A DNA stretch of 64,000 bases from Minisyncoccota bacterium. Lineage in GTDB: Bacteria > Patescibacteriota > Minisyncoccia > Phycocordibacterales > UBA9973. The position numbers and the translations under genes were made by a program. Of the stretch, positions 1-64,000 are shown piece after piece (positions within the stretch are counted from its first letter, which is position 1; each line of letters opens with the position of its first letter). The notes under the pieces are model-generated. The model was not told where the DNA came from, did no database searches, and was given only the letters and a program-made list of their open reading frames with translations. The stretch lies in NCBI GenBank assembly GCA_031972855.1, contig DALYDY010000001.1, forward strand, positions 128,048 to 192,047. Direction: 5' to 3'.

Positions 1-2315
1 TTTGATGTTATGGTTACGTTTACATTAATAACTGAATCTTTCTCTATATTATAATCTCCAAGAGGGCTGCTAACTGTAAACTCAGGTTTATTGTTTGGAG
101 TGTGTATATTATCGTAATAGTCTGGTTTTGTTGGTGTTATTGTATTGTACCTATTTTTATTATTTGCCCACCAGTTTTGAACAGCTGTTTCCCAGTTATT
201 ATATTGTGAATCATTGTATGGGTTTGCTGGTATTTCACCTGTAGGATCATTTTTGTTAACCCAGTGTAATATTGTGTGAATATTTGGGATAATTTTTTCT
301 TCTCTAGTTTCATTTGGAGTAAATTCAGTAGCAAGTCCTCCTGATATTTTATCAATAAAGAAACTTTCTCCTCCTTGCCAATTTCCACGCAGTATTGATT
401 TTGTTTCTATAGGTATTTCTGCAGGGGGAGTAAATTTTTCATTATCTCTTTTAGACAGGGCAAATCTCATAAATTCATTCCATGTTGGTCCAGCAAGAGC
501 GGCTCCACCTTTTTTCATTGAAGTATTATCATTATTACCAGCCCAAACTCCAGTTACAATATTTGGAGTATATCCAATAAGCCAAGCATCTCTATTATTG
601 TTTGTTGTACCTGTTTTAGCGGCTACATCGTATCCTGGAATATATAGAGCAGAATTAGCTCCAAACGTTGGTATACGGGCAGTATTATCGCTTAAAACAC
701 TATTTAAAAGTCTTACAGATTGAGTGTTTAATACTTGAGAACTATTTTCTTTAAAATCTTCTAATATTTCACCATTTTTACTCTTAATTTGAAGAATAGC
801 CCTTGTTTCATTTTTTAAACCTTCATTTGCAAAAACTCCATAAGCACTTGTTATGTCTAGTAGAGAAACTTCTCCACCTCCAAGAACAAGAGATAGTCCG
901 TACTGACTTTTGTCTCCAGTCATATTAACACCAAGACTTCTTGCTTTGCGAAGTGCTTCATCAACTCCAACTAAATACAACATCTTTACAGCTGGGACGT
1001 TTATTGATTCTTGAAGAGCGCTTCTTAGTGTGATTGGTCCGCGACTTTTATCATCGAAGTTGCTAGGCATATAACACTCTTCTTTTTTGTGTCCTGACTC
1101 AGGTTTTCCATATGGTGTACATGATGTTGAAAATTCTGTTGGAACATCAAAAACTGTTGTGTTTGGTGTATAACCTTTTTCAAAAGCAGTTTCATATATA
1201 AAAGGTTTAAATGATGATCCAGGTTGACGTCTGGCTGTTGCTATATTGAAAGCACCATCAATATCAGTATCAAAATAATTTCTTGAACCAACCATTACAA
1301 GTATTTGTCCTGTTTTAGGATCAATAGAAACAAGTCCTTGATTGCTTGCGTTGTAAGCTTTTTCACTTTCTTTTGCATTTCTAAAAACGATATCTTCAGC
1401 TTGTTTTTGGAGTGTATAATCTAGAGTTGTTATAACATTCAGTCCTCCTGTTTGTATTACATCTGGACCATATTTTTGTTCCAAATATTCTTGAACAAAA
1501 AATACAAAGTGAGGAGCTTTTATTCCTGTTGATTGTTCTGGTTTAAAAACAACAACTTCGTTTTTTGCTTCATCACGTTCTTTTTCTGTAATTATCCCAA
1601 GTTCAAACATTCTGTTTAAAACTAAATTTTTTCTTTCGTCTAATTTAGCTTTGTTTTTTCTATATGGAGAATACAAAGTAGGGGCGTTTGGAATGGCTGC
1701 CATATATGCTGATTCAGCTAGAGTTAAGTCTATCGGGTCTTTACCAAAAAACATACGAGCACCTTCTTTTACACCATAAACAGTCCCTCCATAAGGATTA
1801 TTGTTTATATATAATTCAAGAATCTGTTCTTTATCAAAAACAGTTTCTATTTTATAAGCCAAAACAACCTCTTTTATTTTACGAGTTATACTCTTGTCTT
1901 GAGTAAGTAGAGAATTCTTTATAACTTGTTGGGTTATTGTGGATCCTCCTTGTTTTGATTTTCCGCTTGTTATATTGACCAAGATAGCTCTCATTATTGA
2001 AATAGGTCTTACTCCATTGTGAGTATAAAAACTAGAGTCTTCAATAGCTGTGGTTGCTTGAGGTAACCATTTTCCCATTTCGGAAAATGGTATTTCTGTT
2101 CTCTTTGTGTTTGTATGGAAATCATACAAAACAACCTCTCCTGTACGGTCGTATATTTTTGTTGAATTTTCTATTAATCTGGCCTCAAAACTCTTAAAAT
2201 CTGGTATTTGAGCTGTTGCTACATATATCATTATTCCTGCAACACCTATAAAAGATATGCCTAAAAATAGGAAAAGAGTATTCTTTAAAATCATTATAAC
2301 TTTACGTTTTTTCAT
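1..2315 (-). CDS. Class A penicillin-binding protein (PBP1A-type transglycosylase/transpeptidase); start codon at 2313-2315, C-terminus runs off the window start (partial)
   Basis: Reverse-strand translation from the ATG at 2315 gives MKKRKVIMILKNTLFLF... with an N-terminal TM helix, a glycosyltransferase-like N-domain, and the transpeptidase motifs SSFKP (SxxK), SIN (SxN) and KTGT. No stop before position 1; absent from the ORF track because it is unterminated. Confidence 0.8.
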   Translation of the reverse strand, partial: MKKRKVIMILKNTLFLFLGISFIGVAGIMIYVATAQIPDFKSFEARLIENSTKIYDRTGEVVLYDFHTNTKRTEIPFSEMGKWLPQATTAIEDSSFYTHNGVRPISIMRAILVNITSGKSKQGGSTITQQVIKNSLLTQDKSITRKIKEVVLAYKIETVFDKEQILELYINNNPYGGTVYGVKEGARMFFGKDPIDLTLAESAYMAAIPNAPTLYSPYRKNKAKLDERKNLVLNRMFELGIITEKERDEAKNEVVVFKPEQSTGIKAPHFVFFVQEYLEQKYGPDVIQTGGLNVITTLDYTLQKQAEDIVFRNAKESEKAYNASNQGLVSIDPKTGQILVMVGSRNYFDTDIDGAFNIATARRQPGSSFKPFIYETAFEKGYTPNTTVFDVPTEFSTSCTPYGKPESGHKKEECYMPSNFDDKSRGPITLRSALQESINVPAVKMLYLVGVDEALRKARSLGVNMTGDKSQYGLSLVLGGGEVSLLDITSAYGVFANEGLKNETRAILQIKSKNGEILEDFKENSSQVLNTQSVRLLNSVLSDNTARIPTFGANSALYIPGYDVAAKTGTTNNNRDAWLIGYTPNIVTGVWAGNNDNTSMKKGGAALAGPTWNEFMRFALSKRDNEKFTPPAEIPIETKSILRGNWQGGESFFIDKISGGLATEFTPNETREEKIIPNIHTILHWVNKNDPTGEIPANPYNDSQYNNWETAVQNWWANNKNRYNTITPTKPDYYDNIHTPNNKPEFTVSSPLGDYNIEKDSVINVNVTITS

Positions 2316-2367
2316 ATAAAAAGTATAACACAAAGACAAAAAAGAGAATTTTTGGTAAAGTGTAGAT

Positions 2368-3570
2368 ATGGAAGCAAATAAAAAAGAACAAATAGAAATA
2401 GTTTTAAATCGCGGGGTTTCTGCTATCTATCCATCTAAAAAAGATGTTTTAGAAATGCTTTCTCAAAATAAAAAACTTACAATTTATGCAGGTTTTGATC
2501 CAACAGGACCAACCCTTCACTTAGGTCATGCTATCTCTCTTTTAAAGCTAAAAGATTTACAAGATATAGGACATAAAATAATTTTTCTTATTGGTGATTT
2601 TACTGCAATGATAGGGGATCCAACAGATAAATCTGCGACAAGACAAAAACTTACAAAAAAAGAAATAATTCATAATCTTAAAGAATACAAAAAACAAGCT
2701 TCAAAAATTATTAATTTTTCTGGGAAAAATAGTGCCGAAATAAAGTTTAATTCAAAATGGCTTGGAAAAATGAATTTTAATGATGTTTTAGAACTTACAT
2801 CACTGATGACTGTAGGACAAATGATAGAGCGTGATATGTTTCAAAAAAGAATGGAAGAAGGTAAGCCAATATTTCTTCATGAATTCTTGTATCCACTTAT
2901 GCAAGGATATGATTCTGTTGCAATGAAAGTTGATGGAGAGGTAGGAGGAAATGATCAAATATTTAATATGTTGGTTGGACGTGATTTGGTAAAATCAATT
3001 CTTGGTAAAGAAAAGTTTGTAATAGCAAATGCATTACTTACAGATGGTTCTGGAAAGAAGATGGGAAAAACAGAAGGTAATATGCTAGCACTCTCTGACA
3101 CACATGAAAATATGTTTGGAAAAGTTATGAGTTGGTCTGACGATATGATAATTAAAGGATTTGAGTTGTGTACAAGAATTCCATTTTCTGAAATCGAGTC
3201 CATTAAGAAAGGTTTAGAAAAAAATACTCTACACCCTAAACATGCAAAAGTTCAACTTGCTTTAACTATAGTTACTATGTTTTATGGTGAGAAAAAAGCT
3301 ATACAAGCTCATGATTTATGGGAAGAAACATTTAGTAAGGGAGGTATTCCAGAAAATGTTGAAGAGATTATTTGTAAAGAAGGTGATAAATTGATAGATA
3401 TTTTTTCAGAAAATAATATTGTTTCATCGAAGACAGAATTTAGAAGACTTACAGAAACTGGATCTATAACACATATGGAAAGTGGCGATAAAATAAATAA
3501 TGAGTCAAAATCTTTAGAGGGAACATACAAAATAGGTAAGAAAAAATTTGTAAAAATAAAAAATAAGTAA
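2368..3570 (+). CDS. tyrS: Tyrosine--tRNA ligase
   Basis: Class I aaRS HIGH-type motif (GFDPTGPTLHLGH), KMSKS-like KMGKTEGN, C-terminal S4-like region; 400 aa. Confidence 0.8.
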   Translation: MEANKKEQIEIVLNRGVSAIYPSKKDVLEMLSQNKKLTIYAGFDPTGPTLHLGHAISLLKLKDLQDIGHKIIFLIGDFTAMIGDPTDKSATRQKLTKKEIIHNLKEYKKQASKIINFSGKNSAEIKFNSKWLGKMNFNDVLELTSLMTVGQMIERDMFQKRMEEGKPIFLHEFLYPLMQGYDSVAMKVDGEVGGNDQIFNMLVGRDLVKSILGKEKFVIANALLTDGSGKKMGKTEGNMLALSDTHENMFGKVMSWSDDMIIKGFELCTRIPFSEIESIKKGLEKNTLHPKHAKVQLALTIVTMFYGEKKAIQAHDLWEETFSKGGIPENVEEIICKEGDKLIDIFSENNIVSSKTEFRRLTETGSITHMESGDKINNESKSLEGTYKIGKKKFVKIKNK

Positions 3571-3573
3571 AAA

Positions 3574-3594
3574 TAAAACCCCTTAAGGGGTTTT
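3574..3594. terminator. Bidirectional rho-independent terminator between convergent tyrS and 3599..3838
   Basis: aaaacccc-ttaa-ggggtttt hairpin flanked by A/T runs. Confidence 0.7.
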
Positions 3595-3598
3595 ATTT

Positions 3599-3838
3599 TT
3601 ATAGTTCTTCTTCCTTTTCTTCTTCATCATCTGTAATGTGAAGTCCAAGTCCAGCCAAATCTTCGCCATCCTCTGTTTCGAGGGTTTCATCAATAACAGC
3701 TTTTACTTCTTCGTCTTCATCATTCTTTGCGAATAAGTCGCTTTTATCTCCGTCAGAATTTGTGTTCCAAAGAACATCTTCTTCTACACTTTCAAATATG
3801 TTTGTTTCAAATGGGTCTTCGTCGTAATTGTCGTACAT
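3599..3838 (-). CDS. Small highly acidic hypothetical protein (79 aa, D/E-rich)
   Basis: ORF with extreme acidic composition (DEDEEVKAVIDETLETEDGEDL...); lies between a terminator and ruvC. No recognisable domain. Confidence 0.35.
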   Translation of the reverse strand: MYDNYDEDPFETNIFESVEEDVLWNTNSDGDKSDLFAKNDEDEEVKAVIDETLETEDGEDLAGLGLHITDDEEEKEEEL

Positions 3839-3926
3839 TTTATTTTTTAAAAATTACTTTTGTTAATGTTTTAATTTTGTACCAAATATTAGAAATCAAT
3901 GCAAGAGCTTTTTTATGTATAAGACA

Positions 3927-4403
3927 CTAAAATCTCTCTATGGCAATACATGTTAGTCCTATAGCTATGGCGTCGAGTTCATCATCAGAGTTTTTTCCTT
4001 CTGGAACAGTGATTAATTTTGTCACCATATCCATAACTTGAGCTTTGTCTGCTTTGCCGTATCCTGTAATTGCGAGTTTTATAGTATTTGGATTATATTC
4101 AAAAATATTTAGATTGTTTGTTGAGGCGTTGGCAAGTAATATTCCTCGAACCTCAGATACAAGCAATGCTGTTTTTACATTGTTTGAAAAAAGAAGTGTT
4201 TCGGTAGCAAAAATTTCTGGTTTATATGTATGTATCATTTCCAAAAATTTATTTTGAACAAGAGAGAGACGTTCGTGGTGGGGGATTTTGGCAGATGTTT
4301 TAAAACACTCACTGTGGATAAGTATTTCTTTTTGCCCTTTTTCTTTTTGTATAACTGCAACCCCAAGTCTTTCAAACCCAGGGTCAATAGAAAGGATAAT
4401 CAT
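3927..4403 (-). CDS. ruvC: Crossover junction endodeoxyribonuclease RuvC
   Basis: MIILSIDPGFERLGVAV... RNase H-like fold with the RuvC N-terminal Asp motif; size 158 aa; adjacent to ruvB. Confidence 0.85.
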   Translation of the reverse strand: MIILSIDPGFERLGVAVIQKEKGQKEILIHSECFKTSAKIPHHERLSLVQNKFLEMIHTYKPEIFATETLLFSNNVKTALLVSEVRGILLANASTNNLNIFEYNPNTIKLAITGYGKADKAQVMDMVTKLITVPEGKNSDDELDAIAIGLTCIAIERF

Positions 4404-4451
4404 ATAAATAGTGTACTAGCAACAGTCAATTTTAATAAATCGCTCTTAACG

Positions 4452-5435
4452 CTACTTTTCAACAAAATCAAAACCAAGATGCTCATACGCCTTTTTTGTT
4501 ACAACACGCCCTCGAGGAGTACGTTCGAGAAGTCCTTCTTGGATGAAGTATGGCTCGATAACTTCTTCTATGGTCGCTTCTTCTTCTCCTGTTGCAGCAG
4601 CAATTGTATTTAGTCCAACAGGGCCACCATTAAATTTTTCTATTATTGTCTGAAGTATGTTTCTGTCTGTAGGGGTTAGACCGAGCTCGTCTATTCCAAG
4701 TAGTGCAAGGGCTTCTTTGACTGTCTTTTGGTCTAACTCTTTTTTGTGTACTTGAGCGTAGTCACGAATACGCTTAAGGAAATAGTTTGCTGTACGAGGT
4801 GTTTTGCGAGCACGAGCACCTATTTCCACTCTTCCTTCAGAAGTAAGTTCTATCCCTAAGACTTTTCCAGATTGTTCAATAATCTTTTCTAATTCTTCTG
4901 GTGTGTAGTATTCAAGACGGAATGTTCCTCCAGAGAATCTTGAACGAAGCGGTGCAGATAAAAGTGCGATGCGAGTTGTTGCGGCAATAAGAGTGAAAGG
5001 TGGAAGGTCAAGTTGTATTGTACGAGCAGAAGGACCTTTGCCAATTACAATATCAAGAACACCAGATTCCATGGCAGGGTAGAGAACCTCTTCTATCATT
5101 TTGTTGAGACGATGTATTTCATCAATAAATAAAATATCTCCAGGTGCTAGGTTTGTAAGTATAGAAGCAAGGTCTCCAACTTTTTCAATTGCAGGTCCTG
5201 ATGTGTTTTTTATGTTTCTTCCTGTCTCACTTGCAATAAGATGTGCGAGTGTTGTCTTGCCAAGACCTGGTGGTCCATAAAATAGTAAGTGTTCTGCTGG
5301 ATGATTGCGTTCATCTGCAGCTTGAAGTAGTATTTTTACATTTTCTTTTATATGAGATTGTCCAATATACCCATCCCACGTCTTTGGTCGGAGAGCTTGA
5401 TCTAAATATTTTTCATTGTCGGGATTTTGTGACAT
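4452..5435 (-). CDS. ruvB: Holliday junction branch migration ATPase RuvB
   Basis: AAA+ Walker A GPPGLGKTTLAHLIA, Walker B/sensor motifs, RuvB winged-helix C-terminus; 327 aa. Confidence 0.9.
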   Translation of the reverse strand: MSQNPDNEKYLDQALRPKTWDGYIGQSHIKENVKILLQAADERNHPAEHLLFYGPPGLGKTTLAHLIASETGRNIKNTSGPAIEKVGDLASILTNLAPGDILFIDEIHRLNKMIEEVLYPAMESGVLDIVIGKGPSARTIQLDLPPFTLIAATTRIALLSAPLRSRFSGGTFRLEYYTPEELEKIIEQSGKVLGIELTSEGRVEIGARARKTPRTANYFLKRIRDYAQVHKKELDQKTVKEALALLGIDELGLTPTDRNILQTIIEKFNGGPVGLNTIAAATGEEEATIEEVIEPYFIQEGLLERTPRGRVVTKKAYEHLGFDFVEK

Positions 5436-5815
5436 AAAATTGGTTTTTGTTGTATAAAATGTATTCTGTATTTAACACAATAAATGAAACTAGTTATTTT
5501 TGGAAGCCTTACGAAGTACGACTGGTGCGAGTAGAGCAAATTTTCACCAGAAAATTATGCGTGCTTCCAAAAATAATCTAGCTGAATGACACTTGACAAA
5601 TAATCTCACTATGATATACTTACCTTAGTTAAGTTAATTATAGCAGAAGAAATTGTAAATCTCTAAGCAATCAACCTTACGGTCTAGAGGGCTTCGCGGA
5701 GGACGTTTTGGTTTGGGTTCGTCCCACTACTGGGGCTATCCTTTAAGATTCTCTTACTTGTTTTTAATACTAATTGCAAGGATTGTTTGGAGATTTATCA
5801 TTTTTTCTTAATTTA

Positions 5816-5850
5816 AAATAAAAACACCACAACTATGTGGTGTTTTTATT
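5816..5850. terminator. Bidirectional rho-independent terminator (downstream of pilB, and of a possible + strand RNA)
   Basis: aaaaacaccacaactatgtggtgttttt perfect hairpin with flanking A/T runs. Confidence 0.7.
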
Positions 5851-5863
5851 TTATTTGTATATT

Positions 5864-7558
5864 TTAATCTTCATCAAAGTCCACAACACTTGTAGCTTCG
5901 TCTAGAGAGGTAATACCTTTTAATATTTTTACAACAGAGTCTTCTTTCATATCTAGAAGATGTTGTTTTTCGGCAACCTTTTTAATTTCACGTTCACTTG
6001 GATTTTCATTTACTATCTTTTCGATTGCTTCGTCTGTCAGAATAGCTTCAAAGATACCAATACGTCCTTTGTATCCAGTGAAGTTACATTTTTCACAACC
6101 TACAGCGTCACAAACTTTGTAAGAATCTTGAACTTCTACTCCATAACTTTTCATATCCTTTCCTTCTTCTACTGCTTCGCTTATTATTTTTTTGAATAAT
6201 TCTGTTTCTTTTTCATTTGCAATACGTTCTGCTTTACAATTTGTACATAGAATTCTTACAAGACGTTGAGCGACAGATATAGTAAGAGCTGAAGTTAGAA
6301 TTTTTGGATTAATACCAAGATCAATAAGACGGGGAATAACACCTTGAGCATTGTTGGTGTGAATTGTTGAAAATACCAAGTGCCCAGTAAGCGCCGCGTC
6401 GATAGCAATCGACGCAGTTTCGCCGTCACGGATTTCTCCCACCATCACAACGTCTGGGTCTTGTCTCATGGCTGCACGCAATCCTGCTGCAAAGTTGTAA
6501 CCTTTATCACTTTCTGTTTGTGTTTGGGTAATACCTGCTAGGTGATATTCAATAGGGTCTTCGATAGTAATGATTTTTATTTCTGGATTGTAGATACGAC
6601 GAAGAAATGAATAGAGTGTTGTTGTTTTTCCAGACCCTGTTGGACCTGTGATGAGCATTAGACCGTTTGGTTTTTTGATTTCGTGATCAAGAATTTCAAA
6701 AAGTTTTGGCTCTATACCTAGAGATTCAAATTTTACTTTTGTAATTTTTGGATTAAGAATACGCATTACAATTCCTTCACCATAAGCAGAAGGGATTACT
6801 GAAGTACGAATTCCTATTTCTTCACCTTTTATTTTTATACTAAAACGGCCATCTTGAGCTTGTCCTGTCTGAGTTAGTTTGAGGCCCGAAAGAAGTTTTA
6901 TTCTTGAATTTATAAAATGGTATCTATCACTTCCAATATCTGTTACATCTTGTAGAACTCCATCAAGACGATAACGAAGTCTTGTTGCGTGCTCTTCTGG
7001 TTCAATGTGTATGTCAGAAGCCTCAATTGCAAGTGCGCCTGCAAGAATAATTTCAAGCATTCGAGAAGTTTTTTGACCGCTTTCCATTGCTTGATCTAAA
7101 GTCTTCTTTATATCATTTGATGATTTTATATTTTCTCCCAAAACAAGAAGTGTGTTTTCCGTAATATCAATACTTCCTTCAGATGAAGCTTCAGCAAGAG
7201 ATAGTTCTTTGTATCGAGACCAAACTTTGTTGAGACTTGTGTGAGACGCAAGATAGAAGTGGGGGATGTATCCTTCTTTTTCAAAAAGTTTAGAAACCTC
7301 CACTCGAGCGTCTTCTTGAGGTGAGATAATTGCGATGTGTAAATGTTTTCCAAGTATTTTGAAAGGGCCAATACCAAATTTGTGTGCATCTTCTTCACTA
7401 ATACTGCGAAGTGCCTCGTTTTCAATAGCCACTCCAGCAAGATTTATTGAAGGCATGTTGTATGTGTCTTCCGCAAGTGTTTTGATTAGATTTTCTTCCT
7501 CATCCTCTCTTAGTTCTCTTATTTTTTTTATATCAGAGTCGTCAAATTGAATAGTCAT
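5864..7558 (-). CDS. pilB: Type IV pilus / type II secretion assembly ATPase (GspE/PilB family)
   Basis: Walker A GPTGSGKTTTLYS, Asp/His boxes, C-terminal tetracysteine CxxC...CxxC; 564 aa. Confidence 0.85.
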   Translation of the reverse strand: MTIQFDDSDIKKIRELREDEEENLIKTLAEDTYNMPSINLAGVAIENEALRSISEEDAHKFGIGPFKILGKHLHIAIISPQEDARVEVSKLFEKEGYIPHFYLASHTSLNKVWSRYKELSLAEASSEGSIDITENTLLVLGENIKSSNDIKKTLDQAMESGQKTSRMLEIILAGALAIEASDIHIEPEEHATRLRYRLDGVLQDVTDIGSDRYHFINSRIKLLSGLKLTQTGQAQDGRFSIKIKGEEIGIRTSVIPSAYGEGIVMRILNPKITKVKFESLGIEPKLFEILDHEIKKPNGLMLITGPTGSGKTTTLYSFLRRIYNPEIKIITIEDPIEYHLAGITQTQTESDKGYNFAAGLRAAMRQDPDVVMVGEIRDGETASIAIDAALTGHLVFSTIHTNNAQGVIPRLIDLGINPKILTSALTISVAQRLVRILCTNCKAERIANEKETELFKKIISEAVEEGKDMKSYGVEVQDSYKVCDAVGCEKCNFTGYKGRIGIFEAILTDEAIEKIVNENPSEREIKKVAEKQHLLDMKEDSVVKILKGITSLDEATSVVDFDED

Positions 7559-7618
7559 TATGTATTGATTTTACCGTTTTTATCTTTGTAATACAAAGGA
7601 AAAATAGAAAATATACTA

Positions 7619-8926
7619 TTGACAAATATAAAGTATTATGATATCATTAGTAAAAATAACGACAAAGTGAAAAAATATACAAAGCTCATTGAAAAAGTCC
7701 TATTACTCTTGCTTCTAATGGGAGCGACAAGTATAGGCATAAAAGCACAAGAAAAACCAAAAATTTCACCGTCCGCATTACAAATACGAGATGGAACCAA
7801 TGGAAGTGAAAGCGAATATACGTTAGAGGATTGGATTGATATCTATTCTTCTGATGATAATGTTGCAGGTAAAAATGGTGAAGGTTATCTATGTTACGTA
7901 ACTAAAGGAGGTATCAAATTATGGGAGCCCCCAAGTTCGTTCAGGTCTCATTTTTGGAGAAGATTAAACTCTGTTGCTCAGTGTAAAAACTGGACAATTG
8001 AAGGTAAGGCTTTTATTCCAGAAACTAAGATGAACAATCTTTCATGGAGAGAAATCATTACATATTACTGTGTGATTGATTATAATCCTTGGGAAGAAGA
8101 TGATGTAAAAGTCTTCGGTTGGTCACATGATAAGAATCAAAAAAATTCGAAGATTGTGCCATCTTTTAGAAAGTCTCACAAAGATGAAGGTAAGCTGTGT
8201 TTTAATACAGCAGCCTTTGATAAAGTGAGTGCGCCACAGGAATTAATTCCGTTGCGGAGTACGCGATGTACAAATCCTTTGGATAAAAAATTGGAATGTT
8301 ATGAGCGAAAAACTTCTAATATTCAAAAGAATTATCCTTCTGTTACATTTATACCTACATCGACATCATGTGGTTGTCCTCAACCCCAGATTGTTTATAT
8401 TAGGTCAGAGCAACGGCATGATAATTATCAGCCACCTCAAACTTATGTAAACAATACCTCTTCCTCTGTTAATGTTGGAGTTAGTCTAGCTTACACCGCT
8501 TTGGGTGCAGCTCAACAAATGATGGGTAACAATTATCAACCTCAGTATTATCCTCAACCTCAACCTCAATATTATCCACAACAACCAACACTTCAGCCAA
8601 GCTGGGGTAATCCAAATCCAACTCTTGGAACTGGATATGTAGATAATGGTGGACCTGTTTTAGGTAATGGAGGAATCCCTCAAACAGGAGGGCCAACTTT
8701 TGGAAATGGTGGAATTCCTATAAACGGAAATCCAACTTATGGAAACTCGGGGTTCTCAAACGGAAATCCAACCTATGGAAATTCTGGTTTTAGTAATGGT
8801 AATCCAAATTATGGAGGTGGAGGAATATCTACAGGAGGCTCTGTTTTAGGTAATGGTGGCGTTTCGACTGGTGGTCCATCTTTTGGAAACGGAGGAAATC
8901 CAAGTCTTGGTAATGGAAGACCGTGA
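7619..8926 (+). CDS. Hypothetical membrane-anchored/secreted protein with a Q/P/Y-rich segment and C-terminal G/N/P-rich tandem repeats
   Basis: N-terminal TM helix (LLLLLLMGATSIGI); QPQYYPQPQPQYYPQQPTLQP; ~10 degenerate repeats of the GNGGxPxxGGPxFGNGG type at the C-terminus (DNA tandem repeats around 8630-8920). Confidence 0.5.
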   Translation: MTNIKYYDIISKNNDKVKKYTKLIEKVLLLLLLMGATSIGIKAQEKPKISPSALQIRDGTNGSESEYTLEDWIDIYSSDDNVAGKNGEGYLCYVTKGGIKLWEPPSSFRSHFWRRLNSVAQCKNWTIEGKAFIPETKMNNLSWREIITYYCVIDYNPWEEDDVKVFGWSHDKNQKNSKIVPSFRKSHKDEGKLCFNTAAFDKVSAPQELIPLRSTRCTNPLDKKLECYERKTSNIQKNYPSVTFIPTSTSCGCPQPQIVYIRSEQRHDNYQPPQTYVNNTSSSVNVGVSLAYTALGAAQQMMGNNYQPQYYPQPQPQYYPQQPTLQPSWGNPNPTLGTGYVDNGGPVLGNGGIPQTGGPTFGNGGIPINGNPTYGNSGFSNGNPTYGNSGFSNGNPNYGGGGISTGGSVLGNGGVSTGGPSFGNGGNPSLGNGRP

Positions 8927-9037
8927 TAATGTGCTTTTAAAATTGAGGAAATTTTGTCTAAGACAAAATTTCCTCTCTATTTTCAAGTATTTACAATTGT
9001 GTGAATATTTAAAAATGGAGTATTCCAGATAATAATT

Positions 9038-10726
9038 ATGAAAACAAATTATATGAAAAAAATAACAAAATACGCACTTGGGTTTACAGCCCTTGTTTTG
9101 AGTGTGTTTGTATCACAAACAGCACACGCTCAATATTCTGGTAATTGGAACAACGATCCAAAAGATCCTCCAACTATCATGATAATGAATTCAACTAGAA
9201 ATCCTGGATGTAATTTTGGACAATGTGGATCAACTTCTGTAACAGCTAATACAGGTGATCTTATTTCTGTTCAAATTTATTATCACAATACAGGTACAAA
9301 TCCTGAACAAGCAATTCTAAATCTATCACCAAGAACAAGTGGAAGTGTAAACTCACTCTCATTTATTGGTGGAGTTAATGGAAAAAATAGTTCAGCTACA
9401 CTTACTATAAACGGAGGTGCACAACCTGTTGAATATATAGGTGTTGGACGTTTTTATCAAAATCAATCATCAGTAGGACAAACAGGAGATTATTCTCAAG
9501 TATTCTCTGGTGGATTTAATGCTGGAAATATTGCTGCGGGATGGTCTTCACAAGGAAACCTCGTATTAGATTTCCGTGTAGGTGTTGGTTCAACTAATAC
9601 AGGTTTTGCTTGTTCTGACGGTATTGATAATGATGGAGATGGACGTATTGATATGAATGATATTGGTTGTTCTGGTTCTACAGATAATGATGAATATAAT
9701 ATTAATTCAAACTCTATTTATGGATGTACTGATAGATCTGCTACAAACTACAATCCAAACGCAACAATAAATTCTGGATGTATATACACTCAAACAGACA
9801 ATACTCTTAATGTTTCAACAACTGTTGCAACAAACGTAGGACAAAACAGTGCTCGTTTGAATGGAATTGTGTTTTCAAATAATTATCAAGCAACATCTTG
9901 GTTTGAATGGGGTTCTACAAGAAGTCTAGGATATACAACATCTCAAACAAATCTTGGAACATCAACAAGTTATCCAACATCTAGTTCTATATCAGGTCTT
10001 AGACCAAACACTGTTTATTTTTATCGTGCCGTTGCACAAAATCAATACGGTGTAGTTCGTGGTTCTATTGTTCAATTCAAAACTCTTGATGACGGAAGTT
10101 CTGTTGTTGTTGATACACAAACAAGATATATTGTTCGCAATCAAATTGTTAGAACAAATCTATCTGCCGGACTAACAACACCATCACTATTTGGTCTTCG
10201 TATTGAAAATCGTTATACAAATGCTTGTATTGGAGATAATCTAGAATATAGTATTCGTTTTGATAACGTAAGCACAACAACAGTTACTGATACAGTGCTT
10301 CAAGTTATTATTCCTTCAGAAATGACTTTTGTTAAATCTTCACAAGGAACTTTTGATGCTGATACAAATACTCTTACAGTAAATGTTGGAACAGTAAATC
10401 CAGGTGAATCAAAAGAAGTTTTTGTAAATGTAAAAATGAATACATCTGCAAAAGACCGTGACTTCGTACTTACAGCTCGTTTGATGTATACAAATCCACA
10501 AACAGGAGCACAAGAAGATGTCCTCGGATATTCTTTCCTAAAAGGATTGGTATGTAATAACAATCTTCTAGGAGCATCAGCTTTCTTCTCAGGAGCATTC
10601 TTCCCAACAACATTGTTTGGATGGTTACTCTTAATACTTCTTATTCTATTGCTTGTATTTATTTCTCGTAATTTATACGAAAAAACTTATAAGAAAAAGA
10701 AAACAGAAATCAATATAACTCAATAA
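9038..10726 (+). CDS. Predicted cell-surface protein (signal peptide, Cys-containing Asp-rich Ca-binding-like segment, C-terminal TM anchor with basic tail)
   Basis: N-terminal signal-like region (ALVLSVFVSQTAHA); CSDGIDNDGDGRIDMNDIGCSGSTDNDE; C-terminal hydrophobic helix LLLILLILLLVFI followed by SRNLYEKTYKKKK. Confidence 0.5.
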   Translation: MKTNYMKKITKYALGFTALVLSVFVSQTAHAQYSGNWNNDPKDPPTIMIMNSTRNPGCNFGQCGSTSVTANTGDLISVQIYYHNTGTNPEQAILNLSPRTSGSVNSLSFIGGVNGKNSSATLTINGGAQPVEYIGVGRFYQNQSSVGQTGDYSQVFSGGFNAGNIAAGWSSQGNLVLDFRVGVGSTNTGFACSDGIDNDGDGRIDMNDIGCSGSTDNDEYNINSNSIYGCTDRSATNYNPNATINSGCIYTQTDNTLNVSTTVATNVGQNSARLNGIVFSNNYQATSWFEWGSTRSLGYTTSQTNLGTSTSYPTSSSISGLRPNTVYFYRAVAQNQYGVVRGSIVQFKTLDDGSSVVVDTQTRYIVRNQIVRTNLSAGLTTPSLFGLRIENRYTNACIGDNLEYSIRFDNVSTTTVTDTVLQVIIPSEMTFVKSSQGTFDADTNTLTVNVGTVNPGESKEVFVNVKMNTSAKDRDFVLTARLMYTNPQTGAQEDVLGYSFLKGLVCNNNLLGASAFFSGAFFPTTLFGWLLLILLILLLVFISRNLYEKTYKKKKTEINITQ

Positions 10727-10730
10727 ACAT

Positions 10731-10764
10731 AAAACGGGTCGGACTAAAAGTCCGACCCGTTTTA
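10731..10764 (+). terminator. Rho-independent terminator after the surface-protein gene
   Basis: aaaacgggtcggact-aaa-agtccgacccgtttt hairpin. Confidence 0.75.
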
Positions 10765-10779
10765 TGTTAGTATATCGTT

Positions 10780-11217
10780 ATGAAAAAGACTTTGGAAAAT
10801 TTAGAAGATGTAAAAGAATTTGCAAGAGATGTTGCAGAAATTGTCGCACGATTTCATGTTGATGAAGCTAAAGTTGTGGCACTCAAAGGCGATCTTGGTG
10901 CAGGGAAGACAACATTTTCAAAAATGTTTGGAGAGGCTATCGGGGTTAAAGAAAGTATTCAGAGTCCTACTTTTGTATTAATGAAATTTTATGATGTTTC
11001 ATTTGGACACTTTAAAAAGATGATTCACATAGATGCTTACCGAATAGAAAGTAATGAAGAAATTTTGCGCCTTGGTTTGACTGAAATTTTGAAAAATAAA
11101 GAAAATCTTGTATTAATCGAATGGCCAGAAAAAATAGAAAACCTAATTCCAAAAAATGCTCTAGAAATTGTATTTACTCATATAGATGAAGATACTAGGG
11201 AAGTTCATGTAAAATAA
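10780..11217 (+). CDS. tsaE: tRNA threonylcarbamoyladenosine biosynthesis protein TsaE (YjeE)
   Basis: P-loop GDLGAGKTTF, SPTF, H.DAYR, IEWPE motifs typical of TsaE; 145 aa. Confidence 0.8.
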   Translation: MKKTLENLEDVKEFARDVAEIVARFHVDEAKVVALKGDLGAGKTTFSKMFGEAIGVKESIQSPTFVLMKFYDVSFGHFKKMIHIDAYRIESNEEILRLGLTEILKNKENLVLIEWPEKIENLIPKNALEIVFTHIDEDTREVHVK

Positions 11218-11240
11218 AAAAAGCCCGGAAATTCCGGGCT
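11217..11240. terminator. Bidirectional terminator between tsaE and 11245..11547
   Basis: aaaaagcccggaaattccgggct hairpin. Confidence 0.65.
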
Positions 11241-11244
11241 CTAA

Positions 11245-11547
11245 CTATTTAGAAATTTCTTCCTTCAGTTGTTTTAATGCGCTGTCAATTCTTTCAAACA
11301 ACAACTTTTTTAACTCTGGGAGAATCTCTTCAAAAGATTCCTTAATAAGAATCACAAACTCTTCTGGGTCTTGACCACTTTCTTTGTAAGCTTCTACATA
11401 ACCATCTCTTTTCATGGTTTTAATGAACTCTTCGATATCCTTTTTTTGCATTTCAGGACTTCTGTCTTCTTTAAGAAAAGGCAGGGTTGTGGCCATCTTT
11501 TTCCACAACATCTTTTTTAAGATGATTTTGATGAACTTGTTTTCCAT
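11245..11547 (-). CDS. Hypothetical protein (100 aa, K/E-rich)
   Basis: ORF only; no recognisable motif. Confidence 0.4.
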   Translation of the reverse strand: MENKFIKIILKKMLWKKMATTLPFLKEDRSPEMQKKDIEEFIKTMKRDGYVEAYKESGQDPEEFVILIKESFEEILPELKKLLFERIDSALKQLKEEISK

Positions 11548-11693
11548 CTTTTTGTATTTAGTTTTTTAAAAAACACAAACCATTACTAGGATTGGTTTGC
11601 AAAATTTGTACTACTACCTAGTATTGCTCTATTTTATTATATACTTTATAAATATTTTGTCAATATTAAGCACTTAGATGTATAATTGGTTTA

Positions 11694-14075
11694 ATGAAAA
11701 AAGATTCTAAAAAACGCCTTGTATTGCTTGATGCTCATGCAATAATTCATAGAGCATATCATGCGCTTCCAGATTTCGCTTCGTCCGACGGTACACCCAC
11801 AGGAGCTCTCTATGGTGTGTCTACAATGCTTTTGCGTATAATAACAGATCTTAAACCTGACTATTTGATAGCTTGTTTTGATCTTCCAGAAAAGACTTTT
11901 CGTCATGAAGTCTATGAAGGATATAAGGGTACTCGCAAGGCTTCCGATGATGCTCTTATTTCCCAAATAGATAAATCCAGAGAAATATTTACTGCCTTTG
12001 GTATTCCCATATACGCAGTTCCAGGATTTGAAGCTGATGACCTTCTTGGAACTTTTGCTGAACTTACAAAAAAAGAAAAAGATTTGGAAGTCATTATTGC
12101 TTCCGGTGATATGGATACACTTCAGCTTGTAGAGGGTGACCGAGTATCTGTCTACACTCTTAAAAAAGGTTTGACAGATACTGTGCTTTATACAGAAAAG
12201 TCTGTGACAGAGCGATTTGGATTTCCACCAACTCTTATTCCTGACTACAAAGGACTTCGAGGTGACCCCTCGGACAACATTATTGGTATTGCAGGTATTG
12301 GAGAAAAGACCGCGACTATACTCATAACTTCATTTGGAACAATAGAACAAATATACAAAGCTCTAAAAAAAGATGAGTCAAAATTTAAAGAAGTAAAAAT
12401 TACCGATAGAATAATTGGTCTTTTAAAAGATGGAGAAGAAGAAGCTTTGTTTTCAAAAACACTTGCAACAATACGTCGTGATGCACCAATAGAACTTTCT
12501 CTTGTAGATGCGGAATGGAAAAACCATATAAAAAGAGAATCCACTGAAGCGACTTTGATGAAATACGAATTCAAAAGTCTTCTAAATAGGGTAAAAAATA
12601 TTTTTGGGGAACATACAGATAATTACGACAACAAAGAAAAAGAGCAAAAAGAAGAAGAAAAAGTTGACCCGAAGTTTTTTCGTGAAGCTCAAATATTAGC
12701 AGGACTGATTGTTGCTGATGGGACACTCCCTGATCTGTCTGGAATATACAGAATGACAAATACAGAAAAATTAGAAGATGCTGTTGTTATTTTGAAAAAA
12801 GATATTGAAAATAACGAATTATCTTACGTTGCTGACCACATAGAAATTCCTCTAATTCCTATTGTAAAACAAATGGAAGATAACGGAATTTTGGTAGATG
12901 TAGAATATCTTGAAAAATTACAAAAACAATATCACAAAGAAGTAGGTATTCTTACAGAACAAATTTACAAAGAAGTAGGTCATGAATTTAATATTAATTC
13001 ACCAAAACAATTGGGTGAAGTTTTGTTTGATGAACTCAAATTAGGAGAGGGGACAAAGCTTAAAAAAAGCGAAGGTGGAGCAAGAACAACTCGAGAATCA
13101 GAACTTGTTAAATACAAAGACGCTCATCCAATAATTCCACTTATATTACAATATCGTGAATATACAAAACTACTCTCTACCTATATAGATACTCTACCTA
13201 CTCTTGTAGACAAAGATAATCGTATTCATGCATTATGGAATCAGCTCGGAGCGGCGACTGGACGATTTTCTTCTGAACGTCCAAACCTCCAAAATATTCC
13301 AACCAAAACAGAACTAGGTAAAAATATCAGACGAGCATTTATTGCTAAAGAAGGTTTTAAACTCGTTTCTTTTGATTATTCTCAAATAGAACTTCGTATT
13401 GCAGCAATACTTTCAGGTGACGAATATCTTGCTAAAGTTTTCCAAGAAGAAAGAGATGTTCACTCTGCCGTATCTTCGAGAGTTTTTGGTGTCCCAGAAA
13501 ATGAGGTGACAGCTGATATGCGAAGACAAGCAAAAGTGATTAACTTCGGAATACTTTATGGAATGGGAGTAAATGCTCTGAAAGAAAATCTTGGAACAGA
13601 CAGAAAGACAGCACAGGAATTTTATGATAATTATTTCAAAGAATTTCCAAGTATTAGAGGATATTTGGATGGAGTCAAAGATTTTGCAAAACGTCTCGGA
13701 TATACAACAACACTTTTTGGGAGAAGAAGATACTTTCCAATGATTAGGTCTCCACTTCCATTTATTCGTGCTACAGGTGAGCGTATGGCCATTAATGCAC
13801 CTATTCAAGGTACTAATGCAGATATTATGAAGCTAGGAATGATTAGGATTAATAAATTTTTAGAAGAAAACAATCTTTCCAGTGAAGTCAAAATTGTTCT
13901 TCAGGTTCACGACGAATTAGTCTATGAAATAAGTGAAAATATTTTAGATGAAATAATTCCTAAAATAGAAAATATTTTAATTGATATTATACCTCTTGAA
14001 TTTTTAGAGAATAGAGTAAAAGTCCCACTTCGTGTTGGGGTTGCATTTTCATCTGATTGGGGTAGTATGAAATAG
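11694..14075 (+). CDS. polA: DNA polymerase I (5'-3' exonuclease + polymerase domains; short, Taq-like length)
   Basis: N-terminal FEN/5'-nuclease motifs (LVLLDAHAIIHRAYHAL, GIPGIGEKTA); family A polymerase motifs (DYSQIELRI, RRQAKVINFGILYGMG, QVHDELV); 793 aa. Confidence 0.9.
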   Translation: MKKDSKKRLVLLDAHAIIHRAYHALPDFASSDGTPTGALYGVSTMLLRIITDLKPDYLIACFDLPEKTFRHEVYEGYKGTRKASDDALISQIDKSREIFTAFGIPIYAVPGFEADDLLGTFAELTKKEKDLEVIIASGDMDTLQLVEGDRVSVYTLKKGLTDTVLYTEKSVTERFGFPPTLIPDYKGLRGDPSDNIIGIAGIGEKTATILITSFGTIEQIYKALKKDESKFKEVKITDRIIGLLKDGEEEALFSKTLATIRRDAPIELSLVDAEWKNHIKRESTEATLMKYEFKSLLNRVKNIFGEHTDNYDNKEKEQKEEEKVDPKFFREAQILAGLIVADGTLPDLSGIYRMTNTEKLEDAVVILKKDIENNELSYVADHIEIPLIPIVKQMEDNGILVDVEYLEKLQKQYHKEVGILTEQIYKEVGHEFNINSPKQLGEVLFDELKLGEGTKLKKSEGGARTTRESELVKYKDAHPIIPLILQYREYTKLLSTYIDTLPTLVDKDNRIHALWNQLGAATGRFSSERPNLQNIPTKTELGKNIRRAFIAKEGFKLVSFDYSQIELRIAAILSGDEYLAKVFQEERDVHSAVSSRVFGVPENEVTADMRRQAKVINFGILYGMGVNALKENLGTDRKTAQEFYDNYFKEFPSIRGYLDGVKDFAKRLGYTTTLFGRRRYFPMIRSPLPFIRATGERMAINAPIQGTNADIMKLGMIRINKFLEENNLSSEVKIVLQVHDELVYEISENILDEIIPKIENILIDIIPLEFLENRVKVPLRVGVAFSSDWGSMK

Positions 14076-14101
14076 TTTAAATGTTATATAATTAAAAAGT
14101 T

Positions 14102-14566
14102 ATGGAAAACAAACAAAGCGTACATGTTATATTATCAAGGTCATATATGGTCTTCTTGCTTATATTTGCACCTTTGATATTTATTGATATTTTTTGGCCT
14201 GTACCAATATTTGATAAAAATATGCAATTATTGGGAGGTTTGCTTATGATCGGATCTCCTTTGATTTTGATCAGTGCCCAAAAAGCATCTCGAGCCTTTA
14301 AGAAGGCAAAATCAATGTATCCAATCACAGCACAATCTTTTAGAAATGGATTATATAAAATAACTCGCACTCCAACTCACATAGGACTATTGCTTCTTGC
14401 TATGGGTTTTGCAATATCTGCAAACTTACCATTTTTGTTGATTGGAGCAATGACATCTTTTCTTATAACTCGTCACACATTTATTGCCAAAGAAGAAAAA
14501 GTTCTTGCAGATAAATATGGCAAGTCTTATATAGAGTATAAGAATACAACAGGAAGATATTTATGA
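14102..14566 (+). CDS. Isoprenylcysteine carboxyl methyltransferase (ICMT/PEMT) family membrane protein
   Basis: Multi-TM protein with C-terminal RTPTHIGLL...EEKVLADKYGKSYIEYKNTTGRYL matching the ICMT-family C-terminal motif pattern. Confidence 0.55.
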   Translation: MENKQSVHVILSRSYMVFLLIFAPLIFIDIFWPVPIFDKNMQLLGGLLMIGSPLILISAQKASRAFKKAKSMYPITAQSFRNGLYKITRTPTHIGLLLLAMGFAISANLPFLLIGAMTSFLITRHTFIAKEEKVLADKYGKSYIEYKNTTGRYL

Positions 14567-15264
14567 TTTTTTTGGTTATTGGAAATTCCTCAATTTCAGA
14601 TGAAATAAAAAAAACATTAGATAATACAACTCGTGTATTTTTTGATGAGAATACTTCTTTTGAGCAATTTATAAAAGAATCTCTAAGATCAATGTCACTT
14701 TTTGATGATGTTTATACTTATAGTATTTCAGATATTTCAAACGATGATTTTGTGAATGTATTTTCAAAGTACAAAGAAGAGTTTAAAAATACAAAAAATA
14801 ATTTTATTTTTTCTATACCTTCACTTACAAAAAAAGTAGAAGATGTGTGCAAGGATGTTACTGTATCTTTTGTAAAAAATGAAACAAAAAAACAAGCATC
14901 TATTCCAAAAGTTTTTGCACTTTCTGATGCGTATATAAATCATGACAAGAAAAAGGCATACGCAACATTTTGTGAAATTATAAATGAAGGTGGTACGCCC
15001 GAAGAAATATTAGGAACATTGATATGGCAAATAAAACAAGTTTTGAATATTTATAATATACAAAAAGAAAAATTATCTCCAGATGATTTTGGAATGAAAC
15101 CTTATACATTTTCAAAAACAAAAAGTGCTCTATTAAAAAAAGAAAACACCGAAGAAAATATTTTGAATGATTATAAAGAACTCGTACTTATATATCACAG
15201 GGGACACAATGGAATTGTTTCTATAAAAAATGCTTTAGAAAAATTTATTTTAGAAAGAGTTTAA
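14563..15264 (+). CDS. Hypothetical protein, possibly DNA polymerase III delta subunit (HolA-like, short)
   Basis: ATGA overlap with the upstream gene; C-terminal region LSDAYINHDKKKAYATFCEIINEGGTPEEILGTLIWQIKQVL resembles the HolA C-terminal domain. Weak. Confidence 0.3.
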   Translation: MIFLVIGNSSISDEIKKTLDNTTRVFFDENTSFEQFIKESLRSMSLFDDVYTYSISDISNDDFVNVFSKYKEEFKNTKNNFIFSIPSLTKKVEDVCKDVTVSFVKNETKKQASIPKVFALSDAYINHDKKKAYATFCEIINEGGTPEEILGTLIWQIKQVLNIYNIQKEKLSPDDFGMKPYTFSKTKSALLKKENTEENILNDYKELVLIYHRGHNGIVSIKNALEKFILERV

Positions 15265-15556
15265 ATAATATAATGAATAAAAAAATAAAGCACGGACAAT
15301 CGTCTGTGCTTTTATATAAATGTATTTAATTTTGTGTATCGTAATGAACTAATAAGGGTTGTAATAATAAATGTTTTTCAAAAACAAAAAAGATTTAATT
15401 CTTTTTATATTGCTCTAAACTGAGCGTGTGTTGAATAACGTTTTTTGTTTTTAAACATGAACCCTTCTTGTATTAAGTATATCCACAATAAAAGCCCTTG
15501 TTAAGAGCTTTGTTGTGGATATCTATAAGTTCTAAATAATCCTTATACTGCAAACT

Positions 15557-16081
15557 CTATTTAGAGTTTCTTTCTCCAACAAATGCTAGTAATGATATTG
15601 TTATCAACACCACCAAAGACATAAGAGGGATACTAATAAAACCAAATCCTGACACTAAATGTTGAGTGCAAGACACTTCAACACCACAAGGTAGGGGAGA
15701 GTTTCCTGTGTAATAAATAAAATTGTGATAAATAGCAAACAATAATCCAAAGATAGATAGTGATTGTATTGAAGAAAACAAAGAAGGTGTTTTTATTTTT
15801 TTACTCACTAGAGCTGTTGCACTTATAATAAATGCTCCAAAGATTCCGATACGTTGCCACCAACAAAGTACGCATGGCTCGTATCCTATTATTCCAGAAT
15901 AGATAAGACTTCCGATAGATGCTCCTCCAGATATAAGAACAATTAAGGTTAGAGAATTATTTTTTACAAAATCAAAAACAAAGTGTTGTTTTTTTGAAAT
16001 GATAAAATAAATAATTTTTATACTAAATCCAGCGAGAACTATTGTTCCTAAAGATAATATTGTATTTAGAGTTTCTGCCAT
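15557..16081 (-). CDS. dsbB: Disulfide bond formation protein B (DsbB family)
   Basis: 4-TM protein with EPCVLCWWQRI (compare E. coli DsbB KPCVLCIYER) and a second Cys pair LPCGVEVSC. Confidence 0.75.
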   Translation of the reverse strand: MAETLNTILSLGTIVLAGFSIKIIYFIISKKQHFVFDFVKNNSLTLIVLISGGASIGSLIYSGIIGYEPCVLCWWQRIGIFGAFIISATALVSKKIKTPSLFSSIQSLSIFGLLFAIYHNFIYYTGNSPLPCGVEVSCTQHLVSGFGFISIPLMSLVVLITISLLAFVGERNSK

Positions 16082-16082
16082 A

Positions 16083-16493
16083 TTATTTTTCTATAAGTTT
16101 TAATGTTTCTGATATTGGACAACTTGTTTTCTCTGCAAGAGATAGAGGAGTTTGTTCTCCTGTAAGTTTGCTACCATCTGCAAATATCCAAGTCGGGTAT
16201 CCTTCTATTCCAGCGTCTTTACAAACTTGTAGTTGAGATTTTCCGTCGCCTGTTGAACATTCAGTATATGGTAATTTCTTTGCGCCAGCTTTACCAAACA
16301 TTTTCTTTTGGTTTTGACAATGAGGACACCAAAAAGTTCCATAAAATTTTGCTCCTGCATCACTGATACATTGAGCGAGTGTTTCTGCTTCTGTTGGAAC
16401 TCTATTTTTATTTTTCTTGTACGCTGTAGCGGATCCCCAAATTACAATCGCTATAACTATTAAAAATGACACTAAAAATATCTTCTTTTTCAT
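16083..16493 (-). CDS. Thioredoxin-fold thiol:disulfide oxidoreductase (DsbA/Bdb-like), membrane-anchored
   Basis: N-terminal TM/signal anchor; CPHC active site (FWCPHCQNQK); immediately upstream of dsbB on the same strand (1-bp gap). Confidence 0.7.
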   Translation of the reverse strand: MKKKIFLVSFLIVIAIVIWGSATAYKKNKNRVPTEAETLAQCISDAGAKFYGTFWCPHCQNQKKMFGKAGAKKLPYTECSTGDGKSQLQVCKDAGIEGYPTWIFADGSKLTGEQTPLSLAEKTSCPISETLKLIEK

Positions 16494-16558
16494 ATAGGGA
16501 TATTATAGCAAATTTTTGGAAAGGGGAGGGTAAAATAAAAAAGGTAACAGTTAGACTG

Positions 16559-16897
16559 TTACCTTTTAAATAATTGCTCCTTTAAAACTTTATTTTTAGG
16601 AATTACTGGTATTTCATAAGATATTGCTAAATTGATTTCTTTTAACATACCTTCTGTAATTTTGGGTCCATACAACCAGACTTCGTCAATCATCCCTCTT
16701 CTAAAATATTCATGATTTACCAAACCGGCACGATATTTTGTAGAATCATTTTCTGGTAAATATTGTCTCCATGTAAAACTAGGGAAGACTGGAATAATTT
16801 CTTCAGAATGAATTGCTTTGCATATTTGAATTACTTTTTTGATATTACTCTCAACATCTCCAGATATTGCATGAGCTATAAAAACTGTTTTTGCCAT
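16559..16897 (-). CDS. Hypothetical protein (112 aa), possibly nucleoside 2-deoxyribosyltransferase-like fold
   Basis: VFIAHAISGD... flavodoxin-like N-terminus; weak similarity only. Confidence 0.3.
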   Translation of the reverse strand: MAKTVFIAHAISGDVESNIKKVIQICKAIHSEEIIPVFPSFTWRQYLPENDSTKYRAGLVNHEYFRRGMIDEVWLYGPKITEGMLKEINLAISYEIPVIPKNKVLKEQLFKR

Positions 16898-16920
16898 TTT
16901 TTTATATTTGTTTGATTAGA

Positions 16921-16946
16921 TATTATACTTATTTTGTAGAATGTCA
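16921..16946 (-). promoter_or_regulatory. Sigma70-like promoter for 16559..16897 (minus strand: TTGACA-14 nt-TATAAT)
   Basis: Minus-strand reading ttgacattctacaaaataagtataat; part of a ~55-bp module duplicated at 17503-17560. Confidence 0.5.
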
Positions 16947-16964
16947 ACAAAAATAAAAAGCCGA

Positions 16965-17501
16965 TCACACGGCTTTTTTGGGAATACTATTCAAAACTTT
17001 TTCTGCTAATTCTGATATGGTTTTCTTTACTTCAAAATAATCTTCTTTGTTGAATATTGGATCGAGACCTGTACTTAAAGATTGTTCCATAATTCTGAAT
17101 TTTTTGTCGTCCCAACGAAGATTATTTATTGGAAATTCCGTCCAATTGTTTTTGTAGTGATCTTCCTTGATATTAAATCGAACAATTATATCTCCATCAT
17201 ATTCAAACCCAATGAAGTTTATTTTTTCTATGTATAGTATTTCTATACTCAACAGAGTGATTCCTGTTTTAGGGTATTCAATTCCATAGAATATTTTATA
17301 TCTTGTTTCTTCACTCAAGAAAATTGGAATTTCTCCAAAATTAATAGAACCAATTACATTTTCATGATTCTTATCTAATTCTTTCTCAATCTCTTTTTTT
17401 AATGAAGTTATTTTTTCATTGAAGTTGTCTTTAGCTAGACTTCTTTTATTAAAGAAAGATTCCAAATCTCCTTTAAGAAATGTTTTTTCTTGTGTGTTCA
17501 T
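16965..17501 (-). CDS. Hypothetical protein (178 aa)
   Basis: ORF only; preceded by the same promoter/5'UTR module as the downstream gene. Confidence 0.4.
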   Translation of the reverse strand: MNTQEKTFLKGDLESFFNKRSLAKDNFNEKITSLKKEIEKELDKNHENVIGSINFGEIPIFLSEETRYKIFYGIEYPKTGITLLSIEILYIEKINFIGFEYDGDIIVRFNIKEDHYKNNWTEFPINNLRWDDKKFRIMEQSLSTGLDPIFNKEDYFEVKKTISELAEKVLNSIPKKAV

Positions 17502-17525
17502 TTTTTAGTATTTGTTTGAGTAGAT

Positions 17526-17551
17526 ATTATACTTATTTTTAATAATGTCAA
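17526..17551 (-). promoter_or_regulatory. Sigma70-like promoter for 16965..17501 (second copy of the duplicated promoter module)
   Basis: Minus-strand reading ttgacattattaaaaataagtataat. Confidence 0.5.
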
Positions 17552-17638
17552 CAAAAATAATTTAACGGAATCGCCTCTCCCTTCGGTCGAAACGCACTAA
17601 TTTTACATTCGTTACACTTATTAAAATTAGGCGCCTGC

Positions 17639-17661
17639 GGTTCGATTCCTACCGAGCGGAC
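17639..17661 (+). repeat. Inverted partial copy of the tRNA-Lys T-arm/acceptor 3' end (23 nt), convergent with tRNA-Lys across a palindromic terminator
   Basis: ggttcgattcctaccgagcggac is the exact reverse complement of 17716-17738 (gtccgctcggtaggaatcgaacc). Confidence 0.8.
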
Positions 17662-17673
17662 TTTAACAGAAAT

Positions 17674-17707
17674 AAAAAATACCAAATTTATAAATTTGGT
17701 ATTTTTT
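17674..17707. terminator. Perfect palindromic hairpin (bidirectional terminator) between the tRNA-Lys gene and its inverted fragment
   Basis: aaaaaataccaaattta/taaatttggtatttttt. Confidence 0.7.
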
Positions 17708-17715
17708 ATTTATTG

Positions 17716-17788
17716 TCCGCTCGGTAGGAATCGAACCTACGACCATCTCCTTAAAAGGGAGCTGCTCTACCAGCTGAGCTACGAGCGG
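17716..17788 (-). tRNA. tRNA-Lys (anticodon TTT); no encoded CCA
   Basis: Minus-strand cloverleaf: CCGCTCG acceptor, D arm GCTC-AGCTGGTA-GAGC, anticodon loop CTTTTAA, T arm GTAGG-TTCGATT-CCTAC, acceptor CGAGCGG + A. Confidence 0.85.
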
Positions 17789-17922
17789 ATGTATTTAAAG
17801 CATTCAACAGAGTAATAAGTATAACCTATTTTTTATTGAAGCCGCTACATCTAAGCTAACGAGCGGATATATTCTCTAAAATCTTTGGAAAATTAGAGAA
17901 TATGTATAATAAAATAGCATTT

Positions 17923-18312
17923 TTAGAGCGGAAGGTCAAATGCGTAAAAACCTGCAGTTGAGAAAAGGAGAGAAATCGCTGTTGCTATAACAAAAACAAA
18001 CAAAGTTTTTTCTGTTAGATTTCCATCTTTTAATTTTTTACCTAGTCTGATTGTTGTATCAAAAATAGCAAATAGAGATGCAATCTGTGTTAATGTTCCA
18101 AGCAAAAACAAGACTCCAAGCACTATTTCAAAACCACTATACCATTTGTGCCATGAATTATCCTTATCTTTCCATGTTTTCAAACCACGAAGGAAAAAAT
18201 AAAGACCAATAGTAATTCTAAGTATTAATGGAGCCACAAGTGCCCACGAAAGTAAATTTGGAAATATTGTAACCATATATGCTAGTATACTCTGTATAAG
18301 CCAGAGACTCAA
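17923..18312 (-). CDS. Hypothetical membrane protein (4 TM)
   Basis: Hydrophobic 129-aa ORF. Confidence 0.4.
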   Translation of the reverse strand: MSLWLIQSILAYMVTIFPNLLSWALVAPLILRITIGLYFFLRGLKTWKDKDNSWHKWYSGFEIVLGVLFLLGTLTQIASLFAIFDTTIRLGKKLKDGNLTEKTLFVFVIATAISLLFSTAGFYAFDLPL

Positions 18313-18326
18313 CAGAGATTCAATAT

Positions 18327-18848
18327 ATGAAAACCATCAAAAAAGAACCAAATATTATAGTAATCCTTCCAGACATTCGAAGTGCTGAAAATGTCGGCTC
18401 TATTTTTCGTACATCTGAAGCTCTTGGGGTAGATCAAATAGTTCTTGGGGGAATCACCCCAGATCCTGTAGATAAATTTAATCGTCCAAATAGTAAAATT
18501 GCAAAGACAGCGCTCGGTGCGGAGAAAACAGTTTCTTGGACTCATTGTAATAGTTTGGGTGCTAGATTTACTAGATTAAAAAAAGCCGGGTATACACTTG
18601 TGGGAATAGAACAAGATGTGAGGTCTGTTGATTATAAAAAAATAAAAAATACAGATAAGATGGTATTTGTGATGGGTAATGAAGTAGAAGGTCTTCCTAA
18701 AAATATTTTGGATAAGATGGATATAATTGCTGAGATTCCAATGAGAGGGGAGCTTGCCCGGAATCGCCCAATAGGTGATATGGGTAAAGAATCTCTTAAT
18801 GTATCTGTTTCTTTTGGTGTGGCTTTGTTTAGAATTTTGAATAAATAA
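18327..18848 (+). CDS. SpoU/TrmH-family RNA 2'-O-methyltransferase
   Basis: SPOUT motifs: SAENVGSIFRTSEALGV, VFVMGNEVEGL, SLNVSVSFGVALF. Confidence 0.75.
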   Translation: MKTIKKEPNIIVILPDIRSAENVGSIFRTSEALGVDQIVLGGITPDPVDKFNRPNSKIAKTALGAEKTVSWTHCNSLGARFTRLKKAGYTLVGIEQDVRSVDYKKIKNTDKMVFVMGNEVEGLPKNILDKMDIIAEIPMRGELARNRPIGDMGKESLNVSVSFGVALFRILNK

Positions 18849-19010
18849 AAACTCGTTATATAAATAACGAGTTTTTATTTTTTTATCTAACTTCCTGAGG
18901 GGATTCAAGAAAAGGGTCTGTATAAACTTTTTTTGCACCACCATTTGCATACCACAGCATAAACAATGCTACAAATGCGACTATAAACCATTTAAAATCT
19001 TCCATATAAT

Positions 19011-19967
19011 TTAATTATAAAGCACTTGGTGTTTATTGCAAAAGTGAGAACTGCGACCATTTACCATCTTTCTTTCTATTATTCCTCCACATCCGCGTTT
19101 ACCGCAAACTTCATTTTTCTTTTGGTATACATTGTGATGGTGTTGAAAATTTCCACGTTCTCCATCTATATTTCTATAGTCAGACATTGAGTCTCCTCCA
19201 AAATCAATTCCTTTTTCTAAGACTTCCTTCATACTTTTATAAAGTAGAGAAAGATTTTTCTTTGGGATTTTATTGAATGTCGATTCTGGGTGAATAGATG
19301 ATGACCACAACATTTCATCAGAATAAATATTTCCTATACCCGCCACAATGCTCTGGTCCATAAGTACTGTTTTGATGGCTTTATTTGTATTTTTACTCAA
19401 TCTCTCTAAGAATACTTTTTCTGTAAAAGATTCTTCAAGTGGTTCAGGGCCTACACCTTTCAAATGAATACTTTGCTCTAGATAATCTGTTTTTATTAAT
19501 GTGACTTTTCCGAATTTTCTAGAATCACAAAAAGCGAGATACTTTCCATTGGAGAAAGAAAATACAACATGAATAAATCTATTGTAAGGGTCTTTTAATG
19601 CTTCATTTTTTTCATCACTCGCTACACTCCAAGCATTTTTCTTTTTGTCGTAAGTGTATTTCCCAAAGAGTAGGTGACCTGTCATTTTTAGGTGAATGAG
19701 GATTGTATATGAAATTGCTTGCCCGTCTATTTGAATAGGAGCGAGATGTATAAGAATATTTTTTGCTCTCCTCTCTACCTTTTTTACTTTTGCACCAACA
19801 ACAATCTTTTTTAATTTCTTAAAAAATTCTTCATCTTTTATTGTGTCTTTGAATTGTTTGATTGGGTTTTTGCGAGTAAGGTCTGTCCACACATCAGTGA
19901 TGGTGAGTTTTGGCAAGACTTTTTGTAATCCATTTACTGTCGTTGTAACTTCTGGTAGTTCAGGCAT
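19011..19967 (-). CDS. mutM: Formamidopyrimidine-DNA glycosylase (Fpg/MutM/Nei family)
   Basis: Start chosen at MPELPEVTT (Fpg N-terminal PELPEV signature); C-terminal zinc finger CGKRGCGG...HFCNKHQ. The ORF-track start at 20021 is an upstream extension. Confidence 0.8.
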   Translation of the reverse strand: MPELPEVTTTVNGLQKVLPKLTITDVWTDLTRKNPIKQFKDTIKDEEFFKKLKKIVVGAKVKKVERRAKNILIHLAPIQIDGQAISYTILIHLKMTGHLLFGKYTYDKKKNAWSVASDEKNEALKDPYNRFIHVVFSFSNGKYLAFCDSRKFGKVTLIKTDYLEQSIHLKGVGPEPLEESFTEKVFLERLSKNTNKAIKTVLMDQSIVAGIGNIYSDEMLWSSSIHPESTFNKIPKKNLSLLYKSMKEVLEKGIDFGGDSMSDYRNIDGERGNFQHHHNVYQKKNEVCGKRGCGGIIERKMVNGRSSHFCNKHQVLYN

Positions 19968-19972
19968 ACAAT

Positions 19973-20377
19973 TTAATATATATAAAAATAAATAATTATT
20001 GGAACAATCCAAACAAGCCAATCAATAATTCCTTTGTAGAGATTTTGATTATAAAAAGTTGGATGCAAATAAAATTCCTGGAAGGTAATCCAAAGAGTTA
20101 ATAATCCCAGAATTATAATTGGAAATATTTTAAAGCCAGTTTTGGTAAAAAGGAAGTGAGAAAATAAAATAATAAGTATTGCTCCAGCAAAATGAAATAT
20201 TTCTCTATAAATTAGAAGGCTAGTGCAGTGATACGCGTCGCCGTACTTTAGAGTACATGTATCATGTACATAGTTGTAGGATTTTCTAAAGAAAACAGTT
20301 TTTCCTGAAATATGTGAAGGAAATATAAAAAGCCTGTCTGGAATAGTAATTATAAAATTATATAAATTTTTGATCAT
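19973..20377 (-). CDS. Hypothetical membrane protein
   Basis: Hydrophobic 134-aa ORF. Confidence 0.35.
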   Translation of the reverse strand: MIKNLYNFIITIPDRLFIFPSHISGKTVFFRKSYNYVHDTCTLKYGDAYHCTSLLIYREIFHFAGAILIILFSHFLFTKTGFKIFPIIILGLLTLWITFQEFYLHPTFYNQNLYKGIIDWLVWIVPIIIYFYIY

Positions 20378-20379
20378 AT

Positions 20380-20949
20380 CTATTTACCCAATAATTGAAG
20401 TGCGGAGCGAATGCGTTCGTTTGTTGTACCTTCTTTTGGAATATCTTTTAGAATATTACGAACTTCAGATCCGTTCCATCCGAGAGCTTCTAGGGCTAGA
20501 ATAACATCTCCATCAGAAGACATTTCTTCTTTTGTCATAACCACTCCTTTTACTTTATCTTTCAATTCATGAACAATCTTCTCAGCTGTCTTTTTCCCTA
20601 TACCAGAAACTTTGGTTAGGTGAGATGCGTCGTTTGAAGCGATTGCATTTATGAGGGTTTCACTATCTACTGCATCAAGCACGCCGAGAGCTGACTTTGG
20701 CCCTATTCCGGAGACTTGTAGAAGTAACTCGAATGTTTCGAGGGTTCCCATTGTGGTAAATCCGTATAAATCTAAAGCATTCTCACGAACAGATAGATAT
20801 GTGAAGAATGTTATTGGGTTTCCCAAATTGTCATTTATAGAAAATAATGTTTCTTTTGTGGTGTGTATTTTGTAGCCAACACCTCGAACATCAACAAGTG
20901 CGATGTTTTCTTTTAGAGAGCGTGGAATTCCTGTAATTGAGCCAATCAT
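20380..20949 (-). CDS. ruvA: Holliday junction DNA helicase RuvA
   Basis: MIGSITGIP...VDVRGVGYKIH OB-fold N-terminus, helix-hairpin-helix pairs (GIGPKSALGVL, SGIGKKTAEKIV), RuvB-binding C-terminal domain; 189 aa. Confidence 0.85.
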   Translation of the reverse strand: MIGSITGIPRSLKENIALVDVRGVGYKIHTTKETLFSINDNLGNPITFFTYLSVRENALDLYGFTTMGTLETFELLLQVSGIGPKSALGVLDAVDSETLINAIASNDASHLTKVSGIGKKTAEKIVHELKDKVKGVVMTKEEMSSDGDVILALEALGWNGSEVRNILKDIPKEGTTNERIRSALQLLGK

Positions 20950-21156
20950 ATGGATATAGTATATAGTAACTAGTAATTAGAGTATAGACTCATACAAGCT
21001 CGGTACCTTTAGGCGTCAAACAAATACTATGTTCTATTTACTAATTACTAATTACTAAAATACTTACAAGTTCTGGTATTTTCTCATTTTTCATGATATA
21101 GTATCTTTTGTTCGCAATGATCGTGTCTCGATATAAGCAAACACTTAAATAAACAT

Positions 21157-21402
21157 ATGCCAATTACAAAATCAGCAAAACAAGCACTTAAAGTTTCACT
21201 TAAGAGACGTGCAATGAATGACCGCAATAAAAAAGCAGTCAAAGAATCTATAAAAGCCGTTGAAAAAAATCCAAAGGCAACAGATTCAAAACAAACTCTT
21301 TCAAAGGCTTTCAGTGCTCTCGATAAAGCAGTAAAGCGTGGTGTTATGAAAAAGAACACAGCTTCTCGCAAAAAATCACAACTTTCAAAAAAGGTTGGAT
21401 AA
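21157..21402 (+). CDS. rpsT: 30S ribosomal protein S20
   Basis: MPITKSAKQALKVSLKRRAMNDRNKK... basic helical protein, 81 aa. Confidence 0.85.
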   Translation: MPITKSAKQALKVSLKRRAMNDRNKKAVKESIKAVEKNPKATDSKQTLSKAFSALDKAVKRGVMKKNTASRKKSQLSKKVG

Positions 21403-21405
21403 TAA

Positions 21406-21441
21406 AAATCCCTCATAAGTAACTCTTATGGGGGATTTTTC
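21406..21441 (+). terminator. Rho-independent terminator after rpsT
   Basis: aatccctcataag-taac-tcttatgggggatt followed by a T run. Confidence 0.65.
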
Positions 21442-21463
21442 TTTGCTATACTATAAAAATATC

Positions 21464-22975
21464 ATGAAATATTTTCGACGAATTGTTAATTATTTTTTTT
21501 ATTCAATAAGAATAAATCGCATTTATCGCGATCACAAAAATTTTAAAAAACTTCAACAAGAAGAACTTTTTAAGATTATAAATTTAACAAAGGATACAAA
21601 GTGGGGGGCATTATATAAATATAATGAAATAAATTCTATAGAAGATTTTCAAAAAAATGTACCAATTTCAAAATATGAAGAAATAGCACCTTTTATAGAA
21701 GAGATGTTAAAGGGTGAAAAAAATATTTTATGGCCTGGCTTTGTTAAAAATTTTTCAAAATCATCAGGAACAACAAATGCAAAAAGTAAGTATATTCCAC
21801 TACCTGATATTTCTCTTCAAAAAAATCATTTCAACCAAGGTATGGATATGATATCTGTATATCTTTATAACAATAAATATTCTAGAGTACTTTTTGGTAA
21901 GACACTCTCTATTACCGGGAGTCTCTCGAATTCTCCTTTTGGTAATACAGATATTATGGTTGGAGATGTTTCGGCTGTCATAGCTTCAAACGTTCCAAAA
22001 TGGGCTCATATTATAAGAACCCCAAAACTATCTACAGCACTACTTTCTGATTGGAAAGAAAAGGTTGTAAAAATAGTTGACTCTGCTTCAAAAGAAAATG
22101 TTGTAGCATTACTTGGTACACCAACCTGGGTTTCTGTTATTTTGAATAGATTGAATGAAAATACAAATAAGCCTATAAGTGCTTCTTGGAAAAATTTAGA
22201 AGTGTTTTTTCATGGAGCTGTTTCTTTTGCTCCATACAAAACTCTTTTTAAAGAACTTCTTCCTGATAAAAAAATAAATTATGTTGAAGTATATAATGCT
22301 TCAGAAGGCTTCTTTGCTTTTTCTGATGATATGGAAAAACCAGAAGAAATGTTACTTTGTTTGTCTGGAGTATTTTATGAATTTATTCCACTATCTCTTT
22401 TTTCAAAAGGTGAAAGACATGCAGTCTCTTTAAAAGATGTTGAATGTGGTGTTTCTTATGTTGTTGTAATTACAACATATGGAGGACTTTCTAGATATGT
22501 GATTGGAGATACTATATCTTTTGTTAATCTTAATCCTTTTAAAATTATATTTACTGGACGTACAAAATATTTTTTAAATGCTTTTGGTGAAGAGTTAGAA
22601 GCTTTTCACGTTGAAAAAGCGCTGAAAGAATCACTCCAAAAAACAGGAGGTTCAATAAAAAATTTTACAGTTGCCCCTCTTTATATGAAGGATAATAAAA
22701 GCGGCGCTCATGAATGGCTTATTGAATGGTCATTTGAACCTTCTGATATTTTGTTATTTGAAAATAGTGTTGATGAAATTATTAAAAACTTGAACTCAGA
22801 TTATGAGGCAAAAAGAATGAACGATTCTATTTTAGGGAAGCCTGTTTTTAGATATTTACCCGAAAATACTTTTCATAATTGGATGGAAAAGAGGGGAAAG
22901 CTCGGAGGTCAGAACAAAGTCCCGATACTTTCAAATAATCGTGAATACGTTGATGATATTATAAATACACTTTAA
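21464..22975 (+). CDS. GH3 family (auxin-responsive GH3-like acyl-adenylating enzyme) protein
   Basis: SSGTTNAKSKYIPL adenylation motif and overall length typical of bacterial GH3 proteins. Start moved to ATG 21464 because the ORF-track start (21428) lies inside the rpsT terminator hairpin. Confidence 0.6.
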   Translation: MKYFRRIVNYFFYSIRINRIYRDHKNFKKLQQEELFKIINLTKDTKWGALYKYNEINSIEDFQKNVPISKYEEIAPFIEEMLKGEKNILWPGFVKNFSKSSGTTNAKSKYIPLPDISLQKNHFNQGMDMISVYLYNNKYSRVLFGKTLSITGSLSNSPFGNTDIMVGDVSAVIASNVPKWAHIIRTPKLSTALLSDWKEKVVKIVDSASKENVVALLGTPTWVSVILNRLNENTNKPISASWKNLEVFFHGAVSFAPYKTLFKELLPDKKINYVEVYNASEGFFAFSDDMEKPEEMLLCLSGVFYEFIPLSLFSKGERHAVSLKDVECGVSYVVVITTYGGLSRYVIGDTISFVNLNPFKIIFTGRTKYFLNAFGEELEAFHVEKALKESLQKTGGSIKNFTVAPLYMKDNKSGAHEWLIEWSFEPSDILLFENSVDEIIKNLNSDYEAKRMNDSILGKPVFRYLPENTFHNWMEKRGKLGGQNKVPILSNNREYVDDIINTL

Positions 22976-22996
22976 ATATGATAAAGTATTAAATAT

Positions 22997-23266
22997 ATGG
23001 AAATTTATTTAGAAGAATATTTTGGTTTGGAATGTCCTCACTGTCAGAGGATGCAAGAACTTTCAAAAAAAGTTGAAAAAGAAATTGGTATAACCATCAA
23101 TCGTTTTGAGGTTTGGCACAATTATGAAAATATGAAAAAGGTCGAAGATCTCGACCCTAAGAACGAATGTGGTGGTGTACCTTTTTTTATAAACAAAAAA
23201 ACAGGAAAGACTCTTTGTGGGGAAGTTTCTGAAGAGGAAATAAAAAATTGGGCTCTTGGTAAATAA
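22997..23266 (+). CDS. Small glutaredoxin/thioredoxin-like protein
   Basis: CPHCQ redox motif in an 89-aa protein. Confidence 0.5.
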   Translation: MEIYLEEYFGLECPHCQRMQELSKKVEKEIGITINRFEVWHNYENMKKVEDLDPKNECGGVPFFINKKTGKTLCGEVSEEEIKNWALGK

Positions 23267-23284
23267 GGTATATACTTTTTATAT

Positions 23285-23818
23285 ATGAACCAACCTCACA
23301 AAACACATTTTATAGGTACAATACTGATTACTTTCTTTATTATTCTATTGACCGCTATTTTTTTAATAATGAAGAATAGAGTTATTACCGAAGACATTGT
23401 TATTGTTCCTGTTCAAGAAAAACCAATAAGTACTGTAGTAGATAAAACTAAAAGTAATTGCGGTATAACAGTCACTAGTCCAATGATTAGTGATAAATTT
23501 AATGATATTAAAAAAGTTTCAGTGATTGTAGATAATACTAAGAGGGTTGAGCTTGGATGTGGTTGGACTGTATTTGAAGCTCAAGCTGGAACATTTAAAT
23601 TCTTTGATTCAAACAATGAAGAAATTGCAAATGGAATATTGATGGCTGAAAATGGTGCGGATTGGATGACATCTCTTCCTGTGATATATGAAGGGGAAAT
23701 AAAAATAATTGATATTAAAAAATCTATAAAAGAAGGTATAGGTAAACTTGTTATTACAGAAGATGATCCAAGTGGAGAAAAAATTCCTCAAACTGTTGAA
23801 ATCCCTGTGAAGTTTTAG
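23285..23818 (+). CDS. Hypothetical N-terminally membrane-anchored protein
   Basis: TM helix followed by a soluble domain; no motif. Confidence 0.4.
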   Translation: MNQPHKTHFIGTILITFFIILLTAIFLIMKNRVITEDIVIVPVQEKPISTVVDKTKSNCGITVTSPMISDKFNDIKKVSVIVDNTKRVELGCGWTVFEAQAGTFKFFDSNNEEIANGILMAENGADWMTSLPVIYEGEIKIIDIKKSIKEGIGKLVITEDDPSGEKIPQTVEIPVKF

Positions 23819-23838
23819 ATAAATAAAAACCCTATTTG

Positions 23839-23867
23839 TTGACAAAAATGTTTATATAGTATATAAT
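23839..23867 (+). promoter_or_regulatory. Consensus sigma70 promoter (TTGACA-17 nt-TATAAT) upstream of the sigma factor gene
   Basis: ttgaca aaaatgtttatatagta tataat. Confidence 0.6.
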
Positions 23868-23885
23868 ACAAAAAATTAACAAAAA

Positions 23886-24407
23886 ATGAATAAACTTATT
23901 AACGAAACAGGAGAAGTTTTTACTGAGCGTACTTATTGCATAAATGCATATTTACGCGATATTGAAAAAATTCCTGTACTTAATAAGGTAGAGGAATTAG
24001 GATTGGTTCAAAAAGCCAGAGAAGGAGATGAAATGGCAAGAATGGTTTTAATTGTATGTAATTTGAAATTAGCTTTTAGAATTGCAAAAAAATACTATTC
24101 TCCAAAAATATCTTTTCATGATTTATTTTGTGAATCAAACGAAGGATTAATAAAGGGGGTGGATAGGGTAATATCTAAGTGGGATTCTTCTCGTGGCTTT
24201 AGAATAACAGCTCTTGCTATTTATTCTATTTACGGTCAACTGGTTAATAATTTTGATTTTTTAAAAGATCAAATAAAGTTACCTTATTCTGTTGCTAAGA
24301 TAATTCGAGAAAGAAAAAAAGTTTTTAAAGAGTTGCAATCAAAAAATTGTTGTGATCCATCAGAACAAATGGTTCTTGAAAATTATCAGAGAAAGATATT
24401 TTTTTAG
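23886..24407 (+). CDS. RNA polymerase sigma-70 family factor, N-terminal part (regions 1.2-3); interrupted at a T7 run
   Basis: YLRDIEKIPVLNKVEELGLVQKAREGDEMARMVLIVCNLKLAFRIAKKY (regions 1.2/2.1-2.2), HDLFCESNEGLIKGVDR (2.3/2.4), region-3-like tail. Stop codon immediately after TTTTTTT (24399-24405). Confidence 0.7.
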   Translation: MNKLINETGEVFTERTYCINAYLRDIEKIPVLNKVEELGLVQKAREGDEMARMVLIVCNLKLAFRIAKKYYSPKISFHDLFCESNEGLIKGVDRVISKWDSSRGFRITALAIYSIYGQLVNNFDFLKDQIKLPYSVAKIIRERKKVFKELQSKNCCDPSEQMVLENYQRKIFF

Positions 24408-24418
24408 ATAGGAGTCTA

Positions 24419-24865
24419 TTGATGATTCAAGAAGGACTTGAATTTGTTTATGAAAACAACGTTTCATTTTTTAGTACTGAAGAATGTTCAAATTTATTAA
24501 TTCAAAAAGAGTTATTCATTGCTGATGAAGATTTTTCAGCAGATCATTTTGTAGAAAAAGAAGATTTGAAAACAGATACATTAAGATCTCTTAGTTTCTT
24601 AACAGAAAAAGAATTTATAGTTGTTAGTCTGTATTATGGAATTGAATCTGAGAAACTTTTTAAACTTGTTTCTGGTATTAATAAAAATATTGGAATTGAA
24701 ATAAAAAATAAGTTTCAAAATCCAGAACACGAAGGACTAACTCTTGAGGAAATTTCTGGAATCATTCCTTTTACAGTGGAGAGGATTAGGCAGATAAAAG
24801 AAAAAGGAGTAAGAAGACTTAGACAATCTAGGGTTTCTGGTGTTTTGAGAAAATATTTAGGATAG
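24419..24865 (+). CDS. Sigma-70 region 4 (C-terminal part of the same sigma factor, different reading frame)
   Basis: LRSLSFLTEKEFIVVSLYYGI...LTLEEISGIIPFTVERIRQIKEKGVRRLRQ is a region-4 HTH. The frame is reached by adding 1 nt to the T7 run. Confidence 0.65.
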   Translation: MMIQEGLEFVYENNVSFFSTEECSNLLIQKELFIADEDFSADHFVEKEDLKTDTLRSLSFLTEKEFIVVSLYYGIESEKLFKLVSGINKNIGIEIKNKFQNPEHEGLTLEEISGIIPFTVERIRQIKEKGVRRLRQSRVSGVLRKYLG

Positions 24866-25154
24866 TCCCGCAGAAATGCGGGATTTTTTTTGTACTCTAG
24901 TTATGTACGCGAGTAAAGTAGATTGCTCTCGGTAGAAATCTCGCTACACTAAAGGTACTGCGATTTAAACAGGTTGATTAAAATCTAATAAATCGGGAGC
25001 CTACGGTCGCGGGTGAGTTTCAATCTCACTTCGTTCAATAATGAAACTCCTTTCGATTCCTAACAAAAATAAAGTAGTTCACGGAATCGCCTCTCCCTTT
25101 GGTCGAAACGCACAATTTTTATAATCACTCCGTTCTTTAAAAATTGGCGCCTAC

Positions 25155-25201
25155 GGTTCGATTCCTACACGCGAGCAAAGCAGATTGCTCGCTCGAGAGC
25201 A
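25155..25201 (+). repeat. Inverted copy of the tRNA-Arg(GCG) T-arm/acceptor 3' end interrupted by a 25-nt hairpin insertion
   Basis: ggttcgattcctac + acgcgagcaaagcagattgctcgct + cgagagca; compare the tRNA 3' end GGTTCGATTCCTACCGAGAGCA on the opposite strand. Confidence 0.75.
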
Positions 25202-25202
25202 C

Positions 25203-25239
25203 AAAGAGAAAAGCCTCCCTATGGGAGGCTTTTCTCTTT
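25203..25239. terminator. Palindromic hairpin (bidirectional terminator) between the tRNA fragment and tRNA-Arg
   Basis: aaagagaaaagcctccc-tat-gggaggcttttctcttt. Confidence 0.65.
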
Positions 25240-25240
25240 G

Positions 25241-25312
25241 TGCTCTCGGTAGGAATCGAACCTACATCGCAACTTCCGCAAAGTTGCGTCCTATCCATTG
25301 AACGACGAGAGC
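25241..25312 (-). tRNA. tRNA-Arg (anticodon GCG as read; possibly ACG/ICG family), no encoded CCA
   Basis: Minus strand: GCTCTCG acceptor, D arm TCGT-TCAATGGATA-GGACG, anticodon stem CAACT / loop TTGCGGA, T arm GTAGG-TTCGATT-CCTAC, CGAGAGC + A. Confidence 0.75.
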
Positions 25313-25390
25313 AGATTGATAACATATATCAATAGTAAGTAATATACAGTAAAAAACCCTTTTTGAAAAGGGTTTTTAAATATTCTTTAT

Positions 25391-25858
25391 TTATATACCA
25401 AAATAATCAAAAAGTCTTTCAGCAACACTCTCCATTAGAGCCTCTTCTTTTTTTGTATAGGATCCAACAACTTTAACTAAGTCCTCTTCATTTATATTAA
25501 TAATAGGAAAAGATACGATTCTGTTTATACCAACATTACGACTAATAAGAAGAAGTCTCTCATCTTTTCTTGTAACAATATTGTAATTTAGAATATTGTT
25601 CCACAGTATGTACTCTTCATTTATTGAAATTCCTTTTTCATTGATTTCAAAATCAGTAATATTCGGCTCCTTGTGTGCTGTAAATATTATAAGAGATCCA
25701 GAGATTAAAATAAAAATTCCAAAAAGAAAGTTTGAATAGAAAAAAGATGCAATCGATCCAGCGATAACTATAATTCCCATAGCCCAATACCAATCAATGC
25801 TTTTAGGTTTGAATTGGTAGGGAAGAGCGCTCCAAGATATAGACGGTTTTTGTTCCAT
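25391..25858 (-). CDS. Hypothetical membrane protein (2 TM near N-terminus)
   Basis: ORF with hydrophobic helices; no motif. Confidence 0.4.
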   Translation of the reverse strand: MEQKPSISWSALPYQFKPKSIDWYWAMGIIVIAGSIASFFYSNFLFGIFILISGSLIIFTAHKEPNITDFEINEKGISINEEYILWNNILNYNIVTRKDERLLLISRNVGINRIVSFPIININEEDLVKVVGSYTKKEEALMESVAERLFDYFGI

Positions 25859-25860
25859 AT

Positions 25861-26361
25861 ATGTATTGTAGCAATAATTTAATTATTAACAGGTGGAAAA
25901 ATAGTTGCAACATGTTACTATGGTTTTCTATGTGGATTATTTTTGCTTTAGGTGCTTCTGTATTTTGGGGAATGACTTATGTATTGAATGAAGAAATATA
26001 TAAGAAAATTTCTGTTACAACATCTCTTGCTGTTGCTTCTTTGTTTATCTTTATAATAATGACAATTGTTTCGTATTTAAATAATACATTAAAAACAGAC
26101 TTAGCTTCTATTGTTTCTTCAAAAAGGACTTTCCTATATGTTTGTGCTGGAATAGTAACTCTTCTTATTGCTGAGCTTTTTATTGGGTTTTCTATAACAC
26201 ACAAAAGCGCTGTTTTAGCGGGGCTTGTAGAAATTTCATATCCAATATTCATAGCTTTGTTTAGTTATCTTCTTTTTAAAAATCATATAAGTATACCTAC
26301 TATATTAGGGGCTATATTTATTTTTGGAGGAATATTTATAACTTACTATTTTAATAAATAG
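25861..26361 (+). CDS. Hypothetical small multi-TM membrane protein (EamA/SMR-like size)
   Basis: Four to five predicted TM helices in 166 aa. Confidence 0.4.
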   Translation: MYCSNNLIINRWKNSCNMLLWFSMWIIFALGASVFWGMTYVLNEEIYKKISVTTSLAVASLFIFIIMTIVSYLNNTLKTDLASIVSSKRTFLYVCAGIVTLLIAELFIGFSITHKSAVLAGLVEISYPIFIALFSYLLFKNHISIPTILGAIFIFGGIFITYYFNK

Positions 26362-26387
26362 AAAATCGTAGTACAAAATATTAGTAT

Positions 26388-26930
26388 TTGTTATATTTAT
26401 TAAATATGAAAAGGATTTTTATTGTTTTAATTTCACTTATTATTGTTGGTGCTATTTTTTATATCTTAAAAACTAAAGAATTATTTGTTCCAATTGCTAA
26501 AAGTGTGACAATTGACCATATTTTAATAGAAAAAAGTAATCGCGTTATGAGTGTTTATAGTAAAGGTGAACTCATAAAAACATATAAAGTCTCACTCGGC
26601 TCTAATTCAAAAGGTCCAAAACAATTTGAAGGTGACAAGAAAACTCCTGAAGGTGTCTATTTTATTGATAGTAAAAACTCTAACAGTAGTTTTCATAAAA
26701 ATTTGGGAATTTCTTATCCCAATCAAGATGATAAAAAATTTGCCGAATCTCAAGGAAAAAATCCTGGTGGCGACATAAAAATTCATGGCCTTATGAATGG
26801 GTTTGGATTTATTGGTGAATTACATAGATTATTTGATTGGACGTCCGGATGTATAGCTGTGACTAATCAGGAGATTGATGAATTGTACGAACATGTTTCA
26901 GTTGGTGCTAAGTTTGAAATTAGAGAATAG
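26388..26930 (+). CDS. L,D-transpeptidase (YkuD family)
   Basis: Catalytic-domain motifs HGLMNGFG...DWTSGCIAV (His/Cys of the LDT active site); N-terminal TM anchor. Confidence 0.7.
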   Translation: MLYLLNMKRIFIVLISLIIVGAIFYILKTKELFVPIAKSVTIDHILIEKSNRVMSVYSKGELIKTYKVSLGSNSKGPKQFEGDKKTPEGVYFIDSKNSNSSFHKNLGISYPNQDDKKFAESQGKNPGGDIKIHGLMNGFGFIGELHRLFDWTSGCIAVTNQEIDELYEHVSVGAKFEIRE

Positions 26931-26947
26931 TCTTATTAAAAATAAAT

Positions 26948-26968
26948 AAAACCCTTTCGGGTTTTATT
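26948..26968 (+). terminator. Rho-independent terminator after the L,D-transpeptidase gene
   Basis: aaaaccctttcgggtttt. Confidence 0.7.
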
Positions 26969-27204
26969 TATTTTGTTGCGGAAGAGGTGAGATTCGCCTT
27001 CGACTAAAAATATTGCCGTCGCATATATTTTTGTCTAGGCACCGGCTCGAAAAATTTTCTGCTGAAAATTTTATACTCCGCTGTTCTAAAGTCCATCAAG
27101 GCATTAAAATGGACACCTGTGGACGGCCCGGCTCAGTCTCTGACTTTGTCAGGCTTCGCGGTCTGCGCCTTTCGAATCCTCCCAACCTTACCGAAAACAA
27201 AATC

Positions 27205-27226
27205 ACCCGACACTTTTGTGTCGGGT
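27205..27226. terminator. Hairpin terminator downstream of tRNA-Ser (bidirectional)
   Basis: acccgacac-tttt-gtgtcgggt with flanking T/A runs. Confidence 0.6.
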
Positions 27227-27239
27227 TCATTTGTTTTTG

Positions 27240-27326
27240 CGGAGGCGGGGGGATTCGAACTCCCGGACCCCGTAAAGGGTCTCCTGTTTTCAAGACAGGT
27301 GCCTTCAACCACTCAGCCACACCTCC
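27240..27326 (-). tRNA. tRNA-Ser (anticodon TGA), type II with long variable arm; no encoded CCA
   Basis: Minus strand: GGAGGTG acceptor, D arm, anticodon stem CCTGT / loop CTTGAAA, variable arm AGACCCTTTACGGGGTCC, T arm GGGAG-TTCGAAT-CCCCC (one A-C mismatch), CGCCTCC + G. Confidence 0.8.
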
Positions 27327-27417
27327 ATGTATATTACGTTTTTGGTTGAACGTTTAAGTACTATATCAAAAATATGACAAGAGAGCAATATTCAAAATAC
27401 TATGATAGGATATCTAT

Positions 27418-27840
27418 ATGAAGTCTTTAGGAATTGATTATGGAACAAAAAAGGTTGGTTTTGCTATGTCTGACAATGATGGTATTATGGCTTTTCCTTT
27501 AAAAATAATAAAAAATGATGAAAATTTAATAAAAAATATTTTAGATATAATTAGTGAAAATAATATAGAAATAATATTTGTCGGTAAGTCTATTTCGCAA
27601 ACAGGGGAGAATAATAATGTTCAAAAAGATATTGAAAAGTTTCTAGAAAGATTAAAAGAAGAAATAAATATACCAATCAAGACTGTCATAGAATCTTTTA
27701 CTAGTAGTCATTCCAGATATGGTTCTGATAAAAGTTCTTTTAATGATAGGAAGACAAAACAATTAAATGATGGACTTGTAGATGCAAAAGCTGCAACACT
27801 TATTTTACAGAGAGGTTTAGAAACTATTAAAAATTTATAA
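27418..27840 (+). CDS. ruvX: Putative pre-16S rRNA nuclease / Holliday junction resolvase-like protein YqgF (RuvX)
   Basis: MKSLGIDYGTKKVGFAMSD N-terminal RNase H-like motif; 140 aa. Confidence 0.75.
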   Translation: MKSLGIDYGTKKVGFAMSDNDGIMAFPLKIIKNDENLIKNILDIISENNIEIIFVGKSISQTGENNNVQKDIEKFLERLKEEINIPIKTVIESFTSSHSRYGSDKSSFNDRKTKQLNDGLVDAKAATLILQRGLETIKNL

Positions 27841-27853
27841 TTTAAAAAATAAT

Positions 27854-28195
27854 ATGATAACAATTGATGATTTTGCAAAATTAGAAATAAAATTAGGAAA
27901 AATTTTGAGCGCAGAGCTTGTGGAAGGTTCTGATAAATTAGTTTTATTTAATATTGATCTTGGAGAAGAAACAGGTCCAAGACAAATCCTCTCTGGCGTG
28001 CGTGCTTATTTTCCAGACGAGCAAATGTTGGTAGGGAAGACTGTTCCTGTTATTGCAAACCTAGAACCTAGAACAATTAGAGGACATATTTCAAATGGAA
28101 TGATTTTGTATGGAATACAAAAAGATGAAGAGGGTGAAATTCTAACGACTCTTGAACCAAATAAAGAATTACTTCCTGGATCTTTGGTTAGTTAA
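27854..28195 (+). CDS. tRNA-binding protein (CsaA/Trbp111, EMAP-like OB-fold)
   Basis: IDDFAKLEIKLGKILSAELVEGSDKL...RQILSGVRAYF...PVIANLEPRTIRGHISNGMIL matches the Myf/EMAP tRNA-binding domain. Confidence 0.75.
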   Translation: MITIDDFAKLEIKLGKILSAELVEGSDKLVLFNIDLGEETGPRQILSGVRAYFPDEQMLVGKTVPVIANLEPRTIRGHISNGMILYGIQKDEEGEILTTLEPNKELLPGSLVS

Positions 28196-28197
28196 TT

Positions 28198-28242
28198 AAA
28201 ACCCCGCGAGACAATAAAATTTTATTGTCTCGCGGGGTTTTT
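28198..28242 (+). terminator. Strong rho-independent terminator
   Basis: aaaaccccgcgagacaataaaattttattgtctcgcggggttttt. Confidence 0.8.
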
Positions 28243-28292
28243 CATTACTTTCTCTTTAGAATAAAAAATTTAATTGCTATAATAAAAGAGTA

Positions 28293-29921
28293 ATGCGAAA
28301 TATTTTTGCAAAACTTTTTAACCCTCCTTCATATTTAAAAATGCCTTCAGTTGGTGTTGATATTTCAGATAGGTCTATAAGATTTGTAGAATTTAAAGAG
28401 GATTATTTGGGTAACAAAAAACTGGCTCGTTATGGCCTAAAAGATATAGAAGCAGGAATAATATCAAATGGTAAAGTTTTAGATAGAGAAAAGCTGATAA
28501 AAATTTTAAATCAAATTAAAAAAGACTACAAATTGTCTTTCGTTAGAGCTTCTATACCAGAAGAGCAAGTGTATTTGTTTTCTATACAGATTCCAAAAGT
28601 TAAAGAAAACAATATAAGAGAGACTATTGAACTCTTACTAGAAGAACATGTTCCAATTCCTGCTAATGAAATAGTTTTTGACTATCAAATTATAAGCGAA
28701 TTAGAAAATAATTATAATATTGAAGTTACTGCTGTATCTACAAAAATAGTTGAAGATTATGCAGCAATATTTGAGGAAGCAGGACTGACTCTTGTTGGTT
28801 TTGAACTTGAAGCTCAGTCAATAACTAGATCTATTATAAAAACAGGAGACTCTGGTACTTATATGGTCGTTGATTATGGTAATACTCGTACAGGACTTTC
28901 GTTTGTTGTTGATGGTATTGTGAGGTTTGCGTCTTCTGTAGATATTGGTAGCTCTATGCAAGATAAGGAATTATCTAGAGCTCTTTCTCTTGATGTAAAA
29001 ATAATAGAAGAATTAAAGAAAAAAAATGGCTTACTAAAAACCAATAAAGACGAGGCTTTTTTCCAAGCAATATTAAGTGAGACAGCACTTCTTCGTGATG
29101 AAATAAATAAACACTTTATTTATTGGCATACACACAAAGACGACTTTGGTGAAGTTAGACCTCCTGTTGATAAGATTCTTTTGTGTGGAGGAAATGCAAA
29201 TCTTATAGGTCTTCCGGAATACTTGTCTTCATCTTTACGTGTACCTGTTATGCATTCTGATGTTTGGATAAATATTACAAACAGAACAAAATATATTCCA
29301 CCTCTAGAAAGAGGGCCGGCTTTGTCTTACCCAACAGCAATAGGTCTAGCTCTTGCTGAAGATAATTCTCTTGTTAATTTGCTCCCTCTGAATTTTCAAA
29401 AGACACTAAAGAAAATACTCTTTCTAAGGTTTGCAAACTTATTTGTTATATCTTTATCAGTCTCTTTTTTACTTGGAACAATACTTTTAATTCCAACATA
29501 TATTATTGGAAATGAAAGATTGTTGGACTTAGAATCAAAAATATCACTTCAAGATAAAACACAATTAAATCAACAAGAATCAATTGTTTTAACTGATACA
29601 GAAGATATAGTTTCTAAATTAAAAATATTCCCCGATGGAGATATACAAAATAATTCATTTGTATCTGGGGTTATTATTCCTATAACTGAAAAGTCTAAAA
29701 ATACTGTAAATATAAATTCAATATTATATGAATATAGAACAAACAAAGAAGATATAAATATAAAGATTTCAGGAAAAGCTTCCACAAGAAATATTCTTGC
29801 TACTTTTGAGCAAAACTTAAATAAAAGTGAATTATTTAAAAAAGTAAATTTACCAATATCTAATTTCGTAAAAGGAAAAGATATTGATTTTACTATAGAT
29901 GGACTTATTACATATGAATAA
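28293..29921 (+). CDS. Type IV pilus assembly protein PilM-PilN fusion
   Basis: N-terminal actin-like ATPase-fold PilM region (VGVDISDRSIRFVEF...), central TM helix (LFVISLSVSFLLGTILLI), C-terminal PilN-like periplasmic region; 542 aa. Confidence 0.6.
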   Translation: MRNIFAKLFNPPSYLKMPSVGVDISDRSIRFVEFKEDYLGNKKLARYGLKDIEAGIISNGKVLDREKLIKILNQIKKDYKLSFVRASIPEEQVYLFSIQIPKVKENNIRETIELLLEEHVPIPANEIVFDYQIISELENNYNIEVTAVSTKIVEDYAAIFEEAGLTLVGFELEAQSITRSIIKTGDSGTYMVVDYGNTRTGLSFVVDGIVRFASSVDIGSSMQDKELSRALSLDVKIIEELKKKNGLLKTNKDEAFFQAILSETALLRDEINKHFIYWHTHKDDFGEVRPPVDKILLCGGNANLIGLPEYLSSSLRVPVMHSDVWINITNRTKYIPPLERGPALSYPTAIGLALAEDNSLVNLLPLNFQKTLKKILFLRFANLFVISLSVSFLLGTILLIPTYIIGNERLLDLESKISLQDKTQLNQQESIVLTDTEDIVSKLKIFPDGDIQNNSFVSGVIIPITEKSKNTVNINSILYEYRTNKEDINIKISGKASTRNILATFEQNLNKSELFKKVNLPISNFVKGKDIDFTIDGLITYE

Positions 29922-30489
29922 TAAAATAATTAAAAACACCATAGCGACTTTAATTGTTTCATTTATATTGATGGTTTTGTGTATTTTGTTGTTTGTTTTT
30001 AGTATTTCAAAAATAAAAAAAATATCAAACAATATTCTAAAAGCACAAGAAGATATAGCCTCCCTAAAAGATATCTCAGGTAGAATGATAGCTTTGTCTC
30101 GTTCACAAAATTCTCTTAAAGAAGCTCATGATAAATTGGATGTTTATTATATAACTGAAAATAGTGTCCCTGATTTTTTGAGTGAAATAGAAAATTATGG
30201 AAAATCAATCAATACTTCTGTAGACTTTCAAATGATTGATAAAAATAATACAAAATCTAATTCAATAACAATTAAAATAAATGCAGAAGGGAATTTTAAG
30301 TCAATTCTTAATTTTACAAATTATTTAGAAACTCTTCCTTACTATACAAAATTCAATCGCGTATTTTTAGTTTCAAAGCCAATAGAAAATATTGTTGTCG
30401 ATCCAAAATCAAAAACCCCAACATTGTCTAATATTTGGAAAGCAGAATATTCACTAGAAGTTTTAAGTTTTATTCCTACTAAAAATTAA
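29899..30489 (+). CDS. PilO-like bitopic membrane protein (pilus alignment subcomplex)
   Basis: N-terminal TM anchor then coiled-coil/ferredoxin-like region; overlaps the pilM/N stop; 196 aa. Weak. Confidence 0.35.
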   Translation: MDLLHMNNKIIKNTIATLIVSFILMVLCILLFVFSISKIKKISNNILKAQEDIASLKDISGRMIALSRSQNSLKEAHDKLDVYYITENSVPDFLSEIENYGKSINTSVDFQMIDKNNTKSNSITIKINAEGNFKSILNFTNYLETLPYYTKFNRVFLVSKPIENIVVDPKSKTPTLSNIWKAEYSLEVLSFIPTKN

Positions 30490-30491
30490 TT

Positions 30492-30806
30492 ATGCAAATA
30501 AATAATCTTCTAAAAAATCCAATAAAATTTCACAAGAGAAATCCTCTAGCTATTGTTTTTAATGTTTGGTACTTGATATTGTCCATGTTCTTAGTGTTGT
30601 CAGTATTTATTGGAATTTATGCTAAAAATTTATTTGATAGTGTAAATAATTCTGTTTATGAAGGAAATCCAAATCAAATAATAAGAACAGATAAAGATGT
30701 CTCTTATGAAAAAATAAACAATATAGAAAAGTTTTTTAATAATAGAAAAGAAAATTTTCCATCGGTAAATAGTATAATCAATACAGTAGGGGATCCTTCT
30801 TTGTAA
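30492..30806 (+). CDS. Hypothetical bitopic membrane protein (possibly pilus-associated)
   Basis: Single TM helix, 104 aa, same operon. Confidence 0.3.
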   Translation: MQINNLLKNPIKFHKRNPLAIVFNVWYLILSMFLVLSVFIGIYAKNLFDSVNNSVYEGNPNQIIRTDKDVSYEKINNIEKFFNNRKENFPSVNSIINTVGDPSL

Positions 30807-30818
30807 GAAAGTAGTTTG

Positions 30819-30890
30819 TGCCCTCGCGAGGAATCGAACCTCGAATAACGGCTTAGAAGTCCGCAGTTATATCCATTTAACTACAAGGGC
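30819..30890 (-). tRNA. tRNA-Arg (anticodon TCT); no encoded CCA
   Basis: Minus strand: GCCCTTG acceptor, D arm GTTA-AATGGATA-TAAC, anticodon loop CTTCTAA, T arm CGAGG-TTCGATT-CCTCG, CGAGGGC + A. Confidence 0.8.
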
Positions 30891-31086
30891 GTATTAGGTT
30901 TTATAAACTTAGTGTGTTCATATTTCTTACCACTACAAGGTCTTATATATTTATATATAACACATAATTTACATGTAGTATTGCTATCTTATCAAATATA
31001 GATAATTTAATAAAGTATTTCTAAATATTGTATTTTTTATAAAATTATTGTAATATAACCCTATTGGATACAAATGTTTCCTTTTT

Positions 31087-31159
31087 GGGCGATTAGCTCA
31101 GTTGGTAGAGCAACGCTTTTACACAGCGAAGGTCAGAGGTTCGAGTCCTCTATCGCCCA
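31087..31159 (+). tRNA. tRNA-Val (anticodon TAC); no encoded CCA
   Basis: GGGCGAT-TA-GCTC-AGTTGGTA-GAGC-A-ACGCT-TTTACAC-AGCGA-AGGTC-AGAGG-TTCGAGT-CCTCT-ATCGCCC-A. Confidence 0.85.
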
Positions 31160-31302
31160 CAAAATCAAAAACCTCATTCTGAAAGAATGAGGTTTTTGAT
31201 TTTTGAGGTAAATAGGGGATGAGAAAGACGGAGGCGCGAAGCCGGTTTTGTAAAAACCGTTGCCGAGTCGGGGTCGATAAATTTTAAAAAAATATTAGTG
31301 AC

Positions 31303-31325
31303 CGAGTCCTCTATCGCCCACAAAA
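31303..31325 (+). repeat. Direct repeat of the last 23 nt of tRNA-Val plus its trailer (cgagtcctctatcgcccacaaaa), 161 bp downstream of the tRNA
   Basis: Identical 23-mer at 31142-31164 and 31303-31325; each copy is followed by its own hairpin terminator. Confidence 0.8.
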
Positions 31326-31366
31326 ACAAAAACTCACTCTTCTGGAGTGAGTTTTTGTTTTAATAT

Positions 31367-31843
31367 CTATTCATTATTTAAAACAATAGTGTCTGCAATT
31401 AAGTCGTGTAATGCTTGTTTATTTTTTGTAAAAAAGTATATAAGCCACCCAATATAAAAAGGTATAAATCTTGTAACTATTTTTGAAAACTCTCTTTTGA
31501 AAGATTGTGTCTTTTTTATTTTATTTCCTTCAAAGTCTGTTACATGAATATTTAGAATATGTTTTCCAAGTGTTCCGCTATGTTCTTTTGAATTCATTAT
31601 TGCATTATAGATAACATTTAATATTATAAATAAAAATATAGAAACTAGAACATATAAATAACTTACTCCGTGAATAATTTTCATTATTATCGAAGTAATT
31701 CCAAAAGAAATAATAATTATAGTTATGTCGTCTATGAGTATTGCAAGTGCTCTTTTCCAAAAAGGTGCAAAATTTTTCTCTAAACTAGAATGTATTTCCA
31801 AGGGTTGTATTTCTGGAATAATTTGTGATTCTTTGTTTTCCAT
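31367..31843 (-). CDS. RDD-family membrane protein
   Basis: RALAILIDDITII motif (RDD) and 3 TM helices. Confidence 0.5.
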   Translation of the reverse strand: MENKESQIIPEIQPLEIHSSLEKNFAPFWKRALAILIDDITIIIISFGITSIIMKIIHGVSYLYVLVSIFLFIILNVIYNAIMNSKEHSGTLGKHILNIHVTDFEGNKIKKTQSFKREFSKIVTRFIPFYIGWLIYFFTKNKQALHDLIADTIVLNNE

Positions 31844-31884
31844 ATTGTTTTATATGAGTTATTGCTGTATTGTAACATTAACAC

Positions 31885-32649
31885 ATGGGAAATATCAAAA
31901 CACCAAAAATAATATACGAAGACGATCTCGTGCTGGTTATAGATAAACCGGCAGGTTTGATAGTTCATGCAGATGGCAAAAGAGAGCAAGAAACACTTGT
32001 TGATTGGTTGCTTGAAAATCGCCCAGAACTAAAAGATATTGGAGAACAAATGGTTGTAAAAAAAGATGGGGAAGACTTCATTATTCCAAGACCAGGTATT
32101 ATGCATCGTTTAGACAAAGAAACATCTGGTGTAATGATTATTGCAAAAACAGATGCAATGTTTAAGTTTTTAAAAAGACAATTTTTTGAACACACAATTA
32201 AGAAAACTTATCGCGCTTTTGTGTACGGACACTTATCAAACGATATTGGAATGATTGATGCTCCAATAGGAAGAAGTTCTACTGATATTCGTATGTGGAA
32301 TGCTGGACGTGGAGCTCGTGGTGAGAGAAGGGAAGCCAAGACTCGTTATAGAGTTCTTTCTCGTTTTATTGATCCAGAAAGCAATGAAAAAGTTAGTGAA
32401 ATTGAAGCATATCCTCAAACAGGGAGAACACATCAAATTCGTGTTCACTTTAAGTTTATAAATCATCCAATTGTCTCTGATTTCTTGTATTCCCAAAACA
32501 AACCAAAACTACTTGGTTTTGATAGGGTAGCATTACACGCCTATTCTCTAGAAGTGGCTTTTCCAGGGGGAGAAAGGAAGACTTTTAATGTAGAACCACC
32601 AGAAGATTTCAAAAAAGCTGAAGAACTTGCAAAAGCCCTAAAAATGTGA
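31885..32649 (+). CDS. RluA-family pseudouridine synthase
   Basis: HRLDKETSGVMIIAKTD catalytic-Asp motif, IVHADGKREQ; 254 aa. Confidence 0.8.
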   Translation: MGNIKTPKIIYEDDLVLVIDKPAGLIVHADGKREQETLVDWLLENRPELKDIGEQMVVKKDGEDFIIPRPGIMHRLDKETSGVMIIAKTDAMFKFLKRQFFEHTIKKTYRAFVYGHLSNDIGMIDAPIGRSSTDIRMWNAGRGARGERREAKTRYRVLSRFIDPESNEKVSEIEAYPQTGRTHQIRVHFKFINHPIVSDFLYSQNKPKLLGFDRVALHAYSLEVAFPGGERKTFNVEPPEDFKKAEELAKALKM

Positions 32650-32665
32650 TACATTCACTCTACTT

Positions 32666-33106
32666 ATGGCAACAGAAAATATTAGCTTTTCTCCTACAGT
32701 AAATGTAGAAGAACGCAAAAAAATCAATATAAAAGCAGGAGACACTGTTCGTGTTTGGAATAAAATCCAAGAAAAAGGAAAAACACGTCTACAGGCTTTC
32801 GAAGGACTAGTTCTTGCTCGCAAACACGGTACAGAAGCAGGTGCAACTTTTACAGTTCGCAAAGTTTCTAATGGTGTTGGTGTAGAACGTATTTTCCCTC
32901 TATATTCTCCAAGTATCGACAGAATAGAAATCTTGAAGAAATCAAGTGTTCGTCGTTCAAAACTATACTTTATTCGTGAAAAAGCTGTTAAGGAAGTTGC
33001 AAAACGTCTAAAAAGTGTGGTTGTTGCTTTTCAAAAAGGAAAACCTGTTGAAGAAGAATTGATTGAAGCAGAAACAGAAGAAAATACTTCAGAAAATGCA
33101 GAATAG
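32666..33106 (+). CDS. rplS: 50S ribosomal protein L19 (with C-terminal acidic extension)
   Basis: GDTVRVWNKIQEKGKTRLQAFEGLVLARKHG...TFTVRKVSNGVGVERIFPLYSP...RRSKLYFIR. Confidence 0.85.
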   Translation: MATENISFSPTVNVEERKKINIKAGDTVRVWNKIQEKGKTRLQAFEGLVLARKHGTEAGATFTVRKVSNGVGVERIFPLYSPSIDRIEILKKSSVRRSKLYFIREKAVKEVAKRLKSVVVAFQKGKPVEEELIEAETEENTSENAE

Positions 33107-33109
33107 TTA

Positions 33110-33152
33110 AAAAGAAAAGTGCGTCCCGTTCGGGACGCACTTTTCTTTTTAA
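33110..33152 (+). terminator. Rho-independent terminator after rplS
   Basis: aaaagaaaagtgcgtcccgttcgggacgcacttttcttttt. Confidence 0.8.
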
Positions 33153-33202
33153 ATTTTTTCAGCTTGAAATAAACACTATTTTAATGTATATTGTCAGCAT
33201 AT

Positions 33203-33286
33203 GCGCAGGTGGCGAAACTGGTAGACGCACTACCTTGAGGTGGTAGCGCCCGCAAGGGCATGGAAGTTCAAGTCTTCTCTTGCGCA
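33203..33286 (+). tRNA. tRNA-Leu (anticodon GAG), type II; no encoded CCA
   Basis: GCGCAGG acceptor, 3-bp D stem with AAACTGGTAGA loop, anticodon stem CTACC / loop TTGAGGT, long variable arm CGCCCGCAAGGGCAT, T arm GGAAG-TTCAAGT-CTTCT, CTTGCGC + A. Confidence 0.8.
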
Positions 33287-33367
33287 CATAAACTCTTAAG
33301 CCCGGCTCTAGTAGAGTTGGGCTTTTGATTTTTCTCTATATTTTATGTATTTGTTATAATTAAAAAC

Positions 33368-33949
33368 ATGATTATAAGACCAAAATCAAAACAACCAATA
33401 CCGGAAAATGCTACAAAAGTATTTAAAGGTAAGATATTTGATGTTTATCAATGGGAACAAAAAATGTTTGATGGAAGTGTTTCTGTTTTTGAAAAGATAA
33501 AACGTCCAGACACTGTCTTGGTTTTACCTGTGTTAGATAATGGGAATATTATAATTGCCGAAGAAGAACAACCTGGTGCTGAAATGGTTATACAAGCTAT
33601 TGGGGGAAGAGTAGAAGAAGGAGAGGATGTTTTAGATGCTATAAAGAGAGAATTATTAGAAGAGAGTGGGTATGAAGCATCTAAATTTATTCTTTGGAAG
33701 GCTTTTCAGCCAGAGACAAAGACAGATAGAGCAATTTATTTTTTTATAGCAAAAGGTTTAATAAAGGTTGGTGAAAATTCGATAGATAATGGTGAAAAAA
33801 TATCTTTAAAAGAAATTACATTTGATGAATTATTAAAACTTGCTTATGATATGAAATTAGGAGACAAAGAAATAGTACCTGATTTATTAAAAGCCTCTAT
33901 TGATCAAGATTTGAAAGAAGAATTAATAAAATTATTTAGCCCAAATTAA
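33368..33949 (+). CDS. NUDIX hydrolase
   Basis: Nudix box GGRVEEGEDVLDAIKRELLEESG. Confidence 0.75.
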   Translation: MIIRPKSKQPIPENATKVFKGKIFDVYQWEQKMFDGSVSVFEKIKRPDTVLVLPVLDNGNIIIAEEEQPGAEMVIQAIGGRVEEGEDVLDAIKRELLEESGYEASKFILWKAFQPETKTDRAIYFFIAKGLIKVGENSIDNGEKISLKEITFDELLKLAYDMKLGDKEIVPDLLKASIDQDLKEELIKLFSPN

Positions 33950-33989
33950 TTTTTGAAAACATCGTATATTTTGATACTATATAAAAATA

Positions 33990-34988
33990 ATGAATATAAA
34001 TTTTTTGTTTGGAATACTTTTCTCGCTTGTAGGACTTTTAATAGCCCTGTATTTATTCCGTAAAAAGAAAGCATTACAAAAGCCCTTTTGTCCTCTTCGT
34101 GCCGATTGTCATACTGTAATACAAAGTAACTATGCTTCAATGTTTGGTGTACCTTTGGAATATTTTGGGATAGGGTATTATCTTTTGTCTGCTATTTTAT
34201 ACGCAACACCTTTTGCTTTTAATTTTTTAGATATTGTATTACTTAAAACAATTCTTATTGCACTTTCTGTTGTTGGAGCAATTTTTTCAATATATCTAAT
34301 AGCTCTCCAGGCTTTTGTTATTAAGTCTTGGTGTTCTTGGTGTGTTTTGTCAGCCACAATATCAATCATACTTTTTATAATATCTTCTATATCTCTAACT
34401 CCTGAAGTCTTCGCTCTCATCGCTTCATTTAAAAGATTTATAATTATTATTCATGTTCTTGCTGTTGTTATTGGAATGGGAAGTGCTTTTGTTACTGATA
34501 GACTTTTCTTTAAGTTTTTGAAAGATTACAAAATTTCAGAAGAAGAAAAAAACATTATGGACGAAGTTTCAAAAGTGATTTGGTACTCCCTTTTTGTTGT
34601 AATTATTTCTGGAATATTTATCTATATGACAAATATGGAAGGGTATAACAACTCTCCAAAATTTTGGGTAAAAATGATAGCTGTTTTGGTTGTTACAATA
34701 AATGGTATATTTTTGAATGTTGTTATTTCTCCAAAACTTATATCTATTAATTTTTTGAATGAAGTGCCGTTCTCAAGAGATATATCTAAGAAAAGAAAAC
34801 TCGCATTTGCTCTCGGTGCAATATCTTTATCTTCTTGGCTTACAGCATTTTGTCTTGCTATGTTAAAAAATCTGCCTTATAATCTCTTTGAAATTTTTGG
34901 TGCATATTTCGTAATTTTAGTTTTAGCTATTTTAGGTAGTCAGGTTTTCGAATATGTATTATCAAATAAAAAAATAAATATTTCATAA
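33990..34988 (+). CDS. Vitamin K epoxide reductase (VKOR)-family membrane protein with an extra C-terminal multi-TM domain
   Basis: Loop cysteines CPLRADC and TM active-site CSWC, in a ~9-TM 332-aa protein. Confidence 0.6.
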   Translation: MNINFLFGILFSLVGLLIALYLFRKKKALQKPFCPLRADCHTVIQSNYASMFGVPLEYFGIGYYLLSAILYATPFAFNFLDIVLLKTILIALSVVGAIFSIYLIALQAFVIKSWCSWCVLSATISIILFIISSISLTPEVFALIASFKRFIIIIHVLAVVIGMGSAFVTDRLFFKFLKDYKISEEEKNIMDEVSKVIWYSLFVVIISGIFIYMTNMEGYNNSPKFWVKMIAVLVVTINGIFLNVVISPKLISINFLNEVPFSRDISKKRKLAFALGAISLSSWLTAFCLAMLKNLPYNLFEIFGAYFVILVLAILGSQVFEYVLSNKKINIS

Positions 34989-34989
34989 T

Positions 34990-35562
34990 ATGCTCTACAC
35001 TGGAAAAGGTGACAAAGGAACAACAAAATTATTCAATACACCAAGTGATGAGCGTATTTCAAAAGGGGATGTTATTTTTGAAGCACTAGGGACTGTTGAT
35101 GAATTGAATGCTTATATAGGATTGTTAAAAGTAAAGGTAGAGAATATGACATTCTTGATGAATCATGAAGAAAAACTCATTTCTCATATTCTTCATACTG
35201 TCCAAGAAAGCCTTTTTGTTGTTCAAGCCGAGCTTGCGGGTGTCCAAATGCATCTTGAAGAAAAGCACACACAAGAACTAAGTGATCTTGTGAACGATAT
35301 AGAAAAAACACTTCCTCCAATTACAACATTTTTTATTTCAGGAGGTACAGAACTCGCAGTTATTTCTGATATAATCCGCACTATTTCGAGAAGATGTGAA
35401 AGGCTTTTGGTTCGAGTTTCTAATCAAAATAAAGAAATTGTGGGGGAATATACGCTTTCTTATATAAACCGTCTCTCAAGTGTGTTTTATGCGTTTTCAC
35501 GCCTGTTTAACCACGAGGCAGGTGTTTCAGATATACCTCCAGGATATAGAAGAGATAAATAG
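34990..35562 (+). CDS. PduO-type ATP:cob(I)alamin (corrinoid) adenosyltransferase
   Basis: MLYTGKGDKGTT...ISKGDVIFEALGTVDELNAYIG N-terminal signature of the PduO/MMAB family; 190 aa. Confidence 0.7.
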   Translation: MLYTGKGDKGTTKLFNTPSDERISKGDVIFEALGTVDELNAYIGLLKVKVENMTFLMNHEEKLISHILHTVQESLFVVQAELAGVQMHLEEKHTQELSDLVNDIEKTLPPITTFFISGGTELAVISDIIRTISRRCERLLVRVSNQNKEIVGEYTLSYINRLSSVFYAFSRLFNHEAGVSDIPPGYRRDK

Positions 35563-35616
35563 TTGAAAAATACACAGAAATATGGTTTAATCGACAGACA
35601 ATAGAATAATGTAGAT

Positions 35617-35689
35617 GGGGATTATGGTGTAACGGTTAACACTGAGGTTTGTGGAACCTTCAATCTGGGTTCGATTCCCAGTAATCCCC
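35617..35689 (+). tRNA. tRNA-His (anticodon GTG) with encoded G(-1); no encoded CCA
   Basis: G(-1)-GGGATTA-TG-GTGT-AACGGTTA-ACAC-T-GAGGT-TTGTGGA-ACCTT-CAATC-TGGG-TTCGATT-CCCA-GTAATCCC-C. Confidence 0.85.
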
Positions 35690-37336
35690 CTTTTCAGGAG
35701 TTAATATAACGGAGTCAGGTAATTTGGTCTGGCGTATAGATACGTTCCGACCCCGACCCCTGACAGGACTTAATATAACTGAGTCATCCGTTGTAATAAT
35801 TCCTTTCTCAAAAGCTCGATCCTTTACCGGATCGGGCTTTTGCGTTGTGTTCCAAATAAGCGCGCCTGTTGCCTCAAGTCCTAACACGATTGGAGATTTA
35901 ATTGCCTCGACGATTAGCTTGTCCTCGGCTTTGAATTGGTCCCAGAAAAGCCCAAGGTACAGGCGTTTCAAATCGTCCGGTGCTTTCTGGTAGGTCTTGC
36001 CGATGTTCCGCATAAGGGCTAGTACGTCTTGGATTACATCAATCTTCAGGTTCTTTGTTTGGTCCAGTTTGTGCATTTCGTCCTCGACTCCATCAATCTG
36101 TTCTCGGTAGCGGACCTTTATTTTGGTGAACGCCGCATCGTCGATGATTCCGTTGATCAGCTTTTCTTCGGCGATCTCAAGTTTGCGCTCGAAGTTTATT
36201 TTTGATGTCATGAACTGTTTCTTTTGATTCCCGACATCGGATTTCTTTTCTTCGTAGATGTCCCGCATTTTCTTCACCACTTTATCTATGAAGTCGTCAG
36301 AGAATTGCAGTCCTTTGAATTTCTCTATGATCTGATTTTCTAAATCAAACACCTCGACGTATTTGTCGGTACATTTCTTTTGGTCATTGGACCGATTGCA
36401 GTGGTAGTACGCTTTCTTTTTCAAAGGGTGATATTCGGCCGTGTATCGTTGGCCGCACTTGTTACAAAATACAAATCCGCGCAGTAGAAAGTTATGCTTG
36501 TGCCGTCTGCATGCGTAGCGATTATTTTCCAGCATGACTCTCTGGCATTTATCAAAAAGCTCTTTGGTGATGATTGCCTCATGCTTGCCGATATCATTCA
36601 TCCCTCGCCACTCCATTCCGCCATAATAAAAAGGGCACTTGATTGTGCGAAACATTTTACTCATCGCCACTCGTTTACCCACGGTGCTGACCAGTCCTTT
36701 CTTGTAGAGCAGATCCCGAATCTCAATCAGGGAATAATCGCCGGTGCTATAGAGTTTGAATCCCTCGGCGATGAGTGGTGCGCGGATCGGGTCTGTCGTG
36801 ATGATTCTTTTCTTTTCGTCGTCGGGAGTTCCCGAGTTGAAGTATCCCATCGGTGCTTTCGTCGGCCACCATCCGTCCTTGTATTTTTGCTCCATGCTCT
36901 TGAGCGTCTTTCGGGAAGTGATCTGCGATTGCAGTTGGTTCACGCCGGCAATTATCAAGTCCATGAAGTTGCCCTCGGGCGTGTCCTCGAGTCCCGGTTG
37001 CGATACCGATATCAGTTCGACGTTGTGCTTTCGCAGGAGTGCCTTGATCGTAAGGTGGTCCCCGGCATTACGGGCGAGTCGGTCCGTATCTTGGACGAAG
37101 ATCGCGCCGATGCTCTTATCCTCTTGGATACGGATCAACATGTCTTGAAGTCCGGGGCGATTCATGTTGGTCGCGCTCTTGCCCGGGTCCTTGTAGACAC
37201 CGTCGTCGGCAAGCTTGAAGGTTTTCATATCTTCAATGCCGCGCTCGCAGAGGCGCAGTTGGGTTTTTAATGAGTGCCGTTCGTCACCGGCTTGTTCATC
37301 GGTGGAAACTCGGCAGTAAATGAGAGCTTTATTCAT
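35660..37336 (-). CDS. Large serine recombinase (resolvase/invertase catalytic domain + recombinase domain + zinc ribbon)
   Basis: N-terminal YCRVSTDEQ catalytic-Ser motif, resolvase-domain conserved Arg/Asp residues, central recombinase domain, C-terminal Cys cluster (CNKCGQ...HCNRS). Start taken at MNKALIYCRVS. The open frame continues antisense through the tRNA-His 3' end before the first stop. Confidence 0.8.
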   Translation of the reverse strand: MNKALIYCRVSTDEQAGDERHSLKTQLRLCERGIEDMKTFKLADDGVYKDPGKSATNMNRPGLQDMLIRIQEDKSIGAIFVQDTDRLARNAGDHLTIKALLRKHNVELISVSQPGLEDTPEGNFMDLIIAGVNQLQSQITSRKTLKSMEQKYKDGWWPTKAPMGYFNSGTPDDEKKRIITTDPIRAPLIAEGFKLYSTGDYSLIEIRDLLYKKGLVSTVGKRVAMSKMFRTIKCPFYYGGMEWRGMNDIGKHEAIITKELFDKCQRVMLENNRYACRRHKHNFLLRGFVFCNKCGQRYTAEYHPLKKKAYYHCNRSNDQKKCTDKYVEVFDLENQIIEKFKGLQFSDDFIDKVVKKMRDIYEEKKSDVGNQKKQFMTSKINFERKLEIAEEKLINGIIDDAAFTKIKVRYREQIDGVEDEMHKLDQTKNLKIDVIQDVLALMRNIGKTYQKAPDDLKRLYLGLFWDQFKAEDKLIVEAIKSPIVLGLEATGALIWNTTQKPDPVKDRAFEKGIITTDDSVILSPVRGRGRNVSIRQTKLPDSVILTPEKGDYWESNPD

Positions 37337-37509
37337 GGTAATTGTAATAGTTAGCTGATAAGGGCAATGCGACGACATTATGCTAGGAACACGGGATATA
37401 GCAATGGTGGGTTTTGTTTTTGTGTCGTATATGTGGTCATTTTTATCGTTTTTCACTACTGGCTTAACTGACGTTATTTTGAAATGGTCCTTATTTCATG
37501 GGCTATTAA

Positions 37510-37869
37510 CTACAGAAATCCGTCATGTCTGTTCCGAGGGTCGATCCAGTCGCCCGGGTACTCTCTGATGATTTCATTGAGTTTCTGTCGCAACTGCGCC
37601 ATTTCAACAGAAAACTGTTCAAGCCGTTCTTTCCATCGGTCAAACTGCGGTCGCTTTTCACGGAGTACTGTCTGTTCTTTCGTAAGGCGTTCGAATGCTT
37701 TCCACATCAGCTTTGTTGCATATGCTCGGTTGAGGTTGTATCCCTTTTCTTTGAGGTAATAGCAAAGCGCACGAGCGCTCATGCTCGTATCTTTGGATAC
37801 GATGTCATAGATGATATCGATATGGTGGTTTGTTTGTTCTGATGAGTATTTCATGGATTGTGAAAACAA
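37510..37869 (-). CDS. Hypothetical small HTH/coiled-coil protein (possible transposase-OrfA-like or recombination accessory factor)
   Basis: 119 aa, GC-rich codon usage like the island; basic helical N-terminus. Weak similarity only. Confidence 0.3.
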   Translation of the reverse strand: MFSQSMKYSSEQTNHHIDIIYDIVSKDTSMSARALCYYLKEKGYNLNRAYATKLMWKAFERLTKEQTVLREKRPQFDRWKERLEQFSVEMAQLRQKLNEIIREYPGDWIDPRNRHDGFL

Positions 37870-38030
37870 AATTCATTCTGGCTTATTCGCTGTTTGGTGG
37901 CTTGTGATGGATTGTCATTCGGTGTTTTCTTAGGGTTTTCAGTATTTTTTGGCACGCGCGTTAGGTTTCTTTTTTTATTTCCTTTATTTTCTTTCTTACC
38001 CCCTCGAAAGTGTTCGGTATGCTGAACACC

Positions 38031-38504
38031 TTATAGCGGTTTAACCCTGAATTTATCAGTAAGATTCTTGATTCCGTCTTGTAAATTTGAACGGTCTTGC
38101 TGTTCATTCTGTCGAATGTTCTGTTCTGTAGGTTGAATCCCTTGTTCGATACACCGAAATCCCTGTTCAGCTTGCCGAACCGAGGCTTGATAAATCCAGA
38201 AGTAATTCACACCTGTTTTATTTTTCGGGAGCTTAATAAGGAACCCTTTCTCGGCGAGTGACTTTCTGGTTTCACTGATCTTGCCACGGGACCAGTTTGG
38301 CAAGCAGTGATCTTTGATGTCTTGAAGTGATAAGTCCTCGATGATACCAAACCGCTCCTCGTCGCGTTTATCCCATCGTGCATGGGTCACATACATGTCG
38401 AAAAGCCGATACTCCTGATCGGTCATCACTTTTTTGTATTCGATAGCCATATATCTATATAGCTTTAGGTAGCCTACGTGTTTTTTCTTCATGTTCATTT
38501 TCAT
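38031..38504 (-). CDS. Hypothetical protein (157 aa)
   Basis: ORF with island-like composition. Confidence 0.35.
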   Translation of the reverse strand: MKMNMKKKHVGYLKLYRYMAIEYKKVMTDQEYRLFDMYVTHARWDKRDEERFGIIEDLSLQDIKDHCLPNWSRGKISETRKSLAEKGFLIKLPKNKTGVNYFWIYQASVRQAEQGFRCIEQGIQPTEQNIRQNEQQDRSNLQDGIKNLTDKFRVKPL

Positions 38505-38618
38505 GCTCGATTTGCATCAAGAGGATTTGGGCGAGACGTTCGACAAAGAAATCCAAGTCTTTTGGATTCAAGGGGACCTGTACAGGGACCGGTTTGTTGT
38601 CGAGCGTCTGGTCCATAA

Positions 38619-38876
38619 TTAATTTACCTCGTAGAGGCGGGTCTTTAACGCTTTGATCTGGTCAAAGTAAGCGCGCGGTTCGACCGACAGCTGACGCTTT
38701 TGGAATTCTGAAACAATGTCTTCAAGTTCCGGAGTCCGGGCGAATATGAATTGCGCTCGCCTCGGTACACTCTTGTCGACATCTTCGAGTGGCACGAACA
38801 GCGAAATTGCCGCCGCGCACGCGAGGTCTGAAGTTTGGTACATAGATTTTTGATTAATAATAATTTTCATAGTCAT
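38619..38876 (-). CDS. Hypothetical protein (85 aa)
   Basis: ORF only. Confidence 0.3.
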   Translation of the reverse strand: MTMKIIINQKSMYQTSDLACAAAISLFVPLEDVDKSVPRRAQFIFARTPELEDIVSEFQKRQLSVEPRAYFDQIKALKTRLYEVN

Positions 38877-39354
38877 TTTTCAAAGAGCTAGCTGAAAACA
38901 AAAAAGAGGACTTGCAACGCAAATCCAATATTGATGGATATGCATCACAAGTCCTCCGGGGTATTCGGCCAGACTTCGAACATTAGTTGTGAAAAGACTA
39001 CTCTCAAATCGTAGCGCGGACCGCTAATGAAGCGCAACTCCTGACAGTGTGGACAAAGTAGTATGCCTAGTGAACCACTTAAAGATTTTATCTTTACGTC
39101 ATAACAACTTTTTGGAATCGAATTGGCCGTATGAGGAGAGCAATAGAACACTTGTTTTTAAAAAGGCAAACAGTGGAGAGATTCCCTGTAGGCTTAGTCT
39201 GGTATCTATAACACCGTGGGGATAACCGATAAAGGTTGTAGATATGCGACAAGTAAAATCTAAAATAACCCTTATTTAAAAGGGCTATTTTTGGAATAGG
39301 GGTCTCTTGTAAATAACTATTTGCAAGTAAAGGCACTTTCTTGTATACTTATGT

Positions 39355-40821
39355 TTGCAAGTGAAAAAGCCTATGAAAACAGAGCAAAAACAAAAAATCT
39401 TTGAATTTATACAGGACCAGATCGCAAATGCTGACTTTAGAATCAAGGCATACGTATTTGATGAGTCCGGGAAGAAGCGTCTCGGGCGTAACTGCTTTGT
39501 GAAGCTTGATATGCATGTACAGAACTTCCTACAAGGAAAATCTCCTATTCGATGGATAACCATGTATGGCTTACGTGGTGCCGGCAAAACTACCTTACTT
39601 GCTCAGTTGTATGAGCAGACGAAAATTGAGAGCAAAAGAAAATTATTTTTATCAGTGGATCAGGCGGTTGGAATTTTTGGAGTTAGTCTCAAAGATATTC
39701 TTGATGTCTACGAAGAATCGCTTGGTACATCCTTCGAACGTCTCACGGAACCAGTCTTCCTTTTTCTTGATGAGGTTCAATACGATGAGAAGTGGGCTCT
39801 ATTACTCAAAACGATTTATGATCGCAGTAGCAAGGTTTTTATTATTGCGACAGGTTCGTCTGCGCTTTCGCTACAAGCGAGTCCTGATGTTGCACGACGC
39901 GCAATTTTTGAAAAACTTTTCCCGATGAGCTTCACGGAATATATAAAGATTAAAAATCAAAAGACAGAAATTCGGGGACTTGCCAAGGAACTACGCGAGG
40001 CGATTTTTAATTCCAAAGATGCTAAAGAGGTTCACACACGTCTTAAGGGTTTGGAAGTAAAAGCTCGGCAGTATTGGTTAGATATAGAACGGAAAGAGAT
40101 TGATTCATATATGCAATATGGGACACTGCCTTTTATGATCGCTCTGAATAATGAGGCAATGGTCTACGATCAAATCAAGAAGACCCTTGAGCGTGTTATC
40201 AGTATTGATATTCCACATATAAATCAATTTTCAGCAGAGACTATATCCAAGATACCAATGGTGCTTTATGCACTTGCAGAAACGGACCAGTTGAGCTTGA
40301 GCAGTCTCGCTGATAAAGGCGAGCTTGATATTAGCCGTCCAGTGCTTACAGCCGTTCTCGAAACTCTGGAAAGAACAGAAACGATTTGGCGTATTTACCC
40401 TCATGGGTCGCATGTAACACAAACAACTCGTCAGCCATCAAAATATCTTTTTACGAGCCCAGCGTTTCGGTCCATGTATTTTAATTTTATAGGAAACACA
40501 AGGACCCACGATACCTATAAAGGGAAAATACTTGAAGATACTGTCGGTCTTTATCTTAATCGCATATTCTCGGGCAAGCCCGACACTTCCGTAACGTACG
40601 ACAGTGCCGCCGGCGGAGCTGATTTCATTATTCGTCAAAGTAAAGACATGATTGTATTGGAAGTCGGGTACGGCGATAAATCGTTTAGGCAAGTTGTAAC
40701 TACAATGGCAAAGGTCGGAGTAAATGCTCGATACGGCATAGTTGTGTCGCAAAGTCCGCTTGCCTTAGATGAAGAGAAAAATGCAGTAAGTATCCCACTC
40801 TCTTATTTTTTGTTGATGTAA
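39355..40821 (+). CDS. AAA+ superfamily ATPase (COG1373/DUF4143-type)
   Basis: Walker A GLRGAGKTTLLAQL, Walker B FLDEVQY, C-terminal DUF4143-like region; 488 aa. Confidence 0.65.
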   Translation: MQVKKPMKTEQKQKIFEFIQDQIANADFRIKAYVFDESGKKRLGRNCFVKLDMHVQNFLQGKSPIRWITMYGLRGAGKTTLLAQLYEQTKIESKRKLFLSVDQAVGIFGVSLKDILDVYEESLGTSFERLTEPVFLFLDEVQYDEKWALLLKTIYDRSSKVFIIATGSSALSLQASPDVARRAIFEKLFPMSFTEYIKIKNQKTEIRGLAKELREAIFNSKDAKEVHTRLKGLEVKARQYWLDIERKEIDSYMQYGTLPFMIALNNEAMVYDQIKKTLERVISIDIPHINQFSAETISKIPMVLYALAETDQLSLSSLADKGELDISRPVLTAVLETLERTETIWRIYPHGSHVTQTTRQPSKYLFTSPAFRSMYFNFIGNTRTHDTYKGKILEDTVGLYLNRIFSGKPDTSVTYDSAAGGADFIIRQSKDMIVLEVGYGDKSFRQVVTTMAKVGVNARYGIVVSQSPLALDEEKNAVSIPLSYFLLM

Positions 40822-40845
40822 AGATCCAGAATAATTAAAATTACT

Positions 40846-41034
40846 ATGAAAATCGACAACCAAGAAAACAAAAAAGAACTCTACATCAAATGCGTAAAAT
40901 GCGGTGATGAGATTTTTTGGAATACGCACAAACAACTAACTTACTGCACATGTAAGGCTATTTATGTTGATGGCTGCGAGGGTTATATCCGGGTCGGCGG
41001 AAATAAAGAGGATCACGTTGAGATTCAAAAATAG
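40846..41034 (+). CDS. Small zinc-ribbon protein
   Basis: CVKCGDE...CTCKAIYVDGCEG Cys pattern; 62 aa. Confidence 0.4.
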   Translation: MKIDNQENKKELYIKCVKCGDEIFWNTHKQLTYCTCKAIYVDGCEGYIRVGGNKEDHVEIQK

Positions 41035-41039
41035 ATCAC

Positions 41040-41372
41040 ATGAATAATCAAAAGATAGAAATTATAAGACAACCAGTATTTAAACCTTTTGAAAGTAGAA
41101 TGGTTCTTTGCGCTGATCCTGTTATCAAAATAAGCGATAAAGAAAAAATAGCCCGCTTTGCTATTTCTATGGTTGATACATCTGTTTTACAGTTGGGAGA
41201 TAATTTTGAAAAATTAAACAAAATGATTAGAGATACTCTCCAGGACGGTGTTCAAGAAAATTTTGAAATAGATGGTGTTTACTACTTTGAATACACAGGT
41301 AGTCATTTCCAACAATTAGATGGGAAACCAGATTGGGCTAATGATTTCTATAGACAAGGTATAAATATTTAA
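41040..41372 (+). CDS. Hypothetical protein (110 aa)
   Basis: ORF only; 6-bp intergenic gaps on both sides (operonic). Confidence 0.35.
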   Translation: MNNQKIEIIRQPVFKPFESRMVLCADPVIKISDKEKIARFAISMVDTSVLQLGDNFEKLNKMIRDTLQDGVQENFEIDGVYYFEYTGSHFQQLDGKPDWANDFYRQGINI

Positions 41373-41377
41373 AATTT

Positions 41378-42847
41378 ATGGGATGGATAATTTTCATTGG
41401 AATAGTTATTTACTTCATTTACAGCTCTTCAAAAAGCACAGGTACTTCAGCGTCTCCATCTAAGCCTCACTACTCGAAGCCTTATAGCAAGCCCGCAGTT
41501 GTTGTAAATAAAAAACTAAATGAGGATCAGTTACTTGTTGAAAAAATAACGCTTAGCGAAGAGCAGCAGACCCTGTTCGATAAAATCGAACATAGCACCG
41601 ATCACTTCTTCATTACAGGTAAGGCGGGGACCGGTAAGTCAGTGTTGTTGCAGTATTTGAAATTCAAATCAAAGAAACGCTTGGTTGTTGGTGCTTTTAC
41701 CGGAGTCGCTGCACTGAACGTAGGAGGCCAGACCTTGAATTCGTTATTCGAATTGCCGACGGGTTTCATAGATTTAAGTCGCTTAACAGTAAGCGGTCGA
41801 GTTTCCACTTTGATGAGGCACGTTGATACTGTCGTCATCGATGAGATATCTATGGTCCGGGCTGATATGATGGGTGCCATTGATGTAATTCTTCGACAGG
41901 CGCGCAAGAATGACGTTCCATTCGGCGGAGTTCAAATGGTCATGTTTGGGGACCTTTACCAATTACCTCCCGTTGTGGCCGACGAAGCACTGCATCAGTA
42001 TTTTGCCCATAATCATGGTGGTCCTTATTTTTTTAATGCTGATGTCTGGCAGAGAGCAACACTTCACACTTTCGAACTGAGTCATATTTTCCGTCAGCAG
42101 GATGATGAGGAATTCAAAGCTATTCTTAATTCAGTACGAAAAAATCAAATAGAAGATACTGTCCTTTCATCCTTGAATCAACGGCACGTTGACCAGGTAC
42201 CCACTGACGGAGTCGTTACGCTTGCAACTCGCAACGCTGTGGTTGATCGAATAAACAATGATCGCCTGGCTCGACTTGGCGGTGAGTTGTATGAATATCG
42301 CGCAGATGTTTCTGGGAATTTAGAACGATCTGCGTTTCCAGCTGAAGAATTCTTACGACTCAAAAAGGGTGCTCAGGTGATGCTCCTCAAAAATGATCCA
42401 GAGAAGCGATGGGTAAATGGTACGGTCGGTGTGGTTGAGTCGTTGTCATCGTCTGAAATAAAGGTCCGCATTAATGGCGAAATTATTTATTCGATCCCGC
42501 GAGCAACCTGGACCAAAATTCGCTATTTCTACGATACTGAAACAAGAAAAATCGAAGAGGAAGTTTTGAGCTCATTTACTCAATTCCCACTTCGCTTGGC
42601 ATGGGCGTTCACGATTCACAAATCCCAAGGTAAAACATACAATGCTGTCGTCGTAAATATGGAGGGAGGTGCTTTTGCTCACGGACAAACGTATGTTGCG
42701 CTCAGTCGTTGCACTTCTCTTAACGGACTATATCTGACCCAGCCTATCGAAAGAGATGATATAAAAGTTGATCCGGTCGTAGTCAGCTTTATGGAACAAA
42801 TTACATTAGAGACTATTAATCCTGATGTACAAACACAAATTATATGA
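41378..42847 (+). CDS. PIF1/RecD-family (SF1B) DNA helicase
   Basis: Walker A GKAGTGKSVLL, VVIDEISMV (Walker B), GDLYQLPPV (Pif1 motif III), C-terminal SF1 helicase motifs (AFTIHKSQG...YVALSR); N-terminal TM segment. Confidence 0.8.
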   Translation: MGWIIFIGIVIYFIYSSSKSTGTSASPSKPHYSKPYSKPAVVVNKKLNEDQLLVEKITLSEEQQTLFDKIEHSTDHFFITGKAGTGKSVLLQYLKFKSKKRLVVGAFTGVAALNVGGQTLNSLFELPTGFIDLSRLTVSGRVSTLMRHVDTVVIDEISMVRADMMGAIDVILRQARKNDVPFGGVQMVMFGDLYQLPPVVADEALHQYFAHNHGGPYFFNADVWQRATLHTFELSHIFRQQDDEEFKAILNSVRKNQIEDTVLSSLNQRHVDQVPTDGVVTLATRNAVVDRINNDRLARLGGELYEYRADVSGNLERSAFPAEEFLRLKKGAQVMLLKNDPEKRWVNGTVGVVESLSSSEIKVRINGEIIYSIPRATWTKIRYFYDTETRKIEEEVLSSFTQFPLRLAWAFTIHKSQGKTYNAVVVNMEGGAFAHGQTYVALSRCTSLNGLYLTQPIERDDIKVDPVVVSFMEQITLETINPDVQTQII

Positions 42848-44226
42848 AAAATAACATCTACCCAATTATCGGCATGAGTCCAGGCAATAGCTACTTCAAG
42901 GATGAAGAGATTAAATATCTTCTCAAGACCGCAGTAGACCGCTATGGAAAGGTTGCTGTGATGATTGCTGACATCCCTGCAATCTCGACATATGTCGCAC
43001 TCGGCTATCCTGAAAATCGTGCGCGGCGCGATAAGGCCCTGCCACAAGGAAATCTTTTGAAAAATAGAACTGAGCGGGCCGTCGTCCAACTCGGATACAC
43101 AAAGGATCAGGTAAGGATTATTGATTGGGAAAATGAAATAGAACCGAATGAAAATTACAAAAAGTCGTATAAGTATATTCGGCATCTTTATGAATCAAAC
43201 AAGCAATTTGAACATGATGCCGATGAGACAACTAAGGGTGTCGTCACTGGTTCAAAGAAAGAAATTAAAGATATAGATGTTGCGGTAAAAACTGCGGTCC
43301 ACTACTTGCTTTCAGAATTTGCTTTTCTTGATTTTGCACCCGGATTTTTAGGAGCTGAAAAAATCACCTATATTTATCACAAAAATTGGCCTGTGTATGA
43401 AAACTATATTGCAGGAAAGTATGACGGGAAATCAAAAGACCATGTCGATTTCCTACTCATGGAAAATCCATGGGAGACGTATCGTTCAGTGTGGGGTGAT
43501 GAGGATAATGAGAATGGAAGTTATACATCCGCCCTTGATCGTGTAGAAAAGACAAAGACGCTCCGTGTAGCTTTCACAAACTATCCACCCGCGTTATTTT
43601 ATAATCACGAAACCGATACTTTCTCGGGTATTTTCTATGAGATTATTACTGCAATAGCAGAAAAGCATGGTTGGCAGATTAAGTGGAGCGAAGAGACAGG
43701 ATATGGTGTTGTAATTGATGGATTGGACCATAATCGCTTTGATCTGTTTGGGAGCACTGTTTGGCCGACACCTGAGCGAAAAGAGAAAGCGTCTTTTTCA
43801 AAATCTATGTATACAAGCGAGGCATATCCATGGACGTTTCCAGGATTTGAGTATGAAAAGCTTAAAGATAGTCCTGATCTAAGGGTTGTGGTGAAAGAAA
43901 ACGATATCTCTCATTCGATTGCAATGGCTGATTTTCCAAAAGCACGACTGGTATTTGTACCGCAGCTTTCGGACCCTCAAGAATTGCTGCAATTTGTAGC
44001 TGACGGAAAAGGGGACGTGACGTTTGCAGAAATTAACCTTGTGGAAATTTTTATAAAAGCGAAACAAAAGAAATTGGTACAGGCAACAAGTAGTCCTATT
44101 CGCGTATATGAAAATACTTTTGTTTTCAAAAAAGACGATCCCTCATTAAAAAATCTTATTGATGAAGAAATCGTAGCCATGGTTGCTAGTGGTAAAATGG
44201 AAAAGTTGATAGAAAAATATCTTTAA
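42844..44226 (+). CDS. Two-domain protein: N-terminal cyclodipeptide synthase (CDPS, tRNA-dependent)-like domain fused to C-terminal family-3 solute-binding-protein (SBP_bac_3)-like domain
   Basis: N-terminal ~235 aa align motif-by-motif with YvmC/AlbC-type CDPSs: IIGMSPGNSYFKDEEI vs VGISPFNSRFSEDYI, VAVMIADIPAISTYVALG vs VSVLLAGHEAANLLEALG, AVHYLLSEFAFLDFAPGFLGAEKITYIYH vs [29 protein letters not shown] (catalytic Tyr/Glu positions conserved). C-terminal ~225 aa match amino-acid-binding SBP family 3: LRVAFTNYPPALFY...GIFYEIITAIAEKHGWQIKW...RFDLFGSTVWPTPERKEKASFSKSMY. ATGA start/stop overlap with the helicase gene. Confidence 0.65.
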   Translation: MKNNIYPIIGMSPGNSYFKDEEIKYLLKTAVDRYGKVAVMIADIPAISTYVALGYPENRARRDKALPQGNLLKNRTERAVVQLGYTKDQVRIIDWENEIEPNENYKKSYKYIRHLYESNKQFEHDADETTKGVVTGSKKEIKDIDVAVKTAVHYLLSEFAFLDFAPGFLGAEKITYIYHKNWPVYENYIAGKYDGKSKDHVDFLLMENPWETYRSVWGDEDNENGSYTSALDRVEKTKTLRVAFTNYPPALFYNHETDTFSGIFYEIITAIAEKHGWQIKWSEETGYGVVIDGLDHNRFDLFGSTVWPTPERKEKASFSKSMYTSEAYPWTFPGFEYEKLKDSPDLRVVVKENDISHSIAMADFPKARLVFVPQLSDPQELLQFVADGKGDVTFAEINLVEIFIKAKQKKLVQATSSPIRVYENTFVFKKDDPSLKNLIDEEIVAMVASGKMEKLIEKYL

Positions 44227-44240
44227 CACATAATTAATTC

Positions 44241-44768
44241 ATGACACTACTTATTTTCCAAATTCTCTCAAGCGTTTTTGGTTTTGCAAACAAACTCTTG
44301 CTGTATCTTGGGAAACGAACGGGTTGGATTTTGGGATTTCTGGCGGGAGTATTTTTTGTCGTTTATTTTTTCCTAATCGGATTTACTGTATATGCATTCG
44401 TACAAATAGGATTTAGTCTTTTGATGCTGTATGGATATTTTTCTCATACAGGAATCTCTAAAAATGCAAGAATTTTTGCCACCGTAATTTTATCTTTAAT
44501 CGCTATTATTATTTGCTTTATAACGTTTAACGGCAAACTGACTTTACTTGAAGCAACTTCAGCTTTATTGGCCTCATGGGGCACATACTATCTTGCATCA
44601 AAGAATAATATAAAAGGGTGGGGCATGTACCTTATTGCTCATTTTATCCTTATTTATCTAACCATCATAAAACAACAATATATTTTTGCCTTGTTTCAAG
44701 GGTTGTCAGCAGTCGTTTCGATCTTAGGAATTATTAGATCAGGAGATACTAAAACGAAGGGTTTCTAA
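44241..44768 (+). CDS. Small multi-TM membrane protein (possible PnuC-like transporter; uncertain)
   Basis: 175 aa, 5-6 TM helices, directly downstream of the CDPS-SBP fusion gene. Confidence 0.3.
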   Translation: MTLLIFQILSSVFGFANKLLLYLGKRTGWILGFLAGVFFVVYFFLIGFTVYAFVQIGFSLLMLYGYFSHTGISKNARIFATVILSLIAIIICFITFNGKLTLLEATSALLASWGTYYLASKNNIKGWGMYLIAHFILIYLTIIKQQYIFALFQGLSAVVSILGIIRSGDTKTKGF

Positions 44769-44785
44769 AAGTTTAACTATTAAAA

Positions 44786-44821
44786 AAACCTCATGTTGAA
44801 TTTATACAACATGAGGTTTAA
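44786..44821. terminator. Bidirectional hairpin terminator
   Basis: aaacctcatgttg-aatttataca-acatgaggttt. Confidence 0.7.
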
Positions 44822-44850
44822 CTTTTGATGAAGAGGATTAAACTGTCATC

Positions 44851-45423
44851 TCAGTTCATTTGAGCTTTAATACCGAAAACTTCGCCACCATACGCAAACA
44901 CCTGTTCATCTAACACCTTGATCAAGCTGGAAAGTACTTTGTCTTTCTTTTTTGAATGGGCAAAGATGATGTTTTCAACCGAGATGACAATCTCACCTTT
45001 TTTGAGCTTATTGACACTTTTTTCAAAACTGCCATCGCTATAAGGTATAGATTGGGTAATGATAGTATCAGCGGTTGCTTGTTCAATTTTAATTACGCAA
45101 CTGCCACTCATTCCACTCATCCTGCCTTCAATGCTGTAACGGGCATTTACTATGCGGTTGCCTACACTATCTCTTTGATATGCATCAGGGTCTTTCCATT
45201 CAATGTTGGTTCCAACTGTAGGGAAGTATTTTTTCGCAGTATCGACCATTAAGGCAAACACTGAATCCAATACTTCATTTTTAACAATTTTTGCTTCCAC
45301 CTTTGGAACCTCCTTTGCTACGGGGACCGGAGCGAGAGTGTCATTTCTACTTTCTGGCTCATTAGAGCAAGATGTCATACATAAAGCGATAAACGCAATA
45401 GAAAGATTAAGTAACTTTTTCAT
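44851..45423 (-). CDS. Lipoprotein (hypothetical)
   Basis: Signal peptide with lipobox LCMTSC. Confidence 0.5.
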   Translation of the reverse strand: MKKLLNLSIAFIALCMTSCSNEPESRNDTLAPVPVAKEVPKVEAKIVKNEVLDSVFALMVDTAKKYFPTVGTNIEWKDPDAYQRDSVGNRIVNARYSIEGRMSGMSGSCVIKIEQATADTIITQSIPYSDGSFEKSVNKLKKGEIVISVENIIFAHSKKKDKVLSSLIKVLDEQVFAYGGEVFGIKAQMN

Positions 45424-45533
45424 TTGTTATTTGGTTTTGATTGTTTGAAAAGAACGAATTTCACTGTCAACCCACAACGTTTTGTTATGAACTGAATAAT
45501 GAAGGGAGCTACTTTATTCACTCCCTTTGAGGT

Positions 45534-45944
45534 TTAACCTCCATATGAATTTGAAGAAAGTACCGTCAGGTCTTTATCTCCACCACTCAATTCCCAATCT
45601 CTATCCATTCTCCAACAGGATAATGTTACTTCATCCAAACGATGGATTTGAAGTAACTTGATAGCAGGAAAGTGAATCGCAATGTGAGAAAACCTTGATA
45701 CTTCTGCAAGCTCTATTGTTACACCCAGCGTATCAGCATTCTTTTCGATTTTGGTAATCCCTTTATACCAATCCCATACATAGACAACAGGAATGAAATC
45801 AGGGTCACTGGTTTCTACTGTCATATCCATATCGAGATTGAGCTGATTGATGTCAGTAGGGTTGATGTTATATTTTCTAACACCCAAATTTCTACCTAAT
45901 CGTGTAAGTGTTGCTACACCAAGATGGTTCAATGAAGTTTTCAT
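45534..45944 (-). CDS. Hypothetical protein (136 aa)
   Basis: ORF only. Confidence 0.35.
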   Translation of the reverse strand: MKTSLNHLGVATLTRLGRNLGVRKYNINPTDINQLNLDMDMTVETSDPDFIPVVYVWDWYKGITKIEKNADTLGVTIELAEVSRFSHIAIHFPAIKLLQIHRLDEVTLSCWRMDRDWELSGGDKDLTVLSSNSYGG

Positions 45945-46083
45945 TTTTGAAAGAATTTTACCGCAACGTGCGATGCCGAGATGATTTTTTAGCGTTGTGC
46001 CATTCTGTGAGTTTGTCCATTCTCACTATATCTGCCAATTAAGGAAGCAGAGGAACCTATGCCTGTAGTATAGCACATATACA

Positions 46084-46112
46084 TTGACAAGTCAAGCACA
46101 ATATGCTATGAT
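46084..46112 (+). promoter_or_regulatory. Consensus sigma70-type promoter upstream of the DGR target gene
   Basis: ttgaca-17 nt-tatgat, ~75 nt upstream of the start codon. Confidence 0.5.
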
Positions 46113-46189
46113 TTAACCAGAATACAGTAAACCTCTCGCCGTCTTCGGTATAACGAGTAGAGGCTTCGTTCATTTAAATCTTAATTGTC

Positions 46190-46828
46190 ATGGCAAAATT
46201 TAATGTCACAGGCGACCAACACTTCGGCACCACAGGACAGGTGCTCGAAATTCAACGCCAAATCCGTCTTAAGGGCGGAAGTCCAATCGATCCCGAGCTC
46301 GTTGCTCTTGCACTTCAGGACATCATCGAAGGTAAGTTCAACCGCAGTAAGAAAGAGAATGCAATTCTCAAACTACTGTCGAAAGGCGAATCCATCATCA
46401 TTGATGCATGTGATGGGACCGAAACATTGGCAACTGCCAAAGAAACATTCAAATCTGGTATAGATGGAGACTTCAAGAACTGGGGTACCAACAAGCCGGG
46501 CGTTTCTACTGAAGACACCGCAGTACAGGTTCACGAAATGGTGAAGGACGCTACCTTTGCACAAATGTTCGGCTCCCTCGGGACCGATCTGGACAAGCTG
46601 TGTCTGACACAAGCCCAGATAAAGAACTTTTGCAAAAAGCATCCCAACTGGTTACGCAAAGACGGATATGCGACTTTCTTCCTGTTCAAGGTTGAAGATC
46701 AATTCTTCGTTGCTTTCGTGTACGTGTACTCTGACGGCTTGAACGTCTTCGTGTTCCGGTTCGGGTACGACTTCGTTTGGTTTGCCGAGTGCTCCCTTCG
46801 TCTGGTGGTTCCGCAACTGACCGCTTAG
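46190..46828 (+). CDS. DGR target (variable) protein; C-terminal variable region encoded by the VR
   Basis: The last ~40 codons coincide with the VR (46700-46820). The VR differs from the TR only at TR adenines, mostly in AAC codons. Confidence 0.8.
46700..46820 (+). repeat. DGR variable repeat (VR), 121 bp
   Basis: 121-bp alignment with the TR at 47131-47251: 19 mismatches, all at positions where the TR has A (AA->TT x5, AA->TG, A->T x5, A->G, A->C x2). Confidence 0.9.
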
Positions 46829-47130
46829 TACCTTGTTCTAATGACGCTTATTTTCTTAATCCCTTTGATTCTTCGGAATTGAAGGGATTTTTTTATTTTT
46901 GTATAATGATCGGGCAGTGGTGCAATATGTCGCGGTTACGGCTGCGGGATCACGATTGCTCAAAATCATCATCGAGAATTTTGCCGGCTACGGCTTTCAA
47001 AAGAGTGAAGATTTTTTTGAAATAAAAAAACTTTTCAGTTGGTGCGGTGTGCTTGCGGACTTCTAGGTCCCGAATAAAATACAGCACGGTCCCTGATGGA
47101 AACATGCTTGGATCGGCGGTGGTATAGACG

Positions 47131-47251
47131 GCACAGCGCACAATTCTTCGTTGCTAACGTGAACGTGAACTCTGACGGCTTGAACGTCAACGTGAACCGG
47201 TTCGAGAACGACAACGTTTGGAATGCCGAGAACTCCCATCGTCTGGTGGTT
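47131..47251 (+). repeat. DGR template repeat (TR), 121 bp
   Basis: Non-coding copy of the VR containing AAC-rich sequence (aacgtgaacgtgaac...); sits between the target gene and the RT. Confidence 0.9.
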
Positions 47252-47281
47252 CCGAAAATGATAGTTTTCTCCTCTCTGATT

Positions 47282-47626
47282 TTATTGTCCGAGAGGAGTT
47301 TTCTTTTCAAGCCCCTTTCTCCAACCGCCGAGCATTTTGCCTATCTCATCCAACTGTTCGGAGAGTATTGCATATTTGTCGTTCGGCAGGCATTTGTTCT
47401 CCCACGCCAACTGCAAAAAGAATTTCACCCCGTCGAGCTTTGATATTGAAATGGTGATACGGTTGATCTTCTGATCTCCCGACAGATAGAAGGAAACAAA
47501 AATGTTTTCCAACAGTTCTAAAAAATAGCAGTCTATCTTGCCACCGAGATTGTGGCGGTAGGTCTTGGGAAAATCGGCCAGTAACTTAAACCAGAGTGAG
47601 TACGATGCTTTTGCCTTTATGAGCAC
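47282..47626 (-). CDS. Accessory variability determinant (Avd)-like four-helix-bundle protein, encoded antisense to the TR and RT
   Basis: 114 aa; LWFKLLADFPKTYRHNLGGKIDCYFLELLENI... and C-terminal EIGKMLGGWRKGLEKK resemble the Avd family (compare the bAvd C-terminus VGRILGSWIARVNRKG). Confidence 0.6.
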   Translation of the reverse strand: MLIKAKASYSLWFKLLADFPKTYRHNLGGKIDCYFLELLENIFVSFYLSGDQKINRITISISKLDGVKFFLQLAWENKCLPNDKYAILSEQLDEIGKMLGGWRKGLEKKTPLGQ

Positions 47627-47680
47627 TGAAGGTGCTCGGGGGGGGTAGATTAATTGACATAGTAATTTTAATTAATATTT

Positions 47681-48697
47681 ATGAAAAAATTCGGTCGCTC
47701 TTACCAGAATATCATAACAGTCGAAAATTTGCTCCGCGCGTGGCAGGAATTTTTGTCTGGGAAAAAGAACCGCATCGATGTCGCCGCGTTCCAGAATCGG
47801 CTCATGAATAATATCTGCGATCTGCATCAGGAGCTTGCCGACAAGACCTACCGGCATGGTGCGTATCACGCATTCAACATTTCCGATCCGAAGCCGAGGA
47901 ACATTCACAAGGCTACGGTCCGGGACCGTCTGTTGCACCACTTACTTCACGCCGAAATGTATCCGCACTTCGATAAGAAATTCATTCACGACTCGTATTC
48001 CTGTCGCATCGGCAAAGGTACGCACAAAGCGATGGACCGCTTTCAGGATTTTGGCCGTATCGTTTCCAAAAACGACACTCGCGTATGTTGGGTTCTGAAA
48101 TGCGACATCAGAAAATTCTTTGCAAACATAGACCACGTGATTTTGAAAGATATCATTGCACGGCACATTGAAGATCGCGACTTGTTGGACTTGCTCGGGC
48201 ATATCATCGATAGTTTTTCGACACAGGGCAGGACGGATGTCGGTCTGCCACTCGGCAATCTCACCAGTCAGCTCTTGGTCAATGTCTACATGAACGAGTT
48301 CGATCATTTCATGAAGCGGACGCTCAAAGTTACCCATTACATTCGCTACGCTGATGACTTTGCCATTCTCTCCGAGGATCGGGACTATCTGGCGGACCTT
48401 ATTCCACAAATAGCCGAGTTTCTGGGGGATAGGCTGAAATTGTCCTTGCATCCCGACAAAGTGTTTGTGAAGACGCTTGGCTCGGGCGTTGATTTCTTGG
48501 GGTGGGTTCATTTCCCGCACCATCGGGTTTTGCGTACGGCCACGAAACGGCGGATGTTTGCCAATCCGGGCATTTACGCGGCCGACGAAGCGGTGGTGAA
48601 CTCATATCGCGGGTTGGTTTCTCATGGCAACGGGTGGAAGTTGGTTCGCACGATCGAGGCGGTTTCGGCGAAGGTGTCGTCGTCCGAAATCGGCTGA
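47681..48697 (+). CDS. DGR-type reverse transcriptase
   Basis: RT motifs including YADD (IRYADDFAILS) and the DGR-typical LPLGNLTSQ motif (SQ rather than the group II SP); 338 aa; immediately downstream of TR/avd. Confidence 0.85.
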   Translation: MKKFGRSYQNIITVENLLRAWQEFLSGKKNRIDVAAFQNRLMNNICDLHQELADKTYRHGAYHAFNISDPKPRNIHKATVRDRLLHHLLHAEMYPHFDKKFIHDSYSCRIGKGTHKAMDRFQDFGRIVSKNDTRVCWVLKCDIRKFFANIDHVILKDIIARHIEDRDLLDLLGHIIDSFSTQGRTDVGLPLGNLTSQLLVNVYMNEFDHFMKRTLKVTHYIRYADDFAILSEDRDYLADLIPQIAEFLGDRLKLSLHPDKVFVKTLGSGVDFLGWVHFPHHRVLRTATKRRMFANPGIYAADEAVVNSYRGLVSHGNGWKLVRTIEAVSAKVSSSEIG

Positions 48698-48888
48698 ACG
48701 TGGCCGTTGAAATTCTGGAGGGTGACAAACCCTCGGATGCCGTTTGAAGAGCTCACACAGGGCAAAATACGCGCGAATTATGCCAACTGTAATTCTTTCT
48801 TCTTGTCGGAAATCAGCCTTAGTTTCTCTCGTAAAATTTGCATATACCCCTCGTCGAGAAGTATAGTTAGAAGGTCATTCTGACTCTG

Positions 48889-48932
48889 CCCCAAAAGAGA
48901 AAAAGCCCATAAGGGCTTTTTCTCTTTTGGGG
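48889..48932. terminator. Long perfect palindrome (hairpin terminator) at the right end of the GC-rich island
   Basis: ccccaaaagagaaaaagccc-ataa-gggctttttctcttttgggg. Confidence 0.6.
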
Positions 48933-48974
48933 GATTAAGCAAGTGAACTACTTCACTTGCGTCTGGGAATCGAA
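48929..48974 (-). repeat. tRNA-His 3'-end-like fragment (inverted relative to tRNA-His) interrupted by a 25-nt hairpin insertion
   Basis: Plus strand gggggatta + agcaagtgaactacttcacttgcgt + ctgggaatcgaa. The flanks equal the reverse complement of tRNA-His 3' end GGGGGATTACTGGGAATCGAA (21/21). The insertion is a homologue of the 25-nt insertion at 25169-25193. Confidence 0.7.
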
Positions 48975-49122
48975 AAGCTTTTGCTTATTTATGAAAATCT
49001 TTGATTTGAATAAATGCAAAAGGTGTACTGCTCCTGTAAGGAGAGATTCCTATTAATCTAAAAATTATTTATATTGACTTATAAAAAAATAAATAGTATA
49101 TTACGATAAATAATTTTAATTT

Positions 49123-49386
49123 ATGAATAAAATAGAATCAATATCTTCTTTTGCAGAAGGTCAAAAAGTCACAGTAAATCGTTTGGAAAAAGATAGTTAT
49201 ACTGATGAAGGTGAAATAATATCAGTTTCAGGCGAAAGGCTTAAGGTAAAAATTACCAAGTCAGATAAGGCAGAAATTGAAGGTAAAATCATCGAGCTTG
49301 GTTACAGAAATGGAATTTGGAACTATATCAACGAAGGTGGAACCTATAGTAGTCGCGATGAAGGCTATAATATAGTCAAAATCTAA
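49123..49386 (+). CDS. Hypothetical protein (87 aa)
   Basis: ORF only. Confidence 0.35.
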   Translation: MNKIESISSFAEGQKVTVNRLEKDSYTDEGEIISVSGERLKVKITKSDKAEIEGKIIELGYRNGIWNYINEGGTYSSRDEGYNIVKI

Positions 49387-49446
49387 AAAAAGTATTATTT
49401 AAAATATAATGCTTTTTATTTTGTTTTTGTTGTTATAATAAAACAC

Positions 49447-50121
49447 ATGTACAACAGACTAAATCATCTACTAAAATCTTATACAACACACTTTAAACAA
49501 AAAGAGTTTATATTATCTTTTTTGATTTCTTTGGTTATGATGTGTGTTGCTCTTGTTGTTAATTTTTATGCCGGAACTTATGCTACCTTGAATGCTAGTA
49601 ATTCTGTAACAGATATTATTTTGAATAATATTCGCGCTTTTGCTGTTGATGATTTGTTTGCTGATGGTACGACTATATTTGCAGTATTTTCTTTGATAAT
49701 ATGTCTGCTCTATATAAAAAGATTGCCATTTATTTTTAAATCTCTAAGTCTTTTTATTCTGGTTCGTTCTATTTTTATTAATCTTACAAATATAGGCCCT
49801 TTTCCAAGTCAGGTAATTATTTCCCCAGAAGATATAATAAGTAAGTTTTCTTTTGCTGGAGACCTTTTCTTTTCAGGCCACACAGGTATACCATTTTTGT
49901 TAGCATTAATATTTTGGGATGTAAAAATACTTAGATATACATTTCTTGGAGGTTCATTCTTTTTTGCAACCATTGTATTACTCGGGCATCTTCATTATTC
50001 TATAGATGTGTTGTCCGCTTTCTTTATTACATACACTATATATCACATCGCAAAGATTGTCTTCAAAAAGGATTTGAATTTATTTGAAAAAGATATTTAT
50101 ATAGAAGTGTTTGAGAAATAA
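49447..50121 (+). CDS. PAP2-superfamily-like membrane protein
   Basis: SGHTG and HYSIDV motifs (PAP2 motifs 2/3-like) in a 6-TM protein. Confidence 0.45.
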   Translation: MYNRLNHLLKSYTTHFKQKEFILSFLISLVMMCVALVVNFYAGTYATLNASNSVTDIILNNIRAFAVDDLFADGTTIFAVFSLIICLLYIKRLPFIFKSLSLFILVRSIFINLTNIGPFPSQVIISPEDIISKFSFAGDLFFSGHTGIPFLLALIFWDVKILRYTFLGGSFFFATIVLLGHLHYSIDVLSAFFITYTIYHIAKIVFKKDLNLFEKDIYIEVFEK

Positions 50122-50642
50122 TGGTATATTTAAAAAATATGGAAAATTTAAACGAAGACGAAAATTCAAAAATAGAAAAACAGGAAGCTAAACCCACTTT
50201 AGAAGAAAATAATACTTCTTTTGTTGTGAAAGATAACAAAACAGAAAATCATAAAGAAGTGGAAAATAAAATAGGAGAAATAAAAGATGATTTAGAAAAA
50301 GCCTATAATGGTGAAAATACTATTGAAAGTGAAAAAATAGAAAAAGATTTTGTGGTAGAAATGCTCAAGAAAAATGGACTCGAAGATCTTGAGACTAAGA
50401 AATTATTTAATGATTATCTTGATCAACAGCAAGAATTGAGAGATAGTAATGAAGACATAGATGCATCGCAGATATTCAATATTCGTCACTCTATGGATAT
50501 GACAGATTTTTATATTGCTATAGGTGATAATGAAGGTGCTCTTGAAAACATTAATGAGGCTCTGGACCAAGCAGAACACTACAAGTTGGAGGATCTAGTC
50601 TTGGAGATAAAAAATAAAAGAAAAGAATTATTAAAAAATTAA
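50121..50642 (+). CDS. Hypothetical acidic protein (173 aa)
   Basis: ORF only, E/D/K-rich. Confidence 0.35.
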   Translation: MVYLKNMENLNEDENSKIEKQEAKPTLEENNTSFVVKDNKTENHKEVENKIGEIKDDLEKAYNGENTIESEKIEKDFVVEMLKKNGLEDLETKKLFNDYLDQQQELRDSNEDIDASQIFNIRHSMDMTDFYIAIGDNEGALENINEALDQAEHYKLEDLVLEIKNKRKELLKN

Positions 50643-50718
50643 TAAAAATAAAAAAGTATCATTAATTAATGACACTTTTTTATTTAGGTATATACTATAT
50701 CTGTAACCTTATAATTTT

Positions 50719-51234
50719 ATGCAATACAATATACATCCAATTTTTGTTCATTTCCCTATAGCTTTTCTAATGCTTTATTCGTTAATCAAGATACTCCCGC
50801 TTCAAAAATGGATATCGAGTATTTCTTTAAAAGTTGTAGAAAGAATTCTTCTTACTGCTGGTATATTGGGTGGACTTCTCGCTCTTCAGACAGGTGAAAT
50901 TGCTGAAAATCTAACCAATCCAAATCATGATATTTTAGAAATGCATGAATTTTTTGCTTCTCTATCTGTAAGGGTTTATGGTGTGATATTGCTTGGTGAG
51001 CTAATGGTTATTTTTGGATCTTTTGTAAATAGTAAAATTCAAAATAAAACAGTTTTGGATATATATAAAACTCTTGTTACTCTTCTTACAAATAAATATT
51101 TAGTAATTATTCTTGCTGTTGTTGGTGTTGTTGCGATAGCTCTAACAGGTCTTCTTGGTGGAGTTATGGTTTATGGAACATCGGCAGATCCTTTAGCGGA
51201 ACCGATACTCTCATTATTAGGAATTAATTTTTAA
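50719..51234 (+). CDS. Hypothetical membrane protein (4 TM)
   Basis: Hydrophobic ORF. Confidence 0.4.
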   Translation: MQYNIHPIFVHFPIAFLMLYSLIKILPLQKWISSISLKVVERILLTAGILGGLLALQTGEIAENLTNPNHDILEMHEFFASLSVRVYGVILLGELMVIFGSFVNSKIQNKTVLDIYKTLVTLLTNKYLVIILAVVGVVAIALTGLLGGVMVYGTSADPLAEPILSLLGINF

Positions 51235-51240
51235 AAAAAT

Positions 51241-51639
51241 ATGAAAAAAGGATATAAAGAAAATATTGAACAAAAAACATTAGAGAACACAAATTTTAGA
51301 CACGTTTTGTATACAGGAGAAGAGATGCAATTAGTTTTAATGAGTCTTCTTCCTGGAGAAGATATTGGTGAAGAAGTTCACAATGAAAACGATCAATTCT
51401 TTCGTTTCGAAGCTGGTTTTGGAAAGGTTGTAATTAATGACAATGAATATGAAGCAGTTGATGGTGATGTTGTGATAGTTCCAAAAGGTGCAAAACATAA
51501 TGTTATAAATACTGGAAGTATTGCTTTGCAACTCTATACAATATATTGCCCAGCTCACCACAAAGATGGAATAATTAGAGAAACAAAACAAGATGCGATG
51601 GATAATGAGGAAGAGTTTGATGGAACAACAACAGAATAA
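51241..51639 (+). CDS. Cupin-domain protein
   Basis: VVIVPKGAKHNVINTG cupin motif; 132 aa. Confidence 0.5.
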   Translation: MKKGYKENIEQKTLENTNFRHVLYTGEEMQLVLMSLLPGEDIGEEVHNENDQFFRFEAGFGKVVINDNEYEAVDGDVVIVPKGAKHNVINTGSIALQLYTIYCPAHHKDGIIRETKQDAMDNEEEFDGTTTE

Positions 51640-52024
51640 AGCTTTCACGATGCAGAGCATTGAGACACGGAACCTTTGTTCTGTCTTCACTCGGACGTTG
51701 TAAAAGTTAGAAAACTTTTACACGCTCTTCGTTTGCCAGAATAAAATAAAGCCCTTTAGGGGCTTTTTAGTTGTGAGACATTAGATAGCAGAATCTATCG
51801 TATCTTGCTTTTTCTATGGTCCCGCATTCAAATAATTCATTAAATATTTTCAACGCTTCTTTTAGGGAATTAAATTCAAAACTTTCATATTCACCCTTTT
51901 TGATGTACCAAGCCAATTTACAATGAGTAGGTACTTGTAATAATTCTGCCTCCATAATTAAAAAGAATTTATTATATATATTGTACGTTTTTTATTTTAT
52001 AAAAACAAATGGTATATTTGGATT

Positions 52025-52594
52025 ATGAAAGAAGTAATAATCATACATGGTTGGGATGGAAGTCCCAATGAACCACTACATCAATATTTGAAAGGTCTTT
52101 TTGAAAAAGAAGGTTTCAATGTAAAAATCCCAAGTATGCCTCATCCAGAAACTCCAAATATAGAAGATTGGGTTTCTACTATAAAAGAAAATGTAAATAA
52201 TCCAGAGAATACTATTTTTGTTGGCCATTCTGTTGGATGTCAGGCTGTACTTCGCTTTGTTGAAACATTAGATTTAATTGTTCCGAGAATTATTTTGTTT
52301 GCTCCTTGGATGGAATTAGATGAACAGACTATAGAAGATGAAGGGGAAGAAGTAGTAGAAATTGCACGTCCATGGATGGAAACACCTATTGATTTTGAAA
52401 AAATAAAATCAAATATAAAAAGTGGAATTGCAATTTTTTCTGACAACGATATTTATGTTCCAATTTTTCAAAAAGAGTTTTTTGAAAATAAATTAAATAT
52501 AGAAACTCTAATTGAACACAATCAAGGACATTTCGATCCTTCAAGTGGATTCACAGAATTACAAACAGACTTTGATATTATACTAGGAAAATAA
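52025..52594 (+). CDS. Alpha/beta-hydrolase-fold serine hydrolase (YdeN/RBBP9-like)
   Basis: GHSVG nucleophile elbow, ~190 aa with the Ser/Asp/His spacing of the Ser_hydrolase family. Confidence 0.6.
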   Translation: MKEVIIIHGWDGSPNEPLHQYLKGLFEKEGFNVKIPSMPHPETPNIEDWVSTIKENVNNPENTIFVGHSVGCQAVLRFVETLDLIVPRIILFAPWMELDEQTIEDEGEEVVEIARPWMETPIDFEKIKSNIKSGIAIFSDNDIYVPIFQKEFFENKLNIETLIEHNQGHFDPSSGFTELQTDFDIILGK

Positions 52595-52596
52595 AT

Positions 52597-52620
52597 AAAA
52601 CTCCCCGTAAGGGGAGTTTT
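52597..52620. terminator. Bidirectional terminator
   Basis: aaaactcccc-gtaa-ggggagtttt. Confidence 0.75.
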
Positions 52621-52635
52621 ATTTATTTGTGAATA

Positions 52636-52953
52636 TTATTCACGTGGGCGGTCTTCTTTTGGACGAGCGATTGAAACGCGGATTCCGCGTCCATCGAGCT
52701 CTTTTCCATCAAGTTCTGAAATTGCACGTTCTGCTTCTTCAGCTGAACTCATTTCAACGAACCCGAAGCCTTTTGAGCGACCTGTCATTTTATCCATAAT
52801 CACAGCTGCAGATTCTACAGTTCCGATTGTTTGGAAGAATGCACGTAGTGAATCATCTGTGGTTTTCCACGCGAGTGATCCAATGTAAAGTTTTTTCTCC
52901 ATAGGTATATGTTCTAGTTTATCACTTTCGACCGTATCCAAAACCAACAGCAC
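52636..52953 (-). CDS. RNA-binding protein with RRM domain (glycine/arginine-rich tail)
   Basis: RNP-2 LYIGSL and RNP-1 KGFGFVEM motifs. Confidence 0.85.
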   Translation of the reverse strand: MLLVLDTVESDKLEHIPMEKKLYIGSLAWKTTDDSLRAFFQTIGTVESAAVIMDKMTGRSKGFGFVEMSSAEEAERAISELDGKELDGRGIRVSIARPKEDRPRE

Positions 52954-53097
52954 CTATAGAGAAAACTCGATACGAAGCAGTAGCAGAAGATACTCTATAA
53001 GTAAAGCACACTTACAGACAAAAAGGAAGGGGTATAAATTAAGTTATGTGTTATATAATTGCTGTTATTAGTAGTTTTTTAATTTTTTCTGTATTAT

Positions 53098-53475
53098 ATG
53101 CTGTCATTTATAGGTATTTTACTTCTTGCAACTATAGCTTCTGTTATTGTTGGTATGATTTGGTACACCCCATTTGCTTTTGGTTCTATTTGGATGCGCC
53201 TTTCTGGTGCTTCTATGGAAGAAGGATCAAACATTAAAGCAATGGCTTTAGGTATTTTGATTAGAATTCTTGCAACTTTTGGTTTGTTTGTATTTACTGT
53301 TGCTACAGGTGCAAATCCTTTGTTTGTTGCTGGTATGTTGTGGATATCTGTTATTGTTCCTGGATATCTATCTTCAATGCTTTATAACAAAATGAATTGG
53401 AGATTAGCCTTGATTCATTCTGGGTATGATATTATTTCTCTAGTTGCTGGTGCTTTGGTTTTGATGTATTTGTAA
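53098..53475 (+). CDS. Hypothetical membrane protein (DUF1761-like)
   Basis: 4 TM helices, 125 aa. Confidence 0.4.
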   Translation: MLSFIGILLLATIASVIVGMIWYTPFAFGSIWMRLSGASMEEGSNIKAMALGILIRILATFGLFVFTVATGANPLFVAGMLWISVIVPGYLSSMLYNKMNWRLALIHSGYDIISLVAGALVLMYL

Positions 53476-53828
53476 AATATAAAACAACCAATAAAAAAAT
53501 CTCTCACTAGTGAGAGATTTTTTTATTGGTTGTTTTTAAAGTCTAAACAAGTCTTTTAATAGTGTATTCCAGCTTTTATTAAAGTTTGTAACTATTAAGT
53601 AAGAAGGAATAAAAAATATAGCCAAAATAAAAAATAACAACAATTTAAGAGTTTTCTCAATTATTGTAAAAATAACTCCAGAGATATCTTTACTACTTCC
53701 TTTTGTTCCTTCCCAAAGTTCTTTAAAAAAGTCTTCCATATATAAAGAATATACAATGTATAGTCCAAAAATGCTAGTCTAGTAGTATTTTTATAAAAGA
53801 ATATAATTAAATAAAACTAAATAAAAAA

Positions 53829-54485
53829 ATGAAAACAAAGGAAGAATTAAGAAGAAGATTCTTCTTAAAAGAAGAGCAGTGGCAAGAATTGACTATGGAA
53901 TATTACTATAGAGAATCAGTTTATATTGATTTTTATTATGACGATTCAATTTTTTCCTTGTCTAGACAAAATCTATGGCTTCGTAAAAGATTTGATCAAA
54001 AATCAAATTTTGTTTATCAATTGATAAAGTTGGATAATTCTGGAAATTTAGATTCATATGAAAAATATGATGACTTAGAAAAAATTAAGGAAATGTGCAA
54101 TATTATTAATTTTGATGAAATTGATTCTAAATTAAAAACATTTTGTGAACTAAATGTTCATAAAGAAACAATTTGTATTCCTCACATCACAGAAGGACTT
54201 GGGCATATTGGATTTAAAGTTACTAAGAATTTTGTAACAAGCCCTAATGATTCTTCATGGTCCTACACTGTTTATGATTTAAAATATATTAAAGGTGTTG
54301 AAGGTCTTTCTCTTCCTGAAAAAACACGCGTTATTGATTTAATGTGTAAAGAATCAAAATGGGATAATACATATATGTATGGTAGGGTTATTGAATATTT
54401 AAGAAATTTTTCTCCAGACCATTTTACAAAATTAGTTAATAATTTTGTTTGCCCTCCTTTTCCTGAAAATATTGCCGTTATTTAA
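53829..54485 (+). CDS. Hypothetical protein (218 aa)
   Basis: ORF only. Confidence 0.4.
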   Translation: MKTKEELRRRFFLKEEQWQELTMEYYYRESVYIDFYYDDSIFSLSRQNLWLRKRFDQKSNFVYQLIKLDNSGNLDSYEKYDDLEKIKEMCNIINFDEIDSKLKTFCELNVHKETICIPHITEGLGHIGFKVTKNFVTSPNDSSWSYTVYDLKYIKGVEGLSLPEKTRVIDLMCKESKWDNTYMYGRVIEYLRNFSPDHFTKLVNNFVCPPFPENIAVI

Positions 54486-54553
54486 GCCCCCTTATAGGAG
54501 GCTTTTCTTTTTGTGTTACAATAAGTTCCTACTAGAATAATTAAATAAAAAAT

Positions 54554-55171
54554 ATGTCATTTATAAAAAATCTTTCATGGCGCTATGCAACAAAAATGTT
54601 TGATTCAAACAAAAAAGTTGAAAGTGCTCATGTAGAAAAAATATTAGAAGCCGTAAGACTTGCTCCAACATCTTTTGGTCTACAACCATTCCATGCGACC
54701 GTTGTAGAAAATCAAGAACTCAAAGATAAGCTTCAAGGTTTTGCTTGGAATCAAGCTCAAATTGGCTCATCTTCACAAGTACTTGTTTTTTCATATAGAA
54801 CAGATATCTTAGCTAGAATTAATACTTACTTTGAAATGGTTTCTGGAGGTAGTGAAGAGGTTAGAAAAGGAATGGGAGAATACGAAACAATGATGAAAAA
54901 TTTTGCAGAAGGTATGTCAGAAGAAAAAATTTCTTCATGGGCTGCAAAACAAGCATACATTGCTCTTGGATTTGCTCTTGCTACTTGTGCGGAGCTTGAG
55001 ATAGACTCTTGTCCTATGGAAGGATTTGATCCTATTGCTTTTAAAGAAGCTTTAGAACTTCCAGAAAATATAACCCCTGTAGCACTTCTTCCAATTGGTT
55101 ACAGATCAGAGAGTGATATTGTACGTGCTAAAGTTCGTTTTCCAGAAACTGATCTATTTTCAAATAAATAA
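54554..55171 (+). CDS. NAD(P)H nitroreductase family protein
   Basis: VRLAPTSFGLQPFHATVV and C-terminal nitroreductase-fold motifs. Confidence 0.7.
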   Translation: MSFIKNLSWRYATKMFDSNKKVESAHVEKILEAVRLAPTSFGLQPFHATVVENQELKDKLQGFAWNQAQIGSSSQVLVFSYRTDILARINTYFEMVSGGSEEVRKGMGEYETMMKNFAEGMSEEKISSWAAKQAYIALGFALATCAELEIDSCPMEGFDPIAFKEALELPENITPVALLPIGYRSESDIVRAKVRFPETDLFSNK

Positions 55172-55248
55172 ACATAAAAATAAAAAACTGGATTTAATCC
55201 AGTTTTTTATTTTTATGTTAAGAATGGTTTTGTTATACTAGATATATT

Positions 55249-55869
55249 ATGAAAAAATACATTTCAGAACTTATTGGAACTTTTATTTTGTCACTAGTTG
55301 TTGCTTTGGCTGTTGGTGGGGGAGCTTTCTCTATATCAATACCAGTCTTAGCAGCTATAATCATCGGAATATTTTTCTATACAATTGGTGGAATATCTGG
55401 AGCACATTTAAATCCTGCTGTAACAATAGCAATGATTGCAACAAAAGAAATAGAAGGTAAACAAGGAATTGCTTATTTAGCATCTCAATTTATTGGTGGA
55501 GCTTTTGCTCTTGTTGTTGCAGGAATGTTTAATTTAAGTTCAAATCTTCCTTCCACTTCTGTGTCTATGGGTTCTGGGATAGCTGAAGCTGTTGGTGCAT
55601 TTGTTTTTGCTTTTGGTGTAGGGGCTGTTTACTATAAGAAAGTAAATTCTACAATCTCAGGAATTGTTGTTGGTATGTCATTTATTATTGGTGTTTCAAT
55701 TGCTGGTCTTCTTGGTTCTTATGGCTTCATTAATCCAAGTATCTCACTTGCTTCTGGGGTTTTTGATATGTTCTATCTACTCGGACCTATTATAGGTTTT
55801 ACTATTGGTTTTATGTTTTATAAATGGCTTATAGATTCACCTAGTATTCAAGTACAAGTAGTTGAATAA
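55249..55869 (+). CDS. MIP-family (aquaporin-like) channel, short form
   Basis: First NPA box (GAHLNPAVT) and an NPS variant second box (GFINPSISL); 6 TM; 206 aa. Confidence 0.55.
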   Translation: MKKYISELIGTFILSLVVALAVGGGAFSISIPVLAAIIIGIFFYTIGGISGAHLNPAVTIAMIATKEIEGKQGIAYLASQFIGGAFALVVAGMFNLSSNLPSTSVSMGSGIAEAVGAFVFAFGVGAVYYKKVNSTISGIVVGMSFIIGVSIAGLLGSYGFINPSISLASGVFDMFYLLGPIIGFTIGFMFYKWLIDSPSIQVQVVE

Positions 55870-55933
55870 TAAAAACAAAACCCTTAGTATAGGGTTTTGT
55901 TTTTATTTAAATAATGATACATACTGTAGGAAT

Positions 55934-56779
55934 ATGAGCATCACACTAAAAAGAGTAATAAAAATAAGTCGACCTAGATTTTGGTTGTATGAACTCGGGA
56001 CATTTTTTGTGGGAGTTATTGCTGGAGGATTTTTTGGTGTTTCTATTATAAGTCTTATTGTGTGGGGGCTTTATTTTTTAATTTCAGCAAATATTTTAAT
56101 TTATGGAATAAATGATATATATGATTATGATACGGATAAATTAAATCCAAAAAAACAAAACTATGAAGATTTATTAAATCCAACAGATCACAAAAAAATA
56201 TATTTTTGGATTTTGATAACAAATATACCTTTTGCTTTTTTTGTTTTTAATTTATCAAAGGCTACAATAATTTCTCTATTTTTCTTTGTGTTTTTTGCTA
56301 CTTTTTATTCTGCAAAACCTATTCGAGCAAAAGCTCGTCCTTTCCTAGATTCATTTTTTTCTGCGGGTCACTATGTAGCAACAGGTGTGTTTGGATATTT
56401 TCTAACAAATCCTGAGTATGCGTTTCCTTTGTGGGGAATTGTAGCTGGGATGTCTTGGGCTATTTCTATGCACGCATACTCTGCTGTTCCTGATATTGAA
56501 TCTGATGCAAATGGAGGCTTGCAAACAATTGCGACCTATTTAGGTAAAAATAAAACAATATTGCTGTGTTCTTTTTTGTACACAGTCTCAGCAATTATTG
56601 GGTCTATATTGGTAGGGTGGTGGATTTCAATTTTACTTATTCCGTATTTGGTTATAATGTATAAATCTTATTTTGCTGATGAAATTTTTCTTTTTAAACT
56701 TTATAAATATTTTCCAATATTAAACGCATTCTCTGGAATGGTTATCTTTTGGAGTTTGTTATTAAAAATAATTTTATAA
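55934..56779 (+). CDS. UbiA-family prenyltransferase (possibly carotenoid-related, e.g. lycopene-elongase-like)
   Basis: Asp-rich motifs NDIYDYDTD and DIESD in a 9-TM protein; convergent with crtI and sharing its terminator. Start moved to ATG 55934 (MSITLKRV...), which has an RBS-like agga upstream. Confidence 0.55.
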   Translation: MSITLKRVIKISRPRFWLYELGTFFVGVIAGGFFGVSIISLIVWGLYFLISANILIYGINDIYDYDTDKLNPKKQNYEDLLNPTDHKKIYFWILITNIPFAFFVFNLSKATIISLFFFVFFATFYSAKPIRAKARPFLDSFFSAGHYVATGVFGYFLTNPEYAFPLWGIVAGMSWAISMHAYSAVPDIESDANGGLQTIATYLGKNKTILLCSFLYTVSAIIGSILVGWWISILLIPYLVIMYKSYFADEIFLFKLYKYFPILNAFSGMVIFWSLLLKIIL

Positions 56780-56782
56780 AAT

Positions 56783-56807
56783 AAAAACCTCACATTGTGA
56801 GGTTTTT
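56783..56807. terminator. Bidirectional terminator between the UbiA gene and crtI
   Basis: aaaaacctcacattgtgaggttttt. Confidence 0.75.
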
Positions 56808-56818
56808 ATTTTATTTGT

Positions 56819-58336
56819 CTAAACTTCTTTTAGTGGTTCTGGGTCAGATATTTTTTCAATTCTTTTGTAAACTAGTTCTGCAGAAATGAGACATATAGGA
56901 ACTCCAATTCCAGGGTTTGTTCCTGCTCCAACAAAAAATAGATTTTCAACCTTTTTTGATATATTGTTTGGTCTGAATATTGCTGTCTGTGGAAGAGTGT
57001 GAGCGAGTCCTAAAGCTGTTCCTTTGAATGCATTGTAGTCTTGTATAAAATTATCAACACTGTAAATTTCTTTTGTTATAATTCTTTCTTTGAGATTTGG
57101 TATGTCCAATTCTTTTTCCATTAATGAAAGTATTTTATCAGCGTATAATTCTTTCTCTTCCTCTGTATGAGATAGGCCTGCTGCAATCGGGACCAAGACA
57201 AAAATATTTTCAGTATTATCTGGAGATATACTGTTGTCAGATTTTGATGGGGCACATACATAGAGTGCTGGATATCCTGGCCATGTAGGATGCTTGAATA
57301 TTTGATCAAAATTCTCTTTCCATGTTTTAGGGAAGAAAAGGTTGTGATGTGATAGTGTCGGAACTTTTCCATCTATTCCCAAATACATAATAAATGCACT
57401 TGGAGCAAGAGTCCTTTTGTCCCAATATCTCTGATTGTGTTCTCGATATTCTTCTTGAATAAGAACTTGTTCTGTGTGGTGATAGTCTGCATTTGAAATA
57501 ACCATATCAGCATCAATAACCGATCCATTTTCCAAAGTAACACCTGTAGTTTTTCCATCTACAATATTTATTTTTTTAACAGGTGAATTTATTTTTATTT
57601 CAGTACCATATTTCTCTGATACTGTAACAAGAGCTTTTGTTACTTCATAAAGACCTCCTTTTGGGTACCAAACCCCAAGACCGAAGTCTACATAATTCAT
57701 CAATGTATATATGCCTGGAGTATCATAAGGAGATGTTCCAAGTAGTACTGTCTGATACTGCATGACTTTTTGTAAAAGATCGTTTTTGAATAATTTATTT
57801 ATTATGGTGCTTTGTTTTGAAAAGATAGGAAGCTTTCTTCCTAGAGTCATTACTCTTTTGTTGAAGAAATCAAAAATAGAATCATAGTTTTTGTACATGA
57901 ATTCTTGTTTTGCAACTTCATATTGAAATTTTGTTTGTGACAAAAATTTTTCAAGAACATCTCCACTGCCTTTTTCTAATGATTCAAAAGTTTCTTTGTT
58001 TTTTTCTAGGTCTGCAAAGAAATCAAAAAATCCATCACCTTGCTGGAATACTCTATAAGAAGGGGATAGTAATTGTAGTTCTAAGTGATCATTAATATCC
58101 TCGCCTAATACTTTAAAGAAATCTTCAAAAACATCTGGCATCATATACCAACTTGGACCTTTGTCGAAAATAAACTTTCCTTTATTAGTATCTTTTACGA
58201 TTAGAGAAGCTCTACCTCCTGGCATGTCATTTTTTTCTAAAATCGTAACCTTATATCCTTTTTTTGAAAGTAGACAAGCTGAAGCAAGTCCTCCTATTCC
58301 TGATCCTATAATAATTATGTGTTTTTGTTTATTCAT
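56819..58336 (-). CDS. crtI: Phytoene (or 4,4'-diapophytoene) desaturase, CrtI/CrtN family
   Basis: N-terminal FAD/Rossmann motif IIIGSGIGGLASA...LEKNDMPGGRA; 505 aa amine-oxidase-fold length typical of CrtI. Confidence 0.75.
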   Translation of the reverse strand: MNKQKHIIIIGSGIGGLASACLLSKKGYKVTILEKNDMPGGRASLIVKDTNKGKFIFDKGPSWYMMPDVFEDFFKVLGEDINDHLELQLLSPSYRVFQQGDGFFDFFADLEKNKETFESLEKGSGDVLEKFLSQTKFQYEVAKQEFMYKNYDSIFDFFNKRVMTLGRKLPIFSKQSTIINKLFKNDLLQKVMQYQTVLLGTSPYDTPGIYTLMNYVDFGLGVWYPKGGLYEVTKALVTVSEKYGTEIKINSPVKKINIVDGKTTGVTLENGSVIDADMVISNADYHHTEQVLIQEEYREHNQRYWDKRTLAPSAFIMYLGIDGKVPTLSHHNLFFPKTWKENFDQIFKHPTWPGYPALYVCAPSKSDNSISPDNTENIFVLVPIAAGLSHTEEEKELYADKILSLMEKELDIPNLKERIITKEIYSVDNFIQDYNAFKGTALGLAHTLPQTAIFRPNNISKKVENLFFVGAGTNPGIGVPICLISAELVYKRIEKISDPEPLKEV

Positions 58337-59177
58337 ATTTGTTTAAGATTGTTTTTATAAAAACAATAAATTTTTCTTTTGTATTTAAACTTGTTCTTTT
58401 GCTAATATTGTAATTGCTTTCTTTTATTTTTTTTAACAATCTCGAATATCTATTGTAAGACAAAAGTATTGCGAATCTCGTATATATAGGTAATAGTTTT
58501 ATACCCTCTCTCCCAATAATACCAAGTTCGCGAGTTCTTTTTTCTTGTATATCCATATATTTTATCCAATCTATATTCTTTTCTTGTAACCCTATTTGTC
58601 TTATAAAATCTTTTTGTTTTAAATTACAATTTTCTAACTCGTCTTGAGGTAAGTATATACGAGATCTCTCTTCATAATCATTTCGTGCGTCTCTAATAAA
58701 GTTTACCATTTGGAACATTTCAGCCATTGCTTTTGCGTGAGGTTTCCAATCTCCCTGTGCTTTTGTTATATATCCCATAACATATCCTATTATTACAGCC
58801 GATCCATACATGTATTCCTCCAATTCTCTATAAGTATTATATATATACTTACTTGTATCTTTTTCCATTGATTGAAAAAAAGCGTCAAAAATTTCTTCCT
58901 CTATAGCAATTTCTTTTTGTAAAATCCTCGTACTTTCTTGAACTATATTTTGATTGTAATTATTTTTCCAAGCATTACGCCATTTATTTAGAGCAATTTT
59001 TGCTTCTTCGTCTTTAAAATCGGTATCTACAATTTCATCAACAATTCTTACGAATGCATAAAATATCCAAGTCTGATACCTTTGTCTTTTTGGAAAGAAT
59101 AAAGTAGCAACATAAAATGTGTTGCTGTATTTTTTAATAATATTCTTTGAGTTTTTAATTTGTTCCTTTGTGTACAT
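58329..59177 (-). CDS. crtB: Phytoene/squalene synthase family enzyme (CrtB/CrtM-like)
   Basis: YSNTFYVATLFFP...FYAFVRIVDEIVD (first Asp-rich motif) and YGSAVIIGYVMG; 282 aa. Confidence 0.75.
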   Translation of the reverse strand: MYTKEQIKNSKNIIKKYSNTFYVATLFFPKRQRYQTWIFYAFVRIVDEIVDTDFKDEEAKIALNKWRNAWKNNYNQNIVQESTRILQKEIAIEEEIFDAFFQSMEKDTSKYIYNTYRELEEYMYGSAVIIGYVMGYITKAQGDWKPHAKAMAEMFQMVNFIRDARNDYEERSRIYLPQDELENCNLKQKDFIRQIGLQEKNIDWIKYMDIQEKRTRELGIIGREGIKLLPIYTRFAILLSYNRYSRLLKKIKESNYNISKRTSLNTKEKFIVFIKTILNKYE

Positions 59178-60187
59178 TATGATGTTCTTTTTTCTATCAA
59201 CAAAATTAAATCTAAAAGAATTTTTTTTGTATTATCTTTTATATCTTCATTTTCAATATTTATCTTTGCTTTTTTTAATTTTTCAAATACTTCATTTCTC
59301 AACTCACCAACCAATCCACTTGTTCTTATTCTTTGTTTAAATTCATTTGTAATAAGATTTCTATTCTTTGATCCAAATATTTTATTAAATTCTTTTGTTA
59401 ATAATAAATCATTTTGATTTTTTATCTTTGCATTAATAAGTGTTGGTTGTCCTTCTACTATATCTGTAAATCCGTGCTTACCCAAATCTTCATCTTCACT
59501 CATTATATCAATCAAATCGTCGGTTATTTGGAAACATGTTCCAAGATTGTCTCCATAAACATAAACCCAGTCACTAGGTTTTTTGTCTGACAGTATTACA
59601 CCAAGTTCAAGTGGGCGAGTGCATGTATATCGAGCTGTTTTTAAAAGCATGCATTCTAAAATATTTTTTTCCAATGGGTCTTTTTGATTTCTATTATCCA
59701 AGTCAATCATTTGTCCAATAACAACTTCGTTGATTAATTTTTTCCAAATATTCAAACTCTCTTTTGGTTGTGGAAAAGAAAAGAAGGAATTATATGCCCA
59801 ATTAAAAAGAAGGTCAGCAATAAGTATTGCTTGATGTTCGTTTATAGGTTCTTTATATATTTTTTTTGAGAATGTGTGTATAGCTTCTGTTCCATGCCTT
59901 AAATCTTGTTCATCCATAATATCATCCTCTACTAGAGCCATAAGATGTATAAGTTCTATAGCTATTAGAACATCTTTTATATCTTTCCAAGACTCTTTAT
60001 TTTCTTGGTAGCCTACAGCTATTATAAAAGGACGAATCCTTTTACCTTTTGCGGCAAGAATTATTATATGATCAAATATGTCTTTTAATCTTTCATTTGT
60101 TGTAATTTCTTTACTTTCTTCTATATATTTATTAAGTGATTCTAGTAATAACAGATCAAATTCTTTTTTAAATTCTGAGAGGTTCAT
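59177..60187 (-). CDS. Polyprenyl synthetase (GGPP/FPP synthase, CrtE/IdsA-like)
   Basis: [12 protein letters not shown] and SARM ITDDLID Asp-rich motifs; 336 aa; stop overlaps the crtB start. Confidence 0.7.
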
Positions 60188-60279
60188 ATTTTAAAAACAT
60201 TGTAAATGTTTTTTTTGATTATTATATTAATACAATTTACCATTTTGCAATTATACTTTTTTTTTATAGAATACTCTAT

Positions 60280-60831
60280 ATGAACAATAATAACGACGAC
60301 AAACAAGCAATTTGGTGGATTATAGGAGTTCTTATTGTTGCTGGTATTGGTTCTTATTTTTTAATAAATAAAACAGTAAATACAACAGAAAAGATTCCAG
60401 CAAAAATAAATATTGCAAATCCAGATGAATTGCCAAAAGAAACGGTTCCAGGAAAAGATGATAAATTAATAGATAATAAAAATAATATGGATAATACTAT
60501 AACAACAAAAGATGGAATGAAAATAACTACTTTAAAACAAGGTAGTGGGGAAGTAGCAGAAAACGGTAAAGAAGTTACTGTACACTACACAGGTACATTT
60601 ACTGATGGTAAAAAATTTGATTCAAGTGTTGATCGTGGTGAACCTTTTAAATTTGTTCTTGGTGCGGGAAGAGTTATTAAAGGTTGGGATGAAGGTGTTC
60701 TCGGTATGAAAGTTGGAGAAAAAAGAAGTCTAGTTATTCCTCCAGCTCTTGGTTATGGAATGAATGATTATGGTCCTATACCTGGAGGGTCAACACTTTT
60801 GTTTGATGTTGAACTTCTCGGAGTTAAATAA
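60280..60831 (+). CDS. FKBP-type peptidyl-prolyl cis-trans isomerase, membrane-anchored
   Basis: N-terminal TM helix; FKBP domain [18 protein letters not shown]...[27 protein letters not shown]. Confidence 0.8.
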
Positions 60832-60914
60832 ATTTTTCTTAAGTATTAAATAAAAAAACTTATTTTTAAATAAGTTTTTTTATTTTTAATTGAAAATTAT
60901 GGTATAATGACCAT

Positions 60915-62447
60915 ATGAATTCAAATATAATGGATAAAATTAAATATGGACTTAAGGGTTTTTTTAGTAAAAAAAGATACTGGATGGGGTTTATCTTAAT
61001 TGTTTTAATATCTTTACCTTTTATTTTAAAAGATAAAACAGCTGGAATAATAACATCTGTTGTTGAAAATAAAACATTAACTCAGACAGTTCTTGCTACT
61101 GGACAAGTGACAAGTATTACAGATCTGTCATTATCATTCACTTCTTCTGGTGTTATAAAAAACATTCCAGTTGTAGTTGGCCAAAAAGTTAAAAAAGGTC
61201 AAATACTTGCAAGTATAGAGCAAGGTAATGAACTTGCTGTGCTAACACAAGCTCGTGGCCAACTTCTTGCAGCAAAAGCAAGATATCAAAAAATTATTGA
61301 AGGTGCAACAAACGAAGAAGTTGCTTTAGCACAAACAGCCTTAAATAATGCAAAATCAGATTTAGAAAAAACAAAATTAACCCAAACAACTTTGGTTGAG
61401 AATGCTAGAAGAACTCTCCTTAGTACTGGTCTAGAAGCAGTTTCTTCTTCATCAACAACACCTCCTACAATTTCTGGTACTTATAATGGAGAAGAAGGTT
61501 TTTATAAAATAAATACTTTTTCTACTGGTGCTGGTGGGTATTTTTCAGTTACCGGACTTGAAAATTCAACAGGAGTTATTAGTACAAATAATCCTGTAGC
61601 TATTGGTGAAAGGGGGCTTTTTATTCAATTTCCATCAAACTTTAATTCAGGATCTCAAACATCTTGGACTATAGATATTCCAAATAAAAAATCATCAAGT
61701 TATATAACTTCTTTAAATTTATATAATTCTGCAATTGAAACACAAAAAAGCCAAATCTCTAGTGCTGAATCTCTGGTGGCTACAAGACAAGCTGAATTTA
61801 ATATAAAAGTTGCAAAAGCTCGTGATGCAGATATAAATTTAGCTCAAGCAGATGTTTTATCTGCTGAAGGGAGTTTACAAAATGCTCAAGCAAATTTTGA
61901 AAAAACAGTAATTAGAGCCCCAGGAGATGGAACTATTACAAGAGTTGTAAACAAAGTTGGAGAACTCGCACAAGCTCTAAAAGAAGCTATAGTACTTCAA
62001 GATGTTGATAATTTATATATTAAAGCAAATATAAATGAGTCAAATATAACAAATATTGTTATTGGTCAAAAAGTATCTATTACATTCGACGCTTTCCCAG
62101 GTAACTACACTGGTGAAGTCGTACATATTGACCCTTCAGCAAAAGTAGAAGATGGTATTGTTAATTATGAAATTAAAATCTCAATAAATGAGAAAGATAT
62201 GTTTATTCGTCCAGGGATGAATGCTGATATAAAAATAGAGGCAAACGAGAAACCAAATACAATAGTTGCTCCAAAAGCCTCTATCAAAAAAGATGAACAA
62301 GGTTCTTATGTTGAAGTTGTTACAAATACAAAAAACAAAAAATCTGAAAGAAGAAATGTTACAACAGGAGTAACAGGGGATGGAGCTCTTGTGGAAATTA
62401 TTTCTGGTCTATCTGTCGGAGAAGAAATAATTGTATCTAGAAGTTAA
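60915..62447 (+). CDS. Efflux periplasmic adaptor (HlyD/MacA-family membrane fusion protein)
   Basis: N-terminal TM anchor, biotin-lipoyl-like and coiled-coil regions, beta-barrel C-terminus; followed by ABC permease and ATPase genes. Confidence 0.65.
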   Translation: MNSNIMDKIKYGLKGFFSKKRYWMGFILIVLISLPFILKDKTAGIITSVVENKTLTQTVLATGQVTSITDLSLSFTSSGVIKNIPVVVGQKVKKGQILASIEQGNELAVLTQARGQLLAAKARYQKIIEGATNEEVALAQTALNNAKSDLEKTKLTQTTLVENARRTLLSTGLEAVSSSSTTPPTISGTYNGEEGFYKINTFSTGAGGYFSVTGLENSTGVISTNNPVAIGERGLFIQFPSNFNSGSQTSWTIDIPNKKSSSYITSLNLYNSAIETQKSQISSAESLVATRQAEFNIKVAKARDADINLAQADVLSAEGSLQNAQANFEKTVIRAPGDGTITRVVNKVGELAQALKEAIVLQDVDNLYIKANINESNITNIVIGQKVSITFDAFPGNYTGEVVHIDPSAKVEDGIVNYEIKISINEKDMFIRPGMNADIKIEANEKPNTIVAPKASIKKDEQGSYVEVVTNTKNKKSERRNVTTGVTGDGALVEIISGLSVGEEIIVSRS

Positions 62448-63727
62448 TGATTAATAATCTACAAAAAATAGAAAAATCTTTTAAGCAAAATGCTAAAGTT
62501 GGCTGGTTTTTGGCTAAGCGTGATATTAAACGTGCAAATATTTGGACAACAGGACTTATAGTTCTTGTGATGACTCTTACTTTTTTAAATCTAATTGTTG
62601 TTTCCGGAATACTCGTTGGACTTATTCAAGGTTCAGAAGATTCTCAAAAGAAATATGGAATTGGTGATGTTATAATTTCTCCTTTTTTGAATAGAAGTGC
62701 TATAGATCAAACACCTCAAATAATTGATATTGTAAAAAACATTCCAGGATACAAGAATCATACAGTCAGATATTCTGGTTCTGCTCGTATAGAATCAAAT
62801 TATCGCGACACAATAAAGCCTGGTAATAAACGTGACGGTGCAGGAGGTTCGCTTCTCGGTATTGATCCAATAGTAGAAGAAAAATTTTCTGGAATATCAA
62901 AATTTGTTATTAGAGGTTCATATTTAGAAACTCAAGATAGTGATAGTGTTCTACTTGGTAAAAATCTTTTGTATGAGTTCACACCTATTGAGGCTCCAGG
63001 TTTTCAAACTCTAAAAGATGTTTCTATAGGTTCTCGTGTAAAAATTACAGTAGGAAATACTTCTCGTGAATATTTTGTAAAAGGTATTTTGGGTAGTAAG
63101 GTTGATGAATTTGATACCTCTATTGTGATGGTTGATAGTGAAGTTAGAAAGCTTACAGGTAGAACTGATTTGAATGCTGGTTCTATTCCTATTCAAATTT
63201 TATCAGGTACAGACCCTGTTGCTGTAAAAAATTTCTTACTTGATTCTGGGGTAGGAGAATATGCTCGTGTTCAAACAGCAGAAGAAGCTTTCCCAAAATT
63301 CTTAAAAGATATAAAAAACACTTTTGCACTCCTTGGCTCTATGATTTCAGCTATTGGTCTTGTTGTTGCTTCGATTACTATATTTATTGTTATTTTCGTT
63401 AACGCTATAACTCGTAGAAGATTTATTGGTATTTTGAAGGGTATTGGTATAAACAAAAGAGCTATTTTATATTCATATATATATCAAGCTTGTATATATG
63501 CATTGTTTGGAATTATTATCGGAATGATTTTAATATTCTTTTTGATAAAACCTTATTTTGCTGCTAATCCGATTAACTTTCCTTTTTCTGATGGAATATT
63601 AGTTGCAACATTATCAGGGACTTTGATTAGAGCAGGTATTTTGATGGTAACAACACTCATTGCTGGATTTATACCTGCTCGAATGGTTATTAAACAAAAT
63701 ACACTCAGTGCAATTCTTGGTCGCTAG
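62447..63727 (+). CDS. ABC transporter permease (FtsX/MacB-like)
   Basis: N-terminal TM, large periplasmic domain, C-terminal FtsX-type 3-TM bundle; 426 aa. Confidence 0.65.
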   Translation: MINNLQKIEKSFKQNAKVGWFLAKRDIKRANIWTTGLIVLVMTLTFLNLIVVSGILVGLIQGSEDSQKKYGIGDVIISPFLNRSAIDQTPQIIDIVKNIPGYKNHTVRYSGSARIESNYRDTIKPGNKRDGAGGSLLGIDPIVEEKFSGISKFVIRGSYLETQDSDSVLLGKNLLYEFTPIEAPGFQTLKDVSIGSRVKITVGNTSREYFVKGILGSKVDEFDTSIVMVDSEVRKLTGRTDLNAGSIPIQILSGTDPVAVKNFLLDSGVGEYARVQTAEEAFPKFLKDIKNTFALLGSMISAIGLVVASITIFIVIFVNAITRRRFIGILKGIGINKRAILYSYIYQACIYALFGIIIGMILIFFLIKPYFAANPINFPFSDGILVATLSGTLIRAGILMVTTLIAGFIPARMVIKQNTLSAILGR

Positions 63728-63745
63728 TTATATAAATTATAAAAT

Positions 63746-64000
63746 TATGCTTACTATAAAAAATCTTACAAAAAAATTTAAAAGTGGAGACCAAGAGACG
63801 ATCGCCGTCAACGATCTTTCTTTTGATATTATAGAAGGGCAATTTGTTACCATTACAGGTAAATCAGGTTCTGGAAAATCTACTTTAATGTATCAGATAG
63901 GGCTTTTAGATATGCCTACAAGTGGACAAGTTATAATGGATGGAAAAGATCTTATTAATCTTGATGAAGAAGGAAGAACAATAATACGCCTAAATGACTT
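63746..64000 (+). CDS. ABC transporter ATP-binding protein (MacB/LolD-like), 3'-partial at the window end
   Basis: MLTIKNLTKKFKSGDQETIAVNDLSFDIIEGQFVTITGKSGSGKSTLMY... Walker A; runs off the end of the window. Confidence 0.75.

What the first reader, a model, noticed from the sequence alone, without database searches (positions are those of the whole stretch)
17565..17788. tRNA-Lys flanked by an inverted copy of its own 3' end, plus a conserved 33-nt block shared with the tRNA-Arg locus
The 23 nt ggttcgattcctaccgagcggac (plus strand, 17639-17661) is the exact reverse complement of the tRNA-Lys T-arm/acceptor. The two copies flank a perfect 34-nt palindromic hairpin, forming a large interrupted palindrome. 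About 40 nt further upstream, the block acggaatcgcctctcccttcggtcgaaacgcac (17565-17597) recurs almost identically at 25081-25113. There it is again followed by a partial tRNA T-arm copy (ggcgcct[a/g]cggttcgattcctac) convergent with a tRNA. This conserved module sitting downstream of tRNA genes is unexplained. It could be an ncRNA, a mobile-element att remnant, or a tRNA-targeting repeat family.
Basis: seen in the sequence. Interest (0 to 1): 0.65.

Follow-up and report, generated by a model that had tools for sequence, protein, structure and literature searches.

The report
Structured repeat trailing tRNA genes
The sequence next to tRNA-Lys is one copy of an undescribed, about 93-nt folded element that sits just behind tRNA genes in Patescibacteria, is read on the tRNA's own strand, carries copies of the tRNA's 3' end in both orientations, and recombines with the tRNA gene; its function is unknown.

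Summary
The 23-nt inverted copy of the tRNA-Lys 3' end, the central palindrome (42 nt, not 34) and the 33-nt block shared with the tRNA-Arg(GCG) locus are all present.

The block and the T-arm copy are two ends of one 93-nt element:
- **Family:** a covariance model finds 15 distinct copies in 10 Patescibacteria-like genomes or contigs, plus one weak hit in a MAG labelled Phycisphaerae. Nearly all lie directly behind a tRNA and its terminator.
- **Fold:** a three-way junction with strong covariation, 35 G·U cells against 0 A·C, and an invariant tandem G·A.
- **Arms:** the 5' arm is an antisense copy of tRNA positions 52-74. The 3' arm is a direct copy starting at C56. The 5' arm tracks each species' own tRNA.
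- **Recombination:** the spacer between tRNA and arm is exactly inverted between two species.
- **Databases:** Rfam 15 has no match.

Copies come and go between close relatives and form tandem arrays, and at least two other body types share the layout.

My best reading is a tRNA-derived structured 3'-trailer element kept matched to its tRNA by recombination. A selfish element targeted to the T-loop is a close rival. Function is inferred, not shown.

The parts
17716..17788 (-). tRNA-Lys(UUU), no encoded CCA
   Evidence: ARAGORN and Rfam RF00005, 70 bits
17670..17711 (.). Perfect 42-nt AT-rich palindrome with A and T runs on both sides. Terminator-like hairpin shared by both directions.
   Evidence: repeat I2. 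The consensus terminator scan did not call it because it has fewer than 3 G-C pairs.
17639..17661 (-). Arm alpha. On the minus strand it is the exact antisense of tRNA-Lys positions 52-74. It equals the acceptor 5' strand, then the T-stem 5' strand, then the anti-T-loop.
   Evidence: It is 23/23 conserved in L055 and L059. In L061 it is replaced by the antisense of that species' own tRNA.
17562..17654 (-). Type A structured module: covariance-model hit of 107.8 bits spanning P1, P2 and P1a.
17643..17649 (-). P1 5' strand, GGAAUCG (anti-T-loop)
   Evidence: Pairs with 17567-17573. Invariant in 14 copies apart from rare G·U or mismatch cells.
17591..17635 (-). P2: AU-rich hairpin closed by GC/GU pairs and preceded by a GYAGG tag.
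   Evidence: 10 of its 14 pairs show changes on both sides
17576..17590 (-). P1a: hairpin UCGACC-GAA-GGGAGA with an invariant tandem G·A/A·G internal loop.
   Evidence: Covarying pairs: 65-79 UA/UG/CG, 69-75 CG/GC, 70-74 CG/UA.
17567..17573 (-). Arm beta and P1 3' strand, CGAUUCC: a direct copy of tRNA positions 56-62.
   Evidence: It extends to 15-19 nt of the tRNA 3' end in L017, L034 and L054.
17826..17867 (-). Pseudo 5' tRNA-Lys fragment (CCGCTCGTTAGCTTAGATGTAGC...) in the leader upstream of the tRNA.
   Evidence: Present in two copies in L055 and L059.
25241..25312 (-). tRNA-Arg(GCG)
25194..25248 (.). Perfect 26+26-nt hairpin. It comprises the intrinsic terminator, the tRNA-Arg acceptor 3' strand and its antisense (the outer part of alpha).
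   Evidence: repeat I1
25169..25193 (-). Hairpin inserted into alpha exactly at the acceptor/T-stem junction, with the loop motif ..CUGC...
   Evidence: Absent from the L055 ortholog. The same kind of insert occurs in L056 Arg-UCU, L060 Lys and the window His module.
25078..25170 (-). Type A module behind tRNA-Arg(GCG), 110.5 bits. P1 = 25159-25165 with 25083-25089; P2 = 25107-25151; P1a = 25092-25106.
24905..25066 (-). Second, degenerate module in tandem. Alpha is GTTAGGAATCGAA. Beta is GATTTCTACCGAGAGCA, close to the tRNA-Arg 3' end.
26979..27238 (-). Longer, diverged module behind tRNA-Ser(UGA). Its P1 is GGAUUCG:CGAAUC, which matches the TTCGAAT T-loop.
   Evidence: Largely absent from L055.
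31161..31360 (+). Type C module behind tRNA-Val. It runs terminator, body, exact 19-nt direct copy of the tRNA 3' end from C56 (31303-31321), then a second terminator.
48929..49058 (+). Type B module belonging to tRNA-His (alpha with inserted hairpin, body, beta AGATTCC...). A roughly 13-kb island now separates it from its tRNA.

Best explanation
The segment 17562-17661, read on the minus strand, is one copy of a tRNA-derived structured element. It lies directly behind a tRNA gene and its intrinsic terminator in Patescibacteria.

**Fold.** It forms a three-way junction:
- a closing helix P1, in which the anti-T-loop GGAAUCG pairs with a T-loop copy CGAUUCC;
- an AU-rich hairpin P2;
- a hairpin P1a with a tandem G·A.

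**Arms.** The 5' arm continues outward as the exact complement of the neighbouring tRNA's last 23 nt. As a result, the tRNA 3' end, the terminator and the arm form a roughly 100-nt palindrome. The 3' arm is a direct copy of the tRNA from C56.

**Shown:**
- the family and its association with tRNAs;
- the fold and its strand;
- that the arm tracks each species' own tRNA;
- that the DNA between tRNA and arm inverts.

**Inferred mechanism.** The element is transcribed as a 3' trailer only when RNA polymerase reads through the tRNA terminator.
- In that RNA the 5' arm can pair with the tRNA 3' end, giving a predicted duplex of more than 45 bp.
- That duplex would mark read-through transcripts for double-strand-specific processing.
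- The folded junction, often with its own terminator, would close the transcription unit.
- Recombination and gene conversion between the inverted and direct repeats keep the arms identical to the tRNA. The same events generate tandem copies, inversions and losses.
For: **Family and tRNA association**
- Model R1 finds 14 copies at E<=0.01 in the first search set and one more in L061. All that lie near a tRNA are on its strand.
- Eleven copies lie directly behind a tRNA and terminator, or behind another copy.

**Fold**
- 90.8% of cells are paired against 78.3% in shuffles (0/500 reach it).
- 13 of 27 pairs change on both sides.
- Controls with partners slid by 1-3 columns give 38-47% paired.

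**Strand**
- 35 G·U cells against 0 A·C, plus an invariant tandem G·A.
- The tRNA-strand reading has the lower folding energy in every copy.
- Promoter-like sites occur only on the tRNA strand.

**Selection**
- Module stems are conserved between the window and L055, while the adjacent terminator sequence is completely different.

**Arm tracks the tRNA**
- It is a 23/23 antisense copy in the window, L055 and L059.
- L061 has a different 23-mer that matches its own tRNA.
- L060 and the window Ser module change P1 to match their own T-loops.

**Recombination**
- The L055 spacer is the exact reverse complement of the L059 spacer, 54/54.
- The tRNA+module cassette is inverted between the window and L055/L056.

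**Read-through duplex**
- The MFE of the tRNA-to-beta RNA is -102 kcal/mol. In that fold tRNA positions 52-74 pair with alpha.

**Own terminators**
- They follow the copies in L017, L054 and the window Val and Ser loci.
Against: - There are no expression data, and transcription past a strong terminator is assumed.
- The window Lys copy has no terminator of its own and abuts the promoter of the next gene.
- The lengths of both arms vary between orthologous copies. Beta is 7 nt in the window clade and 15-19 nt elsewhere. Alpha is 13-23 nt. This argues against a function for the acceptor parts.
- Three unrelated body types (A, B, C) share the same layout, and types A and B share the same junction at T55/C56. 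That is easier to explain by a common insertion mechanism than by a common RNA function.
- Presence or absence differs between species that share 86% identity in the GH3 protein: Arg-UCU, Ser, and an orphan copy in L059.
- The alignment used for the pair counts was fitted to the model, which favours the structure.
Confidence: 0.4

Rival explanations
1. It is a non-autonomous selfish element: a MITE-like or REP-like repeat, or a miniature integrative element. It inserts at the T-loop of tRNA genes between T55 and C56 and brings a replacement tRNA 3' end plus terminator. The fold is needed in a single-stranded DNA (or RNA) intermediate recognised by an enzyme encoded elsewhere.
For: - Beta, the direct repeat of the tRNA 3' end, starts at C56 in the T-loop in types A and B. 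In L017-Gly, L017-Arg and the window Val locus it includes the trailer and terminator.
- The T-loop is a known crossover site of class II integrases (PMC1762012).
- Several body types share the layout.
- Tandem arrays occur.
- Presence or absence differs between close relatives, and one copy is an orphan whose alpha and beta derive from different tRNAs.
- A module-like copy sits inside a genomic island.
- The GYAGG tag in front of P2, G·T pairs and a position downstream of genes resemble GTAG-tagged REPs (PMC3733652).
- DNA inversions occur at the repeats.
Against: - No transposase, RAYT or integrase lies next to any copy in the gene tables of the fetched loci.
- The element between the repeats is only about 170 nt.
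- The inverted arm alpha is not produced by integrase-type recombination.
- Copies persist at orthologous tRNAs (Lys-UUU, Arg-GCG) across genomes only 58-60% identical in PolA.
- Two viral-collection scans found nothing.
- The GYAG tag is not uniform. Seven of 14 copies have GTAGG, three have GCAGG and the rest differ.
Confidence: 0.3
2. It is a trans-acting small RNA made from the tRNA strand. It mimics or sequesters the tRNA top half (acceptor plus T stem). Examples would be a decoy for enzymes or toxins that bind the tRNA 3' half, or an antisense to tRNA 3' fragments.
For: - When both arms are long, P1 reproduces the acceptor/T-stem stack exactly. L017 copy M2 has 19 bp.
- The inserted hairpins sit at the 7/49 junction, where the rest of a tRNA would branch off.
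- Alpha is perfectly complementary to tRNA positions 52-74.
Against: - In the window clade P1 is only 7 bp and the acceptor part of alpha has no partner inside the module.
- No T-loop, D-loop or 3' CCA features are present.
- ARAGORN and the Rfam tRNA and tmRNA models do not recognise it.
- There is no promoter evidence.
Confidence: 0.12
3. It is a passive by-product. Scars of past integrations or duplications sit at the tRNA 3' end, and the terminator palindrome has been extended by template switching (quasipalindrome correction). No function is involved.
For: - Arm lengths vary.
- Palindromic spacers remain perfect while their sequence changes.
- The spacer inverts.
- Pseudo 5' tRNA fragments lie upstream as well.
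Against: - The body is conserved, with compensatory changes, across genomes whose neighbouring intergenic DNA is saturated.
- The unpaired junction nucleotides and the tandem G·A are invariant.
Confidence: 0.08
4. One reading: a plus-strand ncRNA gene convergent with the tRNA and ending at the shared terminator.
For: - The terminators are bidirectional, with A and T runs on both sides.
- At the Arg locus the modules lie between two convergent terminators.
Against: - 0 A·C against 35 G·U cells.
- The internal loop would be pyrimidine-pyrimidine on the plus strand.
- The plus strand folds less well in all copies.
- No plus-strand promoter-like site is found.
Confidence: 0.05

Closest known systems
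GTAG-tagged REP/BIME elements and their RAYT transposases
   Same: Both are small structured intergenic repeats that lie downstream of genes and next to terminators. Both have a hairpin preceded by a G(T/Y)AG tag, frequent G·T pairs, tandem and inverted clusters, and copy numbers that vary between strains (PMC3733652).
   Different: This element is about 93 nt and forms a three-way junction, not a 20-40-nt hairpin. It is tied specifically to tRNA 3' ends. Its arms copy the neighbouring tRNA. No RAYT gene was seen. It occurs in Patescibacteria, where REPs have not been reported in the paper read.
att sites of T-loop (class II) integrative elements: displaced tRNA 3' fragments
   Same: Both show a direct repeat of the tRNA 3' end that begins inside the T-loop, downstream of an intact tRNA (PMC1762012).
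   Different: Only about 170 nt lie between the repeats and there is no integrase. An additional inverted copy is present. The intervening sequence is a conserved, covarying structure.
MITEs such as Correia or RUP elements (from general knowledge)
   Same: Both are short, lack an ORF, have terminal inverted repeats able to form a long stem, occur in multiple copies and show insertion polymorphism.
   Different: The terminal repeats are not element-specific and change with the local tRNA. No clear target-site duplication of fixed length is seen. Copies are conserved at orthologous tRNAs over large distances.
tRNA-like minihelices and 3' tRNA-like structures (mascRNA, viral TLS; from general knowledge)
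   Same: In some copies the closing helix reproduces the acceptor/T-stem stack, followed by the discriminator base.
   Different: There is no T-loop or elbow and no CCA. Helix length is not conserved. The tRNA and mascRNA models do not match.
Distal repeats of the E. coli tyrT locus, which carry the tRNA-Tyr 3' end (recalled from memory; not verified here, and one search found no source)
   Same: Both have repeated units downstream of a tRNA gene, each containing the last nucleotides of that tRNA.
   Different: The tyrT units are direct 178-bp repeats, with no inverted arm or conserved three-way junction known to me.
IS110 bridge RNA and TIGR-Tas guide arrays
   Same: All three are RNAs with two segments complementary to opposite strands of one DNA site. 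TIGR systems occur in CPR bacteria (PMC12045711).
   Different: TIGR units are 8-12-nt repeats with 9-nt spacers and box C/D motifs. Bridge RNAs carry their guides in internal loops next to a recombinase gene. None of these features is present here.

Membership tests
tRNA / tmRNA | Cloverleaf, or a tRNA-like domain with T-arm and acceptor stem, recognised by ARAGORN or Rfam RF00005/RF00023 | tested here: not met
   ARAGORN and Rfam call only the seven true tRNAs. No hit falls on the module even at E<=10.
Any Rfam 15 family | Covariance-model match at or near the gathering score | tested here: not met
   The only hits are palindrome-driven matches to miRNA precursor models, far below threshold, in the window and in 7 other loci.
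Integrative-element att site (class II, T-loop) | Direct repeat of the tRNA 3' segment starting in the T-loop | tested here: met
   Beta starts at C56. It is 7 nt in the window Lys copy and 15-19 nt in L017, L034, L054 and the window Val locus.
Integrative-element att site (class II, T-loop) | A mobile element with an integrase between the two repeats | tested here: not met
   About 140-200 nt of non-coding sequence lie between the repeats.
REP/BIME (GTAG superfamily) | Unpaired GTAG-type tag at one end of a short stem-loop | tested here: inconclusive
   A GYAGG tag precedes P2 in 10 of 14 copies, but the two G's may pair with UU, and the hairpin is much larger than a REP.
REP/BIME (GTAG superfamily) | Associated RAYT (Y1 transposase) gene in the genome | not testable with these tools
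   Only partial genomes are held. No Y1_Tnp appears in the gene tables of the fetched loci.
MITE | Terminal inverted repeats and multiple copies | tested here: met
   P1 arms range from 7 to 19 bp. There are 2 type A copies in the window and 15 in the sampled loci.
MITE | Fixed-length target-site duplication and a cognate transposase | tested here: inconclusive
   The direct repeat varies from 7 to more than 40 nt. No transposase was seen.
Hammerhead or other small self-cleaving ribozymes | Conserved catalytic core (CUGANGA...GAAA for hammerhead) | tested here: not met
   The tandem G·A next to a hairpin resembles stem II, but G5 and A6 are replaced by UU (GUUUCGA). There is no Rfam ribozyme hit.
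T-box riboswitch | Stem I specifier loop and a T-box antiterminator pairing with NCCA, upstream of a gene | tested here: not met
   There is no Rfam T-box hit. The element lies 3' of tRNAs, and its complementarity is to tRNA positions 52-74, not to NCCA.
Intrinsic terminator (the central palindrome) | G+C-rich hairpin followed by a U run | tested here: inconclusive
   The Lys hairpin is a perfect 21-bp stem with T runs but has too few G-C pairs for the scan. Arg-type hairpins have GC-rich cores followed by U-rich tracts.

The most novel reading that the evidence does not exclude
The modules are the visible part of a new recombination or mobility system specific to tRNA genes in Patescibacteria. 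In this reading a folded single strand (RNA or DNA) carries two tRNA-derived arms complementary to opposite strands of the tRNA gene's T-loop/acceptor region. That strand guides or templates strand exchange at T55/C56. The result is flip-flop inversion, tandem amplification and spread between tRNA loci. This would be analogous in logic to bridge-RNA or folded-hairpin (CTX/attC-type) recombination, but it would use the tRNA T-arm as the site.
Probability: 0.15. Interest if true: 0.85.

Novelty: new variant of a known kind. Interest (0 to 1): 0.62.

Why it matters
Patescibacteria make up a large share of bacterial diversity, yet almost nothing is known about their non-coding elements. Several points would follow if this holds:
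- **A new motif.** This is a conserved, covarying three-way-junction motif absent from Rfam. In the sampled Paceibacteria-like genomes, modules of this or the related types B and C lie behind most tRNA transcription units.
- **An unusual architecture.** Both arms copy the neighbouring tRNA, one inverted and one direct from the T-loop. The DNA between tRNA and arm demonstrably inverts. This links tRNA gene ends, terminators and recombination in a way not described before.
- **Two possible pay-offs.** If it is an RNA, it would be a new class of tRNA 3'-trailer element. If it is mobile, it would be a new tRNA-targeted repeat family.
- **Practical effects.** Logan contigs end inside the palindrome. 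Partial tRNA copies can mislead att-site and island predictors.

Tried and rejected
- **Plus-strand sRNA gene.** Rejected on G·U/A·C asymmetry, the tandem G·A and the lack of a promoter.
- **Split or permuted tRNA.** I considered the upstream 5' fragment at 17826-17867 joining with the plus-strand 3' half. The flanking 13-mers are identical rather than complementary, and there is no anticodon stem.
- **tmRNA, including two-piece forms.** There is no ARAGORN or Rfam hit, no tag reading frame, and there are several copies per genome.
- **Hammerhead and other ribozymes, T-box.** The core motifs are missing.
- **TIGR array or IS110 bridge RNA.** The architecture does not fit.
- **Integron attC-like site.** The R''/R' boxes would be in the wrong order and carry a mismatch (by inspection of the sequence).
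- **Strict block-A pattern in public collections.** It gave 0 hits in representative genomes and one chance hit in a GC-rich coding sequence in metagenomes.
- **T-arm-junction pattern in representative genomes.** It gave 47 hits. About 40 were chance matches inside coding sequences of GC-rich genomes, and 4 were clear modules next to tRNAs in low-GC MAGs.
- **Viral contigs.** Two patterns gave 0 hits.
- **Extended P2 pairing (C16-G67, G17-C66, A19-U65).** Not supported by the variation seen.
- **Organism names from cluster look-up.** None were returned.
- **Literature.** I found no description of such elements.

Full report
**1. Observation**

The window is bacterial, at about 31% G+C, and encodes PolA, Fpg, a sigma-70 factor and PilM. 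PolA homologs at 58-60% identity are named Candidatus Pacebacteria, Paceibacterota or Patescibacteria group. I therefore treat the organism as a Paceibacteria-like member of the Patescibacteria (CPR).

- tRNA-Lys(UUU) lies at 17716-17788 on the minus strand.
- Plus-strand 17639-17661 equals the tRNA's last 23 nt.
- Between the two copies lies a perfect 42-nt palindrome, 17670-17711.
- Block 17565-17597 recurs at 25081-25113 with one mismatch.
- The block GGCGCCTNCGGTTCGATTCC occurs only at these two loci.
- At the Arg locus the T-arm copy and the acceptor copy are split by a 25-nt hairpin.

**2. One element, many genomes**

Close strains are identical across the region, and short-read contigs break inside the palindrome.

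- A relative whose flanking protein is 61% identical (L007) carries two tandem modules at the orthologous place.
- A junction pattern scanned over representative genomes recovered four low-GC MAGs with clear modules. One is labelled Candidatus Saccharibacteria. Each module lies 56-60 nt from a tRNA (Arg-GCG twice, Gln-UUG) or in a tandem pair behind one (Arg-CCG).
- Syntenic loci from species with 86% and 77% GH3 identity (L055/L056, L059) and about 59% PolA identity (L060-L063) gave orthologous comparisons.

**3. Anatomy, read in the direction of the tRNA**

The order is: tRNA, terminator hairpin, arm alpha, body, arm beta.

- **Alpha** is the antisense of tRNA positions 52-74. Equivalently, it is the acceptor 5' strand, then the T-stem 5' strand, then the anti-T-loop AAUCGAACC.
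- **Body** runs GYAGGC, P2, GUUYCGA and P1a, then GG.
- **Beta** is a direct copy of the tRNA from C56 (CGAUUCC...).
- **P1** is formed by GGAAUCG in alpha pairing with CGAUUCC in beta.
- **P1a** is a hairpin, YCGA-stem-loop-stem-GAGR, with an invariant tandem G·A/A·G.
- **P2** is an AU-rich hairpin closed by covarying G-C/A-U pairs.

**4. Fold and strand**

A covariance model built on the tRNA strand finds the two window copies at 110 and 108 bits. It finds 14 copies at E<=0.01 in the first search set and one more in L061.

| Measure on the 14-copy alignment | Observed | Control |
|---|---|---|
| Cells forming a standard pair | 90.8% | 78.3% in shuffles (0/500 reach it) |
| Pairs changed on both sides | 13 of 27 | mean 7.6 in shuffles |
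| Covariation score | 0.267 | 0.107 in shuffles |
| Cells paired with partners slid 1-3 columns | n/a | 38-47% |

My own count gives 261 Watson-Crick, 35 G·U and 0 A·C cells.
- Two G·U columns are nearly invariant.
- Without them the count is still 8 G·U to 0 A·C.
- On the opposite strand the internal loop would be U·C/C·U.
- Every copy folds better on the tRNA strand.

Promoter-like sites lie upstream of the tRNAs on the minus strand, and none lies upstream of the module on the plus strand.

I conclude that the folded strand is the tRNA strand. One caveat applies: the alignment was fitted to the model.

**5. The arms follow the local tRNA**

- Alpha is a 23/23 antisense copy of tRNA-Lys in the window, L055 and L059, although the terminator between them has changed completely.
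- In L061 the tRNA-Lys acceptor differs, and alpha is the 23-nt antisense of that tRNA.
- L060 has the T-loop TTCGATC, and the window Ser tRNA has TTCGAAT. Both change the two P1 strands accordingly.
- Arm lengths vary. Beta is 7 nt in the window clade and 15-19 nt in L017, L034 and L054. Alpha is 13-15 nt in L030, L034 and L054.
- In L017 copy M2 both arms are long, and P1 is a 19-bp replica of the acceptor/T-stem stack.

**6. Recombination**

- The 54-nt spacer between tRNA-Lys and alpha in L055 is the exact reverse complement of that in L059. Inversion between the 23-bp inverted repeats has therefore occurred.
- The whole tRNA-Arg(GCG)+module cassette is inverted relative to its neighbours between the window and L055/L056. 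So is the tRNA-Val/tRNA-Arg(UCU) pair.
- Modules occur in tandem.
- A module follows tRNA-Arg(UCU) in L056 but not in the window.
- The Ser module is largely missing in L055.
- L059 has an orphan copy whose two arms derive from different tRNAs.
- A hairpin with the loop motif ..CUGC/CUAC.. is inserted at the acceptor/T-stem junction of alpha in four modules.

**7. Other body types**

- **Type B** follows tRNA-Arg(UCU) in L056 and belongs to tRNA-His in the window.
- **Type C** follows tRNA-Val in the window and several tRNAs in L017, L060, L062 and L063. It carries a conserved GAGCGACGGCGAG hairpin.

Both types occupy the same place behind the tRNA, and some copies carry the same arms.

**8. 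What it is not**

Rfam 15 gives nothing for the window or for seven other loci. tRNA, tmRNA, T-box, ribozyme, TIGR and bridge-RNA features are absent. Two scans of viral contigs found nothing.

**9. Interpretation**

The following are firmly shown:
- a new family of structured elements tied to tRNA 3' flanks;
- a fold on the tRNA strand;
- arms homogenised with the adjacent tRNA;
- DNA rearrangement at these repeats.

How it works is inferred.

*Preferred reading: a tRNA-derived 3'-trailer element.*
- A read-through RNA is predicted to fold into a giant hairpin in which alpha pairs with the tRNA 3' end, at -102 kcal/mol.
- Many copies have their own terminator.
- The element persists at orthologous tRNAs across deep divergence.

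*Main rival: a selfish element aimed at the T-loop.*
- It is favoured by the shared T55/C56 junction of types A and B, the polymorphism, the tandem arrays and a REP-like tag.
- It is weakened by the lack of any linked recombinase and by the inverted arm.

I cannot separate the two without expression or population data.

**10. Verdict**

The element is a new variant among structured intergenic repeats or candidate ncRNAs, and its function is unknown.

Noticed in passing
window 35691-48888: A genomic island of about 13 kb with higher G+C (0.40-0.46 against about 0.31) is inserted right after tRNA-His (35618-35690). It separates the tRNA from its own terminator and type B module (48889-49058). 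It encodes a large serine recombinase (35660-37456, minus), an AAA/DUF4143 protein, a PIF1-like helicase, a cyclodipeptide synthase fused to a solute-binding domain, and a reverse transcriptase (47681-48697). Near-repeats AGGAGTTAATATAACGGAGTCA and AGGACTTAATATAACTGAGTCA lie at its left end.
   Followed up: partly
window 31161-31360; L017 1653-1990; L060, L062, L063 behind tRNAs: A second conserved element (type C) lies behind tRNAs. Its consensus is CGGAGCGATGT-hairpin-CGCGAGCCGGGGTCGC, then a stem capped by GAGCGACGGCGAG, ending GTGACCAC. It is not in Rfam and is duplicated in tandem in L017.
   Followed up: partly
window 48929-49058; L056 12464-12630; L007 1-60: A third body type (type B) has a hairpin CTTTTGC...GCAAAAG, then CTCCTGTAAGGAG, then AGATTCC. 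It is nearly identical between the window His module and the L056 Arg-UCU module.
   Followed up: partly
window 17826-17867 (minus); L055 and L059 upstream of tRNA-Lys: The leader of tRNA-Lys carries one (window) or two (relatives) truncated copies of the tRNA 5' end, CCGCTCGTTAGCTTAGATGTAGC. tRNA-Lys is thus flanked by fragments of itself on both sides.
   Followed up: partly
window 39103-39200: A module-like sequence sits inside the island: TTGGAATCGAA ... GAGAGATTCCCTGTAGGC. No tRNA is next to it.
   Followed up: no
window 24900-25320 vs L055 13270-13500; window 30818-31330 vs L056 11930-12640: Whole tRNA cassettes (promoter, tRNA, terminator, module) are inverted relative to the flanking genes between the window and a species with 86% GH3 identity.
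   Followed up: partly
window 23886-24407 and 24419-24865: Sigma-70 regions 1.2 and 4 lie on two adjacent ORFs in different frames. This could be a frameshift, an assembly error or a split gene.
   Followed up: no
L003-L006 (Logan contigs), ends at window 17699-17705: Four independent short-read assemblies of the same organism all stop inside the 42-nt palindrome. These elements therefore fragment assemblies.
   Followed up: yes
window 21428-22975: Beyond three close relatives and a few unnamed hits at 49-53%, the homologs of the GH3-family protein (45-50% identity) that carry a name are all from Bacteroidota (Cytophagales, Riemerella, Fulvivirga). This hints at horizontal acquisition.
   Followed up: no
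L008 7483-7572 (MAG labelled Phycisphaerae): A weak (21.8 bits) but recognisable type-A-like copy, CGGTAGGAATCGAAC...GCGAGGCGATTCA, lies in a 51% G+C contig with no tRNA in the fetched stretch. The family may reach beyond Patescibacteria, or the contig may be mis-binned.
   Followed up: no

Follow-up and report, generated by a model that had tools for sequence, protein, structure and literature searches.

Comparison with intact alleles places the frameshift in an accessory sigma-70-family gene upstream of a T7 run

A sigma-70-family gene located in a 64,000-nucleotide stretch of DNA (here called the window) is divided between two open reading frames, and comparison with intact alleles of the same gene attributes the division to the loss of one A from an A5 tract and not to the T7 run that lies in front of the stop codon. 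From this, we infer a recent loss-of-function frameshift, so that this gene for an accessory regulator is probably a young pseudogene. The host is a CPR bacterium (Patescibacteria) with ~30% GC that looks Paceibacteria-like, since the nearest named relatives of the PolA encoded in the window belong to Candidatus Pacebacteria, Paceibacterota, and Patescibacteria (58-60% identity).

RESULTS

Two ORFs encode the parts of one sigma factor

Two plus-strand ORFs in frames 0 and 2, one at 23886-24407 (173 aa) and one at 24419/24422-24865 (148/147 aa), have one promoter and one terminator in common (Table 1). The promoter-like site upstream of ORF1 matches the consensus at 12 of 12 positions, as the first-pass annotation of this DNA had claimed, and a consensus scan for an internal promoter of ORF2 found none. 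The T run of the terminator is T7 in the sister lineage described below and T8 in the window.

Table 1. Positions of the features in and around the divided sigma gene
Feature	Position	Strand	Description
Strain-variable cassette (promoter, sigma gene, terminator)	~23820-24906	+	Homology break in L008, L009, and L013
Promoter-like TTGACA-17-TATAAT	23839-23867	+	12/12 matches; identical in intact alleles L001 and L015
ORF1	23886-24407	+	173 aa: sigma regions 1.2 and 2, sigma-3 helix 1, most of helix 2
A4 tract, site of the 1-nt deletion as placed by DNA alignments	24379-24382	+	Codon 166; A5 in L001, L002, and L015
T7 run	24399-24405	+	In frame in intact alleles: ATT TTT TTA (Ile-Phe-Leu)
Premature TAG of ORF1	24405-24407	+	Read from the sequence
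AGGAG	24410-24414	+	7 nt before ATG 24422; Arg-Ser codons in intact alleles
ORF2	24422-24865	+	147 aa from ATG (148 aa from TTG 24419)
Intrinsic terminator	24864-24892	+	9-bp GC-rich stem (24864-24885), then T8
Right flank	24907-25312		Modular repeats (family D3) with tRNA 3'-end-like fragments
tRNA-Arg(GCG)	25240-25312	-	In the right flank

We ran a local sigma HMM, a profile built from 80 homologues, on the six-frame translation of the window. It matched ORF1 with HMM positions 4-161 and ORF2 with positions 164-284, and no other ORF in the window was matched, which agrees with the earlier description of this locus as the only sigma-70-family gene in the window. A sigma-like match at 30707-30880 on the minus strand (E = 9e-4) overlaps a tRNA-Arg and was rejected as spurious.

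The division of the sigma regions between the two ORFs had likewise been described correctly. Pfam Sigma70_r1_2 matched ORF1 with 24.2 bits (cut-off 22), which identifies region 1.2, and Sigma70_r4 matched ORF2 with 30.2 bits (cut-off 24.1), which identifies the helix-turn-helix of region 4; the LTLEEI…RIRQIKEKGVRRLR motif of sigma-4 is kept in the family alignment. Sigma70_r2 reached 17.8 bits against a cut-off of 24, and the WW and the Q of regions 2.3/2.4 are not conserved; Pfam region 3 had no match in the fused sigma. In PDB sequence alignments, residues 19-168 nevertheless align with the sigma-2 and sigma-3 parts of structures of SigA and RpoS (E = 1e-19), the local sigma HMM scores 158 bits, and the sigma-4 part also aligns with these structures. 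In ORF2, the last part of sigma-3 helix 3 is followed by the 3.2 linker and by sigma-4, which contains an insertion of ~25 aa.

When the two ORFs are conceptually fused, the resulting protein of 326 aa aligns with the RpoS and RpoD models straight through the junction. Residues 53-314 of the fused protein match TIGR02937, the sigma70-ECF superfamily model, with 47.8 bits (cut-off 42.9), and none of the equivalog models RpoS, RpoD, RpoH, FliA, and MzaA comes near its own cut-off.

Intact alleles differ from the window at an A tract and share the T7 run

A protein search with the fused sequence returned P0001, a single ORF of 326 aa with 96% identity over 100% of the query. It is encoded by two contigs, L001 (Logan SRR25018348) and L002 (ENA ERZ3602260), and a third contig, L015 (GCA_020049755.1), encodes a second intact protein, P0122, which is also 326 aa long and 96% identical to the query. 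These three contigs represent a sister lineage; their flanks share ~96% nucleotide identity with the window, and their sigma genes share 98.5%.

The alignment with the intact alleles reveals a missing A within CTTGAAAA(A)TTATC, 17-20 nt upstream of the T7 run, where L001, L002, and L015 all read …CTTGAAAAATTATCAGAGAAAGATATTTTTTTAGATAGG…. The length of the T7 run was identical in 8 of the 8 contigs examined, and the A tract is A4 in all window-type contigs (L003 to L006). Because the intact alleles have A5, the window has A4, and T7 is equal in both, these alignments establish the lesion as a 1-nt deletion at codon 166, A5 to A4 at 24379-24382. The frame then runs through eight wrong codons, so that ORF1 ends with NYQRKIFF in place of KLSEKDIF, followed by TAG.

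The first-pass annotation had stated that the gene is split at the T7 homopolymer. Its reading of the letters was accurate, as there are exactly seven T at 24399-24405 and the stop follows, TAG occupying 24405-24407. The interpretation does not hold, since the three intact alleles share T7 and differ from the window by A5 instead of A4 further upstream. Comparing the T-run length between orthologues, which had been proposed as a check, gave the same answer: T7 is present in all eight contigs, and the orthologues are in frame with it. By this comparison, the T7 run is a bystander, which does no more than lie in front of the first out-of-frame stop and overlap with it. Such runs are common in the window, where 82 A/T runs of at least 7 nt were counted (1.3 per kb), three of them inside the sigma gene; 71 have a length of 7, versus ~11 with a length of at least 8. 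Furthermore, a simulated 1-nt deletion placed anywhere in the sigma gene led to a stop after a median of 6 codons.

The window and the intact alleles are separated by 14 linked substitutions in the sigma gene and by ~4% divergence in the flanks. Five nonsynonymous changes were counted versus ~9 synonymous ones (P = 0.0004 against neutrality) and, 3' of the frameshift, four versus ~7 (P = 0.002 against neutrality). Of 13 variable codons, all but one fall on the window branch of the unrooted tree of three alleles. At synonymous sites, the window and the sister lineage diverge by 0.045 in the sigma gene compared to 0.12-0.21 in the flanking core genes (S20, GH3, RuvA, and the 177-aa gene), which suggests that the cassette was shared between the two lineages more recently than the backbone.

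The intact protein belongs to a small subfamily of sigma factors

The fused sigma has only 25-32% identity to named sigmas and at most 32% to ordinary ones. An exhaustive HMMER search recovered P0292, P0293, and P0294, which are 326-334 aa long and 33-37% identical to it (E = 1e-45 to 1e-53), besides a small number of homologues with 26-27% identity. P0292, P0293, P0294, P0333, P0346, and P0389 are all single ORFs that can be aligned across the junction and have the sigma-4 insertion in common. Because these distant homologues are single ORFs aligning across the junction, the intact single ORF is established, from sequence comparison, as the ancestral state. One distant homologue lies in another MAG and in a different gene context.

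The insertion of ~25 residues sits between sigma-4.1 and sigma-4.2 and is shared only with the handful of ~326-aa homologues. In region 2.3/2.4, the near-invariant Y-A-V-W-W-I-R-Q is replaced by L-A-I-Y-S-I-Y-G, a change that suggests an unusual promoter specificity. An AlphaFold model (pLDDT 75) contains sigma-1.2, sigma-2, three sigma-3 helices (134-154, 160-169, and 175-190), a disordered 3.2 linker (191-218), and a sigma-4 helix-turn-helix with inserted helices. Region 1.2 and a sigma-3 domain distinguish sigmas of groups 1 to 3 from ECF sigmas; both are present here, region 1.2 with a score above the Pfam cut-off and sigma-3 as the three modeled helices at 134-190. In the model, the deletion at codon 166 falls inside sigma-3 helix 2, and the Met of ORF2, which is codon 180, falls inside helix 3. 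The 14 residues 166-179 would consequently be missing from any two-piece product, and the alignments to SigA and RpoS structures in the PDB agree with this.

The closest known proteins are the RpoS/SigA-like alternative sigmas (groups 2 and 3), with which our protein shares the predicted fold and the region 1.2, region 4, and TIGR02937 scores above cut-off. It differs from them by its low identity (25-32%), a region 2 below cut-off, the lack of a region 3 match, the altered 2.3/2.4 motif, the ~25-aa insertion in sigma-4, and its presence as an accessory, strain-variable gene. It is a member of a small, undescribed subfamily of ~326-aa sigmas that combine region 1.2 and a divergent region 2 with a sigma-3 of three helices and an insertion in sigma-4.

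The sigma gene is part of a strain-variable cassette

Three further contigs, L008 (JGI 3300071638), L009 (SRR22752015), and L013 (SRR24788948), were retrieved via variants of the upstream GH3 gene and have 88-91% nucleotide identity to the window in the flanks. They retain the neighboring 177-aa and 155-aa genes, and an unrelated 86-aa membrane-like ORF replaces the sigma gene. Homology ends right behind the stop of the 177-aa gene (~23820-23827), and the sequences can be aligned again from ~24907 on. Two other contigs, L010 and L011, break exactly at the cassette boundary, and the repeat units of the right flank are arranged differently in L002 and L008.

A housekeeping sigma would be present and essential in all strains of the species, and L008, L009, and L013 lack this gene at the syntenic position. 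These alignments establish it as accessory and dispensable, and the essential sigma of the cell must therefore be encoded elsewhere, as the gene is lacking in related strains. The candidate role of primary sigma was rejected on the same absence and on RpoD/SigA equivalog scores far below the cut-offs. A phage or defense-system origin was rejected as well: PHROGs (phrog_351) and PADLOC (MzaA, 44 bits) gave only generic sigma matches, the neighboring genes had no match in either, and no relatives were found in IMG/VR. Beyond this, no relatives of the sigma gene were found in GTDB representative genomes or JGI metagenomes.

The two ORFs as a two-piece sigma

Another reading of the locus is that ORF1 and a fragment made of the linker and sigma-4 work together, the second piece being translated by reinitiation at TTG 24419 or ATG 24422 after the TAG. 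At this place, TTG ATG in the window corresponds to TTA AGG in each of the three intact alleles, in which codon 180 is AGG (Arg). The ATG follows the stop by 14 nt and AGGAG by 7 nt, so that a restart could yield the C-terminal fragment, and if the ATG is derived, the chance of obtaining such a codon among the observed substitutions is ~0.025. The part of the gene within ORF2 has no excess of nonsynonymous changes. There is also a precedent in SigO-RsoA, in which sigma-2 and sigma-4 are on separate polypeptides (MacLellan et al. 2009, in the form cited in PMC7826278; PMC10141391).

Several observations speak against this reading. Codon 180 encodes V, Y, or M in the family members closest to this sigma, and Met may thus be ancestral. 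No homologues were found between 96% and 37% identity, which leaves AGG/ATG at codon 180 without an outgroup for polarization; as the unrooted tree of three alleles does not fix this polarity, the argument from a compensatory ATG is a weak one. An SD-like motif precedes just 5 of the 58 genes in the window, and the AGGAG is probably irrelevant as a ribosome-binding site because the organism is essentially without Shine-Dalgarno sites. In many genes of the window, a TATAAT box precedes the ATG by 6-10 nt, an arrangement suggestive of mRNAs with a short leader or none. In the structural model, the cut lies within sigma-3 helices 2 and 3, off any domain boundary, and 14 residues are lost. The low ratio of nonsynonymous to synonymous change fits a very recent frameshift equally well.

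Similarly, the parallel with SigO-RsoA extends only so far. In both cases, the sigma-2-bearing and the sigma-4-bearing parts are on two adjacent ORFs, here predicted to be co-transcribed from the shared promoter to the shared terminator. However, SigO-RsoA is a conserved, evolved system, while the split described here is a 1-nt deletion found in just a single clonal lineage that shows no internal variation; the cut falls inside sigma-3, which is complete on neither chain, and the homologues are all single-chain proteins. Taking both sides together, we regard a functional two-piece sigma as rather unlikely.

Slippage at the T7 run

The split could also be bypassed at the T7 run, either by an inserted U or by a -1 slip of the P-site tRNA-Phe on UUU UUU at the UAG. 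Either event would give a little 326-aa sigma with NYQRKIFF for KLSEKDIF and the junction peptide …ENYQRKIFFLDR…. The proposal in the first-pass annotation that one added T fuses the ORFs was correct insofar as one extra T at 24399-24405 produces an open frame of 326 codons; the eight wrong residues stay, and the protein does not return to its ancestral frame there. P-site slippage is favored when a stop codon occupies the A site. A/T runs are a substrate of transcriptional insertions, the frequency of which rises exponentially with run length (PMC5574713). Traverse and Ochman, however, found no transcript error that restored a reading frame.

The run itself offers few of the features that such a rescue would use. 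It is already in frame in the intact alleles and thus did not evolve for this purpose. Known cases of slippage rescue use runs of 9 or more, and seven is short by this measure; in the window, 71 runs of 7 are tolerated, compared to ~11 of at least 8. The suggested -1 slip on U UUU UUU is not supported, as the phase of the run is TTT TTT T and not the tandem-slip phase T TTT TTT, and such a slip would not restore the ancestral frame. The fold of 24399-24480 (-12.3 kcal/mol) was not significant relative to shuffled sequences (z = -0.11), so that no downstream RNA structure was detected, and no SD-like motif occurs in the sequence upstream of T7.

The gene resembles systems of programmed frameshifting or realignment (dnaX, prfB, IS elements, and the poly-A rescue in Buchnera and Blochmannia) in having a U-rich run before a stop, where a shift would join two frames. 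Unlike in these systems, the need for a frameshift is not conserved, the orthologues and homologues all being single in-frame ORFs, there is neither a stimulatory hairpin nor an upstream SD, and the run is just 7 nt long and in frame in intact alleles. Nothing in the locus argues for programmed recoding. Transcriptional or translational slippage, which had been listed as an option, is thus disfavored, and we consider it very unlikely that T7 supplies such a product.

The A4 allele in other sequencing runs and assemblies

The exact 173-aa product of ORF1 is also encoded in L003 (GCA_031972175.1), L004 (SRR6410602), L005 (SRR4000971), and L006 (SRR4000976). Over 1.6-11.7 kb, these contigs match the window with 100% identity, and each of them has A4 and T7. 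Since the contig of L003 ends at window position 25638, it is an assembly other than the source of the window. The A4 allele is thus found in assembled contigs from three separate sequencing runs and in a second NCBI assembly.

If A4 were an artefact, the gene would be intact and the true genome would have A5. Only one base of a homopolymer differs, a classic type of error, the support for A4 comes from assembled contigs, and one of these runs may also be the source of the NCBI TPA assembly; a literature search on the run and assembly accessions returned nothing. However, separately assembled read sets give identical contigs, and a one-off assembly error is for this reason an unlikely origin of A4. 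In addition, the two other indels relative to the sister lineage in a block of 3.9 kb are intergenic, with no further coding indel, and runs of 4-5 nt are not error-prone on short-read platforms. Three independent sequencing runs and two NCBI assemblies share A4 in contigs that are 100% identical, and this argues against the homopolymer sequencing or assembly error put forward earlier, which we hold to be highly improbable.

Because A4 and A5 co-segregate with the 14 linked substitutions, the difference goes back to a single past mutation that became fixed in one clonal lineage, and the assembled contigs establish A4 as a real allele. High switching rates need tracts far longer than A4 or A5, and although an off state (A4) and an on state (A5) both exist in closely related lineages, the phase-variable (contingency) sigma that had been suggested, switched by homopolymer length, has a very low probability, since the state is perfectly linked to these substitutions and to ~4% flank divergence as a single event, without length polymorphism among near-identical genomes, and T7 is invariant in all eight contigs.

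DISCUSSION

Among the explanations offered in the first-pass annotation, that of a real pseudogene is the best supported, in agreement with a real A4 allele, a dispensable gene, and an intact ancestral form. In a self-contained cassette (~23820-24906), which places an alternative sigma-70-family gene of 326 codons between a consensus promoter and a terminator, one A was lost from the A5 tract (now A4, 24379-24382) at codon 166, in sigma-3 helix 2. Reading then continues through eight out-of-frame codons and halts at the TAG behind the pre-existing in-frame T7. The product of 173 aa would lack the sigma-3.2 linker and sigma-4, and because of this, it would on its own be unable to position RNA polymerase on a -35 element.

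Some findings do not fit a decaying gene. Synonymous changes dominate, also 3' of the frameshift, and both ORFs are open to the natural C terminus; the absence of decay means that either the frameshift is very recent or ORF2 is still under constraint. In small AT-rich genomes, frameshifted pseudogenes at short homopolymers likewise arise by a 1-nt deletion in an A run, with a stop a few codons later, and the intact promoter and half-ORFs found here suggest a recent event. The present case differs in that it concerns a free-standing accessory cassette of a CPR bacterium with no general gene decay, and in that the A run is only 4-5 nt long, so that rescue by transcriptional slippage at the lesion is not expected.

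For the reading of other genomes, the locus carries a caution: in AT-rich genomes, a homopolymer beside a premature stop is often not the site of the frameshift, and nothing less than comparison with an intact allele will locate it. As it stands, the finding is a strain-specific frameshift in a dispensable regulator and matters little. Of minor value are also the behavior of the sigma gene as a swappable cassette beside a tRNA gene and the small, undescribed subfamily of ~326-aa CPR sigmas with an altered region 2.3/2.4 and a sigma-4 insertion. It is quite unlikely that the frameshift and the ATG at codon 180 made a functional sigma of two polypeptides, produced via termination-reinitiation, out of an alternative sigma that had been a single chain. 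If they did, the locus would be a natural and very young example of the origin of a bipartite sigma of the SigO-RsoA kind, in a CPR bacterium with leaderless, SD-free translation, and if the fragments work together, it would be one of the rare cases in which a split sigma is caught in nature as it arises.

Divergence and strain-variable ORFs around the sigma gene

Comparing positions 21072-26207 of the window with the sister lineage carrying an intact sigma gene (L001, Logan SRR25018348, and L002, ENA ERZ3602260), we found synonymous divergences of 0.12-0.21 for S20, GH3, RuvA and orf177, of 0.045 for the sigma gene and of 0.02 for orf89. Furthermore, positions 25197-26207 were 99.8% identical in the two lineages, and the sigma gene had 14 substitutions, 8 of which fell within codons 282-302 (region 4.2 HTH). 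Because divergence is so uneven, with one nearly identical stretch and clustered substitutions in the sigma gene, the mosaic pattern suggests recombination tracts across this region.

The site of the sigma cassette has another occupant in three related strains (L008, L009 and L013), namely, an 86-aa predicted membrane protein, for which searches of Pfam, PHROG and PADLOC returned no match. Separately, the window lineage has a 134-aa ORF that separates the Fpg gene from the RuvA gene. L010 and L011, two contigs breaking at the boundary of the sigma cassette, have it as well, but in L008, L009 and L014 it is missing and Fpg (310 aa) directly adjoins RuvA. This ORF is another small strain-variable insertion.

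Repeats and tRNA fragments

We also observed tRNA 3'-end fragments and a repeat of about 100 nt adjoining tRNA genes at 17550-17661, 24907-25239 and 31303-31321. Positions 17639-17661 are an exact copy of tRNA-Lys positions 52-74, and 31303-31321 is a second occurrence of tRNA-Val positions 56-74. The 14 nt at 25155-25168 correspond to a T-arm/T-loop stretch common to tRNA-Arg (positions 51-64) and tRNA-Lys (positions 52-65). The repeat copies at 17550-17652 and 25066-25168 share 80% identity, and the arrangement of the units beside the sigma cassette differs among related strains. These units are possibly scars of integration events.

A GC-richer block with a retroelement

Directly after tRNA-His, the GC content rises to 0.40-0.46 up to position 50000, compared to a background of about 0.30. 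Together with its gene content, listed below, this block looks like a mobile island integrated in a CPR genome. The segment at 46190-48697 is a diversity-generating retroelement: at every mismatch in the repeat core (about 46700-46815), the template carries an A and the variable copy a non-A, which is the hallmark of adenine-directed mutagenesis.

Features of the strain-variable sites and the GC-richer block (window positions unless a contig is named)
Feature	Position	Strand	Location
86-aa ORF	L008 6176-6436; L009 4549-4809; L013 3826-4086		sigma slot
134-aa ORF	19973-20377	-	between Fpg and RuvA genes
tRNA-His	35618-35690		edge of GC-richer block
Large serine recombinase	35660-37456	-	GC-richer block
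AAA_14 ATPase	within 35618-50000		GC-richer block
PIF1-like helicase	within 35618-50000		GC-richer block
Cyclodipeptide synthase + solute-binding domain fusion	42844-44226		GC-richer block
NMN transporter	within 35618-50000		GC-richer block
Variable repeat	~46700-46815		C-terminal end of ORF 46190-46828
Template repeat	~47141-47256		retroelement
Reverse transcriptase	47681-48697		GC-richer block; retroelement

Homopolymers and translation starts

Over the whole window, A/T homopolymers became gradually less frequent with increasing length up to 7 nt (71 runs), and their number dropped sharply beyond (10 runs of 8 and one of 9). This scarcity of runs of at least 8 would fit selection against such slippage-prone tracts.

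A Shine-Dalgarno-like motif was present in only 5 of the 58 larger genes, and many genes harbored a TATAAT-like box 6-10 nt 5' of the ATG (e.g., at 28293, 33368, 49447 and 60915). Together, these two features suggest that leaderless or very short-leader mRNAs are widespread in the window.

Follow-up and report, generated by a model that had tools for sequence, protein, structure and literature searches.

Behind the tRNA-Arg(GCG) gene in a 64,000-nt stretch of Minisyncoccota bacterium DNA (GCA_031972855.1 DALYDY010000001.1:128048-192047, called the window here) lie pieces of the gene's own 3′ end, one of them split by a 25-nt hairpin. What kind of element do they belong to, and is it the hairpin that moves? 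A preliminary description reported the split T-arm and acceptor 3′ end (25155-25201), a homologous insert in an inverted tRNA-His end (48938-48962) and a third, partial relative beside another tRNA-Arg end, and all three are present. The tRNA-end fragments and the hairpin are real; what had been missed is the larger element around them, with its scaffold, direct repeat and terminator. That element appears to be a conserved gene-less insertion, found behind tRNA genes in many uncultured (CPR) bacteria and apparently undescribed in the literature.

The Arg-GCG locus

The features of the locus are given from distal to proximal, in window coordinates; HP denotes the 25-nt hairpin.

24907..24931 (+), HP1, the oldest copy of the hairpin; a shared TGCTC joins its 3′ arm to the direct repeat
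24924..24940 (+), direct repeat copy 1 of the tRNA-Arg 3′ end, antisense, tgctctcggtagaaatc; 16/17 identical to 25241-25257
24941..25062 (+), scaffold of older cassette E_A, ending in a T-loop copy tttcgattcctaa (25050-25062)
25063..25082 (+), truncated hairpin remnant caaaaataaagtagttcac of older cassette E_A; aligns with the 5′ half of the His hairpin and is cut off by E_B
25083..25165 (+), UNIT scaffold GGAATCGCCTCTCC...GGTTCGATTCC of newest cassette E_B; family conserved across CPR phyla
25155..25168 (+), inverted copy 2, T part ggttcgattcctac: GG, T-loop and T-stem 3′ strand of tRNA-Arg
25169..25193 (+), HP module acgcgagcaaagcagattgctcgct, 25 nt, inside copy 2
25194..25202 (+), inverted copy 2, acceptor part cgagagcac: tRNA-Arg nt 66-73 (acceptor 3′ strand, discriminator) plus one base
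25203..25238 (unstranded), bidirectional intrinsic terminator common to tRNA and unit, centre of a perfect palindrome
25240..25312 (-), tRNA-Arg(GCG), the real gene (ARAGORN; Rfam tRNA, 61 bits); its last ~23 nt are copy 3

In a repeat search the arms of the terminator palindrome (25194-25219 and 25223-25248) were 100% complementary over 26 nt, as was the 14-nt T part (25155-25168) to 25249-25262; the acceptor part (25194-25202) is identical to the tRNA-Arg 3′ end. The array divides into HP1 with the direct repeat (24907-24940), E_A (24941-25082) and E_B (25083-25238). A deletion of the acceptor copy and terminator would have produced the fusion of HP1 to the direct repeat. This layout supports a pile-up of three successive, progressively truncated units from repeated insertion, in keeping with the repeated integration suggested earlier.

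When 25153-25264 is folded as one DNA strand (-56.5 kcal/mol, z = -15.4), copy 2, the terminator and copy 3 form a 40-bp hairpin with HP as a side branch. The locus has an identical sequence in the NCBI MAG GCA_031972175.1 and in an independent Logan assembly and is therefore no assembly artefact.

The 25-nt hairpin

HP was confirmed at three sites in the window, namely the Arg locus, the His locus and the partial copy at 24907-24931; a degenerate pattern built from the copies matched the window three times, against 0.06 matches expected from shuffles. The Arg and His hairpins (the latter at 48962-48938 on the minus strand) are both 25 nt long, and both sit at the 65/66 boundary of an inverted tRNA 3′ end, which they split. 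The stem measures 8-9 bp rather than the 7 bp first given.

Further 25-mers near T-arm motifs, which the preliminary description led us to look for, are plentiful. JGI/ENA metagenome contigs were scanned with the degenerate 25-mer, un-anchored to any tRNA sequence, and at least 120 contigs or loci matched, with HP mostly in the same context as in the window. The hairpin does travel with tRNA 3′-end copies: among the matches listed, a convergent tRNA lies within 200 nt of 100 of 133 HP copies, with 38 anticodons represented, and one copy faces a tmRNA. For nearly all of 128 listed copies, both flanks match the local tRNA, with a T-loop/T-stem 3′ copy on one side and an acceptor 3′ copy on the other; a terminator and then the real tRNA on the opposite strand follow. 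The boundary falls at 65/66 or 64/65 in 69 of the 73 scorable units among the matches listed.

Base pairing. The search pattern left several positions free to vary independently, and the pairing test uses those. Among the matches listed, Watson-Crick pairs were found at 5/22 in 129 of 133 copies (68 expected under independent variation), at 8/19 in 128 (103 expected) and at 9/18 in 132 (58 expected). The 33 distinct HP sequences among these matches have 95% of cells paired and double changes in five of nine stem pairs, and covariation as strong as that observed arose in none of 500 shuffles, which bears out the structure-preserving covariation originally proposed. Variants outside the search pattern retain the stem and the GCAG loop. 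HP is real, structurally constrained and widespread. Since hairpin and scaffolds are both conserved with compensation, they are under some structural constraint, as RNA or single-stranded DNA; counts of G.U versus A.C mismatches, in HP and UNIT scaffold alike, single out neither strand. A XerCD/dif-like hairpin was considered and rejected since the perfect compensatory changes point to base pairing; HP also has no known resemblance to dif arms.

Anatomy of the units

A composite unit is roughly 160-250 bp long and gene-less, with HP as one optional module. On the strand opposite the tRNA it reads copy 1 (the direct repeat), scaffold, inverted copy 2 with or without HP, terminator, and copy 3, the working 3′ end of the real tRNA. 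Copy 1, the displaced 3′ end of the tRNA, extends from the trailer as far as T-loop nt 56. Copy 2 is an inverted tRNA 3′ end that starts at nt 54, and HP, when present, lies 12 nt into this arm, a fixed position that fits inheritance inside a larger unit. HP is not the att core that the preliminary description had considered; the repeat junctions fall in the T-loop (nt 54-57). Units with one arm only also exist.

The copies begin at nt 54-56, never include the D and anticodon arms, carry the genomic trailer CA[A/G] rather than CCA, and are not called as tRNAs by ARAGORN or Rfam. Priming of a retroelement by mature tRNA at a primer-binding site was rejected on account of the trailer. A tmRNA or a permuted or intron-containing tRNA on the unit strand was likewise rejected: the T-stem is unmaintained, the acceptor identity is the neighbour's, and ARAGORN and Rfam are negative. 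The group I introns in Patescibacteria tRNAs are at position 35/36 and much larger (PMC13011429).

Direct repeats. These were scored by antisense similarity to the final 19 nt of the tRNA. Among the matches listed, 60 of 100 units have a repeat with at least 15/19 matches, 75-150 nt upstream of HP, and it is perfect in 23 of 100 HP units. The inner end is always in the T-loop, directly after TCG, while the outer end varies, giving repeats of 19-39 nt that extend into terminator sequence.

Scaffolds. The structured scaffold is 60-130 nt long, and at least three families occur: UNIT, unit2 with a UUACA-loop hairpin, and a GGTCAC type. A scan of one genome per species with the 83-nt UNIT block (GGAATCGCCTCTCC...GGTTCGATTCC) gave 33 loci, ~25 of them in CPR/Patescibacteria MAGs, where the block is convergent with a tRNA ~40-100 nt away and a terminator lies between. 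The neighbours are Arg-GCG (eight loci) and Lys-UUU (seven), and also Arg-UCU, Trp, Gln, Gly and Ile. One flank of the block derives from the neighbouring tRNA: either the right flank repeats its 3′ end in sense, or the left flank does so in antisense (the direct repeat); direct repeat and inverted copy are almost either/or in this family. Compensatory changes are found in 10 of 23 predicted scaffold pairs (RNAalifold). In a TTCTC subfamily, which includes the Val unit of the window, the two T-loop copies form no intact closing helix; a GA-to-TC change recurs in the T-loop of copy 2.

As an unselected sample we took 91 further tRNAs on the fetched contigs, outside the search patterns. About a quarter of them bear an inverted or direct copy, and shuffled controls gave none.

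Other units in the window

Units stand behind five of the seven window tRNAs: Lys, Arg-GCG, Ser, Val and His. The features beyond the Arg locus are as follows.

17567..17661 (+), tRNA-Lys unit: UNIT scaffold, then contiguous inverted tRNA-Lys 3′ end taccgagcggac; without HP, without direct repeat
26976..27238 (+), two decayed Ser units: distal direct repeat 26976-26996, scaffold/T-loop copies 27084-27094 and 27170-27183
27239..27326 (-), tRNA-Ser(TGA), with the two decayed units behind the gene
31161..31325 (-), tRNA-Val unit, 161-bp period: terminator 31161-31203, degenerate inverted copy 31204-31227, GGTCAC-type scaffold 31228-31302, direct repeat 31303-31325
35618..35690 (+), tRNA-His(GTG), the real gene (ARAGORN; Rfam); an island now separates gene from unit
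35691..48888 (unstranded), island, 13.2 kb, higher GC, between tRNA-His and its unit's terminator; CCCC at both junctions
48893..48928 (unstranded), His unit terminator; sequence resembles the Arg unit terminator
48929..49050 (-), tRNA-His unit: unit2 scaffold 49050-48975, T part 48974-48963 ttcgattcccag, HP 48962-48938, acceptor part 48937-48929 taatccccc

At Lys, the UNIT block (17567-17649) is a recurrence of the 83-nt block of the Arg locus and faces tRNA-Lys (17715-17788, minus strand), with which the unit gives a hairpin fold of z = -15.4. The direct repeat of the Val unit (31303-31325) is perfect over its 23 nt, and beyond it lies a second, different terminator (31326-31362), which we read as the displaced original. 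The Val order of new terminator, inverted copy, scaffold, perfect repeat and second terminator is what a T-loop insertion displacing the old 3′ end predicts.

The His unit and the 13-kb island. The T part and acceptor part of the His unit are together identical to the 3′ end of tRNA-His. The unit has homologues at loci L029 and L004, and its RNA fold gives z = -5.6. The island encodes a large serine recombinase, an AAA_14/DUF4143 ATPase, a PIF1 helicase and a cyclodipeptide synthase fusion, as well as a diversity-generating retroelement (bAvd, RT and a TR/VR pair that differs at TR adenines only). The island is a later, separate and unrelated event; the His unit lies at its boundary because the island sits between tRNA-His and the unit terminator, and the connection that the preliminary description drew between hairpin and island boundary is incidental. 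The large serine recombinase was considered as the mobilising enzyme of the units and rejected, since the island is separate, with its own CCCC junctions at the very 3′ end of tRNA-His, and no such gene is found at the units of other tRNAs.

Apparent turnover of the units

Polar arrays, with the intact unit beside the tRNA and truncated units distal, are found at the window Arg locus, L005, L011 and L029; tandem accretion at a single att site with older, decayed elements distal is seen at these four and at L057. L020 and L029 form a before-and-after pair. L020 has a UNIT, a terminator and tRNA-Lys; in L029, whose UNIT is near-identical and whose tRNA-Lys is the same, one more unit (direct repeat, unit2 scaffold, HP and a new terminator) separates the tRNA from what is left of the old terminator. 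The syntenic relative L028 carries a unit behind neither tRNA-Val nor tRNA-His; for an empty-site comparison at Arg no close relative of the window genome was present in the protein database, where the next match has 40% identity. Two near-identical units at L057 flank a 1.3-kb metabolic cargo, and since both share a diverged acceptor arm, the arm was carried by the unit and not copied afresh at insertion.

Terminators track the cassette type and not the tRNA; those of the window Arg and His units are alike. At L016a the T-stem is perfectly paired with the displaced copy but has a G.U pair with the current 3′ end, and the window tRNA-Ser has an A.C mismatch in its T-stem. Together with the correlation of terminator and cassette, these pairing differences hint that the working tRNA 3′ end may be element-borne.

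Arm decay was compared in the 54 units with all three copies alignable. Changes confined to a single arm numbered 163 for copy 1 and 118 for copy 2, while 13 were common to copies 1 and 2 against the tRNA (versus 281 private). With so few shared changes, the arms decay independently from tRNA sequence; their complementarity is not kept and they are not conserved as guides. Such decay, at ~10-14% of sites while the hairpin stays, fits relics of an insertion event. Simple ageing would predict a positive correlation between the quality of the direct repeat and that of the inverted copy, and there is none.

Searches for machinery and known families

The 150 ORFs within 2.5 kb of units include no recombinase, transposase or reverse transcriptase, with no member of the Phage_integrase, Resolvase, DDE or RVT families and no Y1/HUH transposase (Y1_Tnp); the neighbours are housekeeping genes. 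Among ORFs within 2.5 kb, no tyrosine recombinase lies beside any array. No autonomous, gene-carrying version was found, L057 being the sole case of cargo, and none of the fetched loci has a large island bounded by unit repeats. In IMG/VR, 2.9 million viral contigs gave no match to HP or to the T-loop-anchored HP pattern. Rfam 15 has no family at or near its gathering score in the units, with matches to tRNA and tmRNA only; sub-threshold matches are palindrome artefacts. No excision product and no empty/filled polymorphism within a single population was observed. Literature searches found no published description of such units, and the nearest published concept is that of CIMEs and tandem accretion (PMC5704250).

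A proposed non-autonomous cassette

The observed anatomy, wide recurrence, covariation of HP and scaffold, polar arrays and presence or absence between syntenic relatives are best explained, with about an even chance of our being right, by miniature, gene-less, non-autonomous integrative cassettes (E) that insert in the T-loop of tRNA and tmRNA genes and carry HP as an optional conserved stem-loop module. The cassette would enter the T-loop through site-specific recombination of the kind known from tRNA-targeting integrases. It would bring a replacement tRNA 3′ end and a new terminator, pushing the old 3′ end outwards, and would be mobilised in trans, like CIMEs or MITEs. Several findings count against this reading. 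The origin of arms that match dozens of tRNAs on one constant framework is unexplained, the covariation of the scaffold is unexpected for a purely double-stranded att arm, and adjacent recombinases (150 ORFs), viral matches and a positive correlation in repeat quality are all lacking.

Comparison with tRNA-targeting elements. As in tRNA-targeting integrative elements and CIMEs (PMC5704250), the tRNA stays intact, the insert is bordered by a direct repeat from T-loop to 3′ end, a terminator of its own remains with the displaced 3′ fragment, arrays grow by repeated insertion, and recombination genes are absent inside. A direct repeat bounds the insert with the tRNA reconstituted in the 60 of 100 listed units and in the window Val unit; an integrase in the element, or a demonstrable integrase-bearing parent, was found neither among the 150 ORFs nor in the fetched loci or viral contigs. 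The units differ from CIMEs in being ~160-250 bp long and non-coding, in occurring behind a large proportion of tRNA genes, whatever the specificity, and not at a single site, in possessing also an inverted att-segment copy, a 25-nt hairpin that is conserved and scaffolds that covary, and in having no cognate integrase near them.

Like MITEs and REP hairpin repeats, the units are small, non-coding, abundant, structured and non-autonomous. Unlike them, they appear restricted to tRNA and tmRNA 3′ flanks, and their repeats are target copies of 19-39 nt and variable length, where MITEs have terminal inverted repeats and short target-site duplications of fixed length. REP/RAYT and IS200/IS605-derived hairpins are scattered over many intergenic regions of genomes that have a Y1 transposase; among the metagenome matches listed HP kept to the tRNA-end context, and the ORFs neighbouring the units include no Y1_Tnp member.

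A possible folded att site. Integron attC and CTX-phage attP are folded single-stranded recombination sites. In these systems, as in the units, the insertion point adjoins an imperfect palindrome, which as a long folded hairpin can imitate the duplex target; only one arm bears an extrahelical feature, and arrays are polar with the newest unit beside the fixed site. By this analogy the long hairpin of copy 2, terminator and copy 3 may act as a folded att site, which is the weakest step of the scheme, and HP might be the extrahelical branch that marks one arm of it. A folded single-strand att site with HP as its asymmetric branch is a tentative proposal, possible more than probable. Equally speculative, and to our minds rather improbable, is its extension to an integron-like system in CPR and some other phyla that would use the T-loop of essentially any tRNA or tmRNA gene as insertion site; its non-coding cassettes, each with a palindromic att site copied from a tRNA end and with HP to mark the strand, would be recombined in folded single-stranded form by an enzyme from elsewhere in the genome. 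The units depart from attC in that they have no R′′/R′ cores (RYYYAAC, GTTRRRY), their arms being copies of the local tRNA end (TTCGAnTCC onward), and no IntI, attI or Xer site; the fixed site is a tRNA gene. A unit, unlike integron cassettes and CTX attP, normally has no ORF, and recombination as a single strand is here conjectured purely from computed folding potential.

Other explanations

Small-RNA genes. The units could instead be genes for structured small RNAs whose transcription runs towards the tRNA and stops at the shared terminator. HP and scaffold would then be working parts of the RNA, such as a protein-binding hairpin or an imitation of a tRNA end, and the arms would be side products of gene conversion with the tRNA next to them. 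We find this rather doubtful. The helices of scaffold and HP do covary as in RNA, the unit's own strand has an intrinsic terminator at which the unit ends, orthologous tRNAs (Arg-GCG, Lys-UUU) of different CPR phyla have conserved scaffolds, and at L057 HP is kept while the flanking acceptor copy decays. Yet there is no Rfam match, and no consistent promoter for the unit strand was seen in the units examined. The 13 shared versus 281 private arm changes mean that an acceptor-like terminal helix is unmaintained, and the closing helix is broken in the TTCTC subfamily. Moreover, several unrelated scaffold families bear the same arms, and the truncated arrays and the presence or absence among relatives resemble the turnover of insertions, not a conserved gene. 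The two readings are compatible, as a mobile cassette may also encode an RNA.

A mobile hairpin. The preliminary description thought that HP itself might be a small mobile element. It would be REP- or PATE-like and would insert structure-specifically where the T-stem meets the acceptor stem, the DNA there being single-stranded or cruciform. In its favour, HP occurs with at least three scaffold families, and within one family and at the same tRNA there are HP-free units with a contiguous tRNA end (the window Lys unit; L003). Between the window Arg unit and L003 the presence or absence is a clean 25 nt, with no target duplication and no flanking bases lost. These properties are offset by the distribution of HP, which is absent away from the tRNA-end context among the matches listed (save decayed or contig-end cases) and was never seen inside a real tRNA or copy 1 among the units examined. 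A constant distance from the scaffold junction accounts for the position of HP without any targeting, and combinations of HP with differing scaffolds can arise by deletion between T-loop repeats or by recombination in tandem arrays (L029, L004). With no Y1/HUH transposase nearby either, we found no evidence of self-mobility and judge it unlikely.

Template switching. Template switching at quasi-palindromes yields direct, inverted and direct copies, as in tandem inversion duplication (TID) and quasipalindrome mutagenesis. The direct-inverted-direct repeat could be such a product, formed at the palindromes of T-arm and terminator with no dedicated machinery. The copy order and the turn-round points (T-loop and terminator loop) match, and the arms are perfectly complementary through the terminator. 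What the mechanism leaves unaccounted for are the conserved scaffolds and HP across tRNAs and phyla, the new cassette-type terminators and the near-identical units at separate places (L057). Since scaffold and HP are homologous across loci, template switching would explain at most the homogenisation of the arms, and as an account of the whole unit it is quite unlikely.

Guide RNA. In IS110 bridge RNA, TnpB omega-RNA and type V-K CAST homing crRNA, as in the units, a constant RNA-like framework carries short segments identical to the neighbouring target; in the units, HP is flanked by two guide-like segments. The arms might accordingly programme a recombinase or nuclease, encoded elsewhere, against tRNA gene ends. 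An effector gene is absent from the 150 ORFs within 2.5 kb of units, no match of omega-RNA or bridge-like type was found in Rfam, the arms decay freely where the hairpin persists, and units without HP or with a single arm exist; sense and antisense copies of the target are both present, unlike in the known systems. We therefore rejected TnpB/omega-RNA, CAST homing crRNA and bridge-RNA guides as candidates, and any guide function seems very unlikely.

Chance similarity or ordinary decaying tRNA pseudogenes, including tandem tRNA duplications, have nothing in their favour save the small copy number in the window and practically no prospect of being right, given three window matches against 0.06 expected, at least 120 further loci with the same context, a conserved hairpin, and copies that always start in the T-loop with neither the tRNA body nor any degenerate whole-tRNA copy.

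Significance

The hairpin and scaffolds are good candidates for new structured nucleic-acid motifs. Patescibacteria have tiny genomes and are thought to hold little selfish DNA. If the units are mobile, they would be a very abundant and apparently overlooked class of non-coding elements, by which a large proportion of Patescibacteria tRNA genes have their 3′ end and terminator remodelled. They would explain the "orphan" tRNA fragments of CPR assemblies, the long palindromes in them and possibly their contig breaks, and would supply landing sites for other elements, as where the window island sits at the junction of unit terminator and tRNA end. Their mobility would also point to a recombination activity aimed at the universally conserved T-loop.

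Island downstream of tRNA-His

Between the 3′ terminus of the tRNA-His gene (35618-35690, plus strand) on one side and the downstream unit's terminator on the other lies a 13.2-kb island (35691-48888), with a GC content of 40-49% against ~30% in its flanks. CCCC is found at both its left and right junctions. The island genes include an AAA_14/DUF4143 ATPase, a PIF1 helicase and the following.

35660-37456, minus strand: large serine recombinase
42844-44226: fusion of a cyclodipeptide synthase with a solute-binding domain

Just within the left end, adjoining the recombinase gene, 35695-35790 holds two copies of cagga(g/c)ttaatataac(g/t)gagtca, a motif that may be a binding site for the recombinase or a directionality factor.

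A complete diversity-generating retroelement occupies 46190-48697. Every core difference between its TR and VR falls at a TR adenine.

~46700-46812: VR, at the 3′ end of the ORF 46190-46828
~47141-47253: TR
47282-47626, minus strand: bAvd
47681-48697: RT

tRNA genes and a split sigma-70-like gene

In the window and in the loci L003-L033, the tRNA genes do not encode CCA, and their trailers start almost invariably with CA(A/G). The tRNA-Lys(UUU) gene (17715-17788) has an apparent first pair of C1-G72.

The T-stem of tRNA-Ser(TGA) (27239-27326) carries an A.C mismatch (GGGAG/CCCCC). The distal repeat of the tRNA-Ser 3′ end (26976-26996) agrees not with the resident gene but with the tRNA-Ser allele of L028, the syntenic relative, which suggests heterologous replacement of the tRNA-Ser 3′ end.

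A sigma-70-like gene (23886-24865) appears as two neighbouring ORFs (23886-24407 and 24419-24865), of which only the second has a Sigma70_r4 match, a weak one; independent assemblies show the identical split.

Variants and distribution of the units

Among the units seen, protein-coding cargo occurs in a single case, behind a tRNA-Glu gene (L057, 7558-9240), where two near-identical units bearing the 25-nt hairpin bracket 1.3 kb of DNA that holds two ORFs of metabolic type.

The inverted T-loop copy, at the start of the inverted tRNA 3′ end, often reads TTCTCnTCC instead of TTCGAnTCC in the metagenome loci (e.g. L077, L084, L101, L133, L142 and L152; also the window, 31216-31227). This GA to TC change at nt 57-58 is systematic, and is present in units of different tRNAs.

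Units with the GGAATCnCCTCTCC start and tRNA-end repeats were found outside the CPR, in a Clostridia MAG (L031) and an Elusimicrobia MAG (L010); the family is therefore not confined to Patescibacteria but extends beyond them.
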